In this document: in pieces, positions 1 through 49,810 of the stretch
How positions within the stretch are numbered: position 1 is the stretch's first letter
Layout: every line of letters starts with the position of its first letter
Source: an uncultured Candidatus Saccharibacteria bacterium
GTDB taxonomy: Bacteria; Patescibacteriota; Minisyncoccia; UBA6257; 2-01-FULL-56-20
Length of the DNA stretch: 49,810 nt
Direction of reading: 5' to 3'
Assembly (NCBI GenBank): GCA_964555255.1
Contig: CAZKRG010000002.1
Span: forward strand, 6,866 to 56,675
Made by a program: the position numbers and the translations under genes
The notes under the pieces: generated by a model
What the model was told of the DNA's origin: nothing
The model's database searches: none
The model's input: only the letters and a program-made list of their open reading frames with translations

Positions 1-459
1 TTTTCGGATATAACTCGCCGGAAATGCTCGTTGAAAACCGTAAACATAGCATCTTATACGTATCCTCCTGCAGTTTTTCTGTCTACCCCTTGTTGGTATA
101 CAAAACGAACTGTTACACCGTTCTCTTCGAAAAAACATCATCCCGAGATATGGTCAATCGTGTTTCTCGCAAGGCGGCCAGCGTGTACCATGAAGATTAC
201 TCCGATTTCTTTTCTTCCCACCAATTCTCGGATCGTCTTTATGCCGGGGCGATTTAAAGAACCAACTAAGCGTTAATTTCAAAACTGTGTCCGAATATGT
301 CCGGAGGCTCTCTTATGCGGGATTGGCGTTAAAGCGTTCCGAAGGAGCTCCCGCGATATGCGCTTTCTTCGCAAGATGTTGCTATTCTTACTTAAGTTCT
401 TGAGAACATTGGAATAGAGAGTGGCTCGCGAGAGCTACATTGACTCTCCCTACCTCTAA

Positions 460-984
460 ATGTATGATGGAGCGGCCATCACTATTCCTCGCATCAACAG
501 TAAAATCATTGCGCCCCAGCTCCTAGTAATAGGCCCTGACGGTGCGAATCTCGGCATTCTTACGCGAGATGAGGCCTTGAAGCTCATACGACCCGCGGAA
601 GGGATTGATCTCATCGAGATCGCGCCGACTGCACAGCCTCCCGTAGCACGACTCATGAGTTTTGATAAATACCGCTACGAAGCCGAGAAACGGGAGAAGA
701 AAGAGCGCCAGACACGTACGAAGACTGCTCTTAAGCAGGTACAGATCAGCGCACGCGCGGCGCATAATGATCTCCTTATCAAAGCGCGGCAGGCAGATAA
801 ATTTCTCGGAGAAGGACATCAGGTAGAAGTGCAAATGCGGCTCCGGGGACGGGAGAAAAACAATAAAGATTGGGCGTTCGAGAAACTTAACGAATTTCTT
901 TCTCTTATCACGATGGAGTATAAAAAGATTGATGAGCCGCGGTTTGGAGGGAGAGGCATGGGTCTCCATATCATCAAAAAGTAA
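460..984 (+). CDS. infC: translation initiation factor IF-3
   Basis: 174-aa ORF with IF-3 sequence (RINSKIIAPQLLVIGPDGANLGILTRDEAL; GIDLIEIAPTAQPPVARLMSFDKYRYE). It heads the conserved infC-rpmI-rplT order. The real start may be the in-frame ATT at 484 (GGAG at 469-472). Confidence 0.9.
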   Translation: MYDGAAITIPRINSKIIAPQLLVIGPDGANLGILTRDEALKLIRPAEGIDLIEIAPTAQPPVARLMSFDKYRYEAEKREKKERQTRTKTALKQVQISARAAHNDLLIKARQADKFLGEGHQVEVQMRLRGREKNNKDWAFEKLNEFLSLITMEYKKIDEPRFGGRGMGLHIIKK

Positions 985-1011
985 TTTAATCATAGTGGCA
1001 GACATGTATTC

Positions 1012-1203
1012 ATGACATTCATGAACACTGCAAAAACAAATAAAAGTCTCTCGAAACGCATCACTATCACGCGCCGCGGGAAACTTATGCGACGGCCGAT
1101 GTCAGTAGACCATTTTCGCACCCGCCAGACCACGAAAAATATCCGAGGCAAGCGGAAAGCGAGGTCACTTGACTATCCCCGCAAAGTGATTATTAATTAC
1201 TAA
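1012..1203 (+). CDS. rpmI: 50S ribosomal protein L35
   Basis: Small, very basic ORF (KSLSKRITITRRGKLMRR...) lying between infC and rplT. An alternative ATG is at 1021. Confidence 0.85.
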   Translation: MTFMNTAKTNKSLSKRITITRRGKLMRRPMSVDHFRTRQTTKNIRGKRKARSLDYPRKVIINY

Positions 1204-1306
1204 TCATTACTAATCATTGGTTATCTATTTTCATACTACGAGTCTCCGTAGAATTCACGTTTTCCGCCACGGGGCAAGCAAACTAAGTATTTGAATTATT
1301 TATATT

Positions 1307-1651
1307 ATGCCTAGAGTTAAGAGGGGGGTACATGCTCATAAAAGACGGGAGAGAACCCTTAAATATACCAAAGGTTTTCGTTGGGGGCGTAAGTCTAAGG
1401 AGCGCGCGGCAAAGGAGGCGCTTCTTCATGCTTGGACACACGCCTTCCGCGGAAGGAAGGAGAAAAAGCGCGATTTTCGGGCACTTTGGAATGTTCGCAT
1501 CAATGCTGCCGCACGAACCCAAGGAATCTCCTACAGCCGCGTTCTTTCCGGACTTCGCATAAAGAATGTGAAACTTAACCGTAAGATTCTTTCCGAACTT
1601 GCACAATATGAATCCGCAGTGTTCCAAAAAATAGCGGCACTTGCAAAATAA
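1307..1651 (+). CDS. rplT: 50S ribosomal protein L20
   Basis: Canonical L20 N-terminus MPRVKRGVHAHKRRERTLKYTKGFRWGRK; 114 aa; third gene of the operon. Confidence 0.95.
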   Translation: MPRVKRGVHAHKRRERTLKYTKGFRWGRKSKERAAKEALLHAWTHAFRGRKEKKRDFRALWNVRINAAARTQGISYSRVLSGLRIKNVKLNRKILSELAQYESAVFQKIAALAK

Positions 1652-1784
1652 AAATAAGCTACTCTGCACTAAAAATGAGGGGTATCTAGTTTAACCCCTT
1701 GGTTCGGACGGAATTCGAACCATCTCAATACAACAAAGGTTTTGTCCTCATTTTCCTCCTTCTCCCCTTACTCCTCAGGGGAGT

Positions 1785-2288
1785 TTAATTTTCACCGTTG
1801 TTTATTTCTTGCCTCCCTGGTGAAAGGTGAAGTTTTGTGGCGTGCACTCTCGACTCTTCACGCTTATGCCGGAGAAATTCGTATGCCTGCCGCAGAACCC
1901 GCTGACTATCGCGGTATCTCCCCAAAATCTTTTTGGCTTCCCGATACAAAAACCATCCGTATCCCTGGTGCTCCGAAGAAATATCTATCTTCTCCTCATC
2001 TGTTTCCGCAAGGTAAAAAATCACAATTTTAAAAACCGGCTGCCCGCTTCTCCGGAAGGTAAACCGCTCATATACCTTAAAATTCTCCATCAGCCGGAGA
2101 TCTTTGGTACCCAAGCCTGTTTCCTCGCGCGTTTCTCGGAAGGCGGCGGCTAAGCTACGCTCTTCGGACTCAATCTTCCCTTTCGCGAAGTTCCAATAAT
2201 CATGCCCGTGATAGAGGATTAAAAATTTCGGACCTTCTTTGGTTTTGCGATATATAATAATTCCCGCGGAAATTTCTCTTTTCATCAT
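1785..2288 (-). CDS. NUDIX hydrolase
   Basis: Nudix box GKIESEERSLAAAFRETREETGL fits GX5EX7REUXEEXGU; 167 aa. Confidence 0.85.
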   Translation of the reverse strand: MMKREISAGIIIYRKTKEGPKFLILYHGHDYWNFAKGKIESEERSLAAAFRETREETGLGTKDLRLMENFKVYERFTFRRSGQPVFKIVIFYLAETDEEKIDISSEHQGYGWFLYREAKKILGRYRDSQRVLRQAYEFLRHKREESRVHATKLHLSPGRQEINNGEN

Positions 2289-2486
2289 TTTTCCCCCGAG
2301 ACTACGGCATTAATTATCGTCTCGATCCGATTTCCTCGGGGCACCCTCTTTAACTTGTAATACATCTCCTCTGGGAGATTTCTTTCCTCTACTATATCAC
2401 GTTTCTCTGAATGGTGCGTGAACCACCGGCAGCGAGAGAATTCTCTTTAAATCGAACTTGTATTAATATAAGTTTACTAGGAGAAG

Positions 2487-3107
2487 ATGAAGAAATTATT
2501 CTTAACTTCGAGCGTAGGTACGGTCGCTTCGGATATTGCTAAAAAGATTGGTAAGAGGGGCCTGAGACTTCTATGCGTTATCACTGCTTCTGAAATAAAG
2601 GAGGGAAACTTGAAATGGCTCGAGAGGGACAAGAAAGCTTTAAAAAAAGGAGGGTTTAAGGTTGAAGAGTATACCTTTACAGGGAAAACCCGTGAAGAGA
2701 TACGAGAAAAACTTACCGATGTTGATGTTTTGTATATGTCTGGCGGTAATGTTTTTTATTTGCTTCAGCAGATTCAGCAAACGAAATGTGCAGATCTGAT
2801 ATGCGATTTTGTAGAGAGGGGAAAAATTTATATTGGCACGAGTGCAGGATCCATTGTCGCTGGTCCAGATACTTATCCGGTATACCGCTTGGACAATGCT
2901 AAACAAGCTCCCAAGCTCAAGGGATACAAAGGTTTGGGTTTAATTGACGTCGTGATATTTCCGCACTGGGGAAGTGCTCATTTCAAGGCGCGCTACTTAC
3001 ATCAGAGACTAGAACACGCTTTCAACTTGAAAAATAAAATTATTTTGCTTACAGACAAACAATATTTAATGGTTGTAGGTGATACGTACAAGATTTTTGA
3101 AGTTTAA
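2487..3107 (+). CDS. peptidase S51 (dipeptidase E-like)
   Basis: 206 aa with the GGNVFYLL and GTSAGS (nucleophile Ser) motifs typical of the peptidase E family. Confidence 0.75.
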   Translation: MKKLFLTSSVGTVASDIAKKIGKRGLRLLCVITASEIKEGNLKWLERDKKALKKGGFKVEEYTFTGKTREEIREKLTDVDVLYMSGGNVFYLLQQIQQTKCADLICDFVERGKIYIGTSAGSIVAGPDTYPVYRLDNAKQAPKLKGYKGLGLIDVVIFPHWGSAHFKARYLHQRLEHAFNLKNKIILLTDKQYLMVVGDTYKIFEV

Positions 3108-3122
3108 ACCTTTATCCTTTCA

Positions 3123-4862
3123 CTAAGACTTTAGCAACTTCAGCATTTTCTCCAGTGGCCAAGCATTTATAATATCTCCTTTTTCTGCCCATCCCCTTCT
3201 CGCCTGCGCAATGCCATCTTCTAAGAATGCAAAATGGGAAGGAGCGTGCGCGTCGGAATCAATCGAGAGCTTTACTCCCGCGTCTACACATTGGCGTACG
3301 TGGTCGGCGCTCAAATCCAGCCGCTCAAAGGAATCAACTTCAAGCACCGTGCCGGCATCTTTCGCAGTCCTGATTACTTTTGCCATATCCACTGCGTACG
3401 GCGCGCGCCGGCCCACGATCCTGCCGGTGGGGTGGAATAAGATATCCACGTGAGGATTGCGGATTGCCCGAATAATACGCGCGGTTTGCTCTTCCTCAGG
3501 GAGGTTGAAATACGAATGTACCGATACTCCCACCACGTCTAATTGTTTCAGAATCGAATCCGGCAAATCCAACGACCCATCTTTTAAAATGTCGCACTCC
3601 GTGCCTTTGAGTACACGGATTACGTCGCCGAGTTTTTTATTCACTGCGTCAATTTCTTTCCACTGCGCTTTGATCCGTTTCTCATCCAACCCGTGCATCA
3701 TTGCGAGGCGCTTCGTGTGATCCGTGATCGCAATATACTTCAGCCCCCGTGCTGCTGCTCCCCGCGCCATTTCTTCTATGGAATTTCGGCCATCGGTCCA
3801 GGTGCTATGCATCTGCAAATCTCCTTGGAGCGCCCCATATTCTATAAGTTTGGGAAGCGTATGCGCCGCCGCAGCTTCTACCTCGCCGGTATTTTCGCGC
3901 AACTCGGGTTCAATATAGTCCATTCCGAAGGCAGCGTAGAGTTCTTCCTCTGACTTCCCTGCAACCATTTGCTCCTTGCCACGCACCATGCGCCACAATC
4001 CGTACTCATTAAGCTTCCATTTCTTCTTCAACGCCAACTGGCGGAGCGCTACATTATGATCCTTCGAGCCGGTGAAGTAATTCAGCGCCGCGCCGTAGGA
4101 CTCTGCGGGCACAACCCGCAAATCCGCATCAAGCCCCCACGCAAGCCGCACGGAAGACTTTGTTGCACCATGGGCATGCACTTGAGCCACGCTCGGCATT
4201 GAGACAAAAAAATCCATAACTTCCTTCGGTTTTTCGGCTGTCGCCAAAATATCAATATCTCCCACCGTTTCCTTGCGCCGCCGCACCGAACCCGCTACCA
4301 CACACCGCTCTACCTCCTTGCAATCCCGCAATCGCATTTCCAGCTCGCGAGCGAGGGGCATTACCATGCCAAGAGAAAAACGCCCTATGGAAGTTTTTTG
4401 AAACTCAATACCTTTCAAAATATTCTCTTCTATTCTTCTGCCAAATCCCCGTACCTCACGAAGCTTCCCTTGGCGCACTGCAACCTCTAGTTCATCGCGA
4501 TTTCGTATTGTTAGTTCCTTGTACAACTTCAGGATAGTCTTCGGCCCCATTCCTTCTATTTCCGCGAAAGATTTGATGTCTACGGGCACTTTCTTCTTCA
4601 ATTCTTCGTGATAGGCAACTTTCCCCGTTCTTAATAATTCCTCAATCTTCCCAGCGATGGAAATTCCCACTCCTGGGATTTCTTCAACCGCTCTCACACC
4701 TCCTTCTCTATAGAGTTCTACGAGGGGTTTCGTCATAGATTCAACAGAAACTGCGGCTTTCTCATATGCTCGCGGTTTAAACGGCACCTCTTGCATTTCA
4801 AGGAAAAGCGCGATTTCTCGTAACACTCGCGCCACATCTGTATTTTGTACTTCGGATATCAT
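3123..4862 (-). CDS. polX: family X DNA polymerase with C-terminal PHP domain
   Basis: 579 aa. It has N-terminal HhH motifs (GVGISIAGKIEELL, GMGPKTILKLY), a nucleotidyltransferase motif (GSVRRRKETVGDIDIL) and PHP metal motifs (HSTWTDG, ITDHT, DSDAH). Confidence 0.9.
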   Translation of the reverse strand: MISEVQNTDVARVLREIALFLEMQEVPFKPRAYEKAAVSVESMTKPLVELYREGGVRAVEEIPGVGISIAGKIEELLRTGKVAYHEELKKKVPVDIKSFAEIEGMGPKTILKLYKELTIRNRDELEVAVRQGKLREVRGFGRRIEENILKGIEFQKTSIGRFSLGMVMPLARELEMRLRDCKEVERCVVAGSVRRRKETVGDIDILATAEKPKEVMDFFVSMPSVAQVHAHGATKSSVRLAWGLDADLRVVPAESYGAALNYFTGSKDHNVALRQLALKKKWKLNEYGLWRMVRGKEQMVAGKSEEELYAAFGMDYIEPELRENTGEVEAAAAHTLPKLIEYGALQGDLQMHSTWTDGRNSIEEMARGAAARGLKYIAITDHTKRLAMMHGLDEKRIKAQWKEIDAVNKKLGDVIRVLKGTECDILKDGSLDLPDSILKQLDVVGVSVHSYFNLPEEEQTARIIRAIRNPHVDILFHPTGRIVGRRAPYAVDMAKVIRTAKDAGTVLEVDSFERLDLSADHVRQCVDAGVKLSIDSDAHAPSHFAFLEDGIAQARRGWAEKGDIINAWPLEKMLKLLKS

Positions 4863-4983
4863 GACTAAAAAATACGTTCATCCATACTCGACGAGTTTCC
4901 ATAGCTCCTCCTTTGGAACGGGGGCCGCGATGACAAGATCGGGGCAAATTAGAATGTGCGCTCGACTTGCTCTCATACTCCCA

Positions 4984-7497
4984 TTATATCTTCCCATCCG
5001 ATATAAATTGAAAAATGTTCCCTTCTGCACGCAGAGTAACCGTGTTGCCTCTCGCCATCTTTTTTTCTAAAATTTCCTTAGAAAGTGGCGCGCGAATTTT
5101 TTCCTCCAGCACTCGCCGCAAAGGCCTTGCGCCAAATTGAGGTTCATATCCTATCTTCGCGAGGAGTTCTATGGCGGAATCTTCTACGCGCAGCATAATA
5201 CCTTGAGTCTCGAGAATTTTCTCCAACTCTTTCACTTGCAACATGGCAATCTGTTGCAGTTCTTTAGGTCCTAGATCTTTGAATATAACAATCTTAGAGA
5301 AACGATTTATTAACTCTGGGCGGAACACATCCGTAAGTCGGCTTTTCAAATATTCTGCAATTTCCCCCATTGACTGGCCCTTCCGAAGCGCTTCGTTTAT
5401 AAGATCCGAATGTGCATTCGAAGTAGCAATAAGAACAGTATTTTCAAAACTCACCGTTCTCCCCAACGCATCCGTGAGCCGACCATCATCAAACACTTGG
5501 AGGAATAGATCCAATATGTTCGCGTGAGCTTTTTCAAATTCATCTAAGAGTACTACACAGTAGGGTTTCTCCCGGACCGCACGGGTGAGCGCTCCATCCA
5601 CCGTGCCATCCGAAGTACCAATAAATCGCCTGATACTCATGATTTCTTGATATTCTGTCATATCAAAGCGTATCATTGCTTTTTCAGAACCGAATTCCAC
5701 TTCTGCAAGCGTCTTTGCCAGTTCTGTTTTCCCTACTCCCGTGGGGCCCACGAAAAGGAAGGTGGCAATGGGGCCGCCTCTCCGCGCCAAGCCGCTTCGG
5801 TATTCTCGAAAAGCATCAGCTACCGCATGGACCGCTTCTTCTTGATCTATCATCCTCGCGTGGATAATCTCCTCGAGATGGAGTAACTTCTCTACCTCTT
5901 CCCCCTCCGCTTCGTGTATGGGGACATTTACCCGCGCTTCGAGCGCGTGAATGACTCCTTCATGCCGCAGTAATTTTTCTTTTCTCTGCTGCGCTGCTGC
6001 TACCGCACTCTTTAGAAGCTCTTCGGCACTCGTGGGTAACAATTTCTCATGCACATACTGTTTCGCAAGGCGCACGGCACTCTTAATCGCTCCGAACGTT
6101 ACTTTCACCCCATACTGTTGCTCCAAAAGCAGCGCGTCATATGTAAGAACTGTTATGGCTTCTTTCTCAGAAATTTCTTCCACTCGAATGGTTTCGAATA
6201 GGGCAGTGACGTCACTTCGCATCTCAATCGCCGCGGCATATTCGCGAGGATATGTGGTCCCTATTACAGGGAAAACATTGTCTCGAAGGATCGGGGTTAG
6301 GGCATCCGCCACCGAGAGGTATGCAGAGGAGGAGGTTTTTAAAAAATTGTGGATGTCGGGGAGATATAAGATAATGTTTCCGGCATCGATAATTTCGGTT
6401 ACCACACTTTGGAGGCGCGCGTGGAGTACTTCCGGCGGAGCTCCAGCCACAAGCTCTGTCACATTCAATCCCACCAAGCGCTTATCAAAAAGAGACTTTG
6501 GCACTTCGTCTTTAGTGAGACGCAGCGCAAGATGCCCCACGAGTGTTTCCTTTCCCGCCCCCGTTTCTCCTACAAGAAGTACGTTCGGATTTAACGGCCG
6601 CGCCAATATTTCTATAATGCGTTCCATTTCTGCATTGTGTCCCACGAGAAATCCCACCGACCCAAGTCGGGCAAGGTCTGTAAAGTCCGTACTATAGGCA
6701 TCAAGGGTGGGCGTGGGACGCGCAGTCCATGCCCGATTCATCACCCGATGGCGGCGGTCCCGCCGCATCCGAACCCCTCCTGGGGAGAAGGAAGTGAGCT
6801 TCCTCATCTTTTGCATGAGTTCTCCCGCAAGTACCGCCCCTTCAAGATCTGCAGCCTCAATTGAAAATATATTTAAAATTCTCTCAATATTTGGATCTTT
6901 TAAGACTGTGAACGCCCTTAGAATGTCTGTGGGTTCTATGAAGTCGTGCCTGGCTTCTTCGGCTTCCTTTAACGCTTCTACTACTACCACCTCCACTTGC
7001 TTTCGACGTTCTTCCCATGACATTCCTATTTCCCCCGCTGCTTCTTGTATCCTCTTCCCTACATCCTTTGGGGAAATTTCTAATCGCTCTAACCCTTCTT
7101 CTACGGCAGGGTTCTTCAGTACTTCTTGAAAAATTTCGAGGAGTACCTCGGTACGTTTGACTGCACTCCGCTCGAAGGCGCGCTCAAGGATCCCAAATGC
7201 GACCGATGAAACACACCAATGAACAGGTATGGGATTTTTGGTGAGACACTCTCGAATTTTTTTATCACCTCCTTTTGCATGTCGACTACGATCAATAAGA
7301 AACAACACCAGTAGTGCTCCTAGCGCCTGGAGCGAGTACCCCCCGGAAAGGATCAGTGTTATGGCAAGTCCTACGAGAAAGAGTAATGTAATATAGGCAA
7401 CAACCCGGACGGTAAATCGACCCACTCCTGACATCCGCAAGCGTGGATCATCAAAGATAAACTGCCTCTCTCGAATTTTAGAGAACGCGGATTCCAT
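4984..7497 (-). CDS. Clp/Hsp100-type double AAA+ ATPase with N-terminal transmembrane segment and degenerate first ATPase domain
   Basis: D2 is canonical (GPTGVGKTELAKTLA, VVLLDEFEKAH). D1 aligns to ClpB/ClpC but reads GETGAGKETL and ILYLPDIH. The start is set at ATG 7497 (MESAFSK); the longer TTG-initiated ORF to 7584 overlaps the upstream gene. A hydrophobic stretch (VVAYITLLFLVGLAITLILSGG) follows the start. Confidence 0.8.
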   Translation of the reverse strand: MESAFSKIRERQFIFDDPRLRMSGVGRFTVRVVAYITLLFLVGLAITLILSGGYSLQALGALLVLFLIDRSRHAKGGDKKIRECLTKNPIPVHWCVSSVAFGILERAFERSAVKRTEVLLEIFQEVLKNPAVEEGLERLEISPKDVGKRIQEAAGEIGMSWEERRKQVEVVVVEALKEAEEARHDFIEPTDILRAFTVLKDPNIERILNIFSIEAADLEGAVLAGELMQKMRKLTSFSPGGVRMRRDRRHRVMNRAWTARPTPTLDAYSTDFTDLARLGSVGFLVGHNAEMERIIEILARPLNPNVLLVGETGAGKETLVGHLALRLTKDEVPKSLFDKRLVGLNVTELVAGAPPEVLHARLQSVVTEIIDAGNIILYLPDIHNFLKTSSSAYLSVADALTPILRDNVFPVIGTTYPREYAAAIEMRSDVTALFETIRVEEISEKEAITVLTYDALLLEQQYGVKVTFGAIKSAVRLAKQYVHEKLLPTSAEELLKSAVAAAQQRKEKLLRHEGVIHALEARVNVPIHEAEGEEVEKLLHLEEIIHARMIDQEEAVHAVADAFREYRSGLARRGGPIATFLFVGPTGVGKTELAKTLAEVEFGSEKAMIRFDMTEYQEIMSIRRFIGTSDGTVDGALTRAVREKPYCVVLLDEFEKAHANILDLFLQVFDDGRLTDALGRTVSFENTVLIATSNAHSDLINEALRKGQSMGEIAEYLKSRLTDVFRPELINRFSKIVIFKDLGPKELQQIAMLQVKELEKILETQGIMLRVEDSAIELLAKIGYEPQFGARPLRRVLEEKIRAPLSKEILEKKMARGNTVTLRAEGNIFQFISDGKI

Positions 7498-7825
7498 AGA
7501 GAAGGAGTACGAAGGGGATAGCCCACCACACCACGAGCATGGCTGCCCACACACCACCCCACATAATGTACAGCACCACCCCAATTACTGCACGAATGCT
7601 CCGGAATATAATTCCTATAATCCTTCCCACGATGCTCCAATCTTGATAGAGAGGTTCGAAAAAATGGCGTACGGTAACCCCAAACGCAACCGTGCGATCC
7701 ATACTCTCAAGAGTAGAAACCAACCCATGCACCATCGCTCGCGTGCCATCTCCATACCAATGGCGCATAAACCCCTCTATGCGCAGCACCGCTCGGCGAA
7801 TAAGATACACAAGCGCGAAAGACAT
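7478..7825 (-). CDS. small membrane protein (hypothetical)
   Basis: 115-aa ORF with a hydrophobic C-terminal half (IGVVLYIMWGGVWAAMLVVWWAIPFVLLLYG). It overlaps the Clp-like gene start by 20 nt, suggesting co-transcription. No recognisable family. Confidence 0.45.
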   Translation of the reverse strand: MSFALVYLIRRAVLRIEGFMRHWYGDGTRAMVHGLVSTLESMDRTVAFGVTVRHFFEPLYQDWSIVGRIIGIIFRSIRAVIGVVLYIMWGGVWAAMLVVWWAIPFVLLLYGIRVL

Positions 7826-7867
7826 AGCATCATTCTACTCTAATTTTCAATTTTCAAGTATCCACTT

Positions 7868-8491
7868 TCAAAAAAGGATCCCTTGTGAATGTTTCTTATC
7901 TAAAAACGAGACTTGGATTGGGTCCATATCTTGGATGGCAACTTTCCCTGCGATAATTTCCGGCAAACGCGCAAAACTTTCCCGAAACTGTCGCATCACC
8001 TCTGGTGCCCGCAACGCAGCCGCAGGATGGAATTGTGGCACAACAACTCTTCCACTAGTGCGAAACGCTTTCCCTTGATCCCGCGTGATCTTTGCTGCGG
8101 GCAGAAAGTAATTCATAGAAAAGCGCCCGAGGGACACAATGAAGGGCGGGTCTATGATTTTAATTTGACATGTAAGATATGGCGCATATGCCGCAATTTC
8201 GTCCGGCATCGGATCGCGATTCTCCGGCGGCCGGCGCTTTACGATATTCGTGATATACACTTCTTCTTCCTTCCAGCCTATTGCCCGGATATTCTCGCGA
8301 AGAAGTTGCCCTCCCCTGCCCACAAACGGACGCTTTTGTACGTCTTCATTAAATCCCGGGGCTTCGCCGATGAAAAACACCTTGCAATCCGGATTGCCTT
8401 CACCGAAGACAAGATTGGTGTGGAGTGGGAGCAAAGTGTCCTTCTCCATCTCGGCTTTGAGCGCCTCGAGGGCCTCGCGTTTGGAACCCAT
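7868..8491 (-). CDS. uracil-DNA glycosylase, family 4
   Basis: Motifs GEGNPDCKVFFIGEAPG...RPFVGRGGQLL and HPAAALR are typical of family-4 UDG. Confidence 0.85.
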   Translation of the reverse strand: MGSKREALEALKAEMEKDTLLPLHTNLVFGEGNPDCKVFFIGEAPGFNEDVQKRPFVGRGGQLLRENIRAIGWKEEEVYITNIVKRRPPENRDPMPDEIAAYAPYLTCQIKIIDPPFIVSLGRFSMNYFLPAAKITRDQGKAFRTSGRVVVPQFHPAAALRAPEVMRQFRESFARLPEIIAGKVAIQDMDPIQVSFLDKKHSQGILF

Positions 8492-8791
8492 CTCACAAGT
8501 ATGCTTCGCGTCGCGTTTCCGACTCTTTTCTCGATCTCACAAGGCTTGCCGAGGAAGGTGTAGCTGTGCCTACTCCGACGAGGCATAACGAAGTGGAGCG
8601 GGAAAAGAGTGGAAACCTTCGGATACGTCCAATTACAGCAATTCCTTTGTCGCTCACACGTCGGAGCGCATCAAGCACACCTCGGTGTTCGCTTCGCGGA
8701 CTTACTGTAATTGGCCAGTATCGCGACATGAAGATACTTTTGAGATGGGTTCTCATGCGGCTATTGTAATCTCGCGGCGAGCTTAATTCAA

Positions 8792-9667
8792 TTATGCCGT
8801 AATAAACGCCAAAATCATCGCAGAGAACAAGGCGATTATGAGTCCCGCTTTCTGGTGTTCCTGGAGCTTTTCGTGATTCACAAAAATGCCGAGAAGTACC
8901 GCAATGATGCCTGAGATTTCGGAGAAGCCAGTGGCCACTGCAATGGGGATCATCGTCATCGCAAAGGCGTATCCTATCTAGGCGATATTATCGCCCAAGG
9001 ACATTATGAGCATCAAGCCACGGTTCGCCTTCACATCCCTTATCGTCTTTTTGAGTTGTCCAGTCGAGAGGAGCACTACACCCGCAACGAACGCCATCAC
9101 TACATTCAATACAAAATTGGCAGTAAGCGGATCCGTTACCCGCGAGCCCCAGCCGAGGAGAAAATCAGCGGTACCCATGAGCGCCGCACCGAGAAGCCCC
9201 ATAAACACTCCCCGTTCCGCAAAATACCTAAGCGAAAGAATCCTCCCGCGAAAGGAAACCAGGAAAAGGCCTGTAATAAGCAAAATGATGAACAGGATTT
9301 GGAGTGGAGAAATTCGATCTCCAAGGAGAGTGAACGCTAAAATCGAGGCTGCCGGGATTTCAAACGGCAACATAGGTTCCACCACCGACATTTTGCCTCG
9401 ACGGAAAGATTCAATTTCCAAAATCGCAGAGACAGTCAGGAACACCGCCGAGCCGAGGAGAATGTAGAGGCCTTCCCTATCCGCCAGGACGGCGGGAAGG
9501 GTGCGGAGCACAAAAGGTATAAGGATTATTACGCCAAATAAGGTGAGGACAAAAAGCGTTTCCCAGTCGCCAAGCTTCCTCGAGGATTTCTGCACGAGAA
9601 AATCGCTCACTCCCCACAGAAGCATCGCGAGAATGGAAAGCCCAATGGCGGCATTCGCGAGGACCAT
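8792..9667 (-). pseudogene. EamA/DMT-family transporter interrupted by one in-frame TAG (8978-8980)
   Basis: The 229-aa ORF (8981-9667) ends ...MSLGDNIA-TAG. The same frame continues for 61 more codons (IGYAFAMTMIPIAVATGFSEISGIIAVLLGIFVNHEKLQEHQKAGLIIALFSAMILAFITA-TAA at 8792-8794). Together the two parts give a normal two-domain EamA protein of about 290 aa. Confidence 0.75.
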
Positions 9668-9681
9668 ATAAATATTGTATC

Positions 9682-9715
9682 AAAAAAACCACCGCATCCT
9701 TGAGGGAGGCGGTGG
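9682..9715 (-). terminator. rho-independent terminator (predicted)
   Basis: Minus-sense CCACCGC-13 nt loop-GCGGTGG (9715-9689) followed by T7 (9688-9682). Confidence 0.65.
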
Positions 9716-9752
9716 CTGAAATACAATTTCCTGGCTTCTAGAAATTCGGAAC

Positions 9753-9908
9753 TTGTGCCCTTGGACAGGAACTATCAAAGAAGCCCACCTTGTTGATAAC
9801 AAGGCGAAATGCCCGGCATGCGGCGGTTCACTTGCATGGAACTGGGTCCAAGATCAGATTATGGACAAACTCATGGAATGCGTGAACCTCGATGATATCG
9901 ATTTCTAA
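9753..9908 (+). CDS. possible small Cys-containing protein (TTG start)
   Basis: 51 codons (LCPWTGTIKEAHLVDNKAKCPACGGSLAWNWVQDQIMDKLMECVNLDDIDF). This is the only open frame in the spacer, and a plus-strand terminator follows 20 nt later. No ATG and no clear RBS. Confidence 0.25.
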   Translation: MCPWTGTIKEAHLVDNKAKCPACGGSLAWNWVQDQIMDKLMECVNLDDIDF

Positions 9909-9928
9909 TCGCGCTTTGCTCAACTAAA

Positions 9929-9962
9929 AGCGGCATCCGAATGGATGCCGCTCTCAATTTTT
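9929..9962. terminator. bidirectional rho-independent terminator (predicted)
   Basis: A 10-bp perfect stem AGCGGCATCC-GAAT-GGATGCCGCT (9929-9952). T5 lies at 9958-9962 on the plus strand and TTTTAG follows on the minus strand. It sits just downstream of tRNA-Arg. Confidence 0.7.
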
Positions 9963-9976
9963 CACTTATTGTGTTG

Positions 9977-10048
9977 TGCGCCCGCGAGGAATTGAACCTC
10001 GATATCATCCTTCGGAGGGATGCATTCTATCCGTTGAACTACGGGCGC
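9977..10048 (-). tRNA. tRNA-Arg (anticodon CCG)
   Basis: The reverse complement folds as a 72-nt cloverleaf: acceptor GCGCCCG/CGGGCGC, D arm GUUC-AACGGAUA-GAAU, anticodon arm CAUCC-CUCCGAA-GGAUG, T arm CGAGG-UUCAAUU-CCUCG, discriminator A. CCA is not encoded. Confidence 0.9.
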
Positions 10049-10054
10049 CTCAAC

Positions 10055-11155
10055 TCAAGCCCCAGTGTATACAAAATAGTACAGCTCGTAAATGATGCCG
10101 GCGGCGAGGATGATGTAGAGCATCCAGAATGCAATCTTCACCGTTCCTTGCGGACGAAGGAGCTTCTTCCCCACAACCAGAATGAAAATGTATTGGAGCG
10201 CGAGGAGTACTCCCCCGATGAATCCGATAAGGCGCACGAAGTCCGACAGCCCCATGCCAAAGAGCGCGAGCGGGAGGAGGAGTATTGCGAGAAGTGCTGG
10301 TGTCTTTTTCATCCCCGCGTCTTCGAGCGCATGCACCGCTTCTCTCCCCACGGGCATATAGGAGGTCCAAATCGCAAAGAGGCCGATGAGCGCCAGAATC
10401 ATTTTGTAGAGCGGATCCGTGAAGCCTGAAATCGTATCCGACGTGATTGCAGTAGGCATTCCCAAGATTGCGAGTGTGAAAAACGCATAGAGCAACGCCG
10501 AAATTCCGGTGCCTGCAAAAAGCGCCCGCATCGTTCTCTGCAAAGATTTTTTATCTTTATCAAGCTCATAGACGGGCTCCACCGCGGTCCAGCCCGCAAG
10601 CGCAAAAAGAATCACGCCAAAGGGCAGCAGTGGATTCGCCGCGTTCATCACCGGCGCGTTTGCAATTCCCTCTCCCACATTACTTCCCAGGAAAAGCACC
10701 GCGATGAGTACCACCATACCCACCGTTCCCCATTCTTCAAATCGGGCAAAGCACTTAATATTTAAAAGAAGCGGCCAGGAGGCGACGAGCCAAAACGCTA
10801 CCACTGCCACTTCTGGAGGAAGACCTGGGAAAATCGATAAGAGGAACGCCTGCCCCAGAATGATATAGGCAAGGAGTGTGAGGAGCTGCCCACCCTCCAC
10901 CGCCACAAATGCGCCGATTTCCGCAGTTCTCCCCACCGAGTCCCGGACTAATCCCACAAGTTTCTTCCGCTCGCGGACTTTCTCAAGCACTAAAAGATAC
11001 ACACCGTGGATGAATGCGAGGAGAATACCCAGCGCGACCAGGTAAAAAATAAACAATGCCCACCCCGCGTCGTGCACTATGGAGGGCAACGCAAACATGC
11101 CGGCGCCTATCGTGGTGGCCACGACTACCGCAACTTGGGAGAAAACTTTTTTCAT
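10055..11155 (-). CDS. amino acid permease (aromatic amino acid/HAAAP-like)
   Basis: 366-aa polytopic membrane protein. Its N-terminus VVATTIGAGMFALPSIV resembles the TyrP/Mtr/TnaB family signature. Confidence 0.65.
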   Translation of the reverse strand: MKKVFSQVAVVVATTIGAGMFALPSIVHDAGWALFIFYLVALGILLAFIHGVYLLVLEKVRERKKLVGLVRDSVGRTAEIGAFVAVEGGQLLTLLAYIILGQAFLLSIFPGLPPEVAVVAFWLVASWPLLLNIKCFARFEEWGTVGMVVLIAVLFLGSNVGEGIANAPVMNAANPLLPFGVILFALAGWTAVEPVYELDKDKKSLQRTMRALFAGTGISALLYAFFTLAILGMPTAITSDTISGFTDPLYKMILALIGLFAIWTSYMPVGREAVHALEDAGMKKTPALLAILLLPLALFGMGLSDFVRLIGFIGGVLLALQYIFILVVGKKLLRPQGTVKIAFWMLYIILAAGIIYELYYFVYTGA

Positions 11156-11216
11156 ACCAATAACTTATAACCACCAACAAATTGAGCATGCGCGTTCCCC
11201 GCGGGGAACGCGCAAC

Positions 11217-11480
11217 TCACTTTACCTCAAACACTTCGTCTCCTTCCCGCACCCGCTTTTTTACTTTAACCCCCACCTCTTGGCCCTTCCTCGCACTCGT
11301 GATCGGCTTGTGGTCGTACTGCATCGATTTGATCGTCTCTTCAAAATCCGTGGTGGCGCCCCCAAACCGAACTTTTATGCCGGTTTTCACCGCTTTTTTA
11401 AGTTTCACGATCGCCACGGAAATATCTCCATAGAAATGAGTTACTGCGCCGATTGGTTTTGGAGTTGTTGCTTTAGGCAT
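11217..11480 (-). CDS. small EF-Tu domain-2-like beta-barrel protein
   Basis: 87 aa (IGAVTHFYGDISVAIVKLKKAVKTGIKVRF...GQEVGVKVKKRVREGDEVFEV), resembling stand-alone translation-factor beta-barrel domains. Confidence 0.55.
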   Translation of the reverse strand: MPKATTPKPIGAVTHFYGDISVAIVKLKKAVKTGIKVRFGGATTDFEETIKSMQYDHKPITSARKGQEVGVKVKKRVREGDEVFEVK

Positions 11481-11507
11481 GGTATCTCAATTTTTAAACT
11501 CGACCTT

Positions 11508-11526
11508 ATTCAAAAGCGCGCTCCGA
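11508..11526. repeat. 19-nt exact direct repeat, copy 1 (ATTCAAAAGCGCGCTCCGA)
   Basis: Identical to 12168-12186 and exactly 660 nt away. It lies 8 nt beyond the stop of the TIGR00725-like gene. Confidence 0.9.
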
Positions 11527-11533
11527 GTTTTAT

Positions 11534-12145
11534 TTACAAGGGCAAATCCTTTTCTTCTTCCTGTATTAATGCGACTACTTTCTTTAATAACTTTTCGGGA
11601 TCTTTTTCAAATACCACTTTGCCATACCCGCGATGCGCCTTGTCGAGAAATTCCGGGAGCATCTCTACCGTTCCTCCGGTTCCCGAGAGTACTCCTTGTG
11701 GCTTCTCATCTTCGAAGGCATCCGTAAATTCGTTCATAGTCCCGATCCGCCCGCACACCGTGATCACCGCATCCGCGGAGCGCGTGAGAAGAAGGTTGCG
11801 GCCGGAGTACCCAAAGCCGGTGTAGATGATAAGATCGTGGTAGTCTGTGGGAAGACGATACGTTTTCACGTGCTGGATTTTGGAATAGGCCGGCGAAATC
11901 CCGATCACCGTGCCTCCCGCTTCCTTCGCTCCCTTCGCGGCCCAAAGCGGCGTCCCTGTTGTCGCCCCTGTGACCAAAATCATCCCCTGCTCGGCGATAA
12001 GCCGTCCCAAAAGTTCGGCTTTCTCGACCGCATCCGGCGCACATACTCCGGTTTCTGCCGATCCCGAAATGCAAATTTTGTATTTTAACGTTTTGAGGAG
12101 CGCTTCTGGTGCTTTTATCACCGGTTTTCGCGCGGTAGTAGCCAT
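11534..12145 (-). CDS. TIGR00725/LOG-SLOG family Rossmann-fold protein
   Basis: 203 aa with ICISGSA...LVTGATTG...GRIGTMNEF, the pattern typical of the LOG/DprA-like (SLOG) superfamily. Confidence 0.7.
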   Translation of the reverse strand: MATTARKPVIKAPEALLKTLKYKICISGSAETGVCAPDAVEKAELLGRLIAEQGMILVTGATTGTPLWAAKGAKEAGGTVIGISPAYSKIQHVKTYRLPTDYHDLIIYTGFGYSGRNLLLTRSADAVITVCGRIGTMNEFTDAFEDEKPQGVLSGTGGTVEMLPEFLDKAHRGYGKVVFEKDPEKLLKKVVALIQEEEKDLPL

Positions 12146-12167
12146 AGGAAAAGTATACCATCTCCCA

Positions 12168-12186
12168 ATTCAAAAGCGCGCTCCGA
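12168..12186. repeat. 19-nt exact direct repeat, copy 2
   Basis: Identical to 11508-11526. It lies 22 nt upstream of the TIGR00725-like start and overlaps the hairpin at 12173-12200. Confidence 0.9.
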
Positions 12187-12207
12187 CTGGAACGCGCTTT
12201 GTTTTTT
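12173..12207. terminator. hairpin terminator (predicted, usable on both strands)
   Basis: AAAGCGCG-12 nt-CGCGCTTT followed by G+T6 on the plus strand. On the minus strand the stem is followed by TTTTGAATT, downstream of the lipoprotein gene. Confidence 0.55.
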
Positions 12208-12244
12208 GGATGAGACTCCGCATAAGCTCATCCGAGTTGATTTA

Positions 12245-12604
12245 TTATCCCCCTGCGGCGAGGGTCAGGTGCAGGTTGCAGAGGGAAGTTTTCGGGTACG
12301 CCTTGGAACTGATGAGGCGCACTTTCCCCACGGAGGGGTCCCACCGAATTACCATTTCAACCCTTGCAGGCTGACCGTTGGTGAGCAGCGTAACCGTAAC
12401 TGCCCGATGGACCCGGAGATAATCCACAAGATTTGTGGATGTGGTTTCCACCACAACCTCCCCGTTTGTTCCCTGTACTACCACCCTCCAGTGGACGCTC
12501 GGGAATCTGGTTTGGTTGAAGCAACTTTTGTCCTCGCCGCAACCCGAAGTGAAGAGAACTACGATTGCCACAAGGGCGATCTCAATGCTTTTAATGGTAT
12601 TCAT
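12245..12604 (-). CDS. predicted lipoprotein (hypothetical)
   Basis: From ATG 12604 the protein starts MNTIKSIEIALVAIVVLFTSGCGED, a signal peptide with lipobox FTSG-C. The longer GTG start at 12616 is less likely. Confidence 0.55.
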   Translation of the reverse strand: MNTIKSIEIALVAIVVLFTSGCGEDKSCFNQTRFPSVHWRVVVQGTNGEVVVETTSTNLVDYLRVHRAVTVTLLTNGQPARVEMVIRWDPSVGKVRLISSKAYPKTSLCNLHLTLAAGG

Positions 12605-12766
12605 GCAATTTGCCACTATGCATGCACCGAAGCAGGTTGCATGAATACCTTTTTCTAGAATTTAGGAGCAACTTTATGAATTCGTCTCTCGAAATTCGAG
12701 ATAAACTCAATGAAGTTGTGACGGATGTCCGATTCCATCCGCCGGTTAAATTAAAATTTTTTCGCG

Positions 12767-13294
12767 CTAATCGGTGCGCTGACCCTGGTTTGCCCAGGCA
12801 GAGGGGCGAGTTTCCTCTTCTTCTTCGGAAGACTTGGCCGGTGGCGGATTTTGCATGGCTTCCAGGATTGCCTGAAAGCTTTCCTCTGTGACGAGTCCCG
12901 CGGCGATCATGAGAGTTGCAGCGGTTCGCGCCGCACCCCATCCATAGCCGTGGACCAAGTGCACTTTGCCAAAGATGAATTTGGCTAACCGGTCCTCCAG
13001 TGTTTCCTCCTGCTGAGGAGTCGGAAGGGGGCGTTCCAAGCCGTATTCGCTGAAAAATTCAGCGATGATTCGGAGGCTCTTTCTCCCGAAATCCCGATAT
13101 TTCAGGAGATCCCAATCGGTTTTTTTCCGAAGATCACCCACGCGTTCCAACCCGGCGTTGGTGAGCGGCGTTACTACCTTAGTCGGGAACACCTCGTCGA
13201 GCCGTAACATGTACAGCCCGATTCTGTCTCCCCGCGCCTTCAGGTCGGTGAGTTTTTTCGTTCGCGCGATTCGTTTTTCGATTTTTGTTTTCAT
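12767..13294 (-). CDS. stand-alone RNA polymerase alpha C-terminal-domain-like (HhH) protein
   Basis: Residues LTNAGLERVGDLRKKTDWDLLKYRDFGRKSLRIIAEFFSEYGL align by eye to the RpoA alpha-CTD (..SANCLK...IGDL...ELLK..NFGKKSL.EI...L...GL). The rest of the 175 aa is unassigned. Confidence 0.6.
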   Translation of the reverse strand: MKTKIEKRIARTKKLTDLKARGDRIGLYMLRLDEVFPTKVVTPLTNAGLERVGDLRKKTDWDLLKYRDFGRKSLRIIAEFFSEYGLERPLPTPQQEETLEDRLAKFIFGKVHLVHGYGWGAARTAATLMIAAGLVTEESFQAILEAMQNPPPAKSSEEEEETRPSAWANQGQRTD

Positions 13295-13333
13295 AGTGGT
13301 TTGTCTCCCTTAAGAGCCAGACAAACCACTATG
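13292..13333. repeat. perfect 15-bp-arm inverted repeat over the start codon
   Basis: CATAGTGGTTTGTCT-12 nt-AGACAAACCACTATG. The left arm contains the ATG (complement) of the alpha-CTD-like gene. Confidence 0.9.
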
Positions 13334-13405
13334 AAAACTTTTTCCAAAGAACTTTTCTGTTTCGCTCTTTTGAGCTCATCAGCACCGACATACATCGGTG
13401 AACAG

Positions 13406-13434
13406 AGGAGGATTCTGGTCCTCCTGATTTTTTT
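13406..13434 (+). terminator. plus-strand terminator-like hairpin
   Basis: AGGAGGA-TTCTGG-TCCTCCT followed by GA+T7 (13428-13434). No plus-strand gene is upstream. Confidence 0.4.
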
Positions 13435-13489
13435 ACACGAGCATCCGCACATGCTCGTCCGATTGATTGTCCCCGTTGCGGGGCGGGGT

Positions 13490-13786
13490 TCATAGTTCAA
13501 ACCATTCTTCCGACTCCAGTCCTGGGAACCTCTTTACCGATTCTAACCCAGGAGTTTCCACGTCAATGGAAAAGCTGGCAGCCGACTTCCACCACGGAAG
13601 GGTTTCAATCACCCTCACCCGCAGTCTTTCTCCCTTGCAGAAAGTCAAATGGCAACAAAACTTTTCTCCGGAACTTGGAACTCCGGTATAGAGTCTTGTC
13701 CATTCACTCTCTCGGAAGAGAGCCGTTTGAACATACTTCCGTACCGCGATGCGTACGGCCGTTTCTATCACTTTTGGCATTTTCAT
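13490..13786 (-). CDS. hypothetical protein (98 aa)
   Basis: ATG-initiated ORF and first ORF downstream of the consensus promoter at 14361-14389. No recognisable motif. Confidence 0.4.
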   Translation of the reverse strand: MKMPKVIETAVRIAVRKYVQTALFRESEWTRLYTGVPSSGEKFCCHLTFCKGERLRVRVIETLPWWKSAASFSIDVETPGLESVKRFPGLESEEWFEL

Positions 13787-13856
13787 ATTGAAACCGCCAA
13801 AATTTACTAAAGAGCTCTATGAATCCGCGAACTTGCGCTCATGGACTCAATGAAGT

Positions 13857-14354
13857 GGGGAAGACAGGAAAAGATTCCTGTCTTCCCCGATTTAAAGTTG
13901 CGCCGCCACGCGCTTTCGGCAACTTTTGTTGTGCCGCCGACATATCCGGAGAGACTCGCCCGGATTCAGTCGGAGCAGGCTTAATACCTGCATACCCGGG
14001 ATCTCAATCCGGTTTTACAAACGTCTTCCTTTTCGGATAGATCGTAGCGATTCCCCTCTCCTTACGGAGGCTACCGTGCGGATGGATGCCGAATCCACGC
14101 CGGACGGAAAATCCTTCGGGGCATGAAGGAAAATGGAGATAGGTTGGATATGAATAAGAAGACCAACCCTGCGCTTTTTGAAAGTCGCTGTCACTTGGAG
14201 TGACTTTGCCCTGTGTGGGCGCGCCGATACGCCTCTAGTATCTGCGTTTTCAGGATGGGAAAGAGCTAAGCCAGCGCTTAGCTTTCCGGGTAGGCAGGAC
14301 TCGATATATGACTGGGAGTCCTGTCCCATCGGAAAGCTAAATACCAGCTTTCGT
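13857..14354 (-). ncRNA. candidate ~500-nt structured RNA or ornate 5' leader (unclassified)
   Basis: Lies directly downstream of a perfect sigma70 promoter and has no credible ORF. It is a chain of perfect hairpins ending in a 14-bp stem (13857-13888). See findings. Confidence 0.4.
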
Positions 14355-14360
14355 GCGGCC

Positions 14361-14389
14361 ATTATAGCCGGTGTGTTAAAATATGTCAA
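14361..14389 (-). promoter_or_regulatory. consensus sigma70 promoter
   Basis: Minus-sense TTGACA (14389-14384), a 17-nt spacer, then TATAAT (14366-14361). The predicted start is near A14354. Confidence 0.6.
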
Positions 14390-14560
14390 GTACTTTTGTC
14401 ATAATAGTCAAAAATATCATTATTTATCAATGATTTATAGCATATTTTTGTCATCCTTAAATATCTTATTTTAACTGTCATTTTTTAATAAAACTTTTGT
14501 CTTTACTTTTCAACTTAATAGCTCTTAAATCTGTGAAATGTCATTTAATATTGACAAAAT
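14383..14560. repeat. AT-rich spacer with repeated (T)TTTGTCA motifs
   Basis: TTTTGTCA occurs at 14394-14401 and 14446-14453, CTGTCA at 14475-14480, TTTTGTCT at 14495-14502 and AATGTCA at 14537-14543. An inverted copy, TTGACAAAAT, is at 14551-14560, and ATGTCAA at 14383-14389. Confidence 0.5.
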
Positions 14561-14579
14561 TTAAATATTCTGCTACGCT
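14551..14579 (+). promoter_or_regulatory. sigma70-like promoter
   Basis: TTGACA (14551-14556), a 17-nt spacer, then TACGCT (14574-14579). It faces away from the minus-strand promoter. Confidence 0.45.
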
Positions 14580-14585
14580 TCTCCG

Positions 14586-14867
14586 CGCGGGGGTAATGCA
14601 AGTTAACAACACAGCGCCATGTCTTCGGTGTACCACCTCGCCACTAAACAGTGGCTCTGGCTCTGGTAAATCGCCCCGCTACCGAAGGGCGACGCTAAAA
14701 AGAAAGGGAGTTCTCCTATGAAAAGAGGGGATGACGGATAACGGATGCCAGTAGGCATAGTCTCCAGCCGAATTATCGGCTGCAGACTTAATGAAGCGGG
14801 CGGGAAAAAACTCACCCGATTCTGGCTCGGTGGTACATAGTGACTACCGAGCCCTTATTTTTTCTTT
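14586..14867 (+). ncRNA. candidate ~280-nt structured RNA (unclassified)
   Basis: Bounded by a promoter and a strong intrinsic terminator, with no credible ORF. Hairpins include GCCACT-AAAC-AGTGGC, TCGCCC/GGGCGA, ATGCC-AGTA-GGCAT and CAGCCGA-ATTA-TCGGCTG. Confidence 0.4.
14824..14867 (+). terminator. rho-independent terminator
   Basis: An 11-bp stem GGCTCGGTGGT-8 nt-ACTACCGAGCC (one G-U pair) followed by TTATTTTTTCTTT. The T-run overlaps the TrmB-like stop codon. Confidence 0.7.
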
Positions 14868-15601
14868 GAGTCGATAATATAATTGATCAAACTTTTCAAT
14901 GTATCCGCAAGGTCCCGACTTTGAATGTACAGAGAGAAGATGTTGTTTTTCAAAGAATTTACTTTTATTTCATTTCCGTAGATATCTATGTCGCAGGAAA
15001 TTGGATATTTTATTTCATCGATTCTAATTCTCTCGAAATTAGGTTTTTCCGGTAAATCTCCACCCGCACGAGTGTATACTGAACGGCTTTTTGTTTTGGT
15101 TTCAATTCTTTTTCTCTCCAATTCTTTCACTTCTGATGAAGTGAAAAAATGGTCGTAGAGATCCCTGGAATAAATACTAAATTTGAATTGTTCTCTTTTA
15201 CTTTCCGAGTACTTTTCTTTATAGGAAACGATTACTGCATCTCTTCCCTCTAAAAATTTCACCACCGGTTTCGTGCCGCTTTCTTTTTGAATACTCTTGA
15301 ATTGCGGCACCATATCTTTTAAAAGATTGGTTTTTTCGGTAAGCGTAAGCTGCTTTTGAGCAATAAACGTTTCAAGCCGTTCTGGGGGCGCAGCCTGAAA
15401 ACGGTTTTTCTTTCCTACCCTTCCTTCGCTCACTAATCCTTTCGCTTCGAGCGACTTCAGCGCCACATACACCGTGGCGCGCTTAATGTTTGTTTTCCTT
15501 GAAAGCTCGAGTGGGGAAGAATAATCCGACTGCAATAAAGCAATATAGATTACCGCTTCTTTGTCGCTCAAACCTATGTCTTGGAGATACTTTTCGAGCA
15601 T
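14855..15601 (-). CDS. TrmB-family transcriptional regulator
   Basis: The N-terminal winged HTH (LQDIGLSDKEAVIYIALLQSDYSSPLELSRKTNIKRATVYVALKSLEAKGLV) is typical of TrmB; 248 aa. Confidence 0.8.
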   Translation of the reverse strand: MLEKYLQDIGLSDKEAVIYIALLQSDYSSPLELSRKTNIKRATVYVALKSLEAKGLVSEGRVGKKNRFQAAPPERLETFIAQKQLTLTEKTNLLKDMVPQFKSIQKESGTKPVVKFLEGRDAVIVSYKEKYSESKREQFKFSIYSRDLYDHFFTSSEVKELERKRIETKTKSRSVYTRAGGDLPEKPNFERIRIDEIKYPISCDIDIYGNEIKVNSLKNNIFSLYIQSRDLADTLKSLINYIIDSKKK

Positions 15602-15743
15602 GAATTCATATTACAAAATCCTCGCGCCACCGGCAAACTTTCTGGATTCCCGTTTTCACGGGAGTGACGTTAACTTGAATCCTTAAATCCTCCACCCCGC
15701 CTTTGGCGGGACACCTCCTTTAGGAAAAGAGGAATTACAAGTT

Positions 15744-16052
15744 TTACGCTCTGGATTTTTGTTCTAGTCGGCGGACGCGCACCTCGAGCGCATCGAACCG
15801 GTCTCTCCAGTCCGAGCCGAGCGAGGAGATATGAAGCTTCATATCATTAAAACGTTCATCAACCGCCTTAAAACGATCATCAACGATCTTGAAGCGTTCG
15901 AGCATCTCTTTGCGGAGGCCCCCTACTTGCGTTATAAGCTCTTCCCTCGTTGCTACCTCTTCTTTCGTCGCGGTTTTCTCAAAACCATTTGCCACCATTC
16001 GCGCAAGTTTTTCGAGAGACATCTTTTCTTTTTTCTTTCTCGTCTTTGGCAT
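15744..16052 (-). CDS. small coiled-coil protein (hypothetical)
   Basis: Starts at ATG 16052 (MPKTRKKKEK...); the longer GTG start is at 16082. Heptad-like and charged (EMLERFKIVDDRFKAVDERFNDMKLHI). Confidence 0.45.
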   Translation of the reverse strand: MPKTRKKKEKMSLEKLARMVANGFEKTATKEEVATREELITQVGGLRKEMLERFKIVDDRFKAVDERFNDMKLHISSLGSDWRDRFDALEVRVRRLEQKSRA

Positions 16053-16144
16053 GTGTGGGTAGTTTATATCTCGCGGTACCACTCGTCAATGAAAATCCCT
16101 CCCTCCGACTATAATTGGAGTATTCCCTTTAGAAAAGGGGGAAT

Positions 16145-17515
16145 TTATACAAGCTCGAAACTCTCGCCTTGCTTTGGCACCACGGTGGGAATTGCAAACT
16201 CGTCTTTCACTTTTTGGGCAAGCACTGCGCTCGAATCTTCTTCTCCCTGCACCACAAAAAGCTTCTTTAAGGAACTGCGGAGCGGGCGGAGCCAGTTCAA
16301 AAGCTGCGGCTGATCGGCATGCGCGGAGTATCCCGGGATTACCACTTTGCGGCAACGGACGGGCACGCGCTCGCCTAAAATAGTTACCTCCTTTGCGCCG
16401 TCCAAAATCTCTCTCCCTAACGAGCCTTTTGCTTGGAATCCCACGAAGAGAATCGTACTCTTCGGGTCGGGAAGGTAGCGGAGTTCGTGGTGAAGGATAC
16501 GACCGCCGTGCGACATTCCCGAGCCCGCGAGGATTACTTTGGGCGGCAGCACATTATTAATTTCTTTCGATTGTTCAGGCGTGAGGGTAAGGTGGAGATC
16601 TTTGAAATTTAAAATATCTCCTCCGCGCATCGCCTCTCTCGTTTCCTTGTTGAAATAATCCTCATATTTCTTGTAGACCGCAGTGAGCTTAATCGCTAAG
16701 GGGCTGTCGATAAACACTGGGGCGCGAGGAATCCGATGTTCCCTGAAAAGCTCATGGAGATGAAAAAGGAGCTCTTGCGTACGCTCCATTGCGAACGAAG
16801 GAATCATGAGCGTGCCTCCTTTCCCAATTGTTTCCTCAATCACGTCTTCGAGCGCCTCCTTCCGCGTATCCACATTCTCGTGTGTGCGGTCGCCGTATGC
16901 AGATTCAATCAAGGCATAATCCGCGTGTGAAATCGTTTCAATTGGTTGGATAAGAGGTTCTGGGGAGTTTCCGAGATCCCCCGAGAACACCACCGACTTC
17001 CCTTCGACTTCTATGAGGATGGAGGCCGAGCCGAGAATGTGCCCCGCGTTGTAGAAAGTTGCACGAAAGTTTCCAATCGAGAGCGACGTGTGATACGGCA
17101 CTCCTTCCCACAGTTTCATTACTGCCTCCACGTCGTCCAAGGTGTAGAGCGGCGGTCTTTTTTCCCGCTCGGCTTCTTTACTTAAGAGATGCTCGGAGTC
17201 AGCTAGGAGTAATTCCGCAAAATCTTTTGTGGGCGGCGTCGAATAAATTTTGCCTTGAAAGCCATTCTTCCAGAGCTTTGGTACACACCCAATATGATCA
17301 AGGTGCGCATGGGTAATACACACCGCATCAATCGTTTTCGGATTATATGGAAAGGGCTCAAAATTCTCCCTCTCGGCATAGTGGTTTCCTTGGTGAAGAC
17401 CACAGTCTATTAGAATCCGAGTGAGGGGTTTAGGGTCTGAGATTCTATTCTTAATTTCCAGGAGATAATTTGCCCCCGTGACTGCCCTTGCGCCGCCATA
17501 GAAGATAAGTCGCAT
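16145..17515 (-). CDS. MBL-fold beta-CASP RNA-metabolising hydrolase
   Basis: Carries the HAHLDHIG motif and begins MRLIFYGGARAVTGANY, as beta-CASP enzymes do. Beta-CASP-like C-terminal motifs are present. The longer start at 17572 adds a hydrophobic leader. Confidence 0.85.
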   Translation of the reverse strand: MRLIFYGGARAVTGANYLLEIKNRISDPKPLTRILIDCGLHQGNHYAERENFEPFPYNPKTIDAVCITHAHLDHIGCVPKLWKNGFQGKIYSTPPTKDFAELLLADSEHLLSKEAEREKRPPLYTLDDVEAVMKLWEGVPYHTSLSIGNFRATFYNAGHILGSASILIEVEGKSVVFSGDLGNSPEPLIQPIETISHADYALIESAYGDRTHENVDTRKEALEDVIEETIGKGGTLMIPSFAMERTQELLFHLHELFREHRIPRAPVFIDSPLAIKLTAVYKKYEDYFNKETREAMRGGDILNFKDLHLTLTPEQSKEINNVLPPKVILAGSGMSHGGRILHHELRYLPDPKSTILFVGFQAKGSLGREILDGAKEVTILGERVPVRCRKVVIPGYSAHADQPQLLNWLRPLRSSLKKLFVVQGEEDSSAVLAQKVKDEFAIPTVVPKQGESFELV

Positions 17516-17606
17516 AAAAGAAAATATTAAAAACAAAAAAAGAGGAGAATGTGAGTATTTCGCTTCGAGCAAAACTCAATAATTTTTATTTTTTCTCTTT
17601 GCATTT

Positions 17607-18917
17607 TTATTTTCGGAGCGCTTGCAGTTCCTCCTTCACCACCATACGATCGTCCCACGGCAGCTTTTCATTTTTTACAATCATTGATTGCTCGGCGCCC
17701 TTCCCGGTGATAAGCACTACGTCTCCCTTTTTTGCCAGCGAGAGCGCCTTCCGAATTCCTTCCCGCCGGTCTTCAATGCAGAAAAGATTTTCCTCCCGCA
17801 TTTTTCCTGCCGCTTCGGCGGCTTTCGCGATATCTTCGATAATTTCTTTGGGATCGTCATCATAAGGGTCTACGTTCGAGACTACTATATAATCTGCCAA
17901 ATTCCCTGCAACCTCCCCCATCGCTGGCCGCTTTCTTTTATCCCTCCCTCCCCCCTCAGCCCCTAAGAGTACAATGAGCTTATCCCGCTTCCCGATATAT
18001 GTTCTTCCTGTACGAAGAAGCTTTTCCATACTCATTTTTTCATGCGCGTAATCCACTATCACTCCAAATTTTTGGCCCTCGTCTATTATTTCCATTCGTC
18101 CCGGCACTCGTTTTAGCGACGCTAATCCCGTAGCGATTGTCTCGGGAGGGAATTCCATTATTTCTCCCAGCACAACTGCGGGGAGCGCATTTTCCACATT
18201 AAATTCCCCCAAGAGATTCAGTTCGTAGGATACTCCTCTTATCCGGAATGTCACTTTACCGCCTCCAGATTTTATTTCTTCCGCTCTGTAGTCTGATCCT
18301 GACGTTAGACCGAAGGTTATCACCCTGTCTGAAGGGAATTTTTTGAAAAACAGAGCACTCTCGATATCTTGATTTACTATCGCAAGACGATCAACTTCTT
18401 CGCCTTCAATCACTTTCCTCGGATGATGCGTGAGAGAGCAAAACAGTTTCCCTTTGGCAGCTCGATAGGTCTCAAAATTTCCATGGGCCTCGATGTGCTC
18501 TGGAAAAAGGTTCGTAAGGACTGCTATGTCGTACCAAATTCCAATATGCCGCCACTGGGCAAGACCTTCCGAAGTCGTCTCTATCACACAATGTGTACAT
18601 CCCTCTTCCTTCATGACCCGAAGGAGATTCTCGAGTACAAAGGGGCCTGGCATGGTCATGTGATAGGGATTGAGCATCTGTTTATCCCCCATACGGATTA
18701 TAGCGGTGCTTACAAGTCCTGTCCTTTTCCCTCCAGCAGTGAACACCGCCCAAATGTAATTTGCGGTGGTGGTTTTCCCCTTCGTACCCGTCACTCCAAC
18801 TATCACCATCCCACGGGAAGGAAACTTATTCCAAGCGGCGGCGTAATATGCTTTGATACAATGATATGCAGAAAGTGCCCAGCGGGGGAGTAATTTTTTG
18901 AACTTGGACTTCATCAT
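17607..18917 (-). CDS. Mur ligase family protein (MurE-like, short N-terminus)
   Basis: P-loop VGVTGTKGKTTT near residue 45 and a C-terminal ITGKGAEQ. The region aligning to the E. coli MurE DDNPR reads NVDPY. Confidence 0.75.
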   Translation of the reverse strand: MMKSKFKKLLPRWALSAYHCIKAYYAAAWNKFPSRGMVIVGVTGTKGKTTTANYIWAVFTAGGKRTGLVSTAIIRMGDKQMLNPYHMTMPGPFVLENLLRVMKEEGCTHCVIETTSEGLAQWRHIGIWYDIAVLTNLFPEHIEAHGNFETYRAAKGKLFCSLTHHPRKVIEGEEVDRLAIVNQDIESALFFKKFPSDRVITFGLTSGSDYRAEEIKSGGGKVTFRIRGVSYELNLLGEFNVENALPAVVLGEIMEFPPETIATGLASLKRVPGRMEIIDEGQKFGVIVDYAHEKMSMEKLLRTGRTYIGKRDKLIVLLGAEGGGRDKRKRPAMGEVAGNLADYIVVSNVDPYDDDPKEIIEDIAKAAEAAGKMREENLFCIEDRREGIRKALSLAKKGDVVLITGKGAEQSMIVKNEKLPWDDRMVVKEELQALRK

Positions 18918-19192
18918 AAAAATAAAAGTTTCATCAGCTTAAACATTTTTAGATACTGATATTTTTCTGCTGGAAAATACTTCCTTTTCCCACTCGTACT
19001 TCGCCATAGCTCCGGCGAGGTGAGCCGCCGCAGTCCGTATGGTCCAAAAATGTTCTTACTGGTATTTCATATATTTCATATCTCATTCATTACACTCCTC
19101 AATTTCCAATTGCCTTTCCAGTTACATAATACCAAAATCTATTGATTCCTACGTCGTAGAAAAGACTGTGCATAAGAAGGTTTCCTCCGAGT

Positions 19193-19777
19193 TTATGATG
19201 TCTTTCCTCCTAATATCTTTAGAGATTCCCTGAGCCGGACGGTAAGATCTTCGGAAAGAATTTTAGTTTTTTCTATTGCCGCGCGCGCTTCTTCTCGACG
19301 ATATCCCAATCCCACCAATGTTTCCTCGAGATCCGCGTTTGCGTCCATTCTTCGCACCATCGCATAGGAACCATGTGCTTTCACTTTAGTTTTTAAGTCT
19401 ACAATGAGCCGCTCGGCAGTCTTTCTCCCTACACCCGAGGCGCGCGTAAGGAGGTCTGGACGACCTTCAGTAATCGCGGCTTCAATATCTTTGAGTGGCG
19501 CCACATCCATTATCGCGAGGGCAGACTTGGGACCCACGCCGGAAACTGAATTCAAGAGTTTAAAAAAGAAAAGTTCTTCTTCAGTGAGAAACCCATATAA
19601 CTCTAGCGCATCCTCGCGGATATGGAGATGTACGAAGAGCTTCACTCCTGATCCTACTCTCGGCAATTCTTTCGCGATCCTTTCCGACGTACCTATTTCG
19701 AATCCTATCCCGCCGACATTCATCACCGCGGAGCGGTCGGATTTAGAGGTAAGTGTGCCTTCAAGGGTGTGGAGCAT
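19193..19777 (-). CDS. ruvA: Holliday junction DNA helicase subunit RuvA
   Basis: 194 aa with MLHTLEGTL...VGGIGFEI and HhH motifs (SVSGVGPKSALAI, ASGVGRKTAERL). Confidence 0.9.
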   Translation of the reverse strand: MLHTLEGTLTSKSDRSAVMNVGGIGFEIGTSERIAKELPRVGSGVKLFVHLHIREDALELYGFLTEEELFFFKLLNSVSGVGPKSALAIMDVAPLKDIEAAITEGRPDLLTRASGVGRKTAERLIVDLKTKVKAHGSYAMVRRMDANADLEETLVGLGYRREEARAAIEKTKILSEDLTVRLRESLKILGGKTS

Positions 19778-19886
19778 AGCTTTAAGGTTTAAGCTTTGAG
19801 CTTATAGTAGCACTCTCAACAAGGATTTGACCACTTCCCTATTCTGCGATATTCTTAATCCCACTTAAAGCTATAACCTTAAAGCT
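19778..19886. repeat. 20-nt-arm inverted repeat in the ruvA/rpsT divergent spacer
   Basis: AGCTTTAAGGTTTAAGCTTT (19778-19797) pairs with AAAGCTATAACCTTAAAGCT (19867-19886): 12 bp, 2 mismatches, then 6 bp. Confidence 0.8.
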
Positions 19887-19899
19887 AAAAGCTATCCAA

Positions 19900-20184
19900 A
19901 TGCCCATCACTTCTTCCGCTAAAAAAGCTTTACGCCAAAGCGCCCGTCGGCACATGCGCAATGTTTCCCGTCGGAAAACTTCTAAGAGCGCGGTGAAAGA
20001 AGTCCGTAAACTGCTCGCAAGCAAGAAAATGGATGAAGCCAAGGTGGCACTTCCAAAGGCTTTCCAGGCGCTCGACAAAGCAGCAAAAACCGGAGCTATC
20101 AAGAAGAACACTGCAAGCCGGCTCAAATCGAGACTATCATTGAAATTTACTCCGCCTACTCCGCGAACGCCCTCGAGCACCTAA
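19900..20184 (+). CDS. rpsT: 30S ribosomal protein S20
   Basis: MPITSSAKKALRQSARRHMRNVSRR... is a typical S20; 94 aa. Confidence 0.9.
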   Translation: MPITSSAKKALRQSARRHMRNVSRRKTSKSAVKEVRKLLASKKMDEAKVALPKAFQALDKAAKTGAIKKNTASRLKSRLSLKFTPPTPRTPSST

Positions 20185-20216
20185 GGCGGTAACTTTTGCT
20201 TTATTGAATCCAACAC

Positions 20217-20248
20217 CGCCCTCGGCGCACCCGAGGGCGTTTTATTTC
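20217..20248 (+). terminator. rho-independent terminator
   Basis: CGCCCTCGG-CGCAC-CCGAGGGCG followed by TTTTATTTC, downstream of rpsT. Confidence 0.8.
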
Positions 20249-20360
20249 TATTCTCTGACGGAAGGAGGGTTTCAACCGCAAAAGAATTTCCGCCAGAGAG
20301 TAGCATACAAACTTTCTGGGAAACAACAAGCACATTAACAGTAAAAGAAAGGACTGAATA

Positions 20361-20795
20361 ATGGACACTACAGACATCCCTTCAGAAAAAGTGCGTTGGA
20401 TATTAGAACAAATTCTCGAGATTGTTGGAGATACTATGAGAGGACTCATAGATTGTTTTCCGGACGGCCATCTCTCTATTCACTCTGTCCGTCGAGTACT
20501 CACTGAAGATGTGAGACCCAAACTCGGCATGCTCTCCGAGGAAACTCTTCAGCGTATCGGCTCATATGGACTGGGACTGGGAAACGATGGATGTTGGGAA
20601 TTCGGTGTAGATGAGCTCCTCGAACAAACAACACTTGAAGAAGCTGGACTTATGCTCAAAGCTGGCATGTCGGGCAACGAATTTCTCCGAGAGATGGCTT
20701 TCACGACGATTGTCGCGATTACCTGGGATATCTTGAACCAAGAAAAATACAGGGGAGAGGAGAATCGAAGGCGGCACTCATACGCACTTATATAA
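20361..20795 (+). CDS. hypothetical protein (144 aa)
   Basis: ATG-initiated ORF followed by a terminator. No recognisable motif. Confidence 0.45.
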   Translation: MDTTDIPSEKVRWILEQILEIVGDTMRGLIDCFPDGHLSIHSVRRVLTEDVRPKLGMLSEETLQRIGSYGLGLGNDGCWEFGVDELLEQTTLEEAGLMLKAGMSGNEFLREMAFTTIVAITWDILNQEKYRGEENRRRHSYALI

Positions 20796-20804
20796 TCAAC
20801 CATC

Positions 20805-20831
20805 AAAACCTTGGCACGAGGCCAAGGTTTT
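20805..20831 (+). terminator. rho-independent terminator
   Basis: AAAACCTTGGC-ACGAG-GCCAAGGTTTT. The TTG start of the longer ORF call at 20811 lies inside this hairpin. Confidence 0.65.
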
Positions 20832-20864
20832 GACATTAAAGAAAGACACTGCGAAGATAGAACT

Positions 20865-21203
20865 ATGCTAAAGCCGCAAGCAAATTATGAGTCTTTTGCT
20901 GCTCTCGATATACGTGTGGGAAAGATAATTAAAGTGGAAGATTCCGCCACAAAAAAACCTACATACCGACTCACGGTTGATTTCGGGCAGGATGTCGGAG
21001 TAAAAATTTCCTGTGGCGCATACCGGAATTACAAAAAAGAAGATCTCGTCGGGAAATTGGTTATTGGAGTTGTTAATTTCGGCGACAAAAAGATGGGGCC
21101 AGAAATTTCACAAGTATTGATTCTTGGAGTTCCAAATTCTGTTGGAGAAACTATCTACTTAATGCCACAATCAGAAGTTTCTTTGGGAGGGCAAGTATTT
21201 TGA
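20865..21203 (+). CDS. tRNA-binding domain protein (CsaA/Trbp111-like)
   Basis: Starts at ATG 20865. LDIRVGKIIKVEDS...YRLTVDFG...LVGKLVIGVVNFGDKKMGPEISQVLILG matches the CsaA/EMAP OB-fold pattern. Confidence 0.8.
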   Translation: MLKPQANYESFAALDIRVGKIIKVEDSATKKPTYRLTVDFGQDVGVKISCGAYRNYKKEDLVGKLVIGVVNFGDKKMGPEISQVLILGVPNSVGETIYLMPQSEVSLGGQVF

Positions 21204-21206
21204 GGT

Positions 21207-22019
21207 TTATGATAATGCCAAATCCGTAAGCGCTTCTTCATAGTCTAATTTCCCAGATTTGATCGCCACGTCGTACGCGGCGAAGCGGGGAATTGCACCA
21301 GGGACCATTGCGGAGAGAATGTTAAATATTTTGGCCGCCGGGTCACGCGTGAGGAAGAGCACTTCGAGGGCAGCAAGTCGCGCTTTGCGATCTCCGTATC
21401 CAAATTGGCGGGCAAGGCCGAAGAATTCCGGCTGGATTTCGATGTCGAGTGATTCAAGATCTTTCCGTTCTATTGTTTTTTTACCGAGGAGGGAACAACG
21501 GTCGAGCTCGGTTACGAGTCTCCAACTGTCTCCGGCGTAGGCCTGTGCTAAAAACTGTAGCGCTTGCGACTCCAGAACTATTCCTCGCGCGTCGGCTTCG
21601 GTGGCAATGAACTTTGCCCACGCTGCGCCCTCAAGGGCATCAAACTCTTTGGCGAGTACCGGTTTTTTCTTTAAGAACGCGAAATTTTTGACTAGAGCAT
21701 CGTGTTCCGAAATAACTACCGTGACGGTCTTTACATCTTTAACTGACTCCAACCATTCTTTGAATTCCTTTTCGGGGGCTTCCCACGCAGATTCAATTAC
21801 CGCAAGTCGATGAGAATCAAAGAGGCCTACGTTCCGCGAAAATTCCTTGAGTGCATTTATCAAGCTATCAGCCTCCGTCCCATGAACCTTCGGCGAGACA
21901 AAGTCAAATACCTTCACTCCTAAAGGAGAATGCTTCGCGACAAACTTTTCTACAATTGCACGCTTCTCTTTCGTGCGGCGGTAGTCATCCTGCCCATACA
22001 AACAAACGATCATACCCAC
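21207..22019 (-). CDS. holA: DNA polymerase III delta subunit-like
   Basis: 270 aa. The N-terminus MIVCLYGQDDYRRTKEK and the overall helical C-terminal half resemble short HolA proteins. Assignment is by eye only. Confidence 0.55.
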   Translation of the reverse strand: MGMIVCLYGQDDYRRTKEKRAIVEKFVAKHSPLGVKVFDFVSPKVHGTEADSLINALKEFSRNVGLFDSHRLAVIESAWEAPEKEFKEWLESVKDVKTVTVVISEHDALVKNFAFLKKKPVLAKEFDALEGAAWAKFIATEADARGIVLESQALQFLAQAYAGDSWRLVTELDRCSLLGKKTIERKDLESLDIEIQPEFFGLARQFGYGDRKARLAALEVLFLTRDPAAKIFNILSAMVPGAIPRFAAYDVAIKSGKLDYEEALTDLALS

Positions 22020-22132
22020 AGTCTACGAAATTACGAGAAAATATGAAAGTACAAAACTGTTCTCACTTCAGGTCTTATGACATCTAAAACATTATCTGAA
22101 TTTCGGGACATCGCAAGATATGAACTATAACA

Positions 22133-23773
22133 TCATTTTTTGAGCGCTGCCTTGATGAACTCTCTAAACAGAGGATGAGGGTGAAGCGGCCTACTCTTAA
22201 ACTCCGGGTGGAACTGCGTTCCCAAGAAGAACGGATGTTTCTCTCGAGGGAGCTCGGCGATCTCCATGAGGCGGCGGTCGGGAGAGACTCCGGAGAACAC
22301 CAACCCCATCTTCTCAAGCTTCTCAATATATTTCGGGTTTACTTCATAACGATGACGGTGGCGCTCCGCAATGCGTGGCACACCATACGCTTCGCGGGCG
22401 ATCGTGCCTTGCTTAAGCGAGGCAGGATAGGCACCGAGTCGCATCGTGCCCCCATAATTTTTAGCCGCTACATTCGCACGTTGTTCAGTCATGAAATCAA
22501 TCACTGGGTACGGCGTTTTTGGGTTGATCTCTGTCGTGTTTGCATCCTTCAGACCTGCAGCATTCCGCGCAAACTCGATGGTCGCAAGCTGCATCCCATA
22601 ACAGAGACCTAGGAACGGGATCTTTTTCTCGCGCGCATATTGGATCGCTCGAATAATTCCTTCCACCCCTCTCTTTCCAAACCCTCCCGGCACTACAATG
22701 CCTTTTACCTCGTTCAATTCTTTTGCCAATGCAGGATTCTTTTCATATTTTTCGGAATCAATCCACACCATCTTCGATTTTCGGCCGAGACTCCACGCAG
22801 CGTGATTCACTGACTCAATCACTGAAATATAGGTGTCTTTGACTGATTTAAAGTTCAAATATTTCCCGACTACTCCTATCACTATTTCCTTGTCCGTTCG
22901 CTTAATCTTTTGAGCAAGCGCCATCCAATCCCGCAAATCTTTCGACTTAGGTTTTAATCCCATCGTTTGGAGGAGCGTGTCGCTCAATTTCTCTTTTTCA
23001 AAATTTACCGGCACATCATAGATCGAGTACACGTCTGGCGCGGAGATAATTCGTTCCACGGGGATACTACACACATTGCTGATGGTCCGTTTGATATCTG
23101 GCGTGGCGGGGCGTTCTGCGCGACAAATTACAAAATCAGGATTCAATCCCACTGAGTGGAGGTCGTTTACCGCCCGTTGGGTGGGTTTGGATTTTTGCTC
23201 GCCTAAGAGCCTTGGTGTCGGTAAATAACTTACGAGCACCACGAAGACGTCTGCGGGGTTCTTGGACTTCATCATCCGCGTGGCCTCCAGGAAAGGGAAA
23301 AGCTGGTACTCTCCCACTGTACCGCCATATTCTATGACGGTGATTTCTGCGTTATTTTTCTTCTGACAGGCTTCAATGCGTCGAATTATTTCCTTGGGGA
23401 TGTCCGGATACACTTCCACGTCTTCGCCGTGATACTCCAAATTCCGCTCCCGCCGAATGACCTCTTGGTACACTTGGCCAGTCGTGATGTAGTTCTCTCG
23501 AGTAGAGAGCTGATCCGTGAACCGCTCGTAATTTCCCAAATCCTGATCCGCCTCGATACCATCTTCTCCCACAAACACTTCGCCGTGCTCCGCGGGACGG
23601 ATCGTGCCCGCGTCCACGTTCACATACATATCCGCTTTGAGATTCGCTACGCGATATCCGCGAGCCTGGAGAATTTTTCCGATAGAAGCGGCGGCAACTC
23701 CTTTTCCTACGGAGGACATTACGCCTCCCACCACAAAAATATACTTCCTTTGCTTTCCCTCGGGCGACGCCAT
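22133..23773 (-). CDS. pyrG: CTP synthase
   Basis: From ATG 23773 the protein reads MASPEGKQRKYIFVVGGVMSSVGKG. The glutaminase domain carries GLCYGMQ and HRHRYE. Confidence 0.95.
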   Translation of the reverse strand: MASPEGKQRKYIFVVGGVMSSVGKGVAAASIGKILQARGYRVANLKADMYVNVDAGTIRPAEHGEVFVGEDGIEADQDLGNYERFTDQLSTRENYITTGQVYQEVIRRERNLEYHGEDVEVYPDIPKEIIRRIEACQKKNNAEITVIEYGGTVGEYQLFPFLEATRMMKSKNPADVFVVLVSYLPTPRLLGEQKSKPTQRAVNDLHSVGLNPDFVICRAERPATPDIKRTISNVCSIPVERIISAPDVYSIYDVPVNFEKEKLSDTLLQTMGLKPKSKDLRDWMALAQKIKRTDKEIVIGVVGKYLNFKSVKDTYISVIESVNHAAWSLGRKSKMVWIDSEKYEKNPALAKELNEVKGIVVPGGFGKRGVEGIIRAIQYAREKKIPFLGLCYGMQLATIEFARNAAGLKDANTTEINPKTPYPVIDFMTEQRANVAAKNYGGTMRLGAYPASLKQGTIAREAYGVPRIAERHRHRYEVNPKYIEKLEKMGLVFSGVSPDRRLMEIAELPREKHPFFLGTQFHPEFKSRPLHPHPLFREFIKAALKK

Positions 23774-23868
23774 AATGCCTCTATTGTGCGCGAAATCGCC
23801 GAGAATGCAAGTTTTGCCTTTTTTGTGTGTTATGAGTAGAGTATCCTGCACCAGCATCGAAAGGAATT

Positions 23869-24792
23869 ATGAAAGAAAAGAAAGTTGTAGCTCTTTGGTA
23901 TACCCCGATTAAGGGGACAAAAGGAACGTGGCTACGAGAACCCGGAAAAGGACTCTTTGTGGGCAAGCGCGGAATCTACCACGATAGGATGTGGCTTGTC
24001 GTCGAGAACGGCATGTTTGTGGCTCAACGCAAAGGGAGTCCTTCATACACTCCCCGCATCGTCGATAAAGCAATCAGACCATTGGGCCTTGGTATTGAGG
24101 TGCGAACTATGTGCCAAGTCGCACCACGAGTCGAAGGCAAGGAGCTGATCATCTCCGCTCCACATATGTCCGATCTTCACCTTCCTGTCTATGGTATAGA
24201 GGGTGGCGAGGAGACATTGGTTGCGGTGTGGCGCGATCACAAACTTGCCGCTATTGATCAGGGGGCAAGAGCACAGACTTGGTTCACTAAGTTTCTCTCG
24301 CGTGAGCGGCCCGGCAAGTATCGACTCGTGCGGATGGCGGAAGATTGCATACGGCAGAGTAAGACGGGCGGGGCGATTATGGGATTTCATGATGGGCTCC
24401 CTTTTATGATGATCTCCCAAATGTCGCTTAACCTCCTCAATGAGAAACTTTCTCTTAAAGGAGAGGAGCCAGTCCCACCCGACCAGTTTCGTCCTAATAT
24501 TTGGATTGAGGGATGTGAAGCACATGAAGAAGACCACCTCGCACTCCTCCAAATTGGCGAGGTTCGATTGAAAGGAAGGACGCTTTGCGACCGTTGCGTG
24601 GTTACCTGCACTAATCAGGAAACTGGAGAGCGCGGCAGAGAACCCCTTGCAACACTTGCTACCTACCGTCGCGGAATCCATATTGGCGTCACTGAAAAAC
24701 CCAACGCGGTGTTTTTCGGGAGGAACTTCACTCATTTGAACACGGGGGTAATCTCCGTAGGGGACACGGTCCACGTTCTCAAAAGGGACTAA
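23869..24792 (+). CDS. MOSC domain protein (YcbX-like)
   Basis: N-terminal MOSC_N beta-barrel (LWYTPIKGTKG...DRMWLVV) and a MOSC core (FRPNIWIEG...CDRCVVTCTNQETG...EPLATLATYR). Confidence 0.85.
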   Translation: MKEKKVVALWYTPIKGTKGTWLREPGKGLFVGKRGIYHDRMWLVVENGMFVAQRKGSPSYTPRIVDKAIRPLGLGIEVRTMCQVAPRVEGKELIISAPHMSDLHLPVYGIEGGEETLVAVWRDHKLAAIDQGARAQTWFTKFLSRERPGKYRLVRMAEDCIRQSKTGGAIMGFHDGLPFMMISQMSLNLLNEKLSLKGEEPVPPDQFRPNIWIEGCEAHEEDHLALLQIGEVRLKGRTLCDRCVVTCTNQETGERGREPLATLATYRRGIHIGVTEKPNAVFFGRNFTHLNTGVISVGDTVHVLKRD

Positions 24793-24807
24793 TAATAAAA
24801 ACGCGAA

Positions 24808-24834
24808 AGGGCGACCCTCAAGGTCGCTCTTTTT
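24808..24834 (+). terminator. rho-independent terminator
   Basis: AGGGCGACC-CTCAA-GGTCGCTCT followed by TTTT, downstream of the MOSC gene. Confidence 0.75.
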
Positions 24835-24872
24835 GCTTGCTTGCACTCTCTATCTCCCTACAACCTAAACTT

Positions 24873-24906
24873 GCACCAAATAAATGCGATCGCATTTATT
24901 TGGTGC
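24873..24906. repeat. 34-nt perfect palindrome
   Basis: GCACCAAATAAATGCGA|TCGCATTTATTTGGTGC. It lies 11 nt beyond the stop of the PaaX-like gene. Confidence 0.95.
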
Positions 24907-24917
24907 ACTAAACATAC

Positions 24918-25484
24918 TCAAGGCGAAATTCCAAAATATAGCAGGAGTTCAGCTTCATTTGTGATCTCGGAAAGGGTCGCATAGCGGACATATGGTCGCA
25001 AATCGAAACACTCTACCACAAAATCAATTTGGTCCCTGCAGGGATAGGGGTAGATAAAAACCGATTTCTGCCATTGTACAAATCCCAACTCTCTTAATTT
25101 TCCTCTCAAGGCGTTCCTTCCCGCTTTGCAATTTTCTGGAATATCGAATAATACTCCGCGCCATTTTTTATCCCATTTCTCCGGCTTAGGAATGGTAAGG
25201 ATATCCAAATTGAAAGTAAGTGCGCGCTGTTTTCCTTTTTCGACCAGCACCACAGTCTGCGTCCCATCTTTATTCTCTTTGAAGTCTATTAGGCGATCTT
25301 CATAAAACTCCTTAATTATCCGCTGAAGATAACGACGATCAATGGCTTCCCACTCTTTTCCAATTTCTCGAATTACTCGAATTTGCCGATACGAACTATT
25401 CACCAACCCAAGCGCTACTCCGGCTTGTAATAACAGGAGGACTTTGCGCTTCAATGGACTGAATATTCTCTTATTCTTTTTCAT
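24918..25484 (-). CDS. PaaX-like regulator (wHTH N-terminus, Cas2-fold-like C-terminus)
   Basis: 188 aa. The C-terminal WDKKWRGVLFDIPENCKAGRNALRGKLRELGFVQWQKSVFIYPYP resembles the PaaX_C/Cas2-like ferredoxin fold. Confidence 0.55.
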   Translation of the reverse strand: MKKNKRIFSPLKRKVLLLLQAGVALGLVNSSYRQIRVIREIGKEWEAIDRRYLQRIIKEFYEDRLIDFKENKDGTQTVVLVEKGKQRALTFNLDILTIPKPEKWDKKWRGVLFDIPENCKAGRNALRGKLRELGFVQWQKSVFIYPYPCRDQIDFVVECFDLRPYVRYATLSEITNEAELLLYFGISP

Positions 25485-25495
25485 ACATTCCTTAA

Positions 25496-25533
25496 TTGTA
25501 CCAAATGAGAACGATCGTTCTCATTTGGTACAA
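25496..25533. repeat. 38-nt perfect palindrome related to 24873-24906
   Basis: TTGTACCAAATGAGAACGA|TCGTTCTCATTTGGTACAA. It lies 11 nt upstream of the PaaX-like ATG and shares ACCAAAT...CGATCG...ATTTGGT with the other palindrome. Confidence 0.95.
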
Positions 25534-25574
25534 TTATTTGAGGAGGAGAAATTTTGTCTTTGTTGTACTTTGGT

Positions 25575-26927
25575 TTACGACAGCGGAACCTCGTGCCGCG
25601 GAACGAATTTTGGATCCGTCGCAAGGGTGAAGTGGAACGTGGTTCCCCGTTCGAGTTCGGAGTCCACCCAGATGCGCCCGCCGTGGGCCTGGATAATGCT
25701 CCGCACGATATAGAGACCTAATCCCGAACCCTCGGTTTGGAGTTTTATTGCGTTGTCCGCGCGGAAGAATTTTGTGAAGAGGTTTTTGATTTCATCCGGC
25801 GGGATCCCGATCCCCGTATCTTTTACCGTGATTTCCATATAAGGTCCCTCCGCGGTTGGTTTTAACCCCACCGTCACATTCCCGTTCTTCACGTTGTAGC
25901 GAATGGCATTCTCCACGAGGTTTGAGACCACCATCGCGAGTTTTTGCGGATCGGCGGTTACCAAGGAAACTGTTTCTTTCGGAGCGTCAAAATAGAGCGA
26001 GACTCCTGCGCGCGTCGCGACCGGCAAAATTTCTCCCAAGAGCTTATTTAAAAACTGCACAAGATCTACGGTAGTGAATGTATATCCAAACCGGCCCTCT
26101 TCTATTTTCGCAATTCCCAAAAGGTCGTCGATAATTTTGAGGAGTGTTTCACTCCCCTGATAGGCGCCATCAATAAGAAGTCTTACATTCGGATCGAATT
26201 TAGAAGAATCGGCGTGGAGCGATTCCAAGGCCCAGTGGATTCCGGTGGTGGGCGTCCGCAGTTGGTGCGAAGCGATTGTCACGAATTCACTCTTCGATTT
26301 AATAAGACTCATCTCCCGCGTGCGGTCGCGAACCACCTTCGCGAACCCACTTGGATTTTCTTTCTCTCCAAGGAGGAGTGAAGTCACCCGCAATTCAAGA
26401 AACGGATCATTGAACGAGAGATCAGTAATTTGTGGAAACACGCCCGCAGGCGAACGCGACACCATCCCGGGAGCAAGCGAAGGGAACAACACCTGTGCTA
26501 AAAGTTTATGGCGAGGGTTCTCGGCATCTTGAGGGGTGAGGACATGCCCCACTATTTCGGACTCCGCTACTCCGAAGAGTCGCTGCGCCGCTCCATTCCA
26601 AAATAGGATCTTAAAATTTTTATCGTAGAGGAATACGACATCCTCGAGTTGTTGTAAAATCAGCGCAAATTGATTCGCATCCCAGGGACTCTGCGAGGAG
26701 GTAGTCGCCTTGGCCTCCGAGAATCCCGCCGCTGCGAGAAACACAGCTCCCAAGATGAGGGCGGCCTGCACTACAATGAGGAGCGGGGGAAGTGTCCACC
26801 ACGCACTTACTCCCACTGCAACCACCACAAGCACTCCCGCGAGTACCAATGTTTGCAATTTTTTGGCTCCGGTTTCTGGTTTTTCTCCGGAAGCGCTTTC
26901 AAAGATTTCCTCGTTTATGTTAACCAT
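25575..26927 (-). CDS. sensor histidine kinase
   Basis: Two N-terminal TM segments, a PAS-like region, an H-box SHQLRTPTTGI, an N-box NLVENAIRYN and G-boxes DTGIGI and GSGLGL. Confidence 0.85.
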   Translation of the reverse strand: MVNINEEIFESASGEKPETGAKKLQTLVLAGVLVVVAVGVSAWWTLPPLLIVVQAALILGAVFLAAAGFSEAKATTSSQSPWDANQFALILQQLEDVVFLYDKNFKILFWNGAAQRLFGVAESEIVGHVLTPQDAENPRHKLLAQVLFPSLAPGMVSRSPAGVFPQITDLSFNDPFLELRVTSLLLGEKENPSGFAKVVRDRTREMSLIKSKSEFVTIASHQLRTPTTGIHWALESLHADSSKFDPNVRLLIDGAYQGSETLLKIIDDLLGIAKIEEGRFGYTFTTVDLVQFLNKLLGEILPVATRAGVSLYFDAPKETVSLVTADPQKLAMVVSNLVENAIRYNVKNGNVTVGLKPTAEGPYMEITVKDTGIGIPPDEIKNLFTKFFRADNAIKLQTEGSGLGLYIVRSIIQAHGGRIWVDSELERGTTFHFTLATDPKFVPRHEVPLS

Positions 26928-29382
26928 GAATTTCTTGGAGATGTCCCCAGTCTTTTCCCACGGAGGCTTTTACTGTGAGCGGCACCGCAAGCGGATAGGA
27001 GGACTCCATGCACTCCACTAGTTTCGGGGCTATCTTTGCAATCATATCATCGCGTATCTCGAACAACAATTCATCATGAATCGAAAGAAGCATCGCTGCG
27101 GATATCTCCCAGCCTTCTCTTTGTATACAATCCCTAACACAAATCATTGCTAACTTTATAATGTCTGCACCGAGCCCTTGTATAGGGAAATTAATCGCGG
27201 CACGCTCGGCCTCCGCGCGAAATCGAGGAGCTCCTCCACGAATCCCCTCCAGATACCGGCGGCGGCCGGTGAGCGATTGCACATATCCTTTTCCCCTCGC
27301 AAAGGATTTTATGGATTCTTGCCATTCTTTTACCCGCGCGAAGGTTCTGAAATACTGCGCAATAAATTTCTTCGCCTCTTCCAACTTCACCTCTGCGGCC
27401 TCCGCAAATGCGCGCGCGCCCATGCCATACATCAGGCCGAAGTTTAAGGTCTTCGCAAGGCGCCGCTCTTTGTCGCCCACTTTCTCTACGGGGACGCCCA
27501 GTACCCGCGCCGCAGTCAAACGATGGAGATCATCTCTTCGTCTGAACGCCGCGATGAGCTCGGCATCCCCGGATAAGGCTGCGAGTATCCGCAGCTCGAG
27601 CTGGGTGTAGTCACAGGCGAGCAGCGAAAACCCTTCGGGAACCACAAACGCTCCCCGAAGCTCCTTTGCCCAGATAAATCCTTGAGGGATGTTTTGAAGA
27701 TTGGGGTTTCGCGAGCTCAATCTTCCCGTACCTGTGCCGGTTTGCACAAATTCAGTATGCACTCGTCCGTCTTCTTTAATGTGCTCACCGAGCGGAGCAA
27801 GGTATGTGGATTGCATTTTAAAGAACTCCCGATATTCCAAAATTTTTTCTACCACCGGATGCACATCCTTTACCGCGAGCAGCGCCTCCTCGCGCGTGGA
27901 ACGCAGGCCGGTACGCGTGGTCGCACCTCCTTCAATACCTAATTTCTCAAAAAGGATGCGCCCCACCTCCCGAGGAGAGTTCAGATTGAATGTTTCGCCC
28001 GCGTGGACATAAATTTCCTTTTCCAATATTCGGAGCCGATCCTGCACTTTTTCGAGGAGCGCGGTAAGACGATCTTTAGAAACTACAATTCCTTTAGCTT
28101 CCATTTCCGCGAGTACCCTCATGAGCGGCATCTCAATCGTTTCTAAGATACTCTGTGCTCCACTTTCTCTAAGAAGCCTATATTCTTGCCTAAAGAGATG
28201 CTCGTACTCTTCAGAAGAGCCGCTCCAGAATTGATTGAGGAGTCGCTTTGCCACCGTCGTCGCCTCAAAGGATTTTGCATCTGGATCGAGGAGCCAAGCC
28301 GCGACCCCGAGATCCCAATAAGGAGGGACAATATCCTTACCTTCTCTCCAGGCGCGCTGCAGTATTACTTTTAATTCAAACCCCACTTTTAATCCGGCAG
28401 GGAGATTTCTCGGGATTTCTCCCAAAATGATTGTGTGTGAGGGTAAGGATTTATTTTCTTGTAGAGGGATTGGTGTTGTGGACTTTGTAGGCACATCTTC
28501 TACTACTATTTTTTCTCCCATTCGCTTCAACAGCGCTTTAAATCCTAGCGACTCAAAATATTCTCTGGCGGCGTCGAGGTTCGCGGCCACTTTTAGGGAG
28601 TCGAGAGTCTCTATAGACAAGGGCGCGTCTTTCCGGAGAGTTACGAGCATCTTTGCGAACTCCGCTTCTTTGAGGTACGGCAGAAGTTTCGCACGCACTT
28701 TTTCCTCTCGGGGAGCTGCAGCGAACAAATTCTCTAACGTGCCGAATTGTTTCAAAAAAGCGGCAGCGGTCTTGGGGCCAATGCCCGGCACTCCCTTCAC
28801 ATTATCCGAAGGATCTCCTACAAGAGCTTTGTAGTCGGGAAGTTGCTTGGGATCCAGCCCGTATCGGGCACGCACTGCAGCATTATTATATTTCATCACT
28901 TCGCTGATACCGGTCTTTAAAGCCCACACGGTAACATTCGGATCTTCCACGAGTTGTAAGGCATCTAGGTCGCCCGTGAGAATAATAACGAGAGCGTCAT
29001 TCTTAAGTCTCTCTGCCGCAGTAGCAATACAATCGTCTGCTTCCCACCCCGCGGCTTCATAGACAGGAATCCCAAACACTCCAAAGAGCCGATGAACTTC
29101 GATAATTTGCGTGATAAGTTCGTCGGGGGCTTTGGGACGATGCGCTTTATACTCTGTATACCGCTCTTTTCGAAATGTTGGTTCAGGGCGATCGAAACAC
29201 GCAGCCGCATATTCTGGCTTCTCCTCTCTCCAGAGCCGCACGAGAATGCTTGCCACTCCATAGATCGCCTGCACGGGTGCCCCTTGTGGAGAAGTGAGGG
29301 GAGGGAGCGCATGAAAGGCTCGGTGAATCAGGGAATTTGCATCAATTAAAAATATCCTCTTACCCTCACTTTTGTACTTCAT
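26920..29382 (-). CDS. polA: DNA polymerase I
   Basis: 820 aa with a 5'-3' exonuclease N-terminus (LIDANSLIHRAFHAL) and polymerase motifs A (DYTQLELRILA), B (RRLAKTLNFGLMYGM) and C (SIHDELLFE). Confidence 0.95.
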   Translation of the reverse strand: MKYKSEGKRIFLIDANSLIHRAFHALPPLTSPQGAPVQAIYGVASILVRLWREEKPEYAAACFDRPEPTFRKERYTEYKAHRPKAPDELITQIIEVHRLFGVFGIPVYEAAGWEADDCIATAAERLKNDALVIILTGDLDALQLVEDPNVTVWALKTGISEVMKYNNAAVRARYGLDPKQLPDYKALVGDPSDNVKGVPGIGPKTAAAFLKQFGTLENLFAAAPREEKVRAKLLPYLKEAEFAKMLVTLRKDAPLSIETLDSLKVAANLDAAREYFESLGFKALLKRMGEKIVVEDVPTKSTTPIPLQENKSLPSHTIILGEIPRNLPAGLKVGFELKVILQRAWREGKDIVPPYWDLGVAAWLLDPDAKSFEATTVAKRLLNQFWSGSSEEYEHLFRQEYRLLRESGAQSILETIEMPLMRVLAEMEAKGIVVSKDRLTALLEKVQDRLRILEKEIYVHAGETFNLNSPREVGRILFEKLGIEGGATTRTGLRSTREEALLAVKDVHPVVEKILEYREFFKMQSTYLAPLGEHIKEDGRVHTEFVQTGTGTGRLSSRNPNLQNIPQGFIWAKELRGAFVVPEGFSLLACDYTQLELRILAALSGDAELIAAFRRRDDLHRLTAARVLGVPVEKVGDKERRLAKTLNFGLMYGMGARAFAEAAEVKLEEAKKFIAQYFRTFARVKEWQESIKSFARGKGYVQSLTGRRRYLEGIRGGAPRFRAEAERAAINFPIQGLGADIIKLAMICVRDCIQREGWEISAAMLLSIHDELLFEIRDDMIAKIAPKLVECMESSYPLAVPLTVKASVGKDWGHLQEIHG

Positions 29383-29834
29383 TTATTAGAAGAGAAGTTT
29401 ACTTTCACTATTCGATCTTCAAAACCTTTCCTATGTTGCAAGAAAACTTGTACTGTGCTTTTAGGGAGAATTCTCCTCGCGTGCTCCGGCCATTCGATTA
29501 CTACCACATTTCCTGGATCTGCCACTATTTTTTCTAATTCTAATATCTTTATTGCTTTCACCCTTGGGAGACGATAAAGATCGATGTGATAGAGAGAACC
29601 TCTTTTTTGAGGTAATTTAAACCTACGCATCAATGTAAAAGTAGGACTGACCACCTTTCCCCGAATTCCTAGAGCTTTTATAACCCCTTTCGTAAAAGTG
29701 GTTTTCCCACTTCCTAGGGCGCCGTGGAGCTCAAACACAAGGGCATGCTCCCTCGGCTTTTGTAATGCTTTCTGCATGAGAATGTTTCCCAACTGTTCGG
29801 TAGCCTCTGGAGATTTGCTCTCATATGCCTTCAT
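29379..29834 (-). CDS. tsaE: tRNA t6A biosynthesis ATPase TsaE
   Basis: Starts at ATG 29834. P-loop LHGALGSGKTTFTKGV, about 150 aa, with a 4-nt overlap with polA. Confidence 0.85.
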   Translation of the reverse strand: MKAYESKSPEATEQLGNILMQKALQKPREHALVFELHGALGSGKTTFTKGVIKALGIRGKVVSPTFTLMRRFKLPQKRGSLYHIDLYRLPRVKAIKILELEKIVADPGNVVVIEWPEHARRILPKSTVQVFLQHRKGFEDRIVKVNFSSNK

Positions 29835-29841
29835 ATTTATT

Positions 29842-30849
29842 TTATAGTAAATCTCCACCCTTACGCGCAACTCCTAGATGTTTATACGCCGGAGGAAGCG
29901 CGATCCGACCCGCTGATGATCGTTGAAGGAATCCTAACGCCATAAGATATGGCTCGTAAATATCCTCGATTACCCCCCGGTCCTCATTGAGTGCTGCAGC
30001 CAGCGTCCCAATGCCCACCGGACCACCTCCGAACTTATTTATGATTATTTCGAGCAATTTTCGGTCGTGCGGTTCTAGCCCCAACTCGTCGATTTCTAAA
30101 AGCTTCAACGTGCCTTTGCTTGTTTCTCCATCAATCGATTTCCTCCCATGTACCTCTGCATAATCTCGCGCTCGCCGCAGAAGCCGGTTTGCAACTCTTG
30201 GTGTGCCACGAGATGCCCGAGCAAGAGCATCAACTGCTTGAGGTTCAATTGCCACCTCTAAAATTTTTGCGGAACGAGAGAGGATTTTCTCGATTTCTTC
30301 ACTTCTATAATATTCCAGTCGAAAAGTAGCACCGAATCTCGAACGGAGTGGCTGGGAAAGTAAATTTTCTCGCGTAGTGGCCGCAATCAGAGTGAAGGGC
30401 GGGAGGTCTAAAAGAAGCGTCCTGGCGCTCGGTCCTTTTCCTACTACTACGTGCAGCTTCCTCATCTCCATCGCGGGATACAACACCTCTTCAATCATGC
30501 GGTTAATGCGATGCGCTTCATCGATAAAGAGCACCTCGCCAGACTCGAGGTTTGTGAGGATCGCTGCAAGATCCCCCATCTTTTCAATTGCGGGGCCTGA
30601 AGTCACTTTACACGGCGCATTAAGCTCTTTTGCCACGAGGTGTGCCAGCGTCGTTTTCCCAAGTCCCGCAGGACCCGAGAAGAGGAGGTGATCTGCGGCT
30701 TCTTTCCTTCTCTTCGCAGCTTCAATCAAGATTCGCAGGTTATTTTTTACTCGTTCTTGTCCCACGTACGCTTCCCAGGAAGTAGGTCGGAGTGCTTGAT
30801 CAACAGTACCTTCTTCTTCCTTTAATTTCCGCTGTGTATTAGAAGACAT
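29842..30849 (-). CDS. ruvB: Holliday junction helicase RuvB
   Basis: LRPTSWEAYVGQERVK, Walker A GPAGLGKTTLA and Walker B LFIDEAHR; 335 aa. Confidence 0.95.
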   Translation of the reverse strand: MSSNTQRKLKEEEGTVDQALRPTSWEAYVGQERVKNNLRILIEAAKRRKEAADHLLFSGPAGLGKTTLAHLVAKELNAPCKVTSGPAIEKMGDLAAILTNLESGEVLFIDEAHRINRMIEEVLYPAMEMRKLHVVVGKGPSARTLLLDLPPFTLIAATTRENLLSQPLRSRFGATFRLEYYRSEEIEKILSRSAKILEVAIEPQAVDALARASRGTPRVANRLLRRARDYAEVHGRKSIDGETSKGTLKLLEIDELGLEPHDRKLLEIIINKFGGGPVGIGTLAAALNEDRGVIEDIYEPYLMALGFLQRSSAGRIALPPAYKHLGVARKGGDLL

Positions 30850-30879
30850 GGGTAATTTTTTGGTTAAAAAATAGATTAG

Positions 30880-30908
30880 TTGACAATATAGAAGTTTTAT
30901 GCTAGTAT
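30880..30908 (+). promoter_or_regulatory. sigma70-like promoter
   Basis: TTGACA (30880-30885), a 17-nt spacer, then TAGTAT (30903-30908). It points into a 323-nt spacer that has no plus-strand gene. Confidence 0.45.
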
Positions 30909-30994
30909 CTCAAACCGATACGAGTTGGCTGTTCTTAATTTTAAAGGAAGGAACAAAACAAACCTCGTAGGTATTTGTGATAGATTTTCGTAGG

Positions 30995-31155
30995 TCGTTT
31001 GAGATCTGGGGGCTTTGAATTATTTTTAGCTTTTAGGACGGTTTGGCTTTGGCGAAACCAATCCTCAAAATAATTCTATCCTCTTTTCATTTTGTGAGAA
31101 GAGAAACCAGTTGTCCCACCTTACCCGTAGGACTATGCCCTCAGATCTCAAACGA
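30995..31155. repeat. 161-nt element closed by a 19-bp inverted repeat
   Basis: TCGTTTGAGATCTGGGGGC (30995-31013) pairs with GCCCTCAGATCTCAAACGA (31137-31155), 18 Watson-Crick pairs plus one G-U. A nested 10-bp pair GAATTATTTT (31017-31026) / AAAATAATTC (31067-31076) lies inside it. Confidence 0.85.
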
Positions 31156-31172
31156 ACTCTCTATTGGCTAGA

Positions 31173-32849
31173 TTACCATATTAAAGGACCAGTCACCTCT
31201 TCCACTTCTTTTAAACTAGTGATTCCTTGAAGCACTTTCAATACTCCGTCTTGTTGCATAGTCACCATTCCCTGCTTTTCGGCAATTCCCAACAAGGTAG
31301 ACTCGGAAGCATCTCTCATGATCGCCGCTTCGAGATCTCGACCACCACGGAGGAACTCGAAAATGCCTTGTCTTCCTTTATATCCAAAATGATTGCAGGC
31401 GTCACACCCGACGGGCTCAAATATTGTAGGATGTGCGTATTCTCCTCTTTCTACTCGATCGGGGAGTTTGCGTAAGAACCCTTCAATTCGCTTCTGTACT
31501 TCTTGGGTAAGCGGCACTTCCTTTTTACACTTTACACAGAGTCTTCGCACCAGCCGCTGCGCAATTATGAGTGATATTGCAGCTCCTATCGTGGAGGGTT
31601 TCACTCCTAAATTCACGAGCCGCGGCACCGCCCCTACTGCATCATTCGTGTGAAGTGTGGAGAGTACGAGGTGTCCTGTGAGAGAGGCTTGAAGCGCAAT
31701 ATCTGCGGTTTCCATATCCCGAATTTCTCCCACGAGAATCACATCGGGATCTTGTCGAACAATTGCTCGAAGGCCGCTTGCAAAGGTGTATCCCGCTTCG
31801 GAGTCCACTTGTGTTTGCTCAATTCCGGTGATGCGATACTCGATTGGATCTTCAACGGTGATGATCTTCATTTCTGGATCGTTTAACTTCCTCAAGAAAG
31901 CGTATAGTGTTGTGGTTTTCCCTGAGCCCGTGGGGCCAGTATTCAAAATAAGGCCGTTCGGACGTGCGAGCTCCGCCGTCACAATCGCAAGATCATCTGC
32001 GCGGAGACCGAGGGCCGGGAATTCCAATTGAATGGCTTTGGGATCGAGAATTCTCATTACCACTGTTTCTCCAAACTCAGAGGGAACAATCGAGACACGA
32101 ATCTCGATCTCTTTCCCACCGGCTTGTACGGTAAATCTGCCATCTTGAGCCTCGGTCCGTACGTTAATTTTCATGCCAGAGAGTAGTTTTATGCGTGCAA
32201 GGAGAGCACTATAGTTTTTCATCGGCACTGCGGTAGCTACATCATGAAGACGGCCATCGATTCGGAACCGGAACTTTGCCGCATCCTCTTCGGCTTCGCA
32301 ATGTATATCCGAAACATCATTAGCAAGTGCACCGCCGAGCATTATATCTAACAGATCGGTAGTGCTGGTTTTCTTAAAATCCAGCTTCCCGAATGTTTCT
32401 TGTACGGCATGGAAGGTTTTTAAATCAACCATAAGCCCCGCAAGCCGCTCTTCCACTTCTACTTTCCCCGTAATTCCTTTTACTTTCTCTCCTCCATACG
32501 CATACAACCGCCAGAGATCTTCAATCCCCGACCGAGAACCAATCACTACTTTGATGTTTAAAAACTGTTTCTTTAACTCTTCGAGAAGCGCTATGGTTGC
32601 CGGACGTCGAGGATCCGCTACCGCTACCACTATGGCCCGCTCATTCTTTTCAAGACCCACTGCAATTGCATCTTCGGCTTGTGCTTTGAGAATTGCGGCC
32701 ACCGCCTCTACTGACGCGGGGGTATTCTTGGTTTCTACGTAGGGGTAATTCAATTCCTCCGCCAACCGTTTCGCTGCCCGCTCTTCGCCCTCGCGCCGAA
32801 GCCTTATAAGTTCTTCGTTAAGAGGAGTAGGAGCAGCAAGTCCAGACAT
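31173..32849 (-). CDS. pilB: type II/IV secretion / type IV pilus assembly ATPase (PilB/GspE family)
   Basis: Starts at ATG 32849 (MSGLAAPTPLNEE); the longer ORF call runs antisense into yebC. Walker A GPTGSGKTTT, Walker B ILVGEIRD and a C-terminal Cys motif (CVKCKKE...CDACNHFGYKGRQGIFE). Confidence 0.9.
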   Translation of the reverse strand: MSGLAAPTPLNEELIRLRREGEERAAKRLAEELNYPYVETKNTPASVEAVAAILKAQAEDAIAVGLEKNERAIVVAVADPRRPATIALLEELKKQFLNIKVVIGSRSGIEDLWRLYAYGGEKVKGITGKVEVEERLAGLMVDLKTFHAVQETFGKLDFKKTSTTDLLDIMLGGALANDVSDIHCEAEEDAAKFRFRIDGRLHDVATAVPMKNYSALLARIKLLSGMKINVRTEAQDGRFTVQAGGKEIEIRVSIVPSEFGETVVMRILDPKAIQLEFPALGLRADDLAIVTAELARPNGLILNTGPTGSGKTTTLYAFLRKLNDPEMKIITVEDPIEYRITGIEQTQVDSEAGYTFASGLRAIVRQDPDVILVGEIRDMETADIALQASLTGHLVLSTLHTNDAVGAVPRLVNLGVKPSTIGAAISLIIAQRLVRRLCVKCKKEVPLTQEVQKRIEGFLRKLPDRVERGEYAHPTIFEPVGCDACNHFGYKGRQGIFEFLRGGRDLEAAIMRDASESTLLGIAEKQGMVTMQQDGVLKVLQGITSLKEVEEVTGPLIW

Positions 32850-32855
32850 GGTTTT

Positions 32856-32897
32856 AGCATAAAGCATAGGATTGGAAATTGGAAATTGGAAATTGTA
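32856..32897. repeat. six consecutive tandem heptamers
   Basis: AGCATAA AGCATAG GATTGGA AATTGGA AATTGGA AATTGTA. These fill the pilB/yebC divergent spacer. Confidence 0.85.
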
Positions 32898-32907
32898 TGC
32901 TACCCGC

Positions 32908-33441
32908 ATGGCAGGACACTCACATTGGGCGGGTATAAAACATAAAAAAGAGGCCACCGATAAAAAACGGGGGGTGGTGTTTTCGAAACTTCTCGCGGCG
33001 ATCACCGCGGCCGCTAAGAAAGATCCGAATCCAGATTTCAACCCCCGACTGCGCACTGTTATAGAAAAAGCCCGCGCAGAAAGCGTGCCTGCCGCAAATA
33101 TAACCCGAGCTATTGAGCGGGCGCGTGAGGCGGGGGAGACTATAGAAACACTCCTTTTTGAAGCGTACGGACCGGGAGGAGCGGCGCTTCTTATTGAAAT
33201 CGCCACTGACAACAAAAATAGAGCGGTGGCAGAAGTAAAATGTATCCTCTATAACTTTTCAGGAAAATGGGCAGAACCCGGCAGTGTACGGTGGGGATTC
33301 CAAGAATCTACCGAGGGGAAATGGGCGTCTCAATTCCCTCTTTCCCTTGACACGCGCGAGCACGTGCAGCTTCTCGCACTCCTCGCTGCCCTTCGCGGGC
33401 ATGCAGATGTACAGGAGGTATATACAAATGCAAACCTATAA
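32908..33441 (+). CDS. yebC: YebC/PmpR family DNA-binding regulator
   Basis: From ATG 32908 the protein reads MAGHSHWAGIKHKKEATDKKRG, the canonical YebC start. Confidence 0.9.
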   Translation: MAGHSHWAGIKHKKEATDKKRGVVFSKLLAAITAAAKKDPNPDFNPRLRTVIEKARAESVPAANITRAIERAREAGETIETLLFEAYGPGGAALLIEIATDNKNRAVAEVKCILYNFSGKWAEPGSVRWGFQESTEGKWASQFPLSLDTREHVQLLALLAALRGHADVQEVYTNANL

Positions 33442-33497
33442 CATATAACGAGATGTGGAACATGTTTATATACAGTTATTAGCTATACGTTACTGGT

Positions 33498-33974
33498 ATG
33501 GTTATTTTAGGGATTGACCCCGGTACCCATCGGGTAGGATATGGGCTCATTGAAAGCACCCCTCGAGACTGCCACTATATCGCCGCAGGGCTTCTCCCTC
33601 TTGGACGAAAAGATCCCCCCCTCCAACTTTTCCATATACGACAGGAGGTGGCATCACTTATCCGCACATTTACTCCTCGGGGAATGGCCCTCGAAAAACT
33701 TTATTTCACTAAAAATCAGAAAACGGCTATGGATGTAGCCCAAGCTCGGGGGGCAATTCTCCTTACTGCCGCCGAATATTCTCTTCCTGTAGCAGAATTT
33801 GGACCACGAGAGGTAAAAACGCATCTTACAGGATATGGATCCGCGGATAAAACGGCGATACTTAAGATGGTACGAATATGTCTCCACTATCCCTCGCTTC
33901 GCCTTATTGATGATGCGAGTGATGCTCTCGCATTGGCTCTCGCGGCCCATTTCACTAAACAGTTTCGCCCTTGA
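33498..33974 (+). CDS. ruvC: crossover junction endodeoxyribonuclease RuvC
   Basis: MVILGIDPGTHRVGYGLIE... with a C-terminal DDASDALALAL; 158 aa. Confidence 0.9.
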   Translation: MVILGIDPGTHRVGYGLIESTPRDCHYIAAGLLPLGRKDPPLQLFHIRQEVASLIRTFTPRGMALEKLYFTKNQKTAMDVAQARGAILLTAAEYSLPVAEFGPREVKTHLTGYGSADKTAILKMVRICLHYPSLRLIDDASDALALALAAHFTKQFRP

Positions 33975-34079
33975 CAAGTAAAATAGCTCTACTATAAACA
34001 CAGGGAGATGCTGGGATTGCCGGGTTCGCACGATAATCCCCTCCAAAAGGTCGCAAGGCATTTCTTTTCTTTGATATTT

Positions 34080-34250
34080 ATGGCACGGGCCAACTCTTTA
34101 GAGCTGCATTCCCGGAACTTAAGTGACGAAGAAGATGATAGCGAGATTCCTGTGACGTTTGAGGAGGAACTCGAAGAATCCTCTCCTCTTCTCGAGGAGA
34201 CCGAGGGGGAAGGGCAGCGCTATGATGAACGGATGGATTTTGGTGAGTAA
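34080..34250 (+). CDS. possible small acidic protein
   Basis: From ATG 34080 it encodes 56 aa rich in D/E. A terminator follows. Low complexity, so uncertain. Confidence 0.3.
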   Translation: MARANSLELHSRNLSDEEDDSEIPVTFEEELEESSPLLEETEGEGQRYDERMDFGE

Positions 34251-34263
34251 CGCCTAGTGCGCC

Positions 34264-34298
34264 CCCCGCTTATCCAGAGATAGGCGGGGTTTTGTTTT
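34264..34298 (+). terminator. rho-independent terminator
   Basis: An 11-bp stem CCCCGCTTATC-CAGA-GATAGGCGGGG followed by TTTTGTTTT. Confidence 0.75.
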
Positions 34299-34335
34299 AC
34301 CCTCCTAGAGACTACAATATGGTCGAGACCACACT

Positions 34336-36852
34336 ATGGCACATGCGCTTCATCCCCACCCTTCTCCTCACCATTCTCGTCTTACTCCCCGCATTCGGTG
34401 GAAACACTGGCTGCGCTGGATTTTTTTCTTTGGTCTTCTTTTTATTTTCCTTGTACTTGCAGGAGGGATCTTTGGTTATTTTATCCTTCGACGCGATCTT
34501 CCCTCACTCGAACAAATCCTTCACCGCCATGTTGCACAGTCGACAAAGATTTATGATCGGACCGGAACCGTACTCCTTTACGAGATCAGCGATGGTGAAC
34601 GGCGCACCGTAGTATCCCTTCAGAACATTCCTCAATCTCTTCGGGACGCCACCGTGGCAATTGAAGACGAAAATTTCTATCGCGAACCGGCATTTGATTG
34701 GAGAGCTATCATACGATCACTCCTCATCGACCTTCGTTCTAGAAAGATACTGCAGGGAGGGTCTACAATCACCCAACAACTTGCGAAGAACGCTTTTTTG
34801 AGCCCCGAACAAACAGTTACCAGAAAACTCAAAGAGCTTATTCTCGCCACCGATCTTAATAAATATTACAGTAAAGACCAGATATTAGAGCTTTATCTCA
34901 ATGAGATTCCCTACGGACCCACTGCATACGGAGTGGAGGCAGCAAGTGAAACTTTTTTCGGGAAGAATGTTAGTAACCTTACCCTAGGAGAATCTGCGGT
35001 GCTCGCGGCGCTTCCGAAGGCCCCCACATATTACTCCCCATGGGGAAGTCACCAGGCCGAACTCCTCGCGCGAGGTCGACTAATCCTTCAGAAGATGAAG
35101 GAGCTTGGATATGTCTCTGAGGCCGCGTACCAAACCGCACTCAAAGAAAAGATTGCTTTTAGCACTCAAGATCGGACTATCAAAGCTCCTCACTTTGTTA
35201 TGGCAGTACAAGAATACCTTACCCAAAAATATGGGGAAGATCTTGTCCAGCAAGGAGGTCTCCAGGTAATCACTACGCTTGATTGGGATCTTCAACAACT
35301 TGGCGAAAATGTGGTGCGTGCGGGAGCGGATCGGAATGCATCGCTCTATGGAGGAAAGAATGCTTCATTAGTTGCAGAAGATCCGAAAACTGGACAAATT
35401 CTTGTATTAGTGGGGTCTCGCGATTATTTTGATACTGCTAATAACGGTAATTTCAACGTGGCTACCCAAGGGCTTCGACAGCCGGGGTCCTCTCTCAAAC
35501 CTTTTGTATACCTCACCGCGTTTGAGAAGGGATACGTGCCGCAAACAGTGATTTTTGATACTCCTACGGAATTTGCAGTCCAAAATCCCGATTGCCCTCT
35601 TATCCCTGTATATACCACGGAAGATACCTCAAGTACGGCTGCGGGCTGCTTCCACCCTCATGACTTTGATTTTGCCTTCAAAGGACCCATGTCGCTCCGC
35701 CAAGCATTGGCTCTTTCGCGGAATATTCCGGCGGTCAAGCTCCTTTATCTTGCAGGAATGAATGATGTCATCCAAAATCTCACTCGCTTTGGCATCTCTA
35801 CACTCACAGATCCTAATAAATATGGGCTTTCTTTAGTTTTAGGAGGAGGAGCGGTGCGTCTCATTGACGTTGTGGGAGCCTACTCCGCCTTGGCGCAAGA
35901 TGGAGTAAAACATCCCCAAACTTATATTCTCACCATAAAAGACGCTGCTGGAAATACCATCGAATCCTTCCGCGACTCCAGTGAGCAAGTGGCTCCTCCC
36001 CAAATAGTGCGTTTGGTAAACGACGTGCTTACCGATGTGAACGCCCGGCGAGGGCTCTTTGGGGCAAGCCTTTCCTATACCACTCTCTCTGATCGAGACG
36101 TCGCGCTTAAAACTGGAACTTCAAACGACTGGCGCGATGCCTGGACTTTTGGGTATACCCCTTCGCTCGTCGTAGGAGTATGGGCAGGAAACAATAACAA
36201 TGCTCCTATGTATAAAAATGGATCGAGTATCTTTGCGACCGTGCCTATCTGGCATGATTTTTTCGCGGGGGCCCATGCAGCCCGCAATTTCCCTACAGAA
36301 GCATTCCCCAAACCCGACCCCGTAACTCCTGCAAAACCCATCCTTGCGGGGGATTACCTCGCTAATAACGAGATACATTCTATTCTCTATTATGTGGACC
36401 GGAAGGATCCCACGGGGCCGCCTCCTCCCGACCCTACTGCAGACCAACAGTTCGTCAACTGGGAAACGGGAGTACTCACCTGGGCGGCTCAAAACCTTCC
36501 GAGCTTTGCGCAATATAACCGCGCTGTTTTAGGGTTTGGAAGCAGCACCACGCCTTTTGGAGCTCTTACCCGAATCGAGGTGACCAACCCCATCAATGGA
36601 TCTCTCCTTCAGGGCAATTCCCTCTCGCTTGCCGCAAACCTTTGGAGCTCCCAACCCCTTTCTATAGTCCGCATCTTCCTCAATGGACAGCTTCTCGAAA
36701 GTATCCCCGGGCCATTTCCACTTCAAACCACGTATGCGCTTATACGCACCATTCCTCTCCGGGGAGAAACTCAACAGAATCTCCTGGAGATCCAGGCGCT
36801 CTCCGATACCACTGCAGTGGTGGCAAAAGCCCAAGCTATCTTTTATCACTAA
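34336..36852 (+). CDS. class A penicillin-binding protein (transglycosylase/transpeptidase)
   Basis: 838 aa with an N-terminal TM segment, GT51 motifs (IEDENFY, GGSTITQQLAKN, RKLKEL) and transpeptidase motifs (SSLKP, KTGTSND). Confidence 0.9.
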   Translation: MAHALHPHPSPHHSRLTPRIRWKHWLRWIFFFGLLFIFLVLAGGIFGYFILRRDLPSLEQILHRHVAQSTKIYDRTGTVLLYEISDGERRTVVSLQNIPQSLRDATVAIEDENFYREPAFDWRAIIRSLLIDLRSRKILQGGSTITQQLAKNAFLSPEQTVTRKLKELILATDLNKYYSKDQILELYLNEIPYGPTAYGVEAASETFFGKNVSNLTLGESAVLAALPKAPTYYSPWGSHQAELLARGRLILQKMKELGYVSEAAYQTALKEKIAFSTQDRTIKAPHFVMAVQEYLTQKYGEDLVQQGGLQVITTLDWDLQQLGENVVRAGADRNASLYGGKNASLVAEDPKTGQILVLVGSRDYFDTANNGNFNVATQGLRQPGSSLKPFVYLTAFEKGYVPQTVIFDTPTEFAVQNPDCPLIPVYTTEDTSSTAAGCFHPHDFDFAFKGPMSLRQALALSRNIPAVKLLYLAGMNDVIQNLTRFGISTLTDPNKYGLSLVLGGGAVRLIDVVGAYSALAQDGVKHPQTYILTIKDAAGNTIESFRDSSEQVAPPQIVRLVNDVLTDVNARRGLFGASLSYTTLSDRDVALKTGTSNDWRDAWTFGYTPSLVVGVWAGNNNNAPMYKNGSSIFATVPIWHDFFAGAHAARNFPTEAFPKPDPVTPAKPILAGDYLANNEIHSILYYVDRKDPTGPPPPDPTADQQFVNWETGVLTWAAQNLPSFAQYNRAVLGFGSSTTPFGALTRIEVTNPINGSLLQGNSLSLAANLWSSQPLSIVRIFLNGQLLESIPGPFPLQTTYALIRTIPLRGETQQNLLEIQALSDTTAVVAKAQAIFYH

Positions 36853-36862
36853 GCATGCCCGT

Positions 36863-37975
36863 TCATGTTTTGAGAATTGGTTTTATAATATACCGGAATG
36901 AGGCATCTCTTAAGGAGCGGAAGAGGGCGGGGGTATGCTCGTCATTTAATCCTAGCGTTACCTCCTCCCCTCGTAGCACTCGCAGCACATCGTATACATA
37001 TCGGCCGTTGAAAAGCACCTCTCCTCCTTCTCCCTGTCCCTTCGCGGGGAGCATATATATGTTTTCTCCTACGCCCTGCGCGGAGGAGCTTATTTCCACC
37101 GATTTCCCCTCTTTCGGAAATGAAAGTTTTATCTCACTTGTCCGATCATGAAATACGCTCGCTAATTTTAGAGCTTCCATACATTCCTCTCGCCGCACTG
37201 TGAGTTCACTTTGAAACGAGGTGGGGATGATTGCTGCATATTCCGGAAACTTCCCATCCACGAGGCGAGAAATGCACTCTACACTTCCTCCTGTTACTAG
37301 AATTTGATTTTCATCCATTTGGATCCTCACGGTTTCGCCTTCTTTGAGGAGCCGGAGGAGCTCCTGGCTGGTTTTAAGTGGGATGAGCGCTTGGAAACCT
37401 TCGGGGATGTTTTTAGAAACAAACCGAGAAGGGAGGACTTGCTGCTCGGCGAGGCGAAAGCTATCAGTAGCAGCGAATAGGAGGAGGTGGGGGGCAACGT
37501 GAAGAAGCACACTATTTAATTCCGGTCGAAGATCGGAAAATTCCGTGGCAATGAGTACATTCCCTAGAGCTTCTTTCAACACTTCCGCTTTACATTCAAT
37601 ATAAGCATCTTTGTTTTTTATCTTGGGAATAATCGGAAAGTCTTCTGGGGGAAGACCTTGAAATGTAGCTCGGTAATTATCAGAGGTAAGTACTATTCCC
37701 TGCCCTTTTTTTTCCAAGTTCACCCTTTCGCTTCGCAGCACACTCAACACTTCTCCAAAGGCGCGCGCAGGAATAGTTACTTTCCCATTCTCTACCACTT
37801 TTCCTGATACTCCATATTGGATTGCTATTTCTAAATTCGTACCAATCAGTGTGAGTTTATTATTATTTGCCTCAATTAAAATGTTTTTAAGAATAGGCAA
37901 ATTTTCTCCTCCTGCAGCACGACTTACGGCTGCCACTCCTTCCATAAGAGACTCTCTTAATGTTACTACTCTCAT
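36863..37975 (-). CDS. dnaN: DNA polymerase III beta sliding clamp
   Basis: 370 aa immediately downstream of dnaA, with typical N-terminal sequence (LPILKNILIEANNNKLTLIGTNLEIAI). Confidence 0.9.
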   Translation of the reverse strand: MRVVTLRESLMEGVAAVSRAAGGENLPILKNILIEANNNKLTLIGTNLEIAIQYGVSGKVVENGKVTIPARAFGEVLSVLRSERVNLEKKGQGIVLTSDNYRATFQGLPPEDFPIIPKIKNKDAYIECKAEVLKEALGNVLIATEFSDLRPELNSVLLHVAPHLLLFAATDSFRLAEQQVLPSRFVSKNIPEGFQALIPLKTSQELLRLLKEGETVRIQMDENQILVTGGSVECISRLVDGKFPEYAAIIPTSFQSELTVRREECMEALKLASVFHDRTSEIKLSFPKEGKSVEISSSAQGVGENIYMLPAKGQGEGGEVLFNGRYVYDVLRVLRGEEVTLGLNDEHTPALFRSLRDASFRYIIKPILKT

Positions 37976-38107
37976 AATAATAAATAATACATATTAATAT
38001 ACTAATTACTGTTATTGTTACTGATGGGAAAGTGATTATGGGGATATATTGGATTACGACTTATTAATGAATGGTTTTTATGAAATTTATGTGGGGATAT
38101 TTTCTGA
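37976..38107. other. candidate oriC segment (AT-rich dnaA-dnaN spacer)
   Basis: A strongly AT-rich 132-nt spacer carrying two copies of TGGGGATAT (38039-38047 and 38092-38100). The complement ATATCCCCA matches the TTATCCACA DnaA box at 7 of 9 positions. Confidence 0.35.
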
Positions 38108-39466
38108 TCAGCTCTTGTATATCATGTCGCGTATCATGAGGATTTTTTGGTTCAGTAGGGCGAACTTATTCACATCTCGGTTGATTTTTTCGTACGCATG
38201 GATAGCAGTGGTATGATCTCTCCCCAACTTTTCCCCAATAGAGGGATAGGATAACTCCAACATATCCCGAAGGAGATACATCGCAATCTGACGAGGTTCT
38301 ACCACTTCCTTTCGCCGATTATGGCTTAGGAGATCGTCCACGGTGATGCTAAAAAACTCGGCGATGGATTTAAGGATCTGAGCGTCGGTTACGCGCCTTG
38401 AGAGATTTTGTGCGGACTTTTCGATGATTTCCTCCGCGGCCTCCTCATTAATCAAAGTTTGTTTCCGCTCTTGATAGAAGAGGATTTTATTTAGTATTCC
38501 TTCTAATTCACGGATGTTTTTCTTCACCCGCTTGGCTACTATATCTACCACCCCATCAGGGAGCACTTTCCCCATTTCTTGGAGTTTGCTTTTAATAATT
38601 GCTACGCGCATTTCATACTCTGGATAACTAATATCTGCAATAAGACCTCCTTCGAAACGAGATCGAAGGCGTTCTTCTAGGGTTGGAATGGATTGAGGTG
38701 GACGGTCAGATGAGATGATTATTTGTTTATTATGCTCGTAAAGTGCATTAAAGGTGTGAAAAAACTCTTCTTCGGTTTTCTCTTTCCCTCCAATAAACTG
38801 GATGTCGTCGATAATGAGAAGATCTACGTCCCTATATTTCTTTTTGATATCCTCCATGCGCTTGTTGCGAATGGCCCATACTACATCACTTGTAAATTTC
38901 TCAGAGGGTACGTATTTTGGTCGAATCCGGTTTTGATATTTCTTTTTCACCTCATTTCCAATTGCTTGGATAAGATGTGTTTTCCCAAGGCCTACCCCGC
39001 CGTACACGAAAAATGGGTTATATTTAGTGCTCACATCATTCACAATCGCAGAGGCAGCAGCGAACGAGAGCTCGTTTGAGGGACCTACTACGAACGACGA
39101 GAGGGTGTAGCGGGGGTTGAGGTTGGTTTCAGGGTCTATTTTAAGTTCCAGTTCCATAGAAGGATCCATTTCTATTGGATTCCGTGGAGGCGCAACTGCT
39201 TTCTCTATCAAATTTGTATGTTGGGGAGCCACCACGAACTCTAACTTCCTCGCAGAATTATCGAAATTCCTGATAATTCCAAGAATATTCTTTTGATACT
39301 TGTTCGCTACCCATTCCTTGGCGAAATTATTAGGAAGAGCGATGTAGAGTGTACCTTCTTGTTTATCTACAAGGCGGCTTTGTTTGAGCCAGGTAGAAAA
39401 ATTTGCTCGAGAAAGTTGCACTTCCATTTCAGCAAGCGTTGACTGCCACAGTTCTTCTAAGTTCAT
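38108..39466 (-). CDS. dnaA: chromosomal replication initiator DnaA
   Basis: 452 aa with Walker A GGVGLGKTHL, LLIIDDIQF and a C-terminal DNA-binding domain (DHTTAIHAYEKI). Confidence 0.95.
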   Translation of the reverse strand: MNLEELWQSTLAEMEVQLSRANFSTWLKQSRLVDKQEGTLYIALPNNFAKEWVANKYQKNILGIIRNFDNSARKLEFVVAPQHTNLIEKAVAPPRNPIEMDPSMELELKIDPETNLNPRYTLSSFVVGPSNELSFAAASAIVNDVSTKYNPFFVYGGVGLGKTHLIQAIGNEVKKKYQNRIRPKYVPSEKFTSDVVWAIRNKRMEDIKKKYRDVDLLIIDDIQFIGGKEKTEEEFFHTFNALYEHNKQIIISSDRPPQSIPTLEERLRSRFEGGLIADISYPEYEMRVAIIKSKLQEMGKVLPDGVVDIVAKRVKKNIRELEGILNKILFYQERKQTLINEEAAEEIIEKSAQNLSRRVTDAQILKSIAEFFSITVDDLLSHNRRKEVVEPRQIAMYLLRDMLELSYPSIGEKLGRDHTTAIHAYEKINRDVNKFALLNQKILMIRDMIYKS

Positions 39467-39639
39467 CCTGTTTTAGAGAAAATTATAGTGGCGACTTACC
39501 CTCCGCCTCTTTCTAATGAGTTCATTGTAGAAGGAATCGGGAAGCCGTCAAAGAGCACGAAAATCGCGCGTCTGTGGATTTACTGTGTATAGCGCTACTT
39601 TTTTTGCAAAATAATCATCTTTATGGTAGAGTGAAGCCC

Positions 39640-39774
39640 ATGTCGCAGACTTATCAACCAAAAAAAAAGAAACGAGCTCGTACACACGGTTTTCTTTCAA
39701 GGCAGCGCCGCCCGGGAGGAAGGGCGGTGTTGCGTCGGCGGCGGGTGAAACAGCGCTATTCTCTTACGGTTTAG
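39640..39774 (+). CDS. rpmH: 50S ribosomal protein L34
   Basis: From ATG 39640 the protein reads [44 protein letters not shown] (44 aa). The longer ORF call adds a non-homologous leader. Confidence 0.9.
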
Positions 39775-39784
39775 GTCTTCTTCC

Positions 39785-40123
39785 ATGCTTTCTCGGAGAA
39801 ACAGAGCCCCCGTTTCCCTCCTCCTTCGAGGACGACTTCCTATTTTTTATTCTTCTCCTTTCTTTAAGCTTCTTGTGGGGCAGAATAGTTTAGGACATAA
39901 TCGATTCGGAGTGGTGGTGTCTGTGGCGGTAGACCTCCGGGCTACAGAGCGGCATCGGCTTAAGCGGGTTTTGATCGAGGCGGTCCGGGAATGGCCGGCA
40001 TTTTCTTCGGATTTTGTTTTTATCGTGGGTAAGCGCGCGCGCGGAGTTTCTCGAGAACTCCTGCGATTAGAGGTGGATCGAGCACTTGCGGCCGCAACAA
40101 AATTATCAATTATTAATCGCTAG
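39785..40123 (+). CDS. rnpA: RNase P protein component
   Basis: 112 aa following rpmH, with the RNR-like motif ERHRLKRVLIEAVRE. Confidence 0.85.
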   Translation: MLSRRNRAPVSLLLRGRLPIFYSSPFFKLLVGQNSLGHNRFGVVVSVAVDLRATERHRLKRVLIEAVREWPAFSSDFVFIVGKRARGVSRELLRLEVDRALAAATKLSIINR

Positions 40124-40134
40124 CCACTGAGCTT

Positions 40135-40872
40135 ATGGCGTACCTCTATACTACATTTCTTTATCAGCCCCTTCTCAATGCGCTTGTGTTCCTTTATGCC
40201 ACCGCAGCGTTCCGTGACTTGGGGGTGGCAATTATCCTCCTTACAGTGTTTATCCGTCTCATCCTTTTCCCGCTTTTCCAAAAAGGGGTTCGTCATCAGG
40301 CGGTCATGCAGCGATTACAGCCGGAGATTAAGAAAATTCAGACCCAGCATGCGAACGATCGGGAGCGTCAAGCAAAAGAGATGATGGGACTCTATAAAGC
40401 CCATCGCCTTAACCCTTTTTCGGGCATCTTTATTCTTCTTGTTCAATTGCCTGTGCTGATTGCACTCTACCAAGTGTTCTCGGCCGCTTCGAATCCGCAG
40501 GCACTTGCCAATGGGATTTATCCTTTTGTGCAAATTCCCTCCGTGCTCAATACTACTTTTCTTGGCTTGATTAATTTAAAATCCCAGAGTATCTTCATGG
40601 TGGGTTTGGCGGCGTTGGCTCAGTATTTTCAAGGCCGCGCGGCCCTTCCTCCTCGGGTGCCAGGGGTTTCCTTGAGTGAGGCGGAGCGTGTAGGAAGAAA
40701 TATGGTATTTCTTGCGCCGGTACTTACCCTCTTTATTTTCTGGAGATTTCCTGCAGCTATCAGTCTTTATTGGGTGGTTACTTCCTTTTTTTCTCTTGGT
40801 CAGCAGCTCATCATTAACCGAGAGTTGCGCCGGGAGCGCGACCTTTTGGAGGCGGCAAATGCCGCGAAATAA
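40135..40872 (+). CDS. yidC: membrane protein insertase YidC (short form)
   Basis: 245 aa with LPLFQKGVRHQAVMQRLQPEIKKIQ...MMGLYKAHRLNPFSG...LVQLPVLIALY; conserved rnpA-yidC-jag order. Confidence 0.9.
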   Translation: MAYLYTTFLYQPLLNALVFLYATAAFRDLGVAIILLTVFIRLILFPLFQKGVRHQAVMQRLQPEIKKIQTQHANDRERQAKEMMGLYKAHRLNPFSGIFILLVQLPVLIALYQVFSAASNPQALANGIYPFVQIPSVLNTTFLGLINLKSQSIFMVGLAALAQYFQGRAALPPRVPGVSLSEAERVGRNMVFLAPVLTLFIFWRFPAAISLYWVVTSFFSLGQQLIINRELRRERDLLEAANAAK

Positions 40873-40874
40873 AA

Positions 40875-41321
40875 ATGATTCCTATGGAATTTCAAACCTT
40901 TGTGCAGCAACTTTTAGAACATATGGGATTCCGCGATTTTCGGGTGGAAGTGAAAGAAAGTACGCGTGGCGAAATTTTTATTTATGAGAATCAGGCATTG
41001 GTGAAAGAGTACTTGCCTGTGCTGGTCGCGAGTATTAACCATCTTATCCAGCTTATTGCTCGCAAGCATGCAGTAGACGCGGTGGTTTTCGATGTGAATA
41101 ACTATCGGCAGGAGCGCGAAAACCTTATCGCAGAACTTGCGAAAGCAGCTGCAAAAAAAGTACATGTAACCAAGTCTGCGGTGTCGCTTCCCGCGATGAA
41201 TTCCTACGAGCGGCGCATTGTACATACCGCGCTCGCGGTGCATCCGGAGGTAATCACCGAGAGCATAGGCGAAGGAAAGGAGCGGTGCGTGGTAGTGAAG
41301 CCGATTGAAAACGGGAAGTAG
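40875..41321 (+). CDS. jag: Jag-like KH/R3H RNA-binding protein
   Basis: 148 aa with the R3H motif MNSYERRIVHTAL; lies downstream of yidC. Confidence 0.85.
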   Translation: MIPMEFQTFVQQLLEHMGFRDFRVEVKESTRGEIFIYENQALVKEYLPVLVASINHLIQLIARKHAVDAVVFDVNNYRQERENLIAELAKAAAKKVHVTKSAVSLPAMNSYERRIVHTALAVHPEVITESIGEGKERCVVVKPIENGK

Positions 41322-41394
41322 AATGCGAGATTTTCTTGCTGAAATTTTTTCTTATTTCCACCGTTGTGGTTCGCACCGTTCATCTTCTCTTTTC

Positions 41395-42591
41395 CTACTT
41401 TGGTATTTGAAGTGAATACAATTTTTGATCTTGGCGGTTGATGAAAAAGAGAGCGGAGTTATATATGCGGATGCTGGTGCCGTCGATCAGAGTATTGGTG
41501 TCTACCCTTATGGGTTGGATCCCTCCCGTCGAGAGATTTATTTCATAGAAGCTATCATCCGTGAGTATTGCTCCTTTGTAGTAATCATCGGGCAGAGTTG
41601 CGAGTTCGAGCGCAGTAGTGTCTTTGGGTACTGCACACACAAGGAATCTCGAAGTGCTACTCGTAGATTGTGCACTTCCAAAGCCGCATTTTTCGGGGAG
41701 TGTGAGGAATGAAAAGTTTTGTTGCACTTGTCCTTGCGGCGAAAGAAGATTCAAGGTACCTCCCTTACTATTTCGACCCGCTATGAAGGCGAGGCCTTCG
41801 GAGGCTGTCCCTTTTCCCCATGCGAGCACGAGCCCGTTCTGATCTTCGGCAAAGGGAGCGAGGAGTTTTGATTTGAGGTCCACTTCCCAAGCATTGTTGG
41901 GAAGGAGGCCGCTGGGGGTGTCCCGAAGAATGAGTGTATTGGCTGAGGGCCAGGCGAGCGCGAGGTCGATGAGGCGCACCTGGAGAACAGTTTGCGGTTT
42001 TGGTTTGGCAACGCCCATATCCAAGATGCCTACTGTGGTTTCTCCTCTTTTCTCAATAAGGTATGCCAGTCGGTTATCTGTGGGCGACCATGCGGCATCG
42101 TTTATGTTTAGGGGAAATGCGTTCCAGGTGCGCGAGCGGACGTCGAACACTCCTGCTTGAAGGCCTGCCGTGTCGCCGAAGATGGCGAGAAGTTTGGAAC
42201 CATCGGGGGCGAAGATAATTTTTTGGAGATTTTGAATTGGAGTGGGGCTTACGGTGTTCGATGCGAAGCCTCGGATTTCGGTGATCTTGCCGTCCAGTTC
42301 TATAGCAAGCACTGCGCCGTCGGGCTCGAGGGTGAAATCGCGTACCGGGTTGGGGTATACCACTTTGAGTGACGACGGAGCAGTGGGCGGAGGAGCGATG
42401 CTCCTTGAGGGGGTGGAGGAGGGAGCAGTAGAAGTGGTGTTTTTAAGCGAGGTGAGGGGCAAGTTTGCGGGAGGTTCTTCTTCTGAAGTGGGGGGGGGCG
42501 GGGGAAGGTTTTTATAACGGAAGAAAAAGAACGCAGCGACGATGATGCCTATCGCGAGGAGAAAGATAAGAAGATAGAAGAAGCGGCGCAT
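41395..42591 (-). CDS. membrane-anchored Pro/Ser/Thr-rich linker plus PD40/TolB-like beta-propeller protein
   Basis: Starts at ATG 42591 (MRRFFYLLIFLLAIGIIVAAFFFF), 4 nt after the upstream stop. Repeats such as PDGAVLAI, PDGSKLLAI and SPTDNRLAYL suggest a propeller. A C9 tract encodes part of the PPPPP run. Confidence 0.6.
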   Translation of the reverse strand: MRRFFYLLIFLLAIGIIVAAFFFFRYKNLPPPPPTSEEEPPANLPLTSLKNTTSTAPSSTPSRSIAPPPTAPSSLKVVYPNPVRDFTLEPDGAVLAIELDGKITEIRGFASNTVSPTPIQNLQKIIFAPDGSKLLAIFGDTAGLQAGVFDVRSRTWNAFPLNINDAAWSPTDNRLAYLIEKRGETTVGILDMGVAKPKPQTVLQVRLIDLALAWPSANTLILRDTPSGLLPNNAWEVDLKSKLLAPFAEDQNGLVLAWGKGTASEGLAFIAGRNSKGGTLNLLSPQGQVQQNFSFLTLPEKCGFGSAQSTSSTSRFLVCAVPKDTTALELATLPDDYYKGAILTDDSFYEINLSTGGIQPIRVDTNTLIDGTSIRIYNSALFFINRQDQKLYSLQIPK

Positions 42592-42595
42592 ATTA

Positions 42596-43726
42596 TTAGC
42601 AGCGTAGGCCCAGTCGCTGGCAGCTACCTTGTATGTCATCCACGGCTTTTTTTCGTGCTTGTTCAATTTGTCCCTGCGCGAAGGGAGAAAGATTGGTATC
42701 TGTGGTGCGTATTTGAGCGGTTTTATTGATATTACTAATAGTACTTTTCACTTGGTCTTCCACGGCTACTTGAAAAGCTCCCTGAACGCTTAGGTCTGGG
42801 TTATTCTTTCGTATGGAGTTTATTATTGTTTTAGCGTCGTCTGGGAGGTCTTTCATAGAAATATCTGGACTATCCCATTGCACAGAGGTCATAACTGATT
42901 GGACGGCTTGAGCTTCGGCATTAAACTGGTCTGCGGAAAGATTTTGTATTGCCTGCTCGTTTGAATAGCCTGCATAGCCGCTCGATTCTTCGTCTGCCAC
43001 GCTTAAGCCTGAGGCTAATCTACTAATTTCAGAATTGTAGTTGCTGTTAATCGTGTTTATATTTCTATTCGTTTCTGCCAAGTTTCCTTGTTGGGCGGCA
43101 TATAATGTATTTCCAAGGGAGATTTTCGATGTCGCGCTTAGGCGTAGGACTTCTGATTGGGCGAAGGCATCACTCGATTGTTGCATGAGACTGTCTCGTT
43201 CAGGACCGGGAGTTTTATTTATTGCTTGCTGGTAAAAATCTTGGGATTCTGCGTATTTTTTATCTGCCGCGGAGGCATCGTTTTGCGCGTTTTTTTCCCA
43301 AGTGGCGTTGGGGTTATAGAGCGTTGCATCAAACGACAGATTTGTTTTAAGAGCGCTCGTGTCGATGTCTTTTAACGTAAAGGATTCGTTGGGATTTTTG
43401 GAAAGAATTTGAGGGTTGATGAGGTTAAGAAGTATTCCTGCCCCTAGGAGGAGTACTAATCCCAAGAGTGCCTGGGTGATGTGGTCTTTCCCAATGCTTT
43501 GCTTTTCGGGATTTCCCGCGGAGAGGATATACGTCAATCCTCCGTAGGTAATGGCTCCGAATGCGAGGAGGCCTGCGGTAAGCAAGGCGAATTGATATAA
43601 ATTTCCTACTACTCCTATAAGGTTGGTGGGGGGGTTTGTGCCGGGGATGTTTGTGTTGATGGTTGCCGCCAAGGCAGGGGCTGCGAGAAGTCCAGATATC
43701 GCAACTATGTATGCAGGAATTTTCAT
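42596..43726 (-). CDS. VirB2/TrbC-pilin-like N-terminal module fused to a long Q/N/S/A-rich domain
   Basis: Signal peptide MKIPAYIVAISGLLAAPALA. Two hydrophobic helices are separated by a short charged loop (LYQFALLTAGLLAFGAITYGGLTYIL-SAGNPEKQSIGKDH-ITQALLGLVLLLGAGILLNLI). About 270 aa of low-complexity polar sequence follow. Confidence 0.5.
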   Translation of the reverse strand: MKIPAYIVAISGLLAAPALAATINTNIPGTNPPTNLIGVVGNLYQFALLTAGLLAFGAITYGGLTYILSAGNPEKQSIGKDHITQALLGLVLLLGAGILLNLINPQILSKNPNESFTLKDIDTSALKTNLSFDATLYNPNATWEKNAQNDASAADKKYAESQDFYQQAINKTPGPERDSLMQQSSDAFAQSEVLRLSATSKISLGNTLYAAQQGNLAETNRNINTINSNYNSEISRLASGLSVADEESSGYAGYSNEQAIQNLSADQFNAEAQAVQSVMTSVQWDSPDISMKDLPDDAKTIINSIRKNNPDLSVQGAFQVAVEDQVKSTISNINKTAQIRTTDTNLSPFAQGQIEQARKKAVDDIQGSCQRLGLRC

Positions 43727-44394
43727 TTGATTCCAAGCGTGAACAACTTTTGAACGGCTTCGAGTGGACGTAAGGGGTTGTTTACCCTAAGTTCTACGTT
43801 CACCGAGGATCCCGAGGGACCTTGGATGACGGCGTTTAATATGTCCGGAGTTCCTCCGGCGCCGCTTGCGGTTTCTCCATTCACTGTCCAGGTAAATAGC
43901 AGGTTTTCTATGAAATCCGTATTGAAGAAGTACGGCAGACCACGGAGGGTGGTTGAGGAGTTGCTTACTACGTTAGGGCCTTGAATTATCACCTCGGGAT
44001 ATATTACAGGAATCGTTACTTGCTTGATGAGGCCTCCTCCTTGATAGGTGGGGATTTCGACGCGGAGCGCGATTGGATTAAACGCATAGTCGGGGGCGCG
44101 AAGGGACATTATTTGTTTGTTGGTGGCCGAGAGCACCTGGTGATTGTCGGTGTACCAGTAGATGGTTTGCTTGGAGAGGTCGACTGATTGGCCTTGGTCG
44201 AGGACTTCTAATGAGGCATCAATGAGAGAGTTCGCAGTGGGGAGAGCTTTTCCTTGATAGCCATTCGGGACGAATGTGCGGGTTCTCCAGGTTATGAAGA
44301 CTTCCGGGGTGGAAGCGGCAAAAACTTGGGGGAGATGTATTCCTCCCCAGAGCGCAGTGAGGGTTAGCACGAGTAGGAATACTTTTCTTCTCAT
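43723..44394 (-). CDS. secreted protein (hypothetical)
   Basis: Signal peptide MRRKVFLLVLTLTALWGGIHLPQVFA-AS. The mature part looks beta-rich. ATGA overlap with the downstream gene. Confidence 0.55.
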   Translation of the reverse strand: MRRKVFLLVLTLTALWGGIHLPQVFAASTPEVFITWRTRTFVPNGYQGKALPTANSLIDASLEVLDQGQSVDLSKQTIYWYTDNHQVLSATNKQIMSLRAPDYAFNPIALRVEIPTYQGGGLIKQVTIPVIYPEVIIQGPNVVSNSSTTLRGLPYFFNTDFIENLLFTWTVNGETASGAGGTPDILNAVIQGPSGSSVNVELRVNNPLRPLEAVQKLFTLGIK

Positions 44395-44410
44395 AGGTAT
44401 ATTATATCTC

Positions 44411-45145
44411 CTACAAAGATTCTCGCTTTCGGATGTCTTCCACAGGGGGACGGCGGGATGAGTCTTCTTCTTTTTCCTCCTTTTCTTCGGGTTCAGGAAG
44501 GTTTTGCATAGTGTCTTGGAGTTGTTCTAGGGGATTTTTTTCCACCCCGAACGCTTCTTCTGAAATTTGAGAACCGGCTTCCTCGGCGGAATCCGCAGCA
44601 GTTGCCGCGGATTTCCCAACGCTTCCCGTTGCGCCCGCGCCTTCCGCCGCAGCACCGCCTACTGCTCCGGCACCTTCCGCCGCTGCAGTCGCTCCTGCGG
44701 CTTCACCTCCTGCCACTGCTCCCGCCGTGGCTCCGCCTACTCCCGCTGCCGCTCCTCCCCCGGCGGCTGCTGCAGCCGCTCCTGCACCACCCGTGGCAAC
44801 GCCCACTGCCACGATTGTAGCTACTTTCGCCACTTTAGGGTTATTGGTAACGAACACTCCTATGAGAAATGCAATAGTTCTCCCAGGAATACCAAAAAGT
44901 TCAAGAACTGCGTCAGTAATCTGGAGGAACGTTGTTCCTCCGAACTTTCCAAGTTTCAACCTGAACCAAAATATCATTATCCATCCTACTAAGAAATGCA
45001 GACTTTCCACTCCCCCGGTTACCACTAGTCCAATTACTGGAATTCCAAACGCTATGATCGCCACGATATCTGCGACATCGTCTAGTCCCGCTATCATCGT
45101 GCCGAGTACTATTTCGGTGATACTGAATTTTTTATTTTCTTCCAT
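44411..45145 (-). CDS. polytopic membrane protein with Ala/Gly-rich tract and acidic tail (hypothetical)
   Basis: An N-terminal region of about 110 aa with 3-4 hydrophobic helices, then about 70 aa of A/G repeats, then an acidic C-terminus (PEPEEKEEKEED). Confidence 0.55.
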   Translation of the reverse strand: MEENKKFSITEIVLGTMIAGLDDVADIVAIIAFGIPVIGLVVTGGVESLHFLVGWIMIFWFRLKLGKFGGTTFLQITDAVLELFGIPGRTIAFLIGVFVTNNPKVAKVATIVAVGVATGGAGAAAAAAGGGAAAGVGGATAGAVAGGEAAGATAAAEGAGAVGGAAAEGAGATGSVGKSAATAADSAEEAGSQISEEAFGVEKNPLEQLQDTMQNLPEPEEKEEKEEDSSRRPPVEDIRKRESL

Positions 45146-45284
45146 AGTGGCGGATAATTATGAAGCAGGTTCAGTTTTTACGATGTCCCGAAGCCCAGAA
45201 ATTCCGCAATATTTTGGACATCACAAGACGCAGACATTGCTTTTGGATTCCTCTCCGCCTACTGGCAGATTGGAATGACATAAC

Positions 45285-47000
45285 CTAAACACCACTCCCC
45301 TCTTTCTTTTCGTTCAAAAGAGTTTCGGGGTTGGTGGTGACAAGTTGATCTTCGAAGTATGAAGACACGATTCGGATTGCGACATGTTTCTTTCCTGCAA
45401 AAAAGAGGCCGCAGCCCACTTCCGCGCCGAGGAGGAGTCCTTTCTCGGCTTCGGTGAGGTCGAAGGCCTTGGCTATCACATCAATTGTGGCGGGAGCTTG
45501 TTTCAAAAGGAGTTGGAGCGAGGAGTTGGTGATGATCGGCCGGCCGTAGGGAGAGCGAAGAAAATCTTCCACGTCTTGCGTAATGGTGGAAACCCCAAGG
45601 TAGTATTTCCGCGCGCGTTTCACGAGACCGAAGAGGAAAGTGGCGGAATCCTCGTTTTTCATCATAATCCATGCCTCGTCAATAATAAGAATCCGGCGTT
45701 TGAGTTTTGCCCGGATAAGATTCCAGATGAAATTTAGAATGACGAACATGGCGATCGGGCGGAGTTCTTCTTCGAGGTCGCGGATGGAGAAAACAATCAG
45801 ACGATTCCCGATGTCGATGTTCGTGTGCTGGTCTACAAAACCTGCAAAGGAACCCTTTGTATATTTATACAGACGCTCGGCCATTGCCCGGCCGCCTTCG
45901 AGATTGCGGAGCACGGTCTCGAGATCTTCCAAAAGAGGAGGTTCTTTTCCGGTGAATTCCTCTCCCGCCACGATTTCGCGCGAGGCGTACGTTTCCGTAA
46001 TCGCTCGATCGAGAAGCGAGTCTTCTTCGGGAGCAAGTTTTCCCAGCATAAGTTTCACGAGACTCGCGCAGTTCACGATGTGCGAACGGAGGATGTCTGA
46101 TGCCGATTCCCCTTCAGGGATGATGGGGATGTCGAACGGGTTTACGTGTTCTTTTGAGGAGAGGGAGATGTTGAAGAAACTGCCTCCCAGTGCCCGCGCC
46201 ATGCGTTCATATTCGTTTTCTGGGTCAATCACAATCACCTCGCTTCCTACCATGAGCGAGCGGATAATTTCAAGTTTGGTGGCATACGACTTGCCGGAAC
46301 CGGATTTCGCAAAGATTACTTGGTTCGCGTTTTCGAGCGAGAAGCGATCAAAAATGACCAAGTTATTGTTGTGGAGATTGATGCCATACATGATTCCCTC
46401 GTTCGAAGTGAGGTCTTCGGAAACGAATGGGAAGAATGAGGAGATAGGACTTGAATTCATCGGGGTGTGGATATCAATCTTGTCGTCGCCAAAAGGAAAG
46501 ATGGAAAGCAGTCCCTCAAGTTGCTCAAAGAGCGCCGGTTTGATATATACCAATTTCGCTTCCATAAGCGAGATGATTTCACTTTCGAGTTTGGTGAGTT
46601 CCTCTTTGGTATCCGCATAGATGGCAATGTAAACTGCGGTGTTAAAAAGTTTTTCCTGGGATTGTTGCAGCGTATCTCGCAGATCCTCCACATCTTTGAA
46701 GGCAGTTTCGAGGATGGGATCACGTACGAGTCCCTTTTCTTCAGCGTCGGAGATTTGCGATTCCAGTTGCGCCGCTTTTTTCCGGAGATTTTTCAAGGCT
46801 TCGCCGGTATCTACGGGAGTGATGAAGATGGAGACATCGAGGAGATTTGGGAGGTTTACAAGCGGTTCGAACCAACCCGTGGCAAGATAGCGGGGGTAGG
46901 AAAGGACAAAAAATGTTTTCGCGAGTTTGTCTCCCATTTTTACATAATTGGGGGTTACCTCTACTCCAGCAGGAGCAATTATTTTAGCGATGTCGTCCAT
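45285..47000 (-). CDS. virB4: VirB4/TrbE/PrgJ-family type IV secretion ATPase (C-terminal two-thirds)
   Basis: 571 aa with Walker A FAKSGSGKSYATK and Walker B RRILIIDEAWIMM. The N-terminal IIAPAGVEVTPNYVKMGDKLAKTFFVLSYPRYLATGWFEPL matches the mid-region of Gram-positive-type VirB4 proteins. Confidence 0.85.
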   Translation of the reverse strand: MDDIAKIIAPAGVEVTPNYVKMGDKLAKTFFVLSYPRYLATGWFEPLVNLPNLLDVSIFITPVDTGEALKNLRKKAAQLESQISDAEEKGLVRDPILETAFKDVEDLRDTLQQSQEKLFNTAVYIAIYADTKEELTKLESEIISLMEAKLVYIKPALFEQLEGLLSIFPFGDDKIDIHTPMNSSPISSFFPFVSEDLTSNEGIMYGINLHNNNLVIFDRFSLENANQVIFAKSGSGKSYATKLEIIRSLMVGSEVIVIDPENEYERMARALGGSFFNISLSSKEHVNPFDIPIIPEGESASDILRSHIVNCASLVKLMLGKLAPEEDSLLDRAITETYASREIVAGEEFTGKEPPLLEDLETVLRNLEGGRAMAERLYKYTKGSFAGFVDQHTNIDIGNRLIVFSIRDLEEELRPIAMFVILNFIWNLIRAKLKRRILIIDEAWIMMKNEDSATFLFGLVKRARKYYLGVSTITQDVEDFLRSPYGRPIITNSSLQLLLKQAPATIDVIAKAFDLTEAEKGLLLGAEVGCGLFFAGKKHVAIRIVSSYFEDQLVTTNPETLLNEKKEGSGV

Positions 47001-47003
47001 GGT

Positions 47004-47031
47004 AGTGAAAAGTGATTAGTGATTAGTGAGA
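47004..47031. repeat. four tandem heptamers in the spacer between the two VirB4 parts
   Basis: AGTGAAA AGTGATT AGTGATT AGTGAGA. Confidence 0.85.
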
Positions 47032-47045
47032 AGCAGAGCGTTACT

Positions 47046-47735
47046 TTATGGTTTTTGGATTTCTGGTTTTTCTTCAGGGAGGGTTAAATCCTTGCGCTCA
47101 ACGGATTCTGGGTTATAGAAGTTGTAGAGTATTTCGGCAAGCGCTTGATTGTCGAGCTGCGCGGCTTCGAGTTCAATTGTGGCGAGGCCTTCAATTATTT
47201 GGTTGGTACGCTGTGAGAGTTGTTCCAAATGTCCCGCAAAGTCACTTTCCTTTTTTTCTTTTTCGGCGGCTTCAGCGGCCGCATTAGTGTTTGGCTTAAG
47301 GAACGGAATGAAGCGCAACATGCTTTTTTTCGAGGGAAGAGAAAGTCCGCCTATCCAAGGCACCACCACGAGGAACGTTTTCTCCATAATCGCATTCTTT
47401 TCGACGAACCCGCGGATGAAGGCGCGGTATTCGGCATTTTGGTTCCGGAGGAGGGGTGAAGGCTCGTTGCGCTCGAACGACTCCAGTTTTGCAAGATATT
47501 TCGAGATGTTGATTCTCCTTGAATGGATGATGATCTGGAGCGCGAAGTCGATGGTGTTTAAAAAGTTTTGGTAGCCGGCGGTAATGATATTTTGCTCCGT
47601 TTCTGAACGGAGGGCGAAGTTTAGGCCGTTCACCATAAGAATCGCGCGCAAGCTTCCGTCTCTAAGGACGAGGACATTATCGCGAATCTCGCGTACCATG
47701 ACGAGATCTTGGGCGTTGGCGAAGTCTTTTGCCAT
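47046..47735 (-). CDS. VirB4 N-terminal-domain-like protein (separate ORF)
   Basis: 229 aa. AQDLVMVREIRDNVLVLRDGSLRAILMVNGLNFALRSETEQNIITAGYQNFLNTIDFALQIIIHSRRINISKYL resembles the N-terminal domain normally fused to VirB4/PrgJ ATPases. Confidence 0.6.
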   Translation of the reverse strand: MAKDFANAQDLVMVREIRDNVLVLRDGSLRAILMVNGLNFALRSETEQNIITAGYQNFLNTIDFALQIIIHSRRINISKYLAKLESFERNEPSPLLRNQNAEYRAFIRGFVEKNAIMEKTFLVVVPWIGGLSLPSKKSMLRFIPFLKPNTNAAAEAAEKEKKESDFAGHLEQLSQRTNQIIEGLATIELEAAQLDNQALAEILYNFYNPESVERKDLTLPEEKPEIQKP

Positions 47736-47740
47736 AGGTG

Positions 47741-48163
47741 TTAGGTGTTAGATTGCAGATTAGATGCGGACTTCGGTTTTCTTATTGTACCTTTTTCTTG
47801 CGTTAATTTCTCGCCGAGTTTTCTCAGTAATATATTGAGCATCTTTTGCACTTCTTCGAGGAGTGGTTCTGTTCTGCTAAAATCAGCCGATTTATACGAT
47901 CTATACATGCGTTTTGAAATGATGAGTTGTGTTTCAAACTCTGCGGAAGAAGCGTCGGCGAAACGTGAGAATTGGAGATATTCGGGGAGATCTTTTCTAC
48001 GGGATTCCTCCGCTATATTCGATGGTATCGATGCTGCAGCTCGGCGCGTTTGTATGGACAGCCCATGCGTATCTTCTTTTGAAAACTGACTGGTAAGGTT
48101 ATAAATTTCTTCTACGAGGTCGATGGATTTTTTCCATGCGGTGAGTTTTTTGTAAGATTGCAT
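47741..48163 (-). CDS. four-helix-bundle protein (23S rRNA intervening-sequence protein / Avd-like family)
   Basis: YKKLTAWKKSIDLVEEIYNLTSQFSKEDTHGLSIQTRRAAASIPSNIAEESRRK...FSRFADASSAEFETQLIIS matches the family signature. Confidence 0.85.
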   Translation of the reverse strand: MQSYKKLTAWKKSIDLVEEIYNLTSQFSKEDTHGLSIQTRRAAASIPSNIAEESRRKDLPEYLQFSRFADASSAEFETQLIISKRMYRSYKSADFSRTEPLLEEVQKMLNILLRKLGEKLTQEKGTIRKPKSASNLQSNT

Positions 48164-48190
48164 TTTAAGTCAAAACCTATAATCTAACAT

Positions 48191-48694
48191 CTATCTATAA
48201 TCTACTCTTCGGGCCGCGTGGAGCTCTCCCGAGGACTTGCGGAAAAGGGAGAAACTTTCGGCGTTATGGAGAAACATTCTTGGGGAAATTTTTCGGAAGC
48301 TGCCGGTTTGGAGTTTTTGCCAAGTTCTCTGAAGTGCGATACCCGCGAGTATCTTTTCGAGAGAAGTGTCGCCCATTTCCGTTTTCATTCCTTGTTCCTT
48401 GTTTTCTGCTTCTTGTTGTTCCGGTTTCCAGATGTAGGTTTGCGGTTTCCAAAAATAGAAGAAGGCAGCGCGCGTGATCGCCGAGAGCGGGCGGCCGCCC
48501 ACGCGGACAACGGCAAATCCAATCCCTGCTGCAAGAACGGGCAGGGAGAGGAGAATCCATATCCAAAACTGCATGACGAAATAGAGCATGAGGGAAATTC
48601 CTCCCGCGATGCCTATATAGATAAATTGCTTGAGACTCAACGGGCCTACGATCTTATCTTCGGTTTCAATGAATTGGGGGACCTGAAATTGCAT
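48191..48694 (-). CDS. PrgI-family (VirB3-like) membrane protein
   Basis: MQFQVPQFIETEDKIVGPLSLKQFIYIGIAGGISLMLYF followed by a second TM segment, the typical PrgI-family N-terminus. Confidence 0.75.
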   Translation of the reverse strand: MQFQVPQFIETEDKIVGPLSLKQFIYIGIAGGISLMLYFVMQFWIWILLSLPVLAAGIGFAVVRVGGRPLSAITRAAFFYFWKPQTYIWKPEQQEAENKEQGMKTEMGDTSLEKILAGIALQRTWQKLQTGSFRKISPRMFLHNAESFSLFRKSSGELHAARRVDYR

Positions 48695-48716
48695 GTGCCA
48701 GGGAGTAGAAACTCGA

Positions 48717-48986
48717 CTATTTTCTTTTTTGGTAAAAATATTCTTTTAACATTCGTTTTAACAGTCTAGCGCCTTGGCTGGTTTTCAGCCACTTCTCGCG
48801 ACGTTGGGAGTCTTTTTTGTTTCGGTAAGCTTCATAGTGTATCAGTTGCCAAGGCCGGTGACTTTTTGTAGAGGTTGTCCAGCCACGATTATGTTCTACA
48901 AATCGGCGTTTCAAATCATCACTATTCCCTACGTAAGGATCCCCCACTTTTCACTTTCTAATATATATATAGACGTAGTGGAACAT
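48717..48986 (-). pseudogene. GIY-YIG nuclease family gene with one in-frame TGA (48951-48953)
   Basis: ATG at 48986 gives MFHYVYIYIRK-TGA-KVGDPYVGNSDDLKRRFVEHNRGWTTSTKSHRPWQLIHYEAY...REKWLK. The GIY (YVYI) and YIG (YVG) halves lie on opposite sides of the stop. Confidence 0.7.
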
Positions 48987-49002
48987 AATCGCAGTCGAGT
49001 TT

Positions 49003-49810
49003 TTACTCTCTGGTAGATTTCGGTGGAGGTGGCTTCGGCGGTTCGTCCATATTGAGCGATGGGGCGATATCTACTTTGCTCCCTTGCGGAGGAGGCGGAA
49101 TATCCACGAATGTGGGAGGAGGAGGCAAGTCTACAGATGAGCCGCTTGTGGGCGGGAGGGGAATGTCAACGTCTTGCGGTTTCTTTTTCCCAAAGAGCCG
49201 TGCAAAAAATCCCAGCCTAGAGGTTCTAGGCGGTGGCGGTGGCGGTGGCGGCAAAACTTCATCTGTGCTTGTTGCTTCTGGGGGGGTCGGTGGTTCATCG
49301 GCTGGTGGAGTCAGAAGTTCTCCGGTGGGTGGGGTGGGAGGTTGGTCGATATCGGGAGAAAAGATATCTGCTTCGAATGAGTCGAGCGGGCTTTTAAGAT
49401 CACCGTAGTGAACCACTCGTGATTGTTTTTTCTTTGCCTCTTGCCTCTCATCTCTTGTCTCTTCCGCGGTATTCCCTATTTCTATATTTGCCTGCGGAAT
49501 CGGTTGCATCTCTGGAGCCGAGGGGCCATATTCTTCTGGTTTCGTGTCGAGTTTGAAATTTTCTATCTGCGGGAGCGAGGGTGCGGCGGGTTCCTCGTGG
49601 ATGATGAAGGGAGAGCTTTGAGGAGGAAAGGGAGAGGAAACCTCCGGTTCACTTTTTTCTCCTAATTTATCCAAACCTTCGAGGGTAATGGGTTTTGTCT
49701 CACTCGCCTCGCTGGAGCTTTGGCGAAGTGAACTGGAGCCTTCGATGAAGGCGGGGGTTTCTTTAAAGAAGGAATTCTCGCCGCTCTCAGGGCGGAGTTT
49801 TTCGAGGGTG
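49003..49810 (-). CDS. proline-rich protein, 5' end outside the window
   Basis: The frame is open from the window edge; the TTG at 49674 is only the first start-like codon. Repeated PPTPP and PPPP(PPPP) blocks; first visible gene of the T4SS-like operon. Confidence 0.6.
   Translation of the reverse strand, partial: TLEKLRPESGENSFFKETPAFIEGSSSLRQSSSEASETKPITLEGLDKLGEKSEPEVSSPFPPQSSPFIIHEEPAAPSLPQIENFKLDTKPEEYGPSAPEMQPIPQANIEIGNTAEETRDERQEAKKKQSRVVHYGDLKSPLDSFEADIFSPDIDQPPTPPTGELLTPPADEPPTPPEATSTDEVLPPPPPPPPRTSRLGFFARLFGKKKPQDVDIPLPPTSGSSVDLPPPPTFVDIPPPPQGSKVDIAPSLNMDEPPKPPPPKSTRE

What the first reader, a model, noticed from the sequence alone, without database searches (positions are those of the whole stretch)
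13787..14389. Perfect consensus promoter driving ~500 nt of dense hairpins with no ORF: unclassified large structured RNA or ornate leader
The 1068 nt between the 98-aa ORF (start 13786) and the TrmB-like gene (stop 14855) lack any credible ORF, in a window where most spacers are far shorter. On the minus strand, TTGACA (14389-14384), 17 nt and TATAAT (14366-14361) form a textbook sigma70 promoter with a predicted start near A14354. The next ~500 nt are an almost continuous chain of perfect helices. In minus sense these include GAAAGCT/AGCTTTC, CAGGACTC/GAGTCCTG, AGCTAAGC-GCTG-GCTTAGCT, GGTTGG/CCAACC, CTCC-GTAA-GGAG (GNRA loop), GCAGG/CCTGC and ATCCGG/CCGGAT. The chain ends in a 14-bp perfect stem with a 4-nt loop (13857-13888), 70 nt before the ORF. 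By eye I found no RNase P CR-I (GGAAAGUCC), no tmRNA tRNA-like end or plausible tag frame, and no SRP domain-IV motif. It is therefore either a ~560-nt regulatory leader of the 98-aa / alpha-CTD-like / lipoprotein operon or an independent large RNA of unknown class.
Basis: partly seen in the sequence, partly recalled or inferred. Interest (0 to 1): 0.72.

Follow-up and report, generated by a model that had tools for sequence, protein, structure and literature searches.

The report
Ornate RNA leader, ribozyme-punctuated operon
A strong promoter in a Patescibacteria (CPR) genome drives a conserved, unclassified ~570-nt structured RNA that opens a three-gene transcript whose genes are separated by a hammerhead ribozyme and a new hairpin motif sitting in the ribozyme's position.

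Summary

- **Promoter and fold.** The 12/12 sigma70 promoter is the only one in the window. The RNA folds far better than shuffles (z = -10.2 sense, -5.4 antisense).
- **Not a known family.** Rfam 15 has nothing for it, even at E <= 10.
- **Three conserved parts.**
  - A ~83-nt 5' hairpin with the apical loop CCnAGnnAUnUAUCG, present in 12 related loci.
  - A ~370-nt multi-helix module, "M". In the 4-sequence alignment, 30 of 109 pairs show compensatory changes. It includes a GNRA hairpin and a multi-hairpin core. I found M only in Liptonbacteria- and Taylorbacteria-like genomes; in one relative it occurs as three tandem copies.
  - A ~75-nt motif, "TH", with 35 copies and strong covariation.
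- **Grammar.** TH is followed by G(U/C)UCUUU and then a hairpin holding the start codon. TH occupies the same position before a gene as type III hammerhead ribozymes do.
- **Window operon.** TSS ~14354, then leader, 98-aa ORF, hammerhead, 175-aa ORF, TH, lipoprotein ORF, terminator ~12172.
- **Setting.** The array lies next to a TrmB-like regulator gene at a chromosomal site with variable gene content.

Function is inferred, not shown. My best reading is a cis-acting element for stability, processing and translation control. The chance that TH or M is a new ribozyme or processing RNA is real but untested.

The parts
14361..14389 (-). Sigma70-type promoter, TTGACA-17-TATAAT; predicted start at A14354
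   Evidence: 12/12 match. Only one in the window, 0.03 expected. A consensus TTGACA-16/17-TATA(A/C)T sits at the same place downstream of the TrmB gene in about 18 related loci.
14268..14350 (-). Domain A: long irregular 5' hairpin with the conserved apical loop CCCAGUCAUAUAUC (14315-14303) between CAGGACUC and GAGUCCUG
   Evidence: All 12 homologous leaders fold on their own into one 25-40 bp hairpin. Each carries the loop CCnAGnnAUnUAUCG on stems of different sequence. The AGCUUUCCG/CGGAAAGCU pairing shows a U-A to C-G change in L036.
14260..14266 (-). First punctuation motif, GCUCUUU (a variant of GUUCUUU)
   Evidence: The same motif follows domain A in L034 and L036. It follows hammerheads and TH motifs throughout the arrays. 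RNAalifold pairs its CUUU with AGAG 13818-13815.
13889..14259 (-). Module M: ornate multi-helix RNA. It includes the GNRA hairpin CUCC-GUAA-GGAG (14069-14058) and a conserved multi-hairpin core (13976-13891): AUCCGG/CCGGAU, GGCA/UGCC-GAAAG, GCGC-GUGGCG-GCGC
   Evidence: nhmmer finds full-length homologues in L034 and three tandem copies in L003. On the 4-sequence alignment (which also spans the TH motif) there are 109 pairs, 92.5% paired. Thirty pairs have compensatory changes, against 13.2 +/- 2.5 in shuffles and 2-9 in slid controls. The core aligns in 6 sequences, including Taylorbacteria: 97% paired, 7 of 13 pairs compensatory. CM R1 hits it at 86.6 bits. The hairpin loop is GUAA, GUAA, GCAA, GAAA or GUGA in homologues.
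13805..13888 (-). TH motif, copy 1: P1 is the 14-bp perfect hairpin 13888-13857. Then come the linker ACUUCAUUG, P2 (13849-13820) with a conserved internal loop, and CAUAGAG
   Evidence: CM R2 scores 54.1 bits, E = 7e-11. The family has 35 copies, 95.6% paired, with 108 double-change cells against 28.7 +/- 4.0 in shuffles. G-U is the commonest pair at three positions, so the structure is specific to the RNA sense strand.
13772..13815 (-). Second punctuation motif, GCUCUUU (13815-13809), an A-rich spacer, and the hairpin UUUUGGC/GCCAAAA (13802-13796 / 13778-13772) with ATG 13786 in its loop
   Evidence: Read directly from the sequence. The same layout, with the start codon inside a hairpin after the motif, recurs across the arrays.
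13490..13786 (-). 98-aa ORF, first cistron; an orphan whose coding status is unproven
   Evidence: No homologue among 5.8 billion proteins and no Pfam family. The start-codon context fits the array grammar. The RNA itself is unusually structured, z = -4.2.
13354..13408 (-). Type III hammerhead ribozyme; predicted cleavage between U13401 and C13400
   Evidence: Rfam Hammerhead_3 scores 35.8 bits, E = 1.4e-5, below the gathering score of 48.5. It has the full CUGAUGA...GAAA core, stems of 7, 4 and 5 bp, and a GUU cleavage triplet. Homologous hammerheads in relatives score up to 48.3 bits.
13288..13352 (-). GUUCUUU (13352-13346) plus an 18-bp perfect hairpin, UUUUCAUAGUGGUUUGUC / GACAAACCACUAUGAAAA, that buries ATG 13294 of the 175-aa ORF. 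An SD-like AAGGGAG spans the end of the loop and the first base of the 3' arm
   Evidence: the win:13352(-) line.
12767..13294 (-). 175-aa ORF with an RNA polymerase alpha-CTD-like domain; second cistron
   Evidence: Pfam PF03118, E = 3.5e-6. Otherwise an orphan.
12597..12740 (-). TH motif, copy 2 (P1 12740-12723; CM hit 12715-12670), then the start-codon hairpin GUAUUCAUGCAA/UUGCAUGAAUAC (12648-12637 / 12608-12597) holding ATG 12604
   Evidence: CM R2 scores 30.5 bits, E = 1e-4. Sequence. The same start hairpin occurs in L003.
12245..12604 (-). Lipoprotein-like ORF (MNTIKS...), third cistron
   Evidence: tblastn finds 61-62% identical genes inside the arrays of L022 and L025.
12172..12200 (-). 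Intrinsic-terminator-like hairpin, AAAGCGCG...CGCGCUUUU; the likely 3' end of the ~2.2-kb transcript
   Evidence: Read from the sequence. Not run through the terminator scan.

Best explanation
The finding is the 5' leader of a strongly transcribed ~2.2-kb three-gene transcript (14354 to about 12172, minus strand). The transcript sits in a Liptonbacteria-like Patescibacteria chromosome and is organised at the RNA level.

**What is shown**
- The leader has three separately conserved structured elements: domain A, module M and motif TH.
- Each is followed by the single-stranded mark G(U/C)UCUUU.
- Each gene's start codon sits in a hairpin just after that mark.
- The three genes of the window are preceded by TH, a type III hammerhead and TH respectively. 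TH and the hammerhead are therefore positionally interchangeable.

**What I infer about how it works**
1. The consensus promoter fires under the control of the neighbouring TrmB-like regulator, which acts on the AT-rich TGTCA-repeat spacer.
2. Domain A caps the 5' end. It acts as a stabilising hairpin and probably as a binding site, through its conserved loop.
3. The hammerhead cuts the transcript into separate RNAs. TH probably does the same through a host nuclease or its own chemistry. The resulting RNAs have structured ends.
4. The G(U/C)UCUUU mark plus the A-rich stretch gives ribosomes a landing site next to a start codon that a hairpin keeps shut, so translation of each gene is set locally.
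5. Module M is an optional, duplicable accessory placed upstream of a TH. It adds a compact, tertiary-folded domain: it has a GNRA loop, and its predicted long-range pairs (CUUU with AGAG; AGGG with CUUC) would close it. The most likely role is to insulate or stabilise the first gene's RNA, or to dock a factor. M is not a riboswitch tied to one gene class.
For: - **Real and strand-specific structure.** z = -10.2 sense against -5.4 antisense. The whole operon at 12500-14400 is abnormally structured compared with flanking genes.
- **Conservation with covariation.**
  - M (4-sequence alignment, TH included): 30 of 109 pairs compensatory, against 13.2 +/- 2.5 in shuffles.
  - M core: 7 of 13 pairs compensatory across 6 sequences, including a Taylorbacteria genome.
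  - TH: 35 copies, 108 double-change cells against 28.7 in shuffles, with G-U the commonest pair at 3 positions.
  - Domain A: 12 leaders share the same hairpin and loop on different stems.
- **Promoter.** Conserved at the same place in about 18 loci.
- **Hammerheads.** The core is complete. They recur on the same strand in the arrays, up to 3 per locus.
- **Positional equivalence.** Inside the arrays, 12 GUUCUUU sites are preceded by a hammerhead and 14 by TH. Outside the arrays the count is 0 of 22.
- **Start-codon hairpins.** Found after 20 of 62 in-array sites and 2 of 22 outside, by a strict perfect-stem test.
- **Co-transcription.** There is no terminator between M and ORF98.
- **Variable downstream genes.** The genes after M differ: ORF98 here, an 87-aa protein in L034, a weakly B116-like protein in L003, a small upstream ORF in L006.
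- **Precedent.** Tandem hammerheads flank variable genes and cut polycistronic RNAs in vitro (PMC3088659).
Against: - Nothing shows transcription, cleavage or translation control. All function is inferred from sequence.
- The hammerhead scores below Rfam's gathering score: 35.8 against 48.5.
- M was found in only 6 copies from 5 loci in 366 kb searched, so the covariation rests on few and partly related sequences.
- In L003, M copies stand in tandem without an ORF between them, and one lies between two hammerheads. That fits a released, independent RNA better than a leader.
- The 98-aa ORF is an orphan and may not be a gene. If it is not, "leader" is the wrong word.
- 36 of the 62 in-array GUUCUUU sites have neither a hammerhead nor a CM-detectable TH.
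Confidence: 0.5

Rival explanations
1. Module M, with or without domain A, is an independent stable non-coding RNA. It is cut out of the transcript at the G(U/C)UCUUU / TH / hammerhead boundaries and works in trans, for example as the RNA part of a ribonucleoprotein. The ORFs merely share the promoter.
For: - L003 carries three tandem M copies. The first contains a 66-aa ORF, none separates it from the second, and the third lies between two hammerheads, which would release it with 5'-OH and cyclic-phosphate ends.
- M has features of compactly folded RNAs: a conserved GNRA loop, long-range closing pairs and a multi-hairpin core.
- A Ro60/TROVE orthologue, a protein that binds structured RNAs, is one of the array genes in L019.
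- The genes downstream of M are not constant.
Against: - In the window and in L034, M has no ribozyme on either side and no terminator after it. It is therefore physically the 5' UTR of the next ORF.
- M is absent from most related arrays, which argues against a core cellular role.
- No partner protein co-occurs with it.
Confidence: 0.2
2. TH, or M together with TH, is a new self-cleaving ribozyme, or a switch that responds to a ligand or protein. It does the hammerhead's job at the same position.
For: - TH and the hammerhead are interchangeable immediately upstream of GUUCUUU. In the window the order is TH, hammerhead, TH.
- Twister and later ribozyme classes were discovered by exactly this logic of shared context (PMC6765202).
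- TH has nearly invariant unpaired bases (A30, U31, A103) in an internal loop between covarying stems.
Against: - No similarity to any Rfam ribozyme, even at E <= 10.
- A two-hairpin motif with a small internal loop is equally typical of a protein or nuclease recognition site.
- No cleavage site can be named from sequence alone.
Confidence: 0.15
3. The repeated units act at the DNA level. They are recombination sites of a gene-cassette system (integron-like), or M is a selfish insertion that duplicated its GCUCUUU target. The RNA folds would then be incidental.
For: - The interval between the TrmB and SLOG genes is hypervariable: 2.7 kb here, 4.1 kb in L034 and 7.3 kb in L003, with different small cargo genes including a HEPN/MNT pair.
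- M is flanked by the same heptamer on both sides, at 14266-14260 and 13815-13809. M is tandemly duplicated in L003.
Against: - No integrase or transposase lies in or next to the arrays.
- GTTCTTT does not fit the attC core GTTRRRY.
- The stems use G-U as the commonest pair at several positions, and the sense strand folds far better than the antisense strand.
- Catalytically complete hammerheads occupy the same slots.
- CM R1 finds no dispersed M copies.
Confidence: 0.08
4. It is non-functional: a decayed gene, or hairpin-rich filler that happens to follow a strong promoter.
For: ORF98 and ORF175 are orphans. M has a narrow distribution.
Against: - Compensatory changes occur in many helices across genomes whose TrmB proteins are only 48-77% identical (25% for the TrmB-like gene in Taylorbacteria).
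- Loop sequences are conserved on divergent stems.
- The promoter is conserved.
Confidence: 0.03

Closest known systems
Tandem hammerhead arrangements flanking variable genes in bacterial prophage regions (Perreault et al. 2011, PMC3088659)
   Same: Several same-strand hammerheads sit between short genes whose identity is not constant, on one long transcript. The proposed role is to cut polycistronic RNA into gene-length pieces.
   Different: - Here the setting is a chromosomal site between housekeeping genes in Patescibacteria, with no integrase or phage genes.
- The exact hammerhead-plus-GTTCTTT grammar gave only chance-like matches in IMG/VR.
- The hammerheads share their slots with a second, undescribed motif (TH).
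- Each slot is followed by GUUCUUU and a start-codon hairpin.
- The transcript opens with a 570-nt ornate leader.
Large 'ornate' bacterial RNAs of unknown or recently assigned function (OLE, GOLLD, ROOL, HEARO, raiA)
   Same: An RNA of several hundred nucleotides with many covarying helices, GNRA-type loops and long-range closing pairs. It has a narrow phylogenetic range and no protein-coding potential.
   Different: - No sequence or structure match to any of them in Rfam 15.
- M is modular, tandemly duplicable and embedded in an mRNA leader, not a free-standing gene with its own terminator.
Intercistronic RNase III processing hairpins of phage T7 early mRNA (from my own knowledge, not tested here)
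   Same: Structured elements between genes of a polycistronic RNA. They define processing sites and leave protective hairpins on the products.
   Different: - TH and domain A have conserved loop and internal-loop sequences and short irregular stems, not long regular double-stranded RNA.
- No nuclease has been assigned to them.
- Here self-cleaving ribozymes do part of the job.
Integron gene-cassette arrays (Pc promoter plus promoterless cassettes separated by attC hairpins)
   Same: One strong promoter, a hypervariable string of small and mostly unknown genes at a fixed chromosomal site, and a hairpin-forming repeat with a GTT-containing core between them.
   Different: There is no integrase, the core does not fit GTTRRRY, and the structure is specific to the RNA strand, with many G-U pairs. 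Ribozymes occupy the same slots.

Membership tests
Any Rfam 15 family (RNase P, tmRNA, SRP, 6S, OLE, GOLLD, ROOL, HEARO, raiA, group I/II introns, riboswitches, known small ribozymes) for 13787-14354 | Covariance-model score at or near the family's gathering score | tested here: not met
   At gathering score the only hit in the window is tRNA-Arg. At E <= 10 on 1.7 kb and on 581 nt there are only chance hairpin matches to miRNA and lncRNA models at 13-19 bits. Nine related loci also gave only tRNAs.
Hammerhead ribozyme type III (for 13354-13408) | Catalytic core CUGAUGA ... GAAA, and an NUH cleavage triplet | tested here: met
   CUGAUGAG, CGAAAC and GUU followed by C are all present. No core position deviates.
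Hammerhead ribozyme type III (for 13354-13408) | Three helices, with stem III open and no mispair next to the core | tested here: met
   Stem I has 7 bp, stem II 4 bp and stem III 5 bp. The stems differ in sequence among 16 homologous copies.
Hammerhead ribozyme type III (for 13354-13408) | Rfam gathering score (48.5 bits) | tested here: not met
   35.8 bits, E = 1.4e-5 in a 1.7-kb search. Relatives score 46-48.3 bits. The shortfall comes from short stems and loops, not from the core.
Hammerhead ribozyme type III (for 13354-13408) | Self-cleavage activity | not testable with these tools
   Needs an in vitro transcription and cleavage assay.
Riboswitch or classical cis-regulatory leader (for module M) | A conserved aptamer consistently upstream of one functional class of genes | tested here: not met
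   The genes downstream of M differ in every genome: orphan ORF98, an 87-aa protein, a weakly B116-like protein, a small upstream ORF, or no ORF at all.
Integron attC / cassette array | A tyrosine integrase next to the array, and R''/R' core sites (RYYYAAC / GTTRRRY) | tested here: not met
   No integrase among the neighbours. The motif is GTTCTTT, with pyrimidines where purines are required.
Tandem-hammerhead gene arrays (Perreault 2011) | Two or more same-strand hammerheads flanking individual variable genes | tested here: met
   L007 has 3, and L003, L006, L025 and L028 have 2 or more. The window has 1 hammerhead plus 2 TH motifs.
Tandem-hammerhead gene arrays (Perreault 2011) | Prophage or integrase context | tested here: not met
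   The flanks are CTP synthase, RuvA, Mur ligase, a beta-CASP RNase, ClpB, UDG and PolX. There were 0 TH-pattern matches, and only chance-like hammerhead-plus-GTTCTTT matches, in IMG/VR.

The most novel reading that the evidence does not exclude
TH (about 75 nt, two hairpins with an invariant AU/A internal loop and a CAUAGAG tail), alone or together with the ornate module M, is a previously unknown class of self-cleaving or self-processing RNA. It substitutes for the hammerhead in a Patescibacteria-specific, RNA-punctuated gene-cassette system. The hypervariable TrmB-linked array would then be a new kind of accessory-gene locus organised at the RNA level.
Probability: 0.15. Interest if true: 0.88.

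Novelty: new variant of a known kind. Interest (0 to 1): 0.72.

Why it matters
- **New RNA elements.** Patescibacteria (CPR) have tiny genomes and almost no described regulatory RNAs. Here a single locus yields three RNA elements supported by covariation that are absent from Rfam 15: a 5' hairpin, a ~370-nt ornate module and the TH motif. It also yields a simple, repeated grammar: structured element, then GUUCUUU, then a start-codon hairpin.
- **An open question made testable.** Why bacteria place self-cleaving ribozymes between variable genes is unresolved (PMC6765202). This locus offers a clean system in which a hammerhead and a non-hammerhead motif are interchangeable.
- **Discovery logic.** Shared context with hammerheads is the reasoning that uncovered twister, pistol and hatchet. 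TH is therefore a concrete candidate for biochemical testing.
- **Locus biology.** The hypervariable gene content at a fixed chromosomal site next to one regulator also hints at an unrecognised way of organising accessory genes.

Tried and rejected
- **Known RNA families.** I ran five Rfam searches, at gathering score and at E <= 10, on the whole window, on sub-regions and on 17 related loci. They gave only tRNAs and sub-threshold hammerheads.
- **Protein-coding reading.** The 124-aa and 98-aa internal frames have no Pfam hit. Homologous regions differ by indels and by stem-compensating changes.
- **Relatives via downstream genes.** The 175-aa and 98-aa proteins have no homologue at all, so this route failed. 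The TrmB gene worked instead.
- **Phage link.**
  - The TH pattern has 0 matches in IMG/VR.
  - The hammerhead-plus-GTTCTTT pattern gave 37 matches. Read by eye, none had hammerhead stems, and several were duplicates of the same sequence.
- **M as a widespread element.** CM R1 found only the 6 seed copies in 366 kb. nhmmer found no M in most TrmB-linked arrays.
- **Beta-CASP RNase as a universally linked processing enzyme.** The synteny holds only in the Liptonbacteria-like subgroup.
- **Kissing interaction.** I checked by eye for pairing between the domain A loop and the GGAUA region of M. The pattern was inconsistent across homologues, so I dropped it.
- **Domain A column alignment.** MAFFT could not register stems of different lengths, so I folded each sequence on its own instead.
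- **Two recalled similarities.** I thought the L036 99-aa protein looked Csx3-like and the L003 138-aa protein looked DUF1874/B116-like. Pfam gave no hit for the first and only E = 1e-3, below threshold, for the second. Neither is claimed.
Full report
**1. Observation**

The minus strand carries TTGACA (14389-14384), a 17-nt spacer and TATAAT (14366-14361). This is the only 12/12 promoter-like site in the region. It is also the only exact match in the whole 49.8-kb window, where shuffles give 0.03.

This includes the 14-bp perfect stem with a 4-nt loop at 13888-13857.

The 568-nt RNA from A14354 to 13787 folds at -237.5 kcal/mol, against -174.7 +/- 6.2 for dinucleotide shuffles (z = -10.2). 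The antisense strand gives z = -5.4. In 300-nt sliding windows the housekeeping genes on either side give z between about -1.5 and +1.9, while the leader gives -6.2 and -7.8.

The only sizeable ORF inside is a 124-aa TTG frame that starts within the -35 box. It has no Pfam match.

**2. Not a known RNA**

Rfam 15 at gathering thresholds finds only tRNA-Arg (9977-10048) in the window. Permissive searches at E <= 10, on 1.7 kb and on the 581-nt feature alone, give only chance matches of the perfect hairpin to miRNA and lncRNA models.

The permissive search did reveal a type III hammerhead at 13354-13408 on the minus strand (35.8 bits, E = 1.4e-5). It lies between the 98-aa and 175-aa ORFs.

**3. 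Relatives**

The downstream proteins are orphans, so I used the upstream TrmB-like gene.
- It recovered 31 metagenome loci.
- Via protein hits, it also gave two closer genomes, L034 and L036, at 67% and 59% TrmB identity.
- The 77% orthologue is annotated as Candidatus Liptonbacteria.
- A DNA-pattern scan of GTDB genomes added Taylorbacteria and Paceibacterota contigs.

The window's flanks are chromosomal housekeeping genes: CTP synthase, RuvA, Mur ligase, a beta-CASP RNase, ClpB, UDG and PolX.

**4. Architecture shared by the loci**

Downstream of the TrmB gene, nearly every locus shows the following:
- a GC-rich stretch;
- an AT-rich spacer of 150-300 nt, full of TGTCA/TGACA repeats;
- a consensus promoter, TTGACA-16/17-TATA(A/C)T, pointing away from TrmB;
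- in most loci, a second consensus promoter on the opposite strand, pointing back toward TrmB.

The forward transcript runs through 1-2 kb without a convincing long ORF.

**5. The leader is a composite of three elements**

*(a) Domain A (14350-14268).*
- Twelve homologous leaders each fold on their own into a single 25-40 bp irregular hairpin.
- The apical loop is always CCnAGnnAUnUAUCG, on stems of unrelated sequence.
Those local helices are not conserved in L034 and L036.
- The extended pairing AGCUUUCCG/CGGAAAGCU is conserved, with a U-A to C-G change in L036.

*(b) Module M (14259-13889).*
- nhmmer finds full-length homologues in L034 and three tandem copies in L003.
- RNAalifold on four copies (the alignment also spans the TH motif) predicts 109 pairs, 92.5% of cells paired. 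Thirty pairs carry compensatory changes, against 13.2 +/- 2.5 in shuffles and 2-9 when partners are slid.
- M contains a hairpin whose loop is GUAA, GUAA, GCAA, GAAA or GUGA in different copies, always a GNRA loop, on covarying stems.
- It has a conserved multi-hairpin core (13976-13891). The core also aligns with a Taylorbacteria contig and with L006: 97% paired, 7 of 13 pairs compensatory.
- Predicted long-range pairs close the module: CUUU 14263-60 with AGAG 13818-15, and AGGG 14057-54 with CUUC 13855-52.
- A covariance model of the core finds only these six copies in 366 kb, so M is rare.

*(c) Motif TH (13888-13805).*
- A covariance model finds 35 copies, almost all on the array strand. 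A second copy lies in the window at 12715-12670.
- Covariation is strong: 95.6% paired, and 108 double-change cells against 28.7 +/- 4.0 in shuffles.
- G-U is the commonest pair at three positions, so the structure belongs to the sense-strand RNA.

**6. Grammar**

Listing every GTTCTTT site shows a pattern. Within the arrays this heptamer, or its variant GCUCUUU, follows a structured element.
- It is preceded by a hammerhead 12 times and by TH 14 times.
- Outside the arrays the count is 0 of 22.
- The heptamer is followed by a short A-rich stretch and a perfect hairpin. The 5' arm of that hairpin, (U)UUCAUAG, pairs with the start-codon region CUAUGAA(A).

The window shows all three cases:
- TH1, GCUCUUU, then a hairpin with ATG 13786 in its loop;
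- the hammerhead, GUUCUUU (13352-46), then an 18-bp hairpin burying ATG 13294;
- TH2, then a hairpin burying ATG 12604.

A terminator-like hairpin at 12200-12172 ends the unit. The finding is therefore the 5' leader of a ~2.2-kb, three-gene, RNA-punctuated transcript. Domain A is also followed by the heptamer (14266-14260), so M is bracketed by two copies of it.

**7. Hammerheads**

A strict structural filter finds 16 type III hammerheads with complete cores on the array strand of the loci, up to three per locus. The window's copy has stems of 7, 4 and 5 bp and would cleave between U13401 and C13400. It lies below Rfam's gathering score, but no core position deviates.

**8. Gene content**

The interval between the TrmB gene and a conserved SLOG-domain gene is 2.7 kb here, 4.1 kb in L034 and 7.3 kb in L003, with different small genes. 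Cargo elsewhere includes:
- a Ro60/TROVE orthologue;
- receiver-like proteins;
- a HEPN/MNT pair;
- a lipoprotein homologous to the window's third gene;
- many orphans.

The genes that follow M differ in each genome, so M is not a riboswitch for one gene class.

**9. Mechanism**

*Shown:* the RNA structures, their conservation and covariation, the promoter, the positional equivalence of TH and the hammerhead, and the sequestration of start codons.

*Inferred:*
- The TrmB-like protein controls the divergent promoters.
- Domain A protects or marks the 5' end.
- The hammerhead cuts the transcript into separate RNAs, and TH probably does too.
- The heptamer plus the A-rich tract acts as a standby site next to a closed start codon.
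- M is an optional folded domain that insulates or stabilises the first gene's RNA, or docks a factor.

*Rivals:* an independent trans-acting M RNA, favoured by the tandem and hammerhead-flanked copies in L003; a new ribozyme or switch; DNA-level cassette recombination; or no function.

**10. Comparison and novelty**

Tandem hammerheads flanking variable genes are known, mostly from prophage regions, and cut polycistronic RNA in vitro (PMC3088659). Why ribozymes sit there is unresolved (PMC6765202).

This locus shares that logic but differs in five ways:
- it is chromosomal, in Patescibacteria;
- it has a second, undescribed motif in the ribozyme slots;
- it has a fixed heptamer;
- it has start-codon hairpins;
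- it has an ornate leader.

I found no paper describing these elements. IMG/VR viral contigs hold no TH-pattern match and only chance-like matches to the hammerhead-plus-heptamer pattern. I rate it a new variant of a known kind. There is about a 15% chance that TH or M is a new catalytic or processing RNA.

Noticed in passing
window 13354-13408 (-): Type III hammerhead ribozyme between the 98-aa and 175-aa ORFs. The catalytic core is complete and the predicted cut is between U13401 and C13400. It scores below Rfam's gathering threshold (35.8 against 48.5 bits).
   Followed up: yes
window 14552-14866 (+): A divergent promoter (TTGACA 14552-57, 17 nt, TACGCT 14575-80) would drive a ~280-nt structured plus-strand RNA (z = -4.0). 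The RNA has a strong SD and a 7-codon mini-ORF, MKRGDDG* (14718-14741). It ends at a terminator (14824-14863) that abuts the TrmB stop codon. Relatives have the same layout, with mini-ORFs such as M-x-D-stop or MKHRTYRGDDG*. It may be a leader peptide, or an antisense regulator of the TrmB 3' end.
   Followed up: partly
window 14390-14550: AT-rich spacer (about 75-80% A+T) between the two divergent promoters, with six or more TGTCA(T/A)/TTGACA repeats. It is conserved as a feature in all related loci and is a candidate operator for the adjacent TrmB-like regulator.
   Followed up: no
window 12500-14400 (-): The whole operon, ORFs included, folds abnormally well: z = -4.2 for ORF98 and -4.3 for ORF175, against about 0 for neighbouring housekeeping genes. 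This leaves the coding status of the orphan 98-aa ORF uncertain.
   Followed up: partly
L003 10744-18015; L034 8744-12876; window 12145-14855: The interval between the TrmB and SLOG (LDcluster4) genes is hypervariable among close relatives: 7.3, 4.1 and 2.7 kb, with different small genes. L003 has three tandem copies of module M and at least three hammerheads. L034 has a HEPN/MNT toxin-antitoxin pair inserted.
   Followed up: partly
L019 3203-4867: A Ro60/Rsr orthologue (TROVE plus Ro60-vWA domains) is one of the array genes, directly after a GUUCUUU and a start-codon hairpin. Ro60 proteins bind structured or misfolded RNAs and Y RNAs.
   Followed up: no
L007 ~2029-2079, L022 ~7436-7486, L006 ~11756-11827, L008, L016, L026, L028: In the more distant arrays, the first element after domain A is a conserved 16-24 codon small ORF with a strong SD (MTYIVxxDGT..., ...DG(S/T)....W...RGN*). 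It is followed by a ~170-nt conserved structured module (GGAUCGCUCUAACCUUUG...GUGAAUGUCACCGUG...) and a TH-like hairpin (CAAGUYCACGA...CGCGRACUUGAWGAGG).
   Followed up: no
L003 11300-11415, L036 9290-9385, L034 10370-10445: Another recurrent leader type: two hairpins, GGUCCCnnnUGGUCAnGGGAU and CCGCnUCAGUGAAAAAnGCGG. The 3' arm of the second overlaps the SD GGGAGGAG of small ORFs, including a 66-67-aa ORF conserved in L003, L014 and L036.
   Followed up: no
L016 794-872 (+): A TH-motif hit (41.5 bits) about 7 kb away from the TrmB-linked array. The motif may therefore also occur at other loci.
   Followed up: no
window 9976-10048 (-): tRNA-Arg (CCG), immediately downstream of the permease gene. 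This is the only Rfam gathering-level hit in the window.
   Followed up: no

Follow-up and report, generated by a model that had tools for sequence, protein, structure and literature searches.

A probable Paceibacteria version of the Patescibacteria-clade type IV secretion system beside dnaA, hosting two selfish cassettes

We found that positions 41395-49810 of the window (the whole stretch of 49,810 nucleotides analysed here) very probably encode the 3' two-thirds of a chromosomal, non-conjugative type IV secretion system (T4SS), the Paceibacteria version of the Patescibacteria-clade T4SS, vertically inherited and derived from the Gram-positive (MPF-FATA) class of conjugation systems. The genome is Liptonbacteria-like; Patescibacteria are ultrasmall bacteria living on other cells. 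The original prediction had described ten co-directional, tightly packed minus-strand genes, and all ten open reading frames and their gaps, including that of 139 nt, were found in place. It had taken them for a resident chromosomal apparatus centred on VirB3 and VirB4 rather than a conjugative element, in agreement with the fixed ksgA-to-jag locus of relatives and the absence of mobility genes. On the other hand, the system is not of a new kind, since it matches the T4SS already known from Wang 2023 (Cell; PMC10633639) and Quinonero-Coronel 2025 (Microb Genom; PMC12102498), and reviewed in PMC12857230. The identities of the components, their synteny and conservation in sequence, the lack of mobility genes and the architecture of two guest cassettes were observed directly. 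The features are as follows.

36863-41321: flanking core block, dnaN to jag, from translations: dnaN 36863-37975 (minus), dnaA 38108-39466 (minus), rpmH ending at 39774 (plus), rnpA 39785-40123 (plus), yidC 40135-40872 (plus), jag 40875-41321 (plus)
41395-42591, minus: N-terminally anchored TolB-like beta-propeller, 398 aa from ATG 42591 (profile search)
42596-43726, minus: VirB2-like T4SS pilin with a putative helical extension of about 270 aa, 376 aa in all (PF18895)
43723-44394, minus: secreted or anchored protein with two predicted Ig/FN3-like beta-sandwich domains, 223 aa (AlphaFold2)
44411-45145, minus: small polytopic membrane protein, 244 aa, about four transmembrane (TM) segments, Ala/Gly tract, acidic tail (TM prediction)
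45146-45284, minus: spacer of 139 nt without recognised feature (folding, Rfam)
45285-47000, minus: VirB4 ATPase body, CD1110/MPF-FATA type, 571 aa (NF045971, PF19044, PF12846)
47046-47735, minus: TrsD-like protein, the VirB4 N-terminal domain as a separate 229-aa protein (HMM matches under cut-off)
47742-48193, minus: guest cassette 2, four-helix-bundle (23S rRNA-IVS protein) gene in 20-nt inverted repeats (TIGR02436)
48191-48694, minus: PrgI/VirB3-like membrane protein, 167 aa, two TM segments (PF12666)
48693-49018, minus: guest cassette 1, GIY-YIG pseudogene in 26-nt inverted repeats (PF01541, repeat search, folding)
49003-49810, minus: U3, 3' part of a conserved Pro-rich protein without TM segments (orthologues in relatives)

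Profile-HMM searches upheld both central assignments. VirB4 scored 391 bits against NF045971 (VirB4-like conjugal transfer ATPase, CD1110 family; cut-off 325) and carries the predicted Walker A (GSGKS, 46287-46301) and Walker B (IIDEAW, 45669-45686) motifs, while PrgI, with TM segments predicted at residues 23-41 and 45-63, reached 33.0 bits against PF12666 (gathering score 27) and is present in 75 of the 80 related loci. The gene upstream of VirB4, predicted to resemble its N-terminal domain, indeed matched NF045975 (N-terminal region, E 1e-9), NF041427 TrsD (E 8.7e-8) and the N-terminus of TIGR00929 (E 8.4e-7), all three under their cut-offs, as well as PF11130 (E 5e-5); its orthologues in relatives carry PF26593 (TraC-like). 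A homology search with VirB4 returned at least 8000 scored candidates, all at E ≤ 1e-20. Among the matches listed, most were about 570-590 aa long and 76-90% identical, with few fused forms of 792-793 aa, which indicates that the split VirB4 is the normal state; in our synteny sample, 5 of 80 loci (L024, L031, L033, L054 and L055) encode TrsD and VirB4 as one protein of 781-795 aa. Those listed homologues whose source was named came from Patescibacteria or Paceibacterota. The best plasmid-encoded matches were only 30-37.5% identical; 1735 of the 2378 plasmids with matches were typed as conjugative, and Firmicutes and Actinobacteria provided the nearest relatives outside Patescibacteria. Identity levels, together with the published tree, thus suggest that this VirB4 belongs to the Patescibacteria clade.

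Downstream of VirB4, the 139-nt spacer folded no better than shuffled sequences (z = -1.16), had no Rfam match, and is missing in two relatives (L004 and L001), in which VirB4 is followed at once by the next gene. That next gene encodes the small polytopic protein, for which about four TM segments were predicted and the expected Ala/Gly tract was measured (73% Ala+Gly over residues 111-185; the tract is lineage-specific). Most relatives have a protein of 100-300 aa with two to four TM segments at this position, and no consistent family match emerged among 54 members; hhalign found it unrelated to the pilin family. The protein that follows, modelled by AlphaFold2 from a 32-sequence alignment (pLDDT 92.7), is predicted to consist of an N-terminal helix and two beta-sandwiches. 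By Foldseek the model resembles tandem Ig/FN3 arrays of a generic kind (E down to 3e-6, TM-scores no higher than 0.46), and the VirB8/NTF2 fold was not among the 50 best matches listed. It occupies the same position in 52 of 80 loci, with W80, P154 and W169 invariant.

The pilin-like fusion protein was likewise borne out: residues 40-103 matched T4SS_pilin PF18895 in the HMM search (30.3 bits, cut-off 26.6), with a further match to NF045849 (E 1.3e-3). The pilin part (residues 1-107) comprises a signal peptide and two TM helices, and homology to relatives, which span 88 to 1035 aa, mostly ends near residue 107. The C-terminal extension is thus lineage-specific and variable, and possibly helical, as the low-confidence AlphaFold2 single-sequence model (pLDDT 55) was all-helical. 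The last gene of the operon encodes the predicted membrane-anchored beta-propeller: a profile of 46 orthologues matched TolB structures (E 1.3e-12), and the protein has one N-terminal TM segment and invariant K301, C302 and C319. Its start is most likely ATG 42591 (MRRFFYLL...), 4 nt past the pilin stop, which agrees with the orthologues; the frame is open up to an overlapping TTG at 42666, a start that we judged less likely. Of the five proteins first described as unrecognisable, three were assigned a fold: a TolB-like propeller, a tandem Ig-like protein and, with low confidence, a helical pilin extension.

At the other end, the Pro-rich protein (20.5% proline, no TM segment) is 5' partial, as predicted, since its frame is open to base 49810, the window end. 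It had no match in Pfam or NCBIfam but is 40-46% identical to orthologues directly upstream of PrgI in L001, L002 and L004; in close relatives the protein measures 400-480 aa. The operon is therefore not the 'minimal' machine that had been proposed: the window cuts it, and relatives carry three more conserved upstream genes, for a large secreted adhesin-like protein (U1), a polytopic protein with 7-10 TM segments (U2) and the full Pro-rich protein (U3). For the present genome, the presence of U1 and U2 and of the missing 5' part of U3 is extrapolated from these loci. U2 gave weak matches to TrbL/VirB6 in 3 of 45 members (best E 6.3e-6) and to TrbL_4 in 2 of 45, and hhalign found no match to a Firmicutes candidate; it may tentatively be regarded as VirB6/TrbL-like.

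Two of the ten genes lie outside the machine. The GIY-YIG and four-helix-bundle genes had been listed as its partners, but they sit in sporadic cassettes found in a minority of relatives at shifting positions; both are selfish guest inserts. The GIY-YIG domain match held (PF01541, 35.7 bits), whereas the gene is not intact: its frame, from ATG 48986 to the stop at 48717, contains an in-frame TGA (48951-48953), and TGA terminates 6 of 34 window genes and so is an ordinary stop codon here. Inverted repeats at 48693-48718 and 48993-49018 (85% complementary) bracket this pseudogene; they form a stem in both the MFE and the centroid fold (z = -3.48), and none of 100 shuffled sequences was as stable. 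L001, L002 and L004 lack the cassette, and the same family occurs in the same spacer only in L048 and L067. The second cassette holds the four-helix-bundle gene (47741-48163), whose predicted nature was confirmed by PF05635 (23S_rRNA_IVP, 93.5 bits) and TIGR02436 (90.6 bits), between repeats at 47742-47761 and 48174-48193 that also pair in both folds. It is missing from L001; other loci have its family in different spacers and, in one case, on the other strand. Of 26 stem-bracketed cassettes of this sort in the examined loci, 25 lie just upstream of virB4.

We conclude that both cassettes are selfish elements of the IVS type, inserted in intergenic spacers. At 326 and 452 nt they resemble 23S rRNA intervening sequences (428-444 nt), such as that of Coxiella burnetii (PMC4990558), with terminal stems of 20-26 nt against 28 bp in Coxiella, a four-helix-bundle (S23p) or GIY-YIG frame in the loop as in rRNA intervening and insertion elements, sporadic distribution, and forms without a reading frame among relatives. 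Non-intron insertions in CPR rRNA encode GIY-YIG or 23S_rRNA_IVP proteins (bioRxiv 10.1101/2024.02.27.582315). In contrast to IVSs, these cassettes, known here from sequence, occupy spacers of a protein-coding operon rather than rRNA, and their arms are often short TAG-containing tandem motifs.

The cluster adjoins the jag-yidC-rnpA-rpmH/dnaA block, as claimed, and the gene order is repeated across 80 species-level Paceibacteria genomes (including Lipton-, Harrison-, Wolfe-, Jorgensen-, Colwell-, Zambryski- and Terrybacteria) as ksgA-U1-U2-U3-PrgI-TrsD-VirB4-small membrane protein-Ig protein-pilin-propeller-jag-dnaA. PrgI, TrsD and VirB4 are colinear in 72 of the 75 loci that have the complete trio, the propeller is the last gene before jag in 51 of 80, and dnaA lies downstream in 44 of the 53 loci with enough sequence, with ksgA upstream in 50 of 55. 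The flanking genes are 61-83% identical (rnpA 35%; rpmH was outside the comparison) to their L001 counterparts, annotated as DNA_pol3_beta, Bac_DnaA, Ribonuclease_P, 60KD_IMP and R3H, with an L34 (rpmH) gene at the corresponding site. The cumulative GC-skew minimum falls at about 37-39 kb. Median identity among related loci is higher for VirB4 (64%) than for DnaA (56%), YidC (43%) and DnaN (39%), which points to strong purifying selection. As predicted, no relaxase, VirD4 or integrase is in view (the 20 largest other window frames are all housekeeping), and neither VirB8-like nor VirB1-like components were found in the window. Likewise, no relaxase, coupling protein (T4CP) or integrase lies within about 10 kb in three relatives with precomputed Pfam neighbours (one on an 827-kb contig), where only housekeeping genes surround the operon.

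One might suspect a decayed ICE or plasmid remnant, by chance beside dnaA, because the families of VirB4, PrgI, TrsD and the pilin all derive from conjugation systems and the closest VirB4 relatives outside Patescibacteria sit on conjugative plasmids. Such an origin is extremely improbable given the shared place and order across 80 genomes, a VirB4 more conserved than DnaA, the mobility-free flanks of the three relatives, and an operon GC content indistinguishable from that of the rest of the window; the guest GIY-YIG is the sole pseudogene of the region. The locus is fixed beside the replication origin, and the machine is part of the vertically inherited core. Nor do we favour a working conjugation system served by an unlinked relaxase and coupling protein, which we regard as very unlikely. 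T4SSs with a pilin are classically conjugative and most Patescibacteria genomes encode VirD4-like proteins, usually far from virB4, so that an unlinked coupling protein may exist here too, but relaxases were found in only 103 of 3035 Patescibacteria genomes (PMC12102498). Moreover, neither an oriT-like element nor a relaxase gene was found in the 49.8-kb window, and in S. epibionticum the T4SS is essential while the coupling-protein homologue is not.

An importer of host DNA, RNA or other macromolecules, comparable to archaeal Ced or Helicobacter ComB, is a less remote reading, although still an unlikely one. Patescibacteria lack nucleotide biosynthesis, VirB4-based importers are known, and a 2026 preprint makes the case for host RNA as a food source and ties VirB4 to macromolecule transfer. 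The NCBIfam match to CedB (E 5e-12) is weak, however; CedB and CedD matches lie far under cut-offs (45 versus 700 bits) and are due to the common ATPase fold. No CedA-like partner emerged, the sequence does not tell in which direction transport runs, and loss of comEC in S. epibionticum ends competence but not viability, so that ComEC DNA uptake is not the essential role.

For the non-conjugative core machine that we prefer, we infer a mode of assembly, pilus formation and a role towards the host as follows. VirB4, split into the TrsD-like protein and the ATPase body, would dock on a membrane platform in which PrgI/VirB3 and the small polytopic protein join a VirB6/TrbL-like protein whose gene lies just past the window. 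VirB4 could then provide the energy to pull the VirB2-like pilin out of the membrane and assemble it into a filament or conduit that crosses the wall, with the tandem-Ig protein and the anchored propeller as possible lineage-specific extracytoplasmic parts. The upstream variable adhesin-domain protein and the variable pilin extension may contact the host cell. Transport could be export of effectors or import of host macromolecules, and the machine would serve host-dependent growth rather than conjugation.

The operon appears, by sequence, to descend from monoderm MPF-FATA conjugation machinery of the CD1110/pGO1 type. As in Firmicutes systems (CD1110; C. perfringens pSXP-169_2, our L084; pGO1 trsC-trsD-trsE), PrgI immediately precedes VirB4, VirB4 passes the CD1110 model cut-off, a TrsD-like protein is present as in the pGO1 subclass, and the monoderm architecture lacks VirB7, VirB9 and VirB10. 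Unlike them, with which VirB4 shares only 30-37% identity, the window's system is vertically inherited at a fixed chromosomal position and has a VirB2-like pilin, which Gram-positive systems lack. The DNA-processing module (relaxase, coupling protein, cell-wall hydrolase) has been lost: MobC, relaxase, VirD4 and SLT hydrolase, all in the canonical CD1110 operon (L084), are missing here. With Ced and ComB the system shares a VirB4-family ATPase in a non-conjugative chromosomal setting, but it has a pilin and PrgI, and no ComB-specific partner was found.

The closest likeness is to the Patescibacteria-clade T4SS. A survey of 3035 genomes described a clade with TrsD, VirB3, VirB2-like pilins and scarce relaxases, sited in Paceibacteria near dnaA/dnaN/rnpA/ksgA/rpmH (PMC12102498). 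The window shares its chromosomal place close to dnaA, ksgA, rnpA and rpmH, an MPF-FATA-descended VirB4 with a separate TrsD-like protein and PrgI/VirB3, a VirB2-like pilin beside virB4, and a cluster without relaxase or coupling protein. In the Saccharibacterium S. epibionticum, the T4SS genes SEML1_0006-0019, including pilins and with neither coupling protein nor relaxase, are essential for epibiotic growth (PMC10633639); essentiality is known from Saccharimonadia only, which form another class and carry other accessory genes. Tubular structures at the parasite-host interface, possibly T4SS pili, are described in a 2026 preprint. The Paceibacteria-type accessory set is absent from the main text of both papers, and TolB, GIY, four-helix and intervening sequences did not occur in the searched text of PMC12102498. 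In contrast to the described systems, the present operon has no peptidase or lysozyme genes after virB4, and its accessory set combines a single pilin whose C-terminal extension is long and variable, instead of an array of short pilins, with a TolB-like propeller, a tandem-Ig protein, a Pro-rich cytoplasmic protein and a large PKD- or discoidin-domain protein.

[quoted passage not shown] The VirB4 body scored 391 bits with NF045971, 'VirB4-like conjugal transfer ATPase, CD1110 family' (cut-off 325), which places it in the MPF-FATA/CD1110 type, MPF-FATA being a Gram-positive conjugation T4SS type. The PrgI/VirB3 homologue that adjoins the virB4 region and has two transmembrane (TM) segments reached 33 bits with PF12666 (cut-off 27), while the pilin domain, at residues 40-103 of a 376-aa protein encoded three genes downstream of virB4, reached 30.3 bits with PF18895 (cut-off 26.6). 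The GIY-YIG family and the four-helix-bundle '23S rRNA-intervening sequence protein' family were also above their curated cut-offs. The Walker motifs of VirB4 are located as follows.

46287-46301, minus strand, VirB4 Walker A motif (GSGKS)
45669-45686, minus strand, VirB4 Walker B motif (IIDEAW)

Upstream of VirB4, a 229-aa TrsD-like ORF matched the TrsD/TraD family (NF041427, E 8.7e-8) and models of the VirB4 N-terminus (E 1e-9 to 8e-7), in both cases below cut-off, and its orthologues carry PF26593. Natural TrsD-VirB4 fusions of 781-795 aa occur in five loci. Therefore, the two ORFs of the window are the halves of one canonical VirB4. The Pro-rich ORF at the other end, whose frame is open up to the window end, is the 3' part of U3, one of three genes (U1, U2 and U3) conserved upstream of PrgI in relatives. 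The start of the propeller gene was corrected, ATG 42591 being the most likely. Between VirB4 and the next gene, a 139-nt spacer (45146-45284) contains local hairpins and is missing in the closest relatives; it has no Rfam match and folds no better than shuffles. A promoter and terminator scan of the operon, with fewer promoter-like sites than in shuffles and no convincing internal terminator, is uninformative on operon structure.

When the window proteins, together with three that a close relative encodes upstream, were mapped onto 80 species-level Paceibacteria loci including as much as 10 kb of each flank, the order obtained was ksgA, U1, U2, U3, PrgI, TrsD, VirB4, a small protein with 2-4 TM segments, the Ig-like protein, the pilin, the propeller, jag-yidC-rnpA-rpmH and dnaA-dnaN. 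PrgI-TrsD-VirB4 are colinear in 72/75 loci, dnaA lies downstream in 44 of the 53 loci reaching far enough, and ksgA lies upstream in 50/55; gene order near jag and dnaA is thus conserved in related genomes. Median identity is highest in the neighbourhood for VirB4 (64%), against 56% for DnaA, 43% for YidC and 39% for DnaN. VirB4 identity to the species-genome relatives ranges from 55 to 92%, and the closest of these genomes, a Candidatus Liptonbacteria MAG, is 92% identical in VirB4 and 90% in DnaA. At least 8000 candidates were scored for the VirB4 body, every one with E <= 1e-20; among the matches listed, homologues were ~570-590 aa long and 76-90% identical, and every named source was Patescibacteria, Paceibacterota or Parcubacteria. 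In a search of 72,556 plasmids, the best VirB4 match among 2378 matching records was 37.5% identical, and the near matches were all CD1110-type VirB4s of Firmicutes and Actinobacteria. These identity levels strongly suggest that the window VirB4 belongs to a Patescibacteria clade, apart from the VirB4s of plasmids and ICEs.

The cumulative GC-skew minimum (region 36863-49810) lies at ~37-39 kb, at dnaN/dnaA, so that replication probably starts near dnaA, origins being usually found in the rpmH-dnaA spacer. The T4SS operon converges on jag, an orientation kept in all related loci. With an origin near dnaA, the T4SS would consequently be transcribed towards the origin, head-on to replication.

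The locus could instead be the remnant of an ICE, for which one would expect a patchy distribution and a variable location. We did not observe this, as the cluster is fixed from ksgA to jag across the 80 species genomes. The cluster genes and the 20 largest ORFs elsewhere in the window included neither a relaxase nor a coupling protein (VirD4/TcpA), and there was no integrase among the latter, which are housekeeping genes (PolX, Clp ATPase, Mur ligase, RuvAB, CTP synthase, Pol I, a PilB-type ATPase and PBP1 among them). Likewise, three relatives with precomputed Pfam annotation for every neighbour, one of them on an 827-kb contig, have only housekeeping genes outside the operon, and no relaxase, coupling protein or other mobility gene within ~10 kb. 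There is no GC shift at the cluster in the composition profile of the window, and a search of the cluster proteins for a VirB1-type cell-wall hydrolase gave no SLT, CHAP or M23 match. Given the fixed synteny across relatives, the high VirB4 conservation and the housekeeping-only flanks, we reject the ICE remnant; the locus is a vertically inherited, strongly constrained core operon. A VirB4-dependent DNA importer of the Ced type is not supported either, with 45 bits for NF041017 (CedB) against a cut-off of 700 and 20 bits for NF053655 (CedD) against 600; a CedA-like partner was not found. The original prediction of a resident, non-conjugative machine stands, but the machine is neither minimal nor new, since the window cuts the operon and the system has been published. 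The PilB-type ATPase of 680 aa (31173-33215, minus strand; T2SSE E 7e-120, MshEN domain) is a component of the type IV pilus apparatus; its gene and the T4SS operon are ~8 kb apart.

Five proteins of the cluster had been left without a recognisable family. For the propeller, a profile of 46 orthologues matches TolB structures (E 1.3e-12), and the protein has one N-terminal TM segment and two invariant cysteines. The AlphaFold2 model of the 223-aa protein, built on a 32-sequence alignment (pLDDT 92.7), consists of an N-terminal helix followed by two beta-sandwich domains; its Foldseek matches were tandem Ig/FN3 arrays of a generic kind, at low TM-scores, and the 50 best listed included no VirB8/NTF2 fold. 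Conservation of the pilin fusion is limited to approximately the first 107 residues, relatives' pilins ranging from 88 to 1035 aa, and its extension is predicted to be helical, at low confidence (single-sequence AlphaFold, pLDDT 55, of use for secondary structure only). The Pro-rich protein and the post-VirB4 membrane protein still have no family match in Pfam or NCBIfam (54 members scanned for the membrane family). By hhalign, the post-VirB4 membrane family has no similarity to the pilin family, and we discarded the single T4SS_pilin match among its 54 members as a probably mis-assigned neighbour. The Ala/Gly tract of the membrane protein is encoded (44560-44790) by GC-rich imperfect repeats, seven copies of 40 nt that are 60-100% identical to the reference copy; it is lineage-specific, and the low-complexity tails differ in the related loci L001 and L004. 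One possibility that we propose is a Paceibacteria-specific, wall-spanning structure, without counterpart in known T4SSs, built from the extended pilin, the tandem-Ig protein and the TolB-like propeller.

The absence of VirB6 had also been pointed out, which is correct for the visible part of the operon but not evidently for its upstream end in relatives. There, the polytopic U2 (7-10 TM segments) has PF04610 TrbL/VirB6 matches in 3/45 members (best E 6.3e-6) and TrbL_4 matches in 2/45. Weak as they are, these matches point one way, towards a VirB6-like identity; hhalign found no similarity between U2 and the membrane protein upstream of PrgI in a C. perfringens plasmid. U3 is Pro-rich and devoid of TM segments. 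U1 is secreted, has 325-1010 aa and one TM segment, and combines a conserved, cysteine-containing core with variable domains (PKD, discoidin, Big or BNR); DUF4141, on which the literature is uninformative for U1, matched in 4/46 members. From this domain make-up, U1 looks like a candidate host-binding surface adhesin of the system. PDB sequence-profile searches with U1, U2, the Ig-like protein and the pilin family gave nothing significant. Examples of U1, the first gene of the operon in relatives, are the following.

L001, 1815-4670, U1
L004, 1467-4499, U1
L085, 3119-5221, U1

Two of the ten genes are not parts of the machine. The GIY-YIG and four-helix-bundle genes are guest cassettes, which lie in intergenic spacers of the T4SS operon and not in rRNA genes, none of which was found in the window by Rfam.

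48693-49018, minus strand, cassette with the GIY-YIG gene
47742-48193, minus strand, cassette with the four-helix-bundle gene
Related loci bearing cassettes: L002, L004, L016, L022, L024, L026, L027, L038, L040, L047, L048, L052, L062, L064, L065, L067

The GIY-YIG frame starts at ATG 48986 and is interrupted between its GIY and YIG motifs by an in-frame TGA (48951-48953, codon 12); as TGA serves as a normal stop codon in this genome, a pseudogene is likely. The cassettes are bounded by inverted repeats of 26 nt (85% complementary) for GIY-YIG and 20 nt (80%) for the four-helix bundle, and the arms of both pair in predicted folds (z = -3.48 for the GIY cassette). Elsewhere, the arms are 18-42 nt long, differ in sequence by locus and often consist of short TAG-containing tandem motifs. 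A flanking-stem score of at least 13 was found in 12/19 homologous guest genes vs 0.2% of 1000 random spans. This stem evidence is per locus and not from alignment covariation: a consensus fold of 10 four-helix-bundle cassettes failed, their arms not being alignable in sequence. Empty spacers mostly measure 0-60 nt and occupied ones ~290-520 nt. The loop ORFs of the two window cassettes belong to the TIGR02436 and PF05635 (four-helix bundle) and PF01541 (GIY-YIG) families. Enlarged spacers with terminal inverted repeats and no ORF of 60 aa or more in L064 (8531-8833), L076 (9496-9889) and L030 (8379-8766) look like ORF-less or decayed cassettes. As the four-helix-bundle proteins resemble Avd, a diversity-generating retroelement was considered. 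It was rejected on the lack of a reverse-transcriptase domain among the proteins scanned and of a template/variable repeat pair in 41000-49810, and on Avd scores well below cut-off.

Both guest genes are missing from the close relative L001 and occur at different spacers in other loci. When the ORFs of 84 loci (1.52 Mb) were all searched with HMMs, 19 TIGR02436, 3 GxxExxY (TIGR04256) and 4 GIY-YIG guest ORFs were found, with at least one in 22/84 loci, and 24 of the 26 are co-oriented with the operon. Twenty-five of the 26 fall within 2.7 kb upstream of virB4, a stretch representing 13.9% of bases (binomial P = 8e-21, with HMMs seeded from this region, enrichment measured only against 20-kb neighbourhoods, and some insertions shared by descent, the window, L002 and L004 having a site in common). 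Tentatively, and with rather more doubt than conviction, we propose that selfish elements of the rRNA-IVS (intervening sequence) type preferentially land in the U3-PrgI, PrgI-TrsD and TrsD-VirB4 spacers; we hold the Paceibacteria-specific envelope structure, a separate matter, with the same reserve. The elements would be 300-520 nt long, closed by a locus-variable stem and carrying a four-helix-bundle, GxxExxY, GIY-YIG or no ORF. They would be passengers of a protein-coding operon, highly conserved and probably essential, and would be removed or tolerated at the RNA level; they might even serve the processing of the polycistronic transcript. If true, IVS biology would no longer be confined to rRNA but would reach protein-coding operons.

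The T4SS itself is an already known, published system, recognised since 2023-2025 and essential in the one species tested, to which the window adds one member. VirB4 was reported in 2,417/3,035 Patescibacteria genomes, mostly as one clade nested in MPF-FATA; the component most often accompanying it was TrsD, homologues of VirB3/PrgI and, near virB4, VirB2-like pilins were also reported, relaxases were very rare, and the Paceibacteria T4SS was placed close to dnaA, dnaN, rnpA, ksgA and rpmH (Quinonero-Coronel et al. 2025, PMC12102498). In S. epibionticum, the T4SS genes, which come without coupling protein and relaxase, include pilins and are essential for epibiotic growth by Tn-seq (Wang et al. 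2023, PMC10633639). A 2025 review describes the Patescibacteria systems as newcomers to the T4SS superfamily (PMC12857230), and a 2026 preprint reports possible T4SS pili at the parasite-host interface. The function originally guessed for the locus agrees with this published view (PMC12102498, PMC10633639), though it is not novel. By established T4SS knowledge, VirB4 hexamers would dock on VirB3 and VirB6, pull the pilin out of the membrane and power its polymerisation. Their extracytoplasmic partners would be the Ig-like protein and the anchored propeller, and host contact would be made by U1 and the variable extension of the pilin. These ultrasmall bacteria probably exploit their hosts through the T4SS. 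Our additions are a Paceibacteria component list with folds for formerly blank genes, a VirB4 more conserved than DnaA, and two operon genes that are IVS-like selfish cassettes clustering at the operon, which raises the question of their spread and tolerance beyond rRNA genes. What may be new is limited to the accessory set of Paceibacteria and the hot spot of cassettes.

A canonical CD1110 operon, on the C. perfringens plasmid pSXP-169_2 (MobC, relaxase, DUF3801, VirD4, two small proteins, PrgI, a 783-aa VirB4 and an SLT hydrolase) shows which genes were lost in the cluster of the window. For the cassettes, the known counterparts are the Coxiella IVS, of 428-444 nt with a 28-bp terminal stem and a four-helix-bundle loop ORF, cut out by RNase III (PMC4990558), and the non-intron insertions encoding GIY-YIG and 23S_rRNA_IVP in CPR rRNA genes (bioRxiv 10.1101/2024.02.27.582315); the main text of PMC12102498 does not mention cassette elements. 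Like the 23S rRNA IVSs, the cassettes have a terminal stem and a loop ORF of the S23p/four-helix-bundle family (or GIY-YIG, as in the CPR insertions). Unlike them, they reside in the spacers of a T4SS operon and not inside an rRNA gene.
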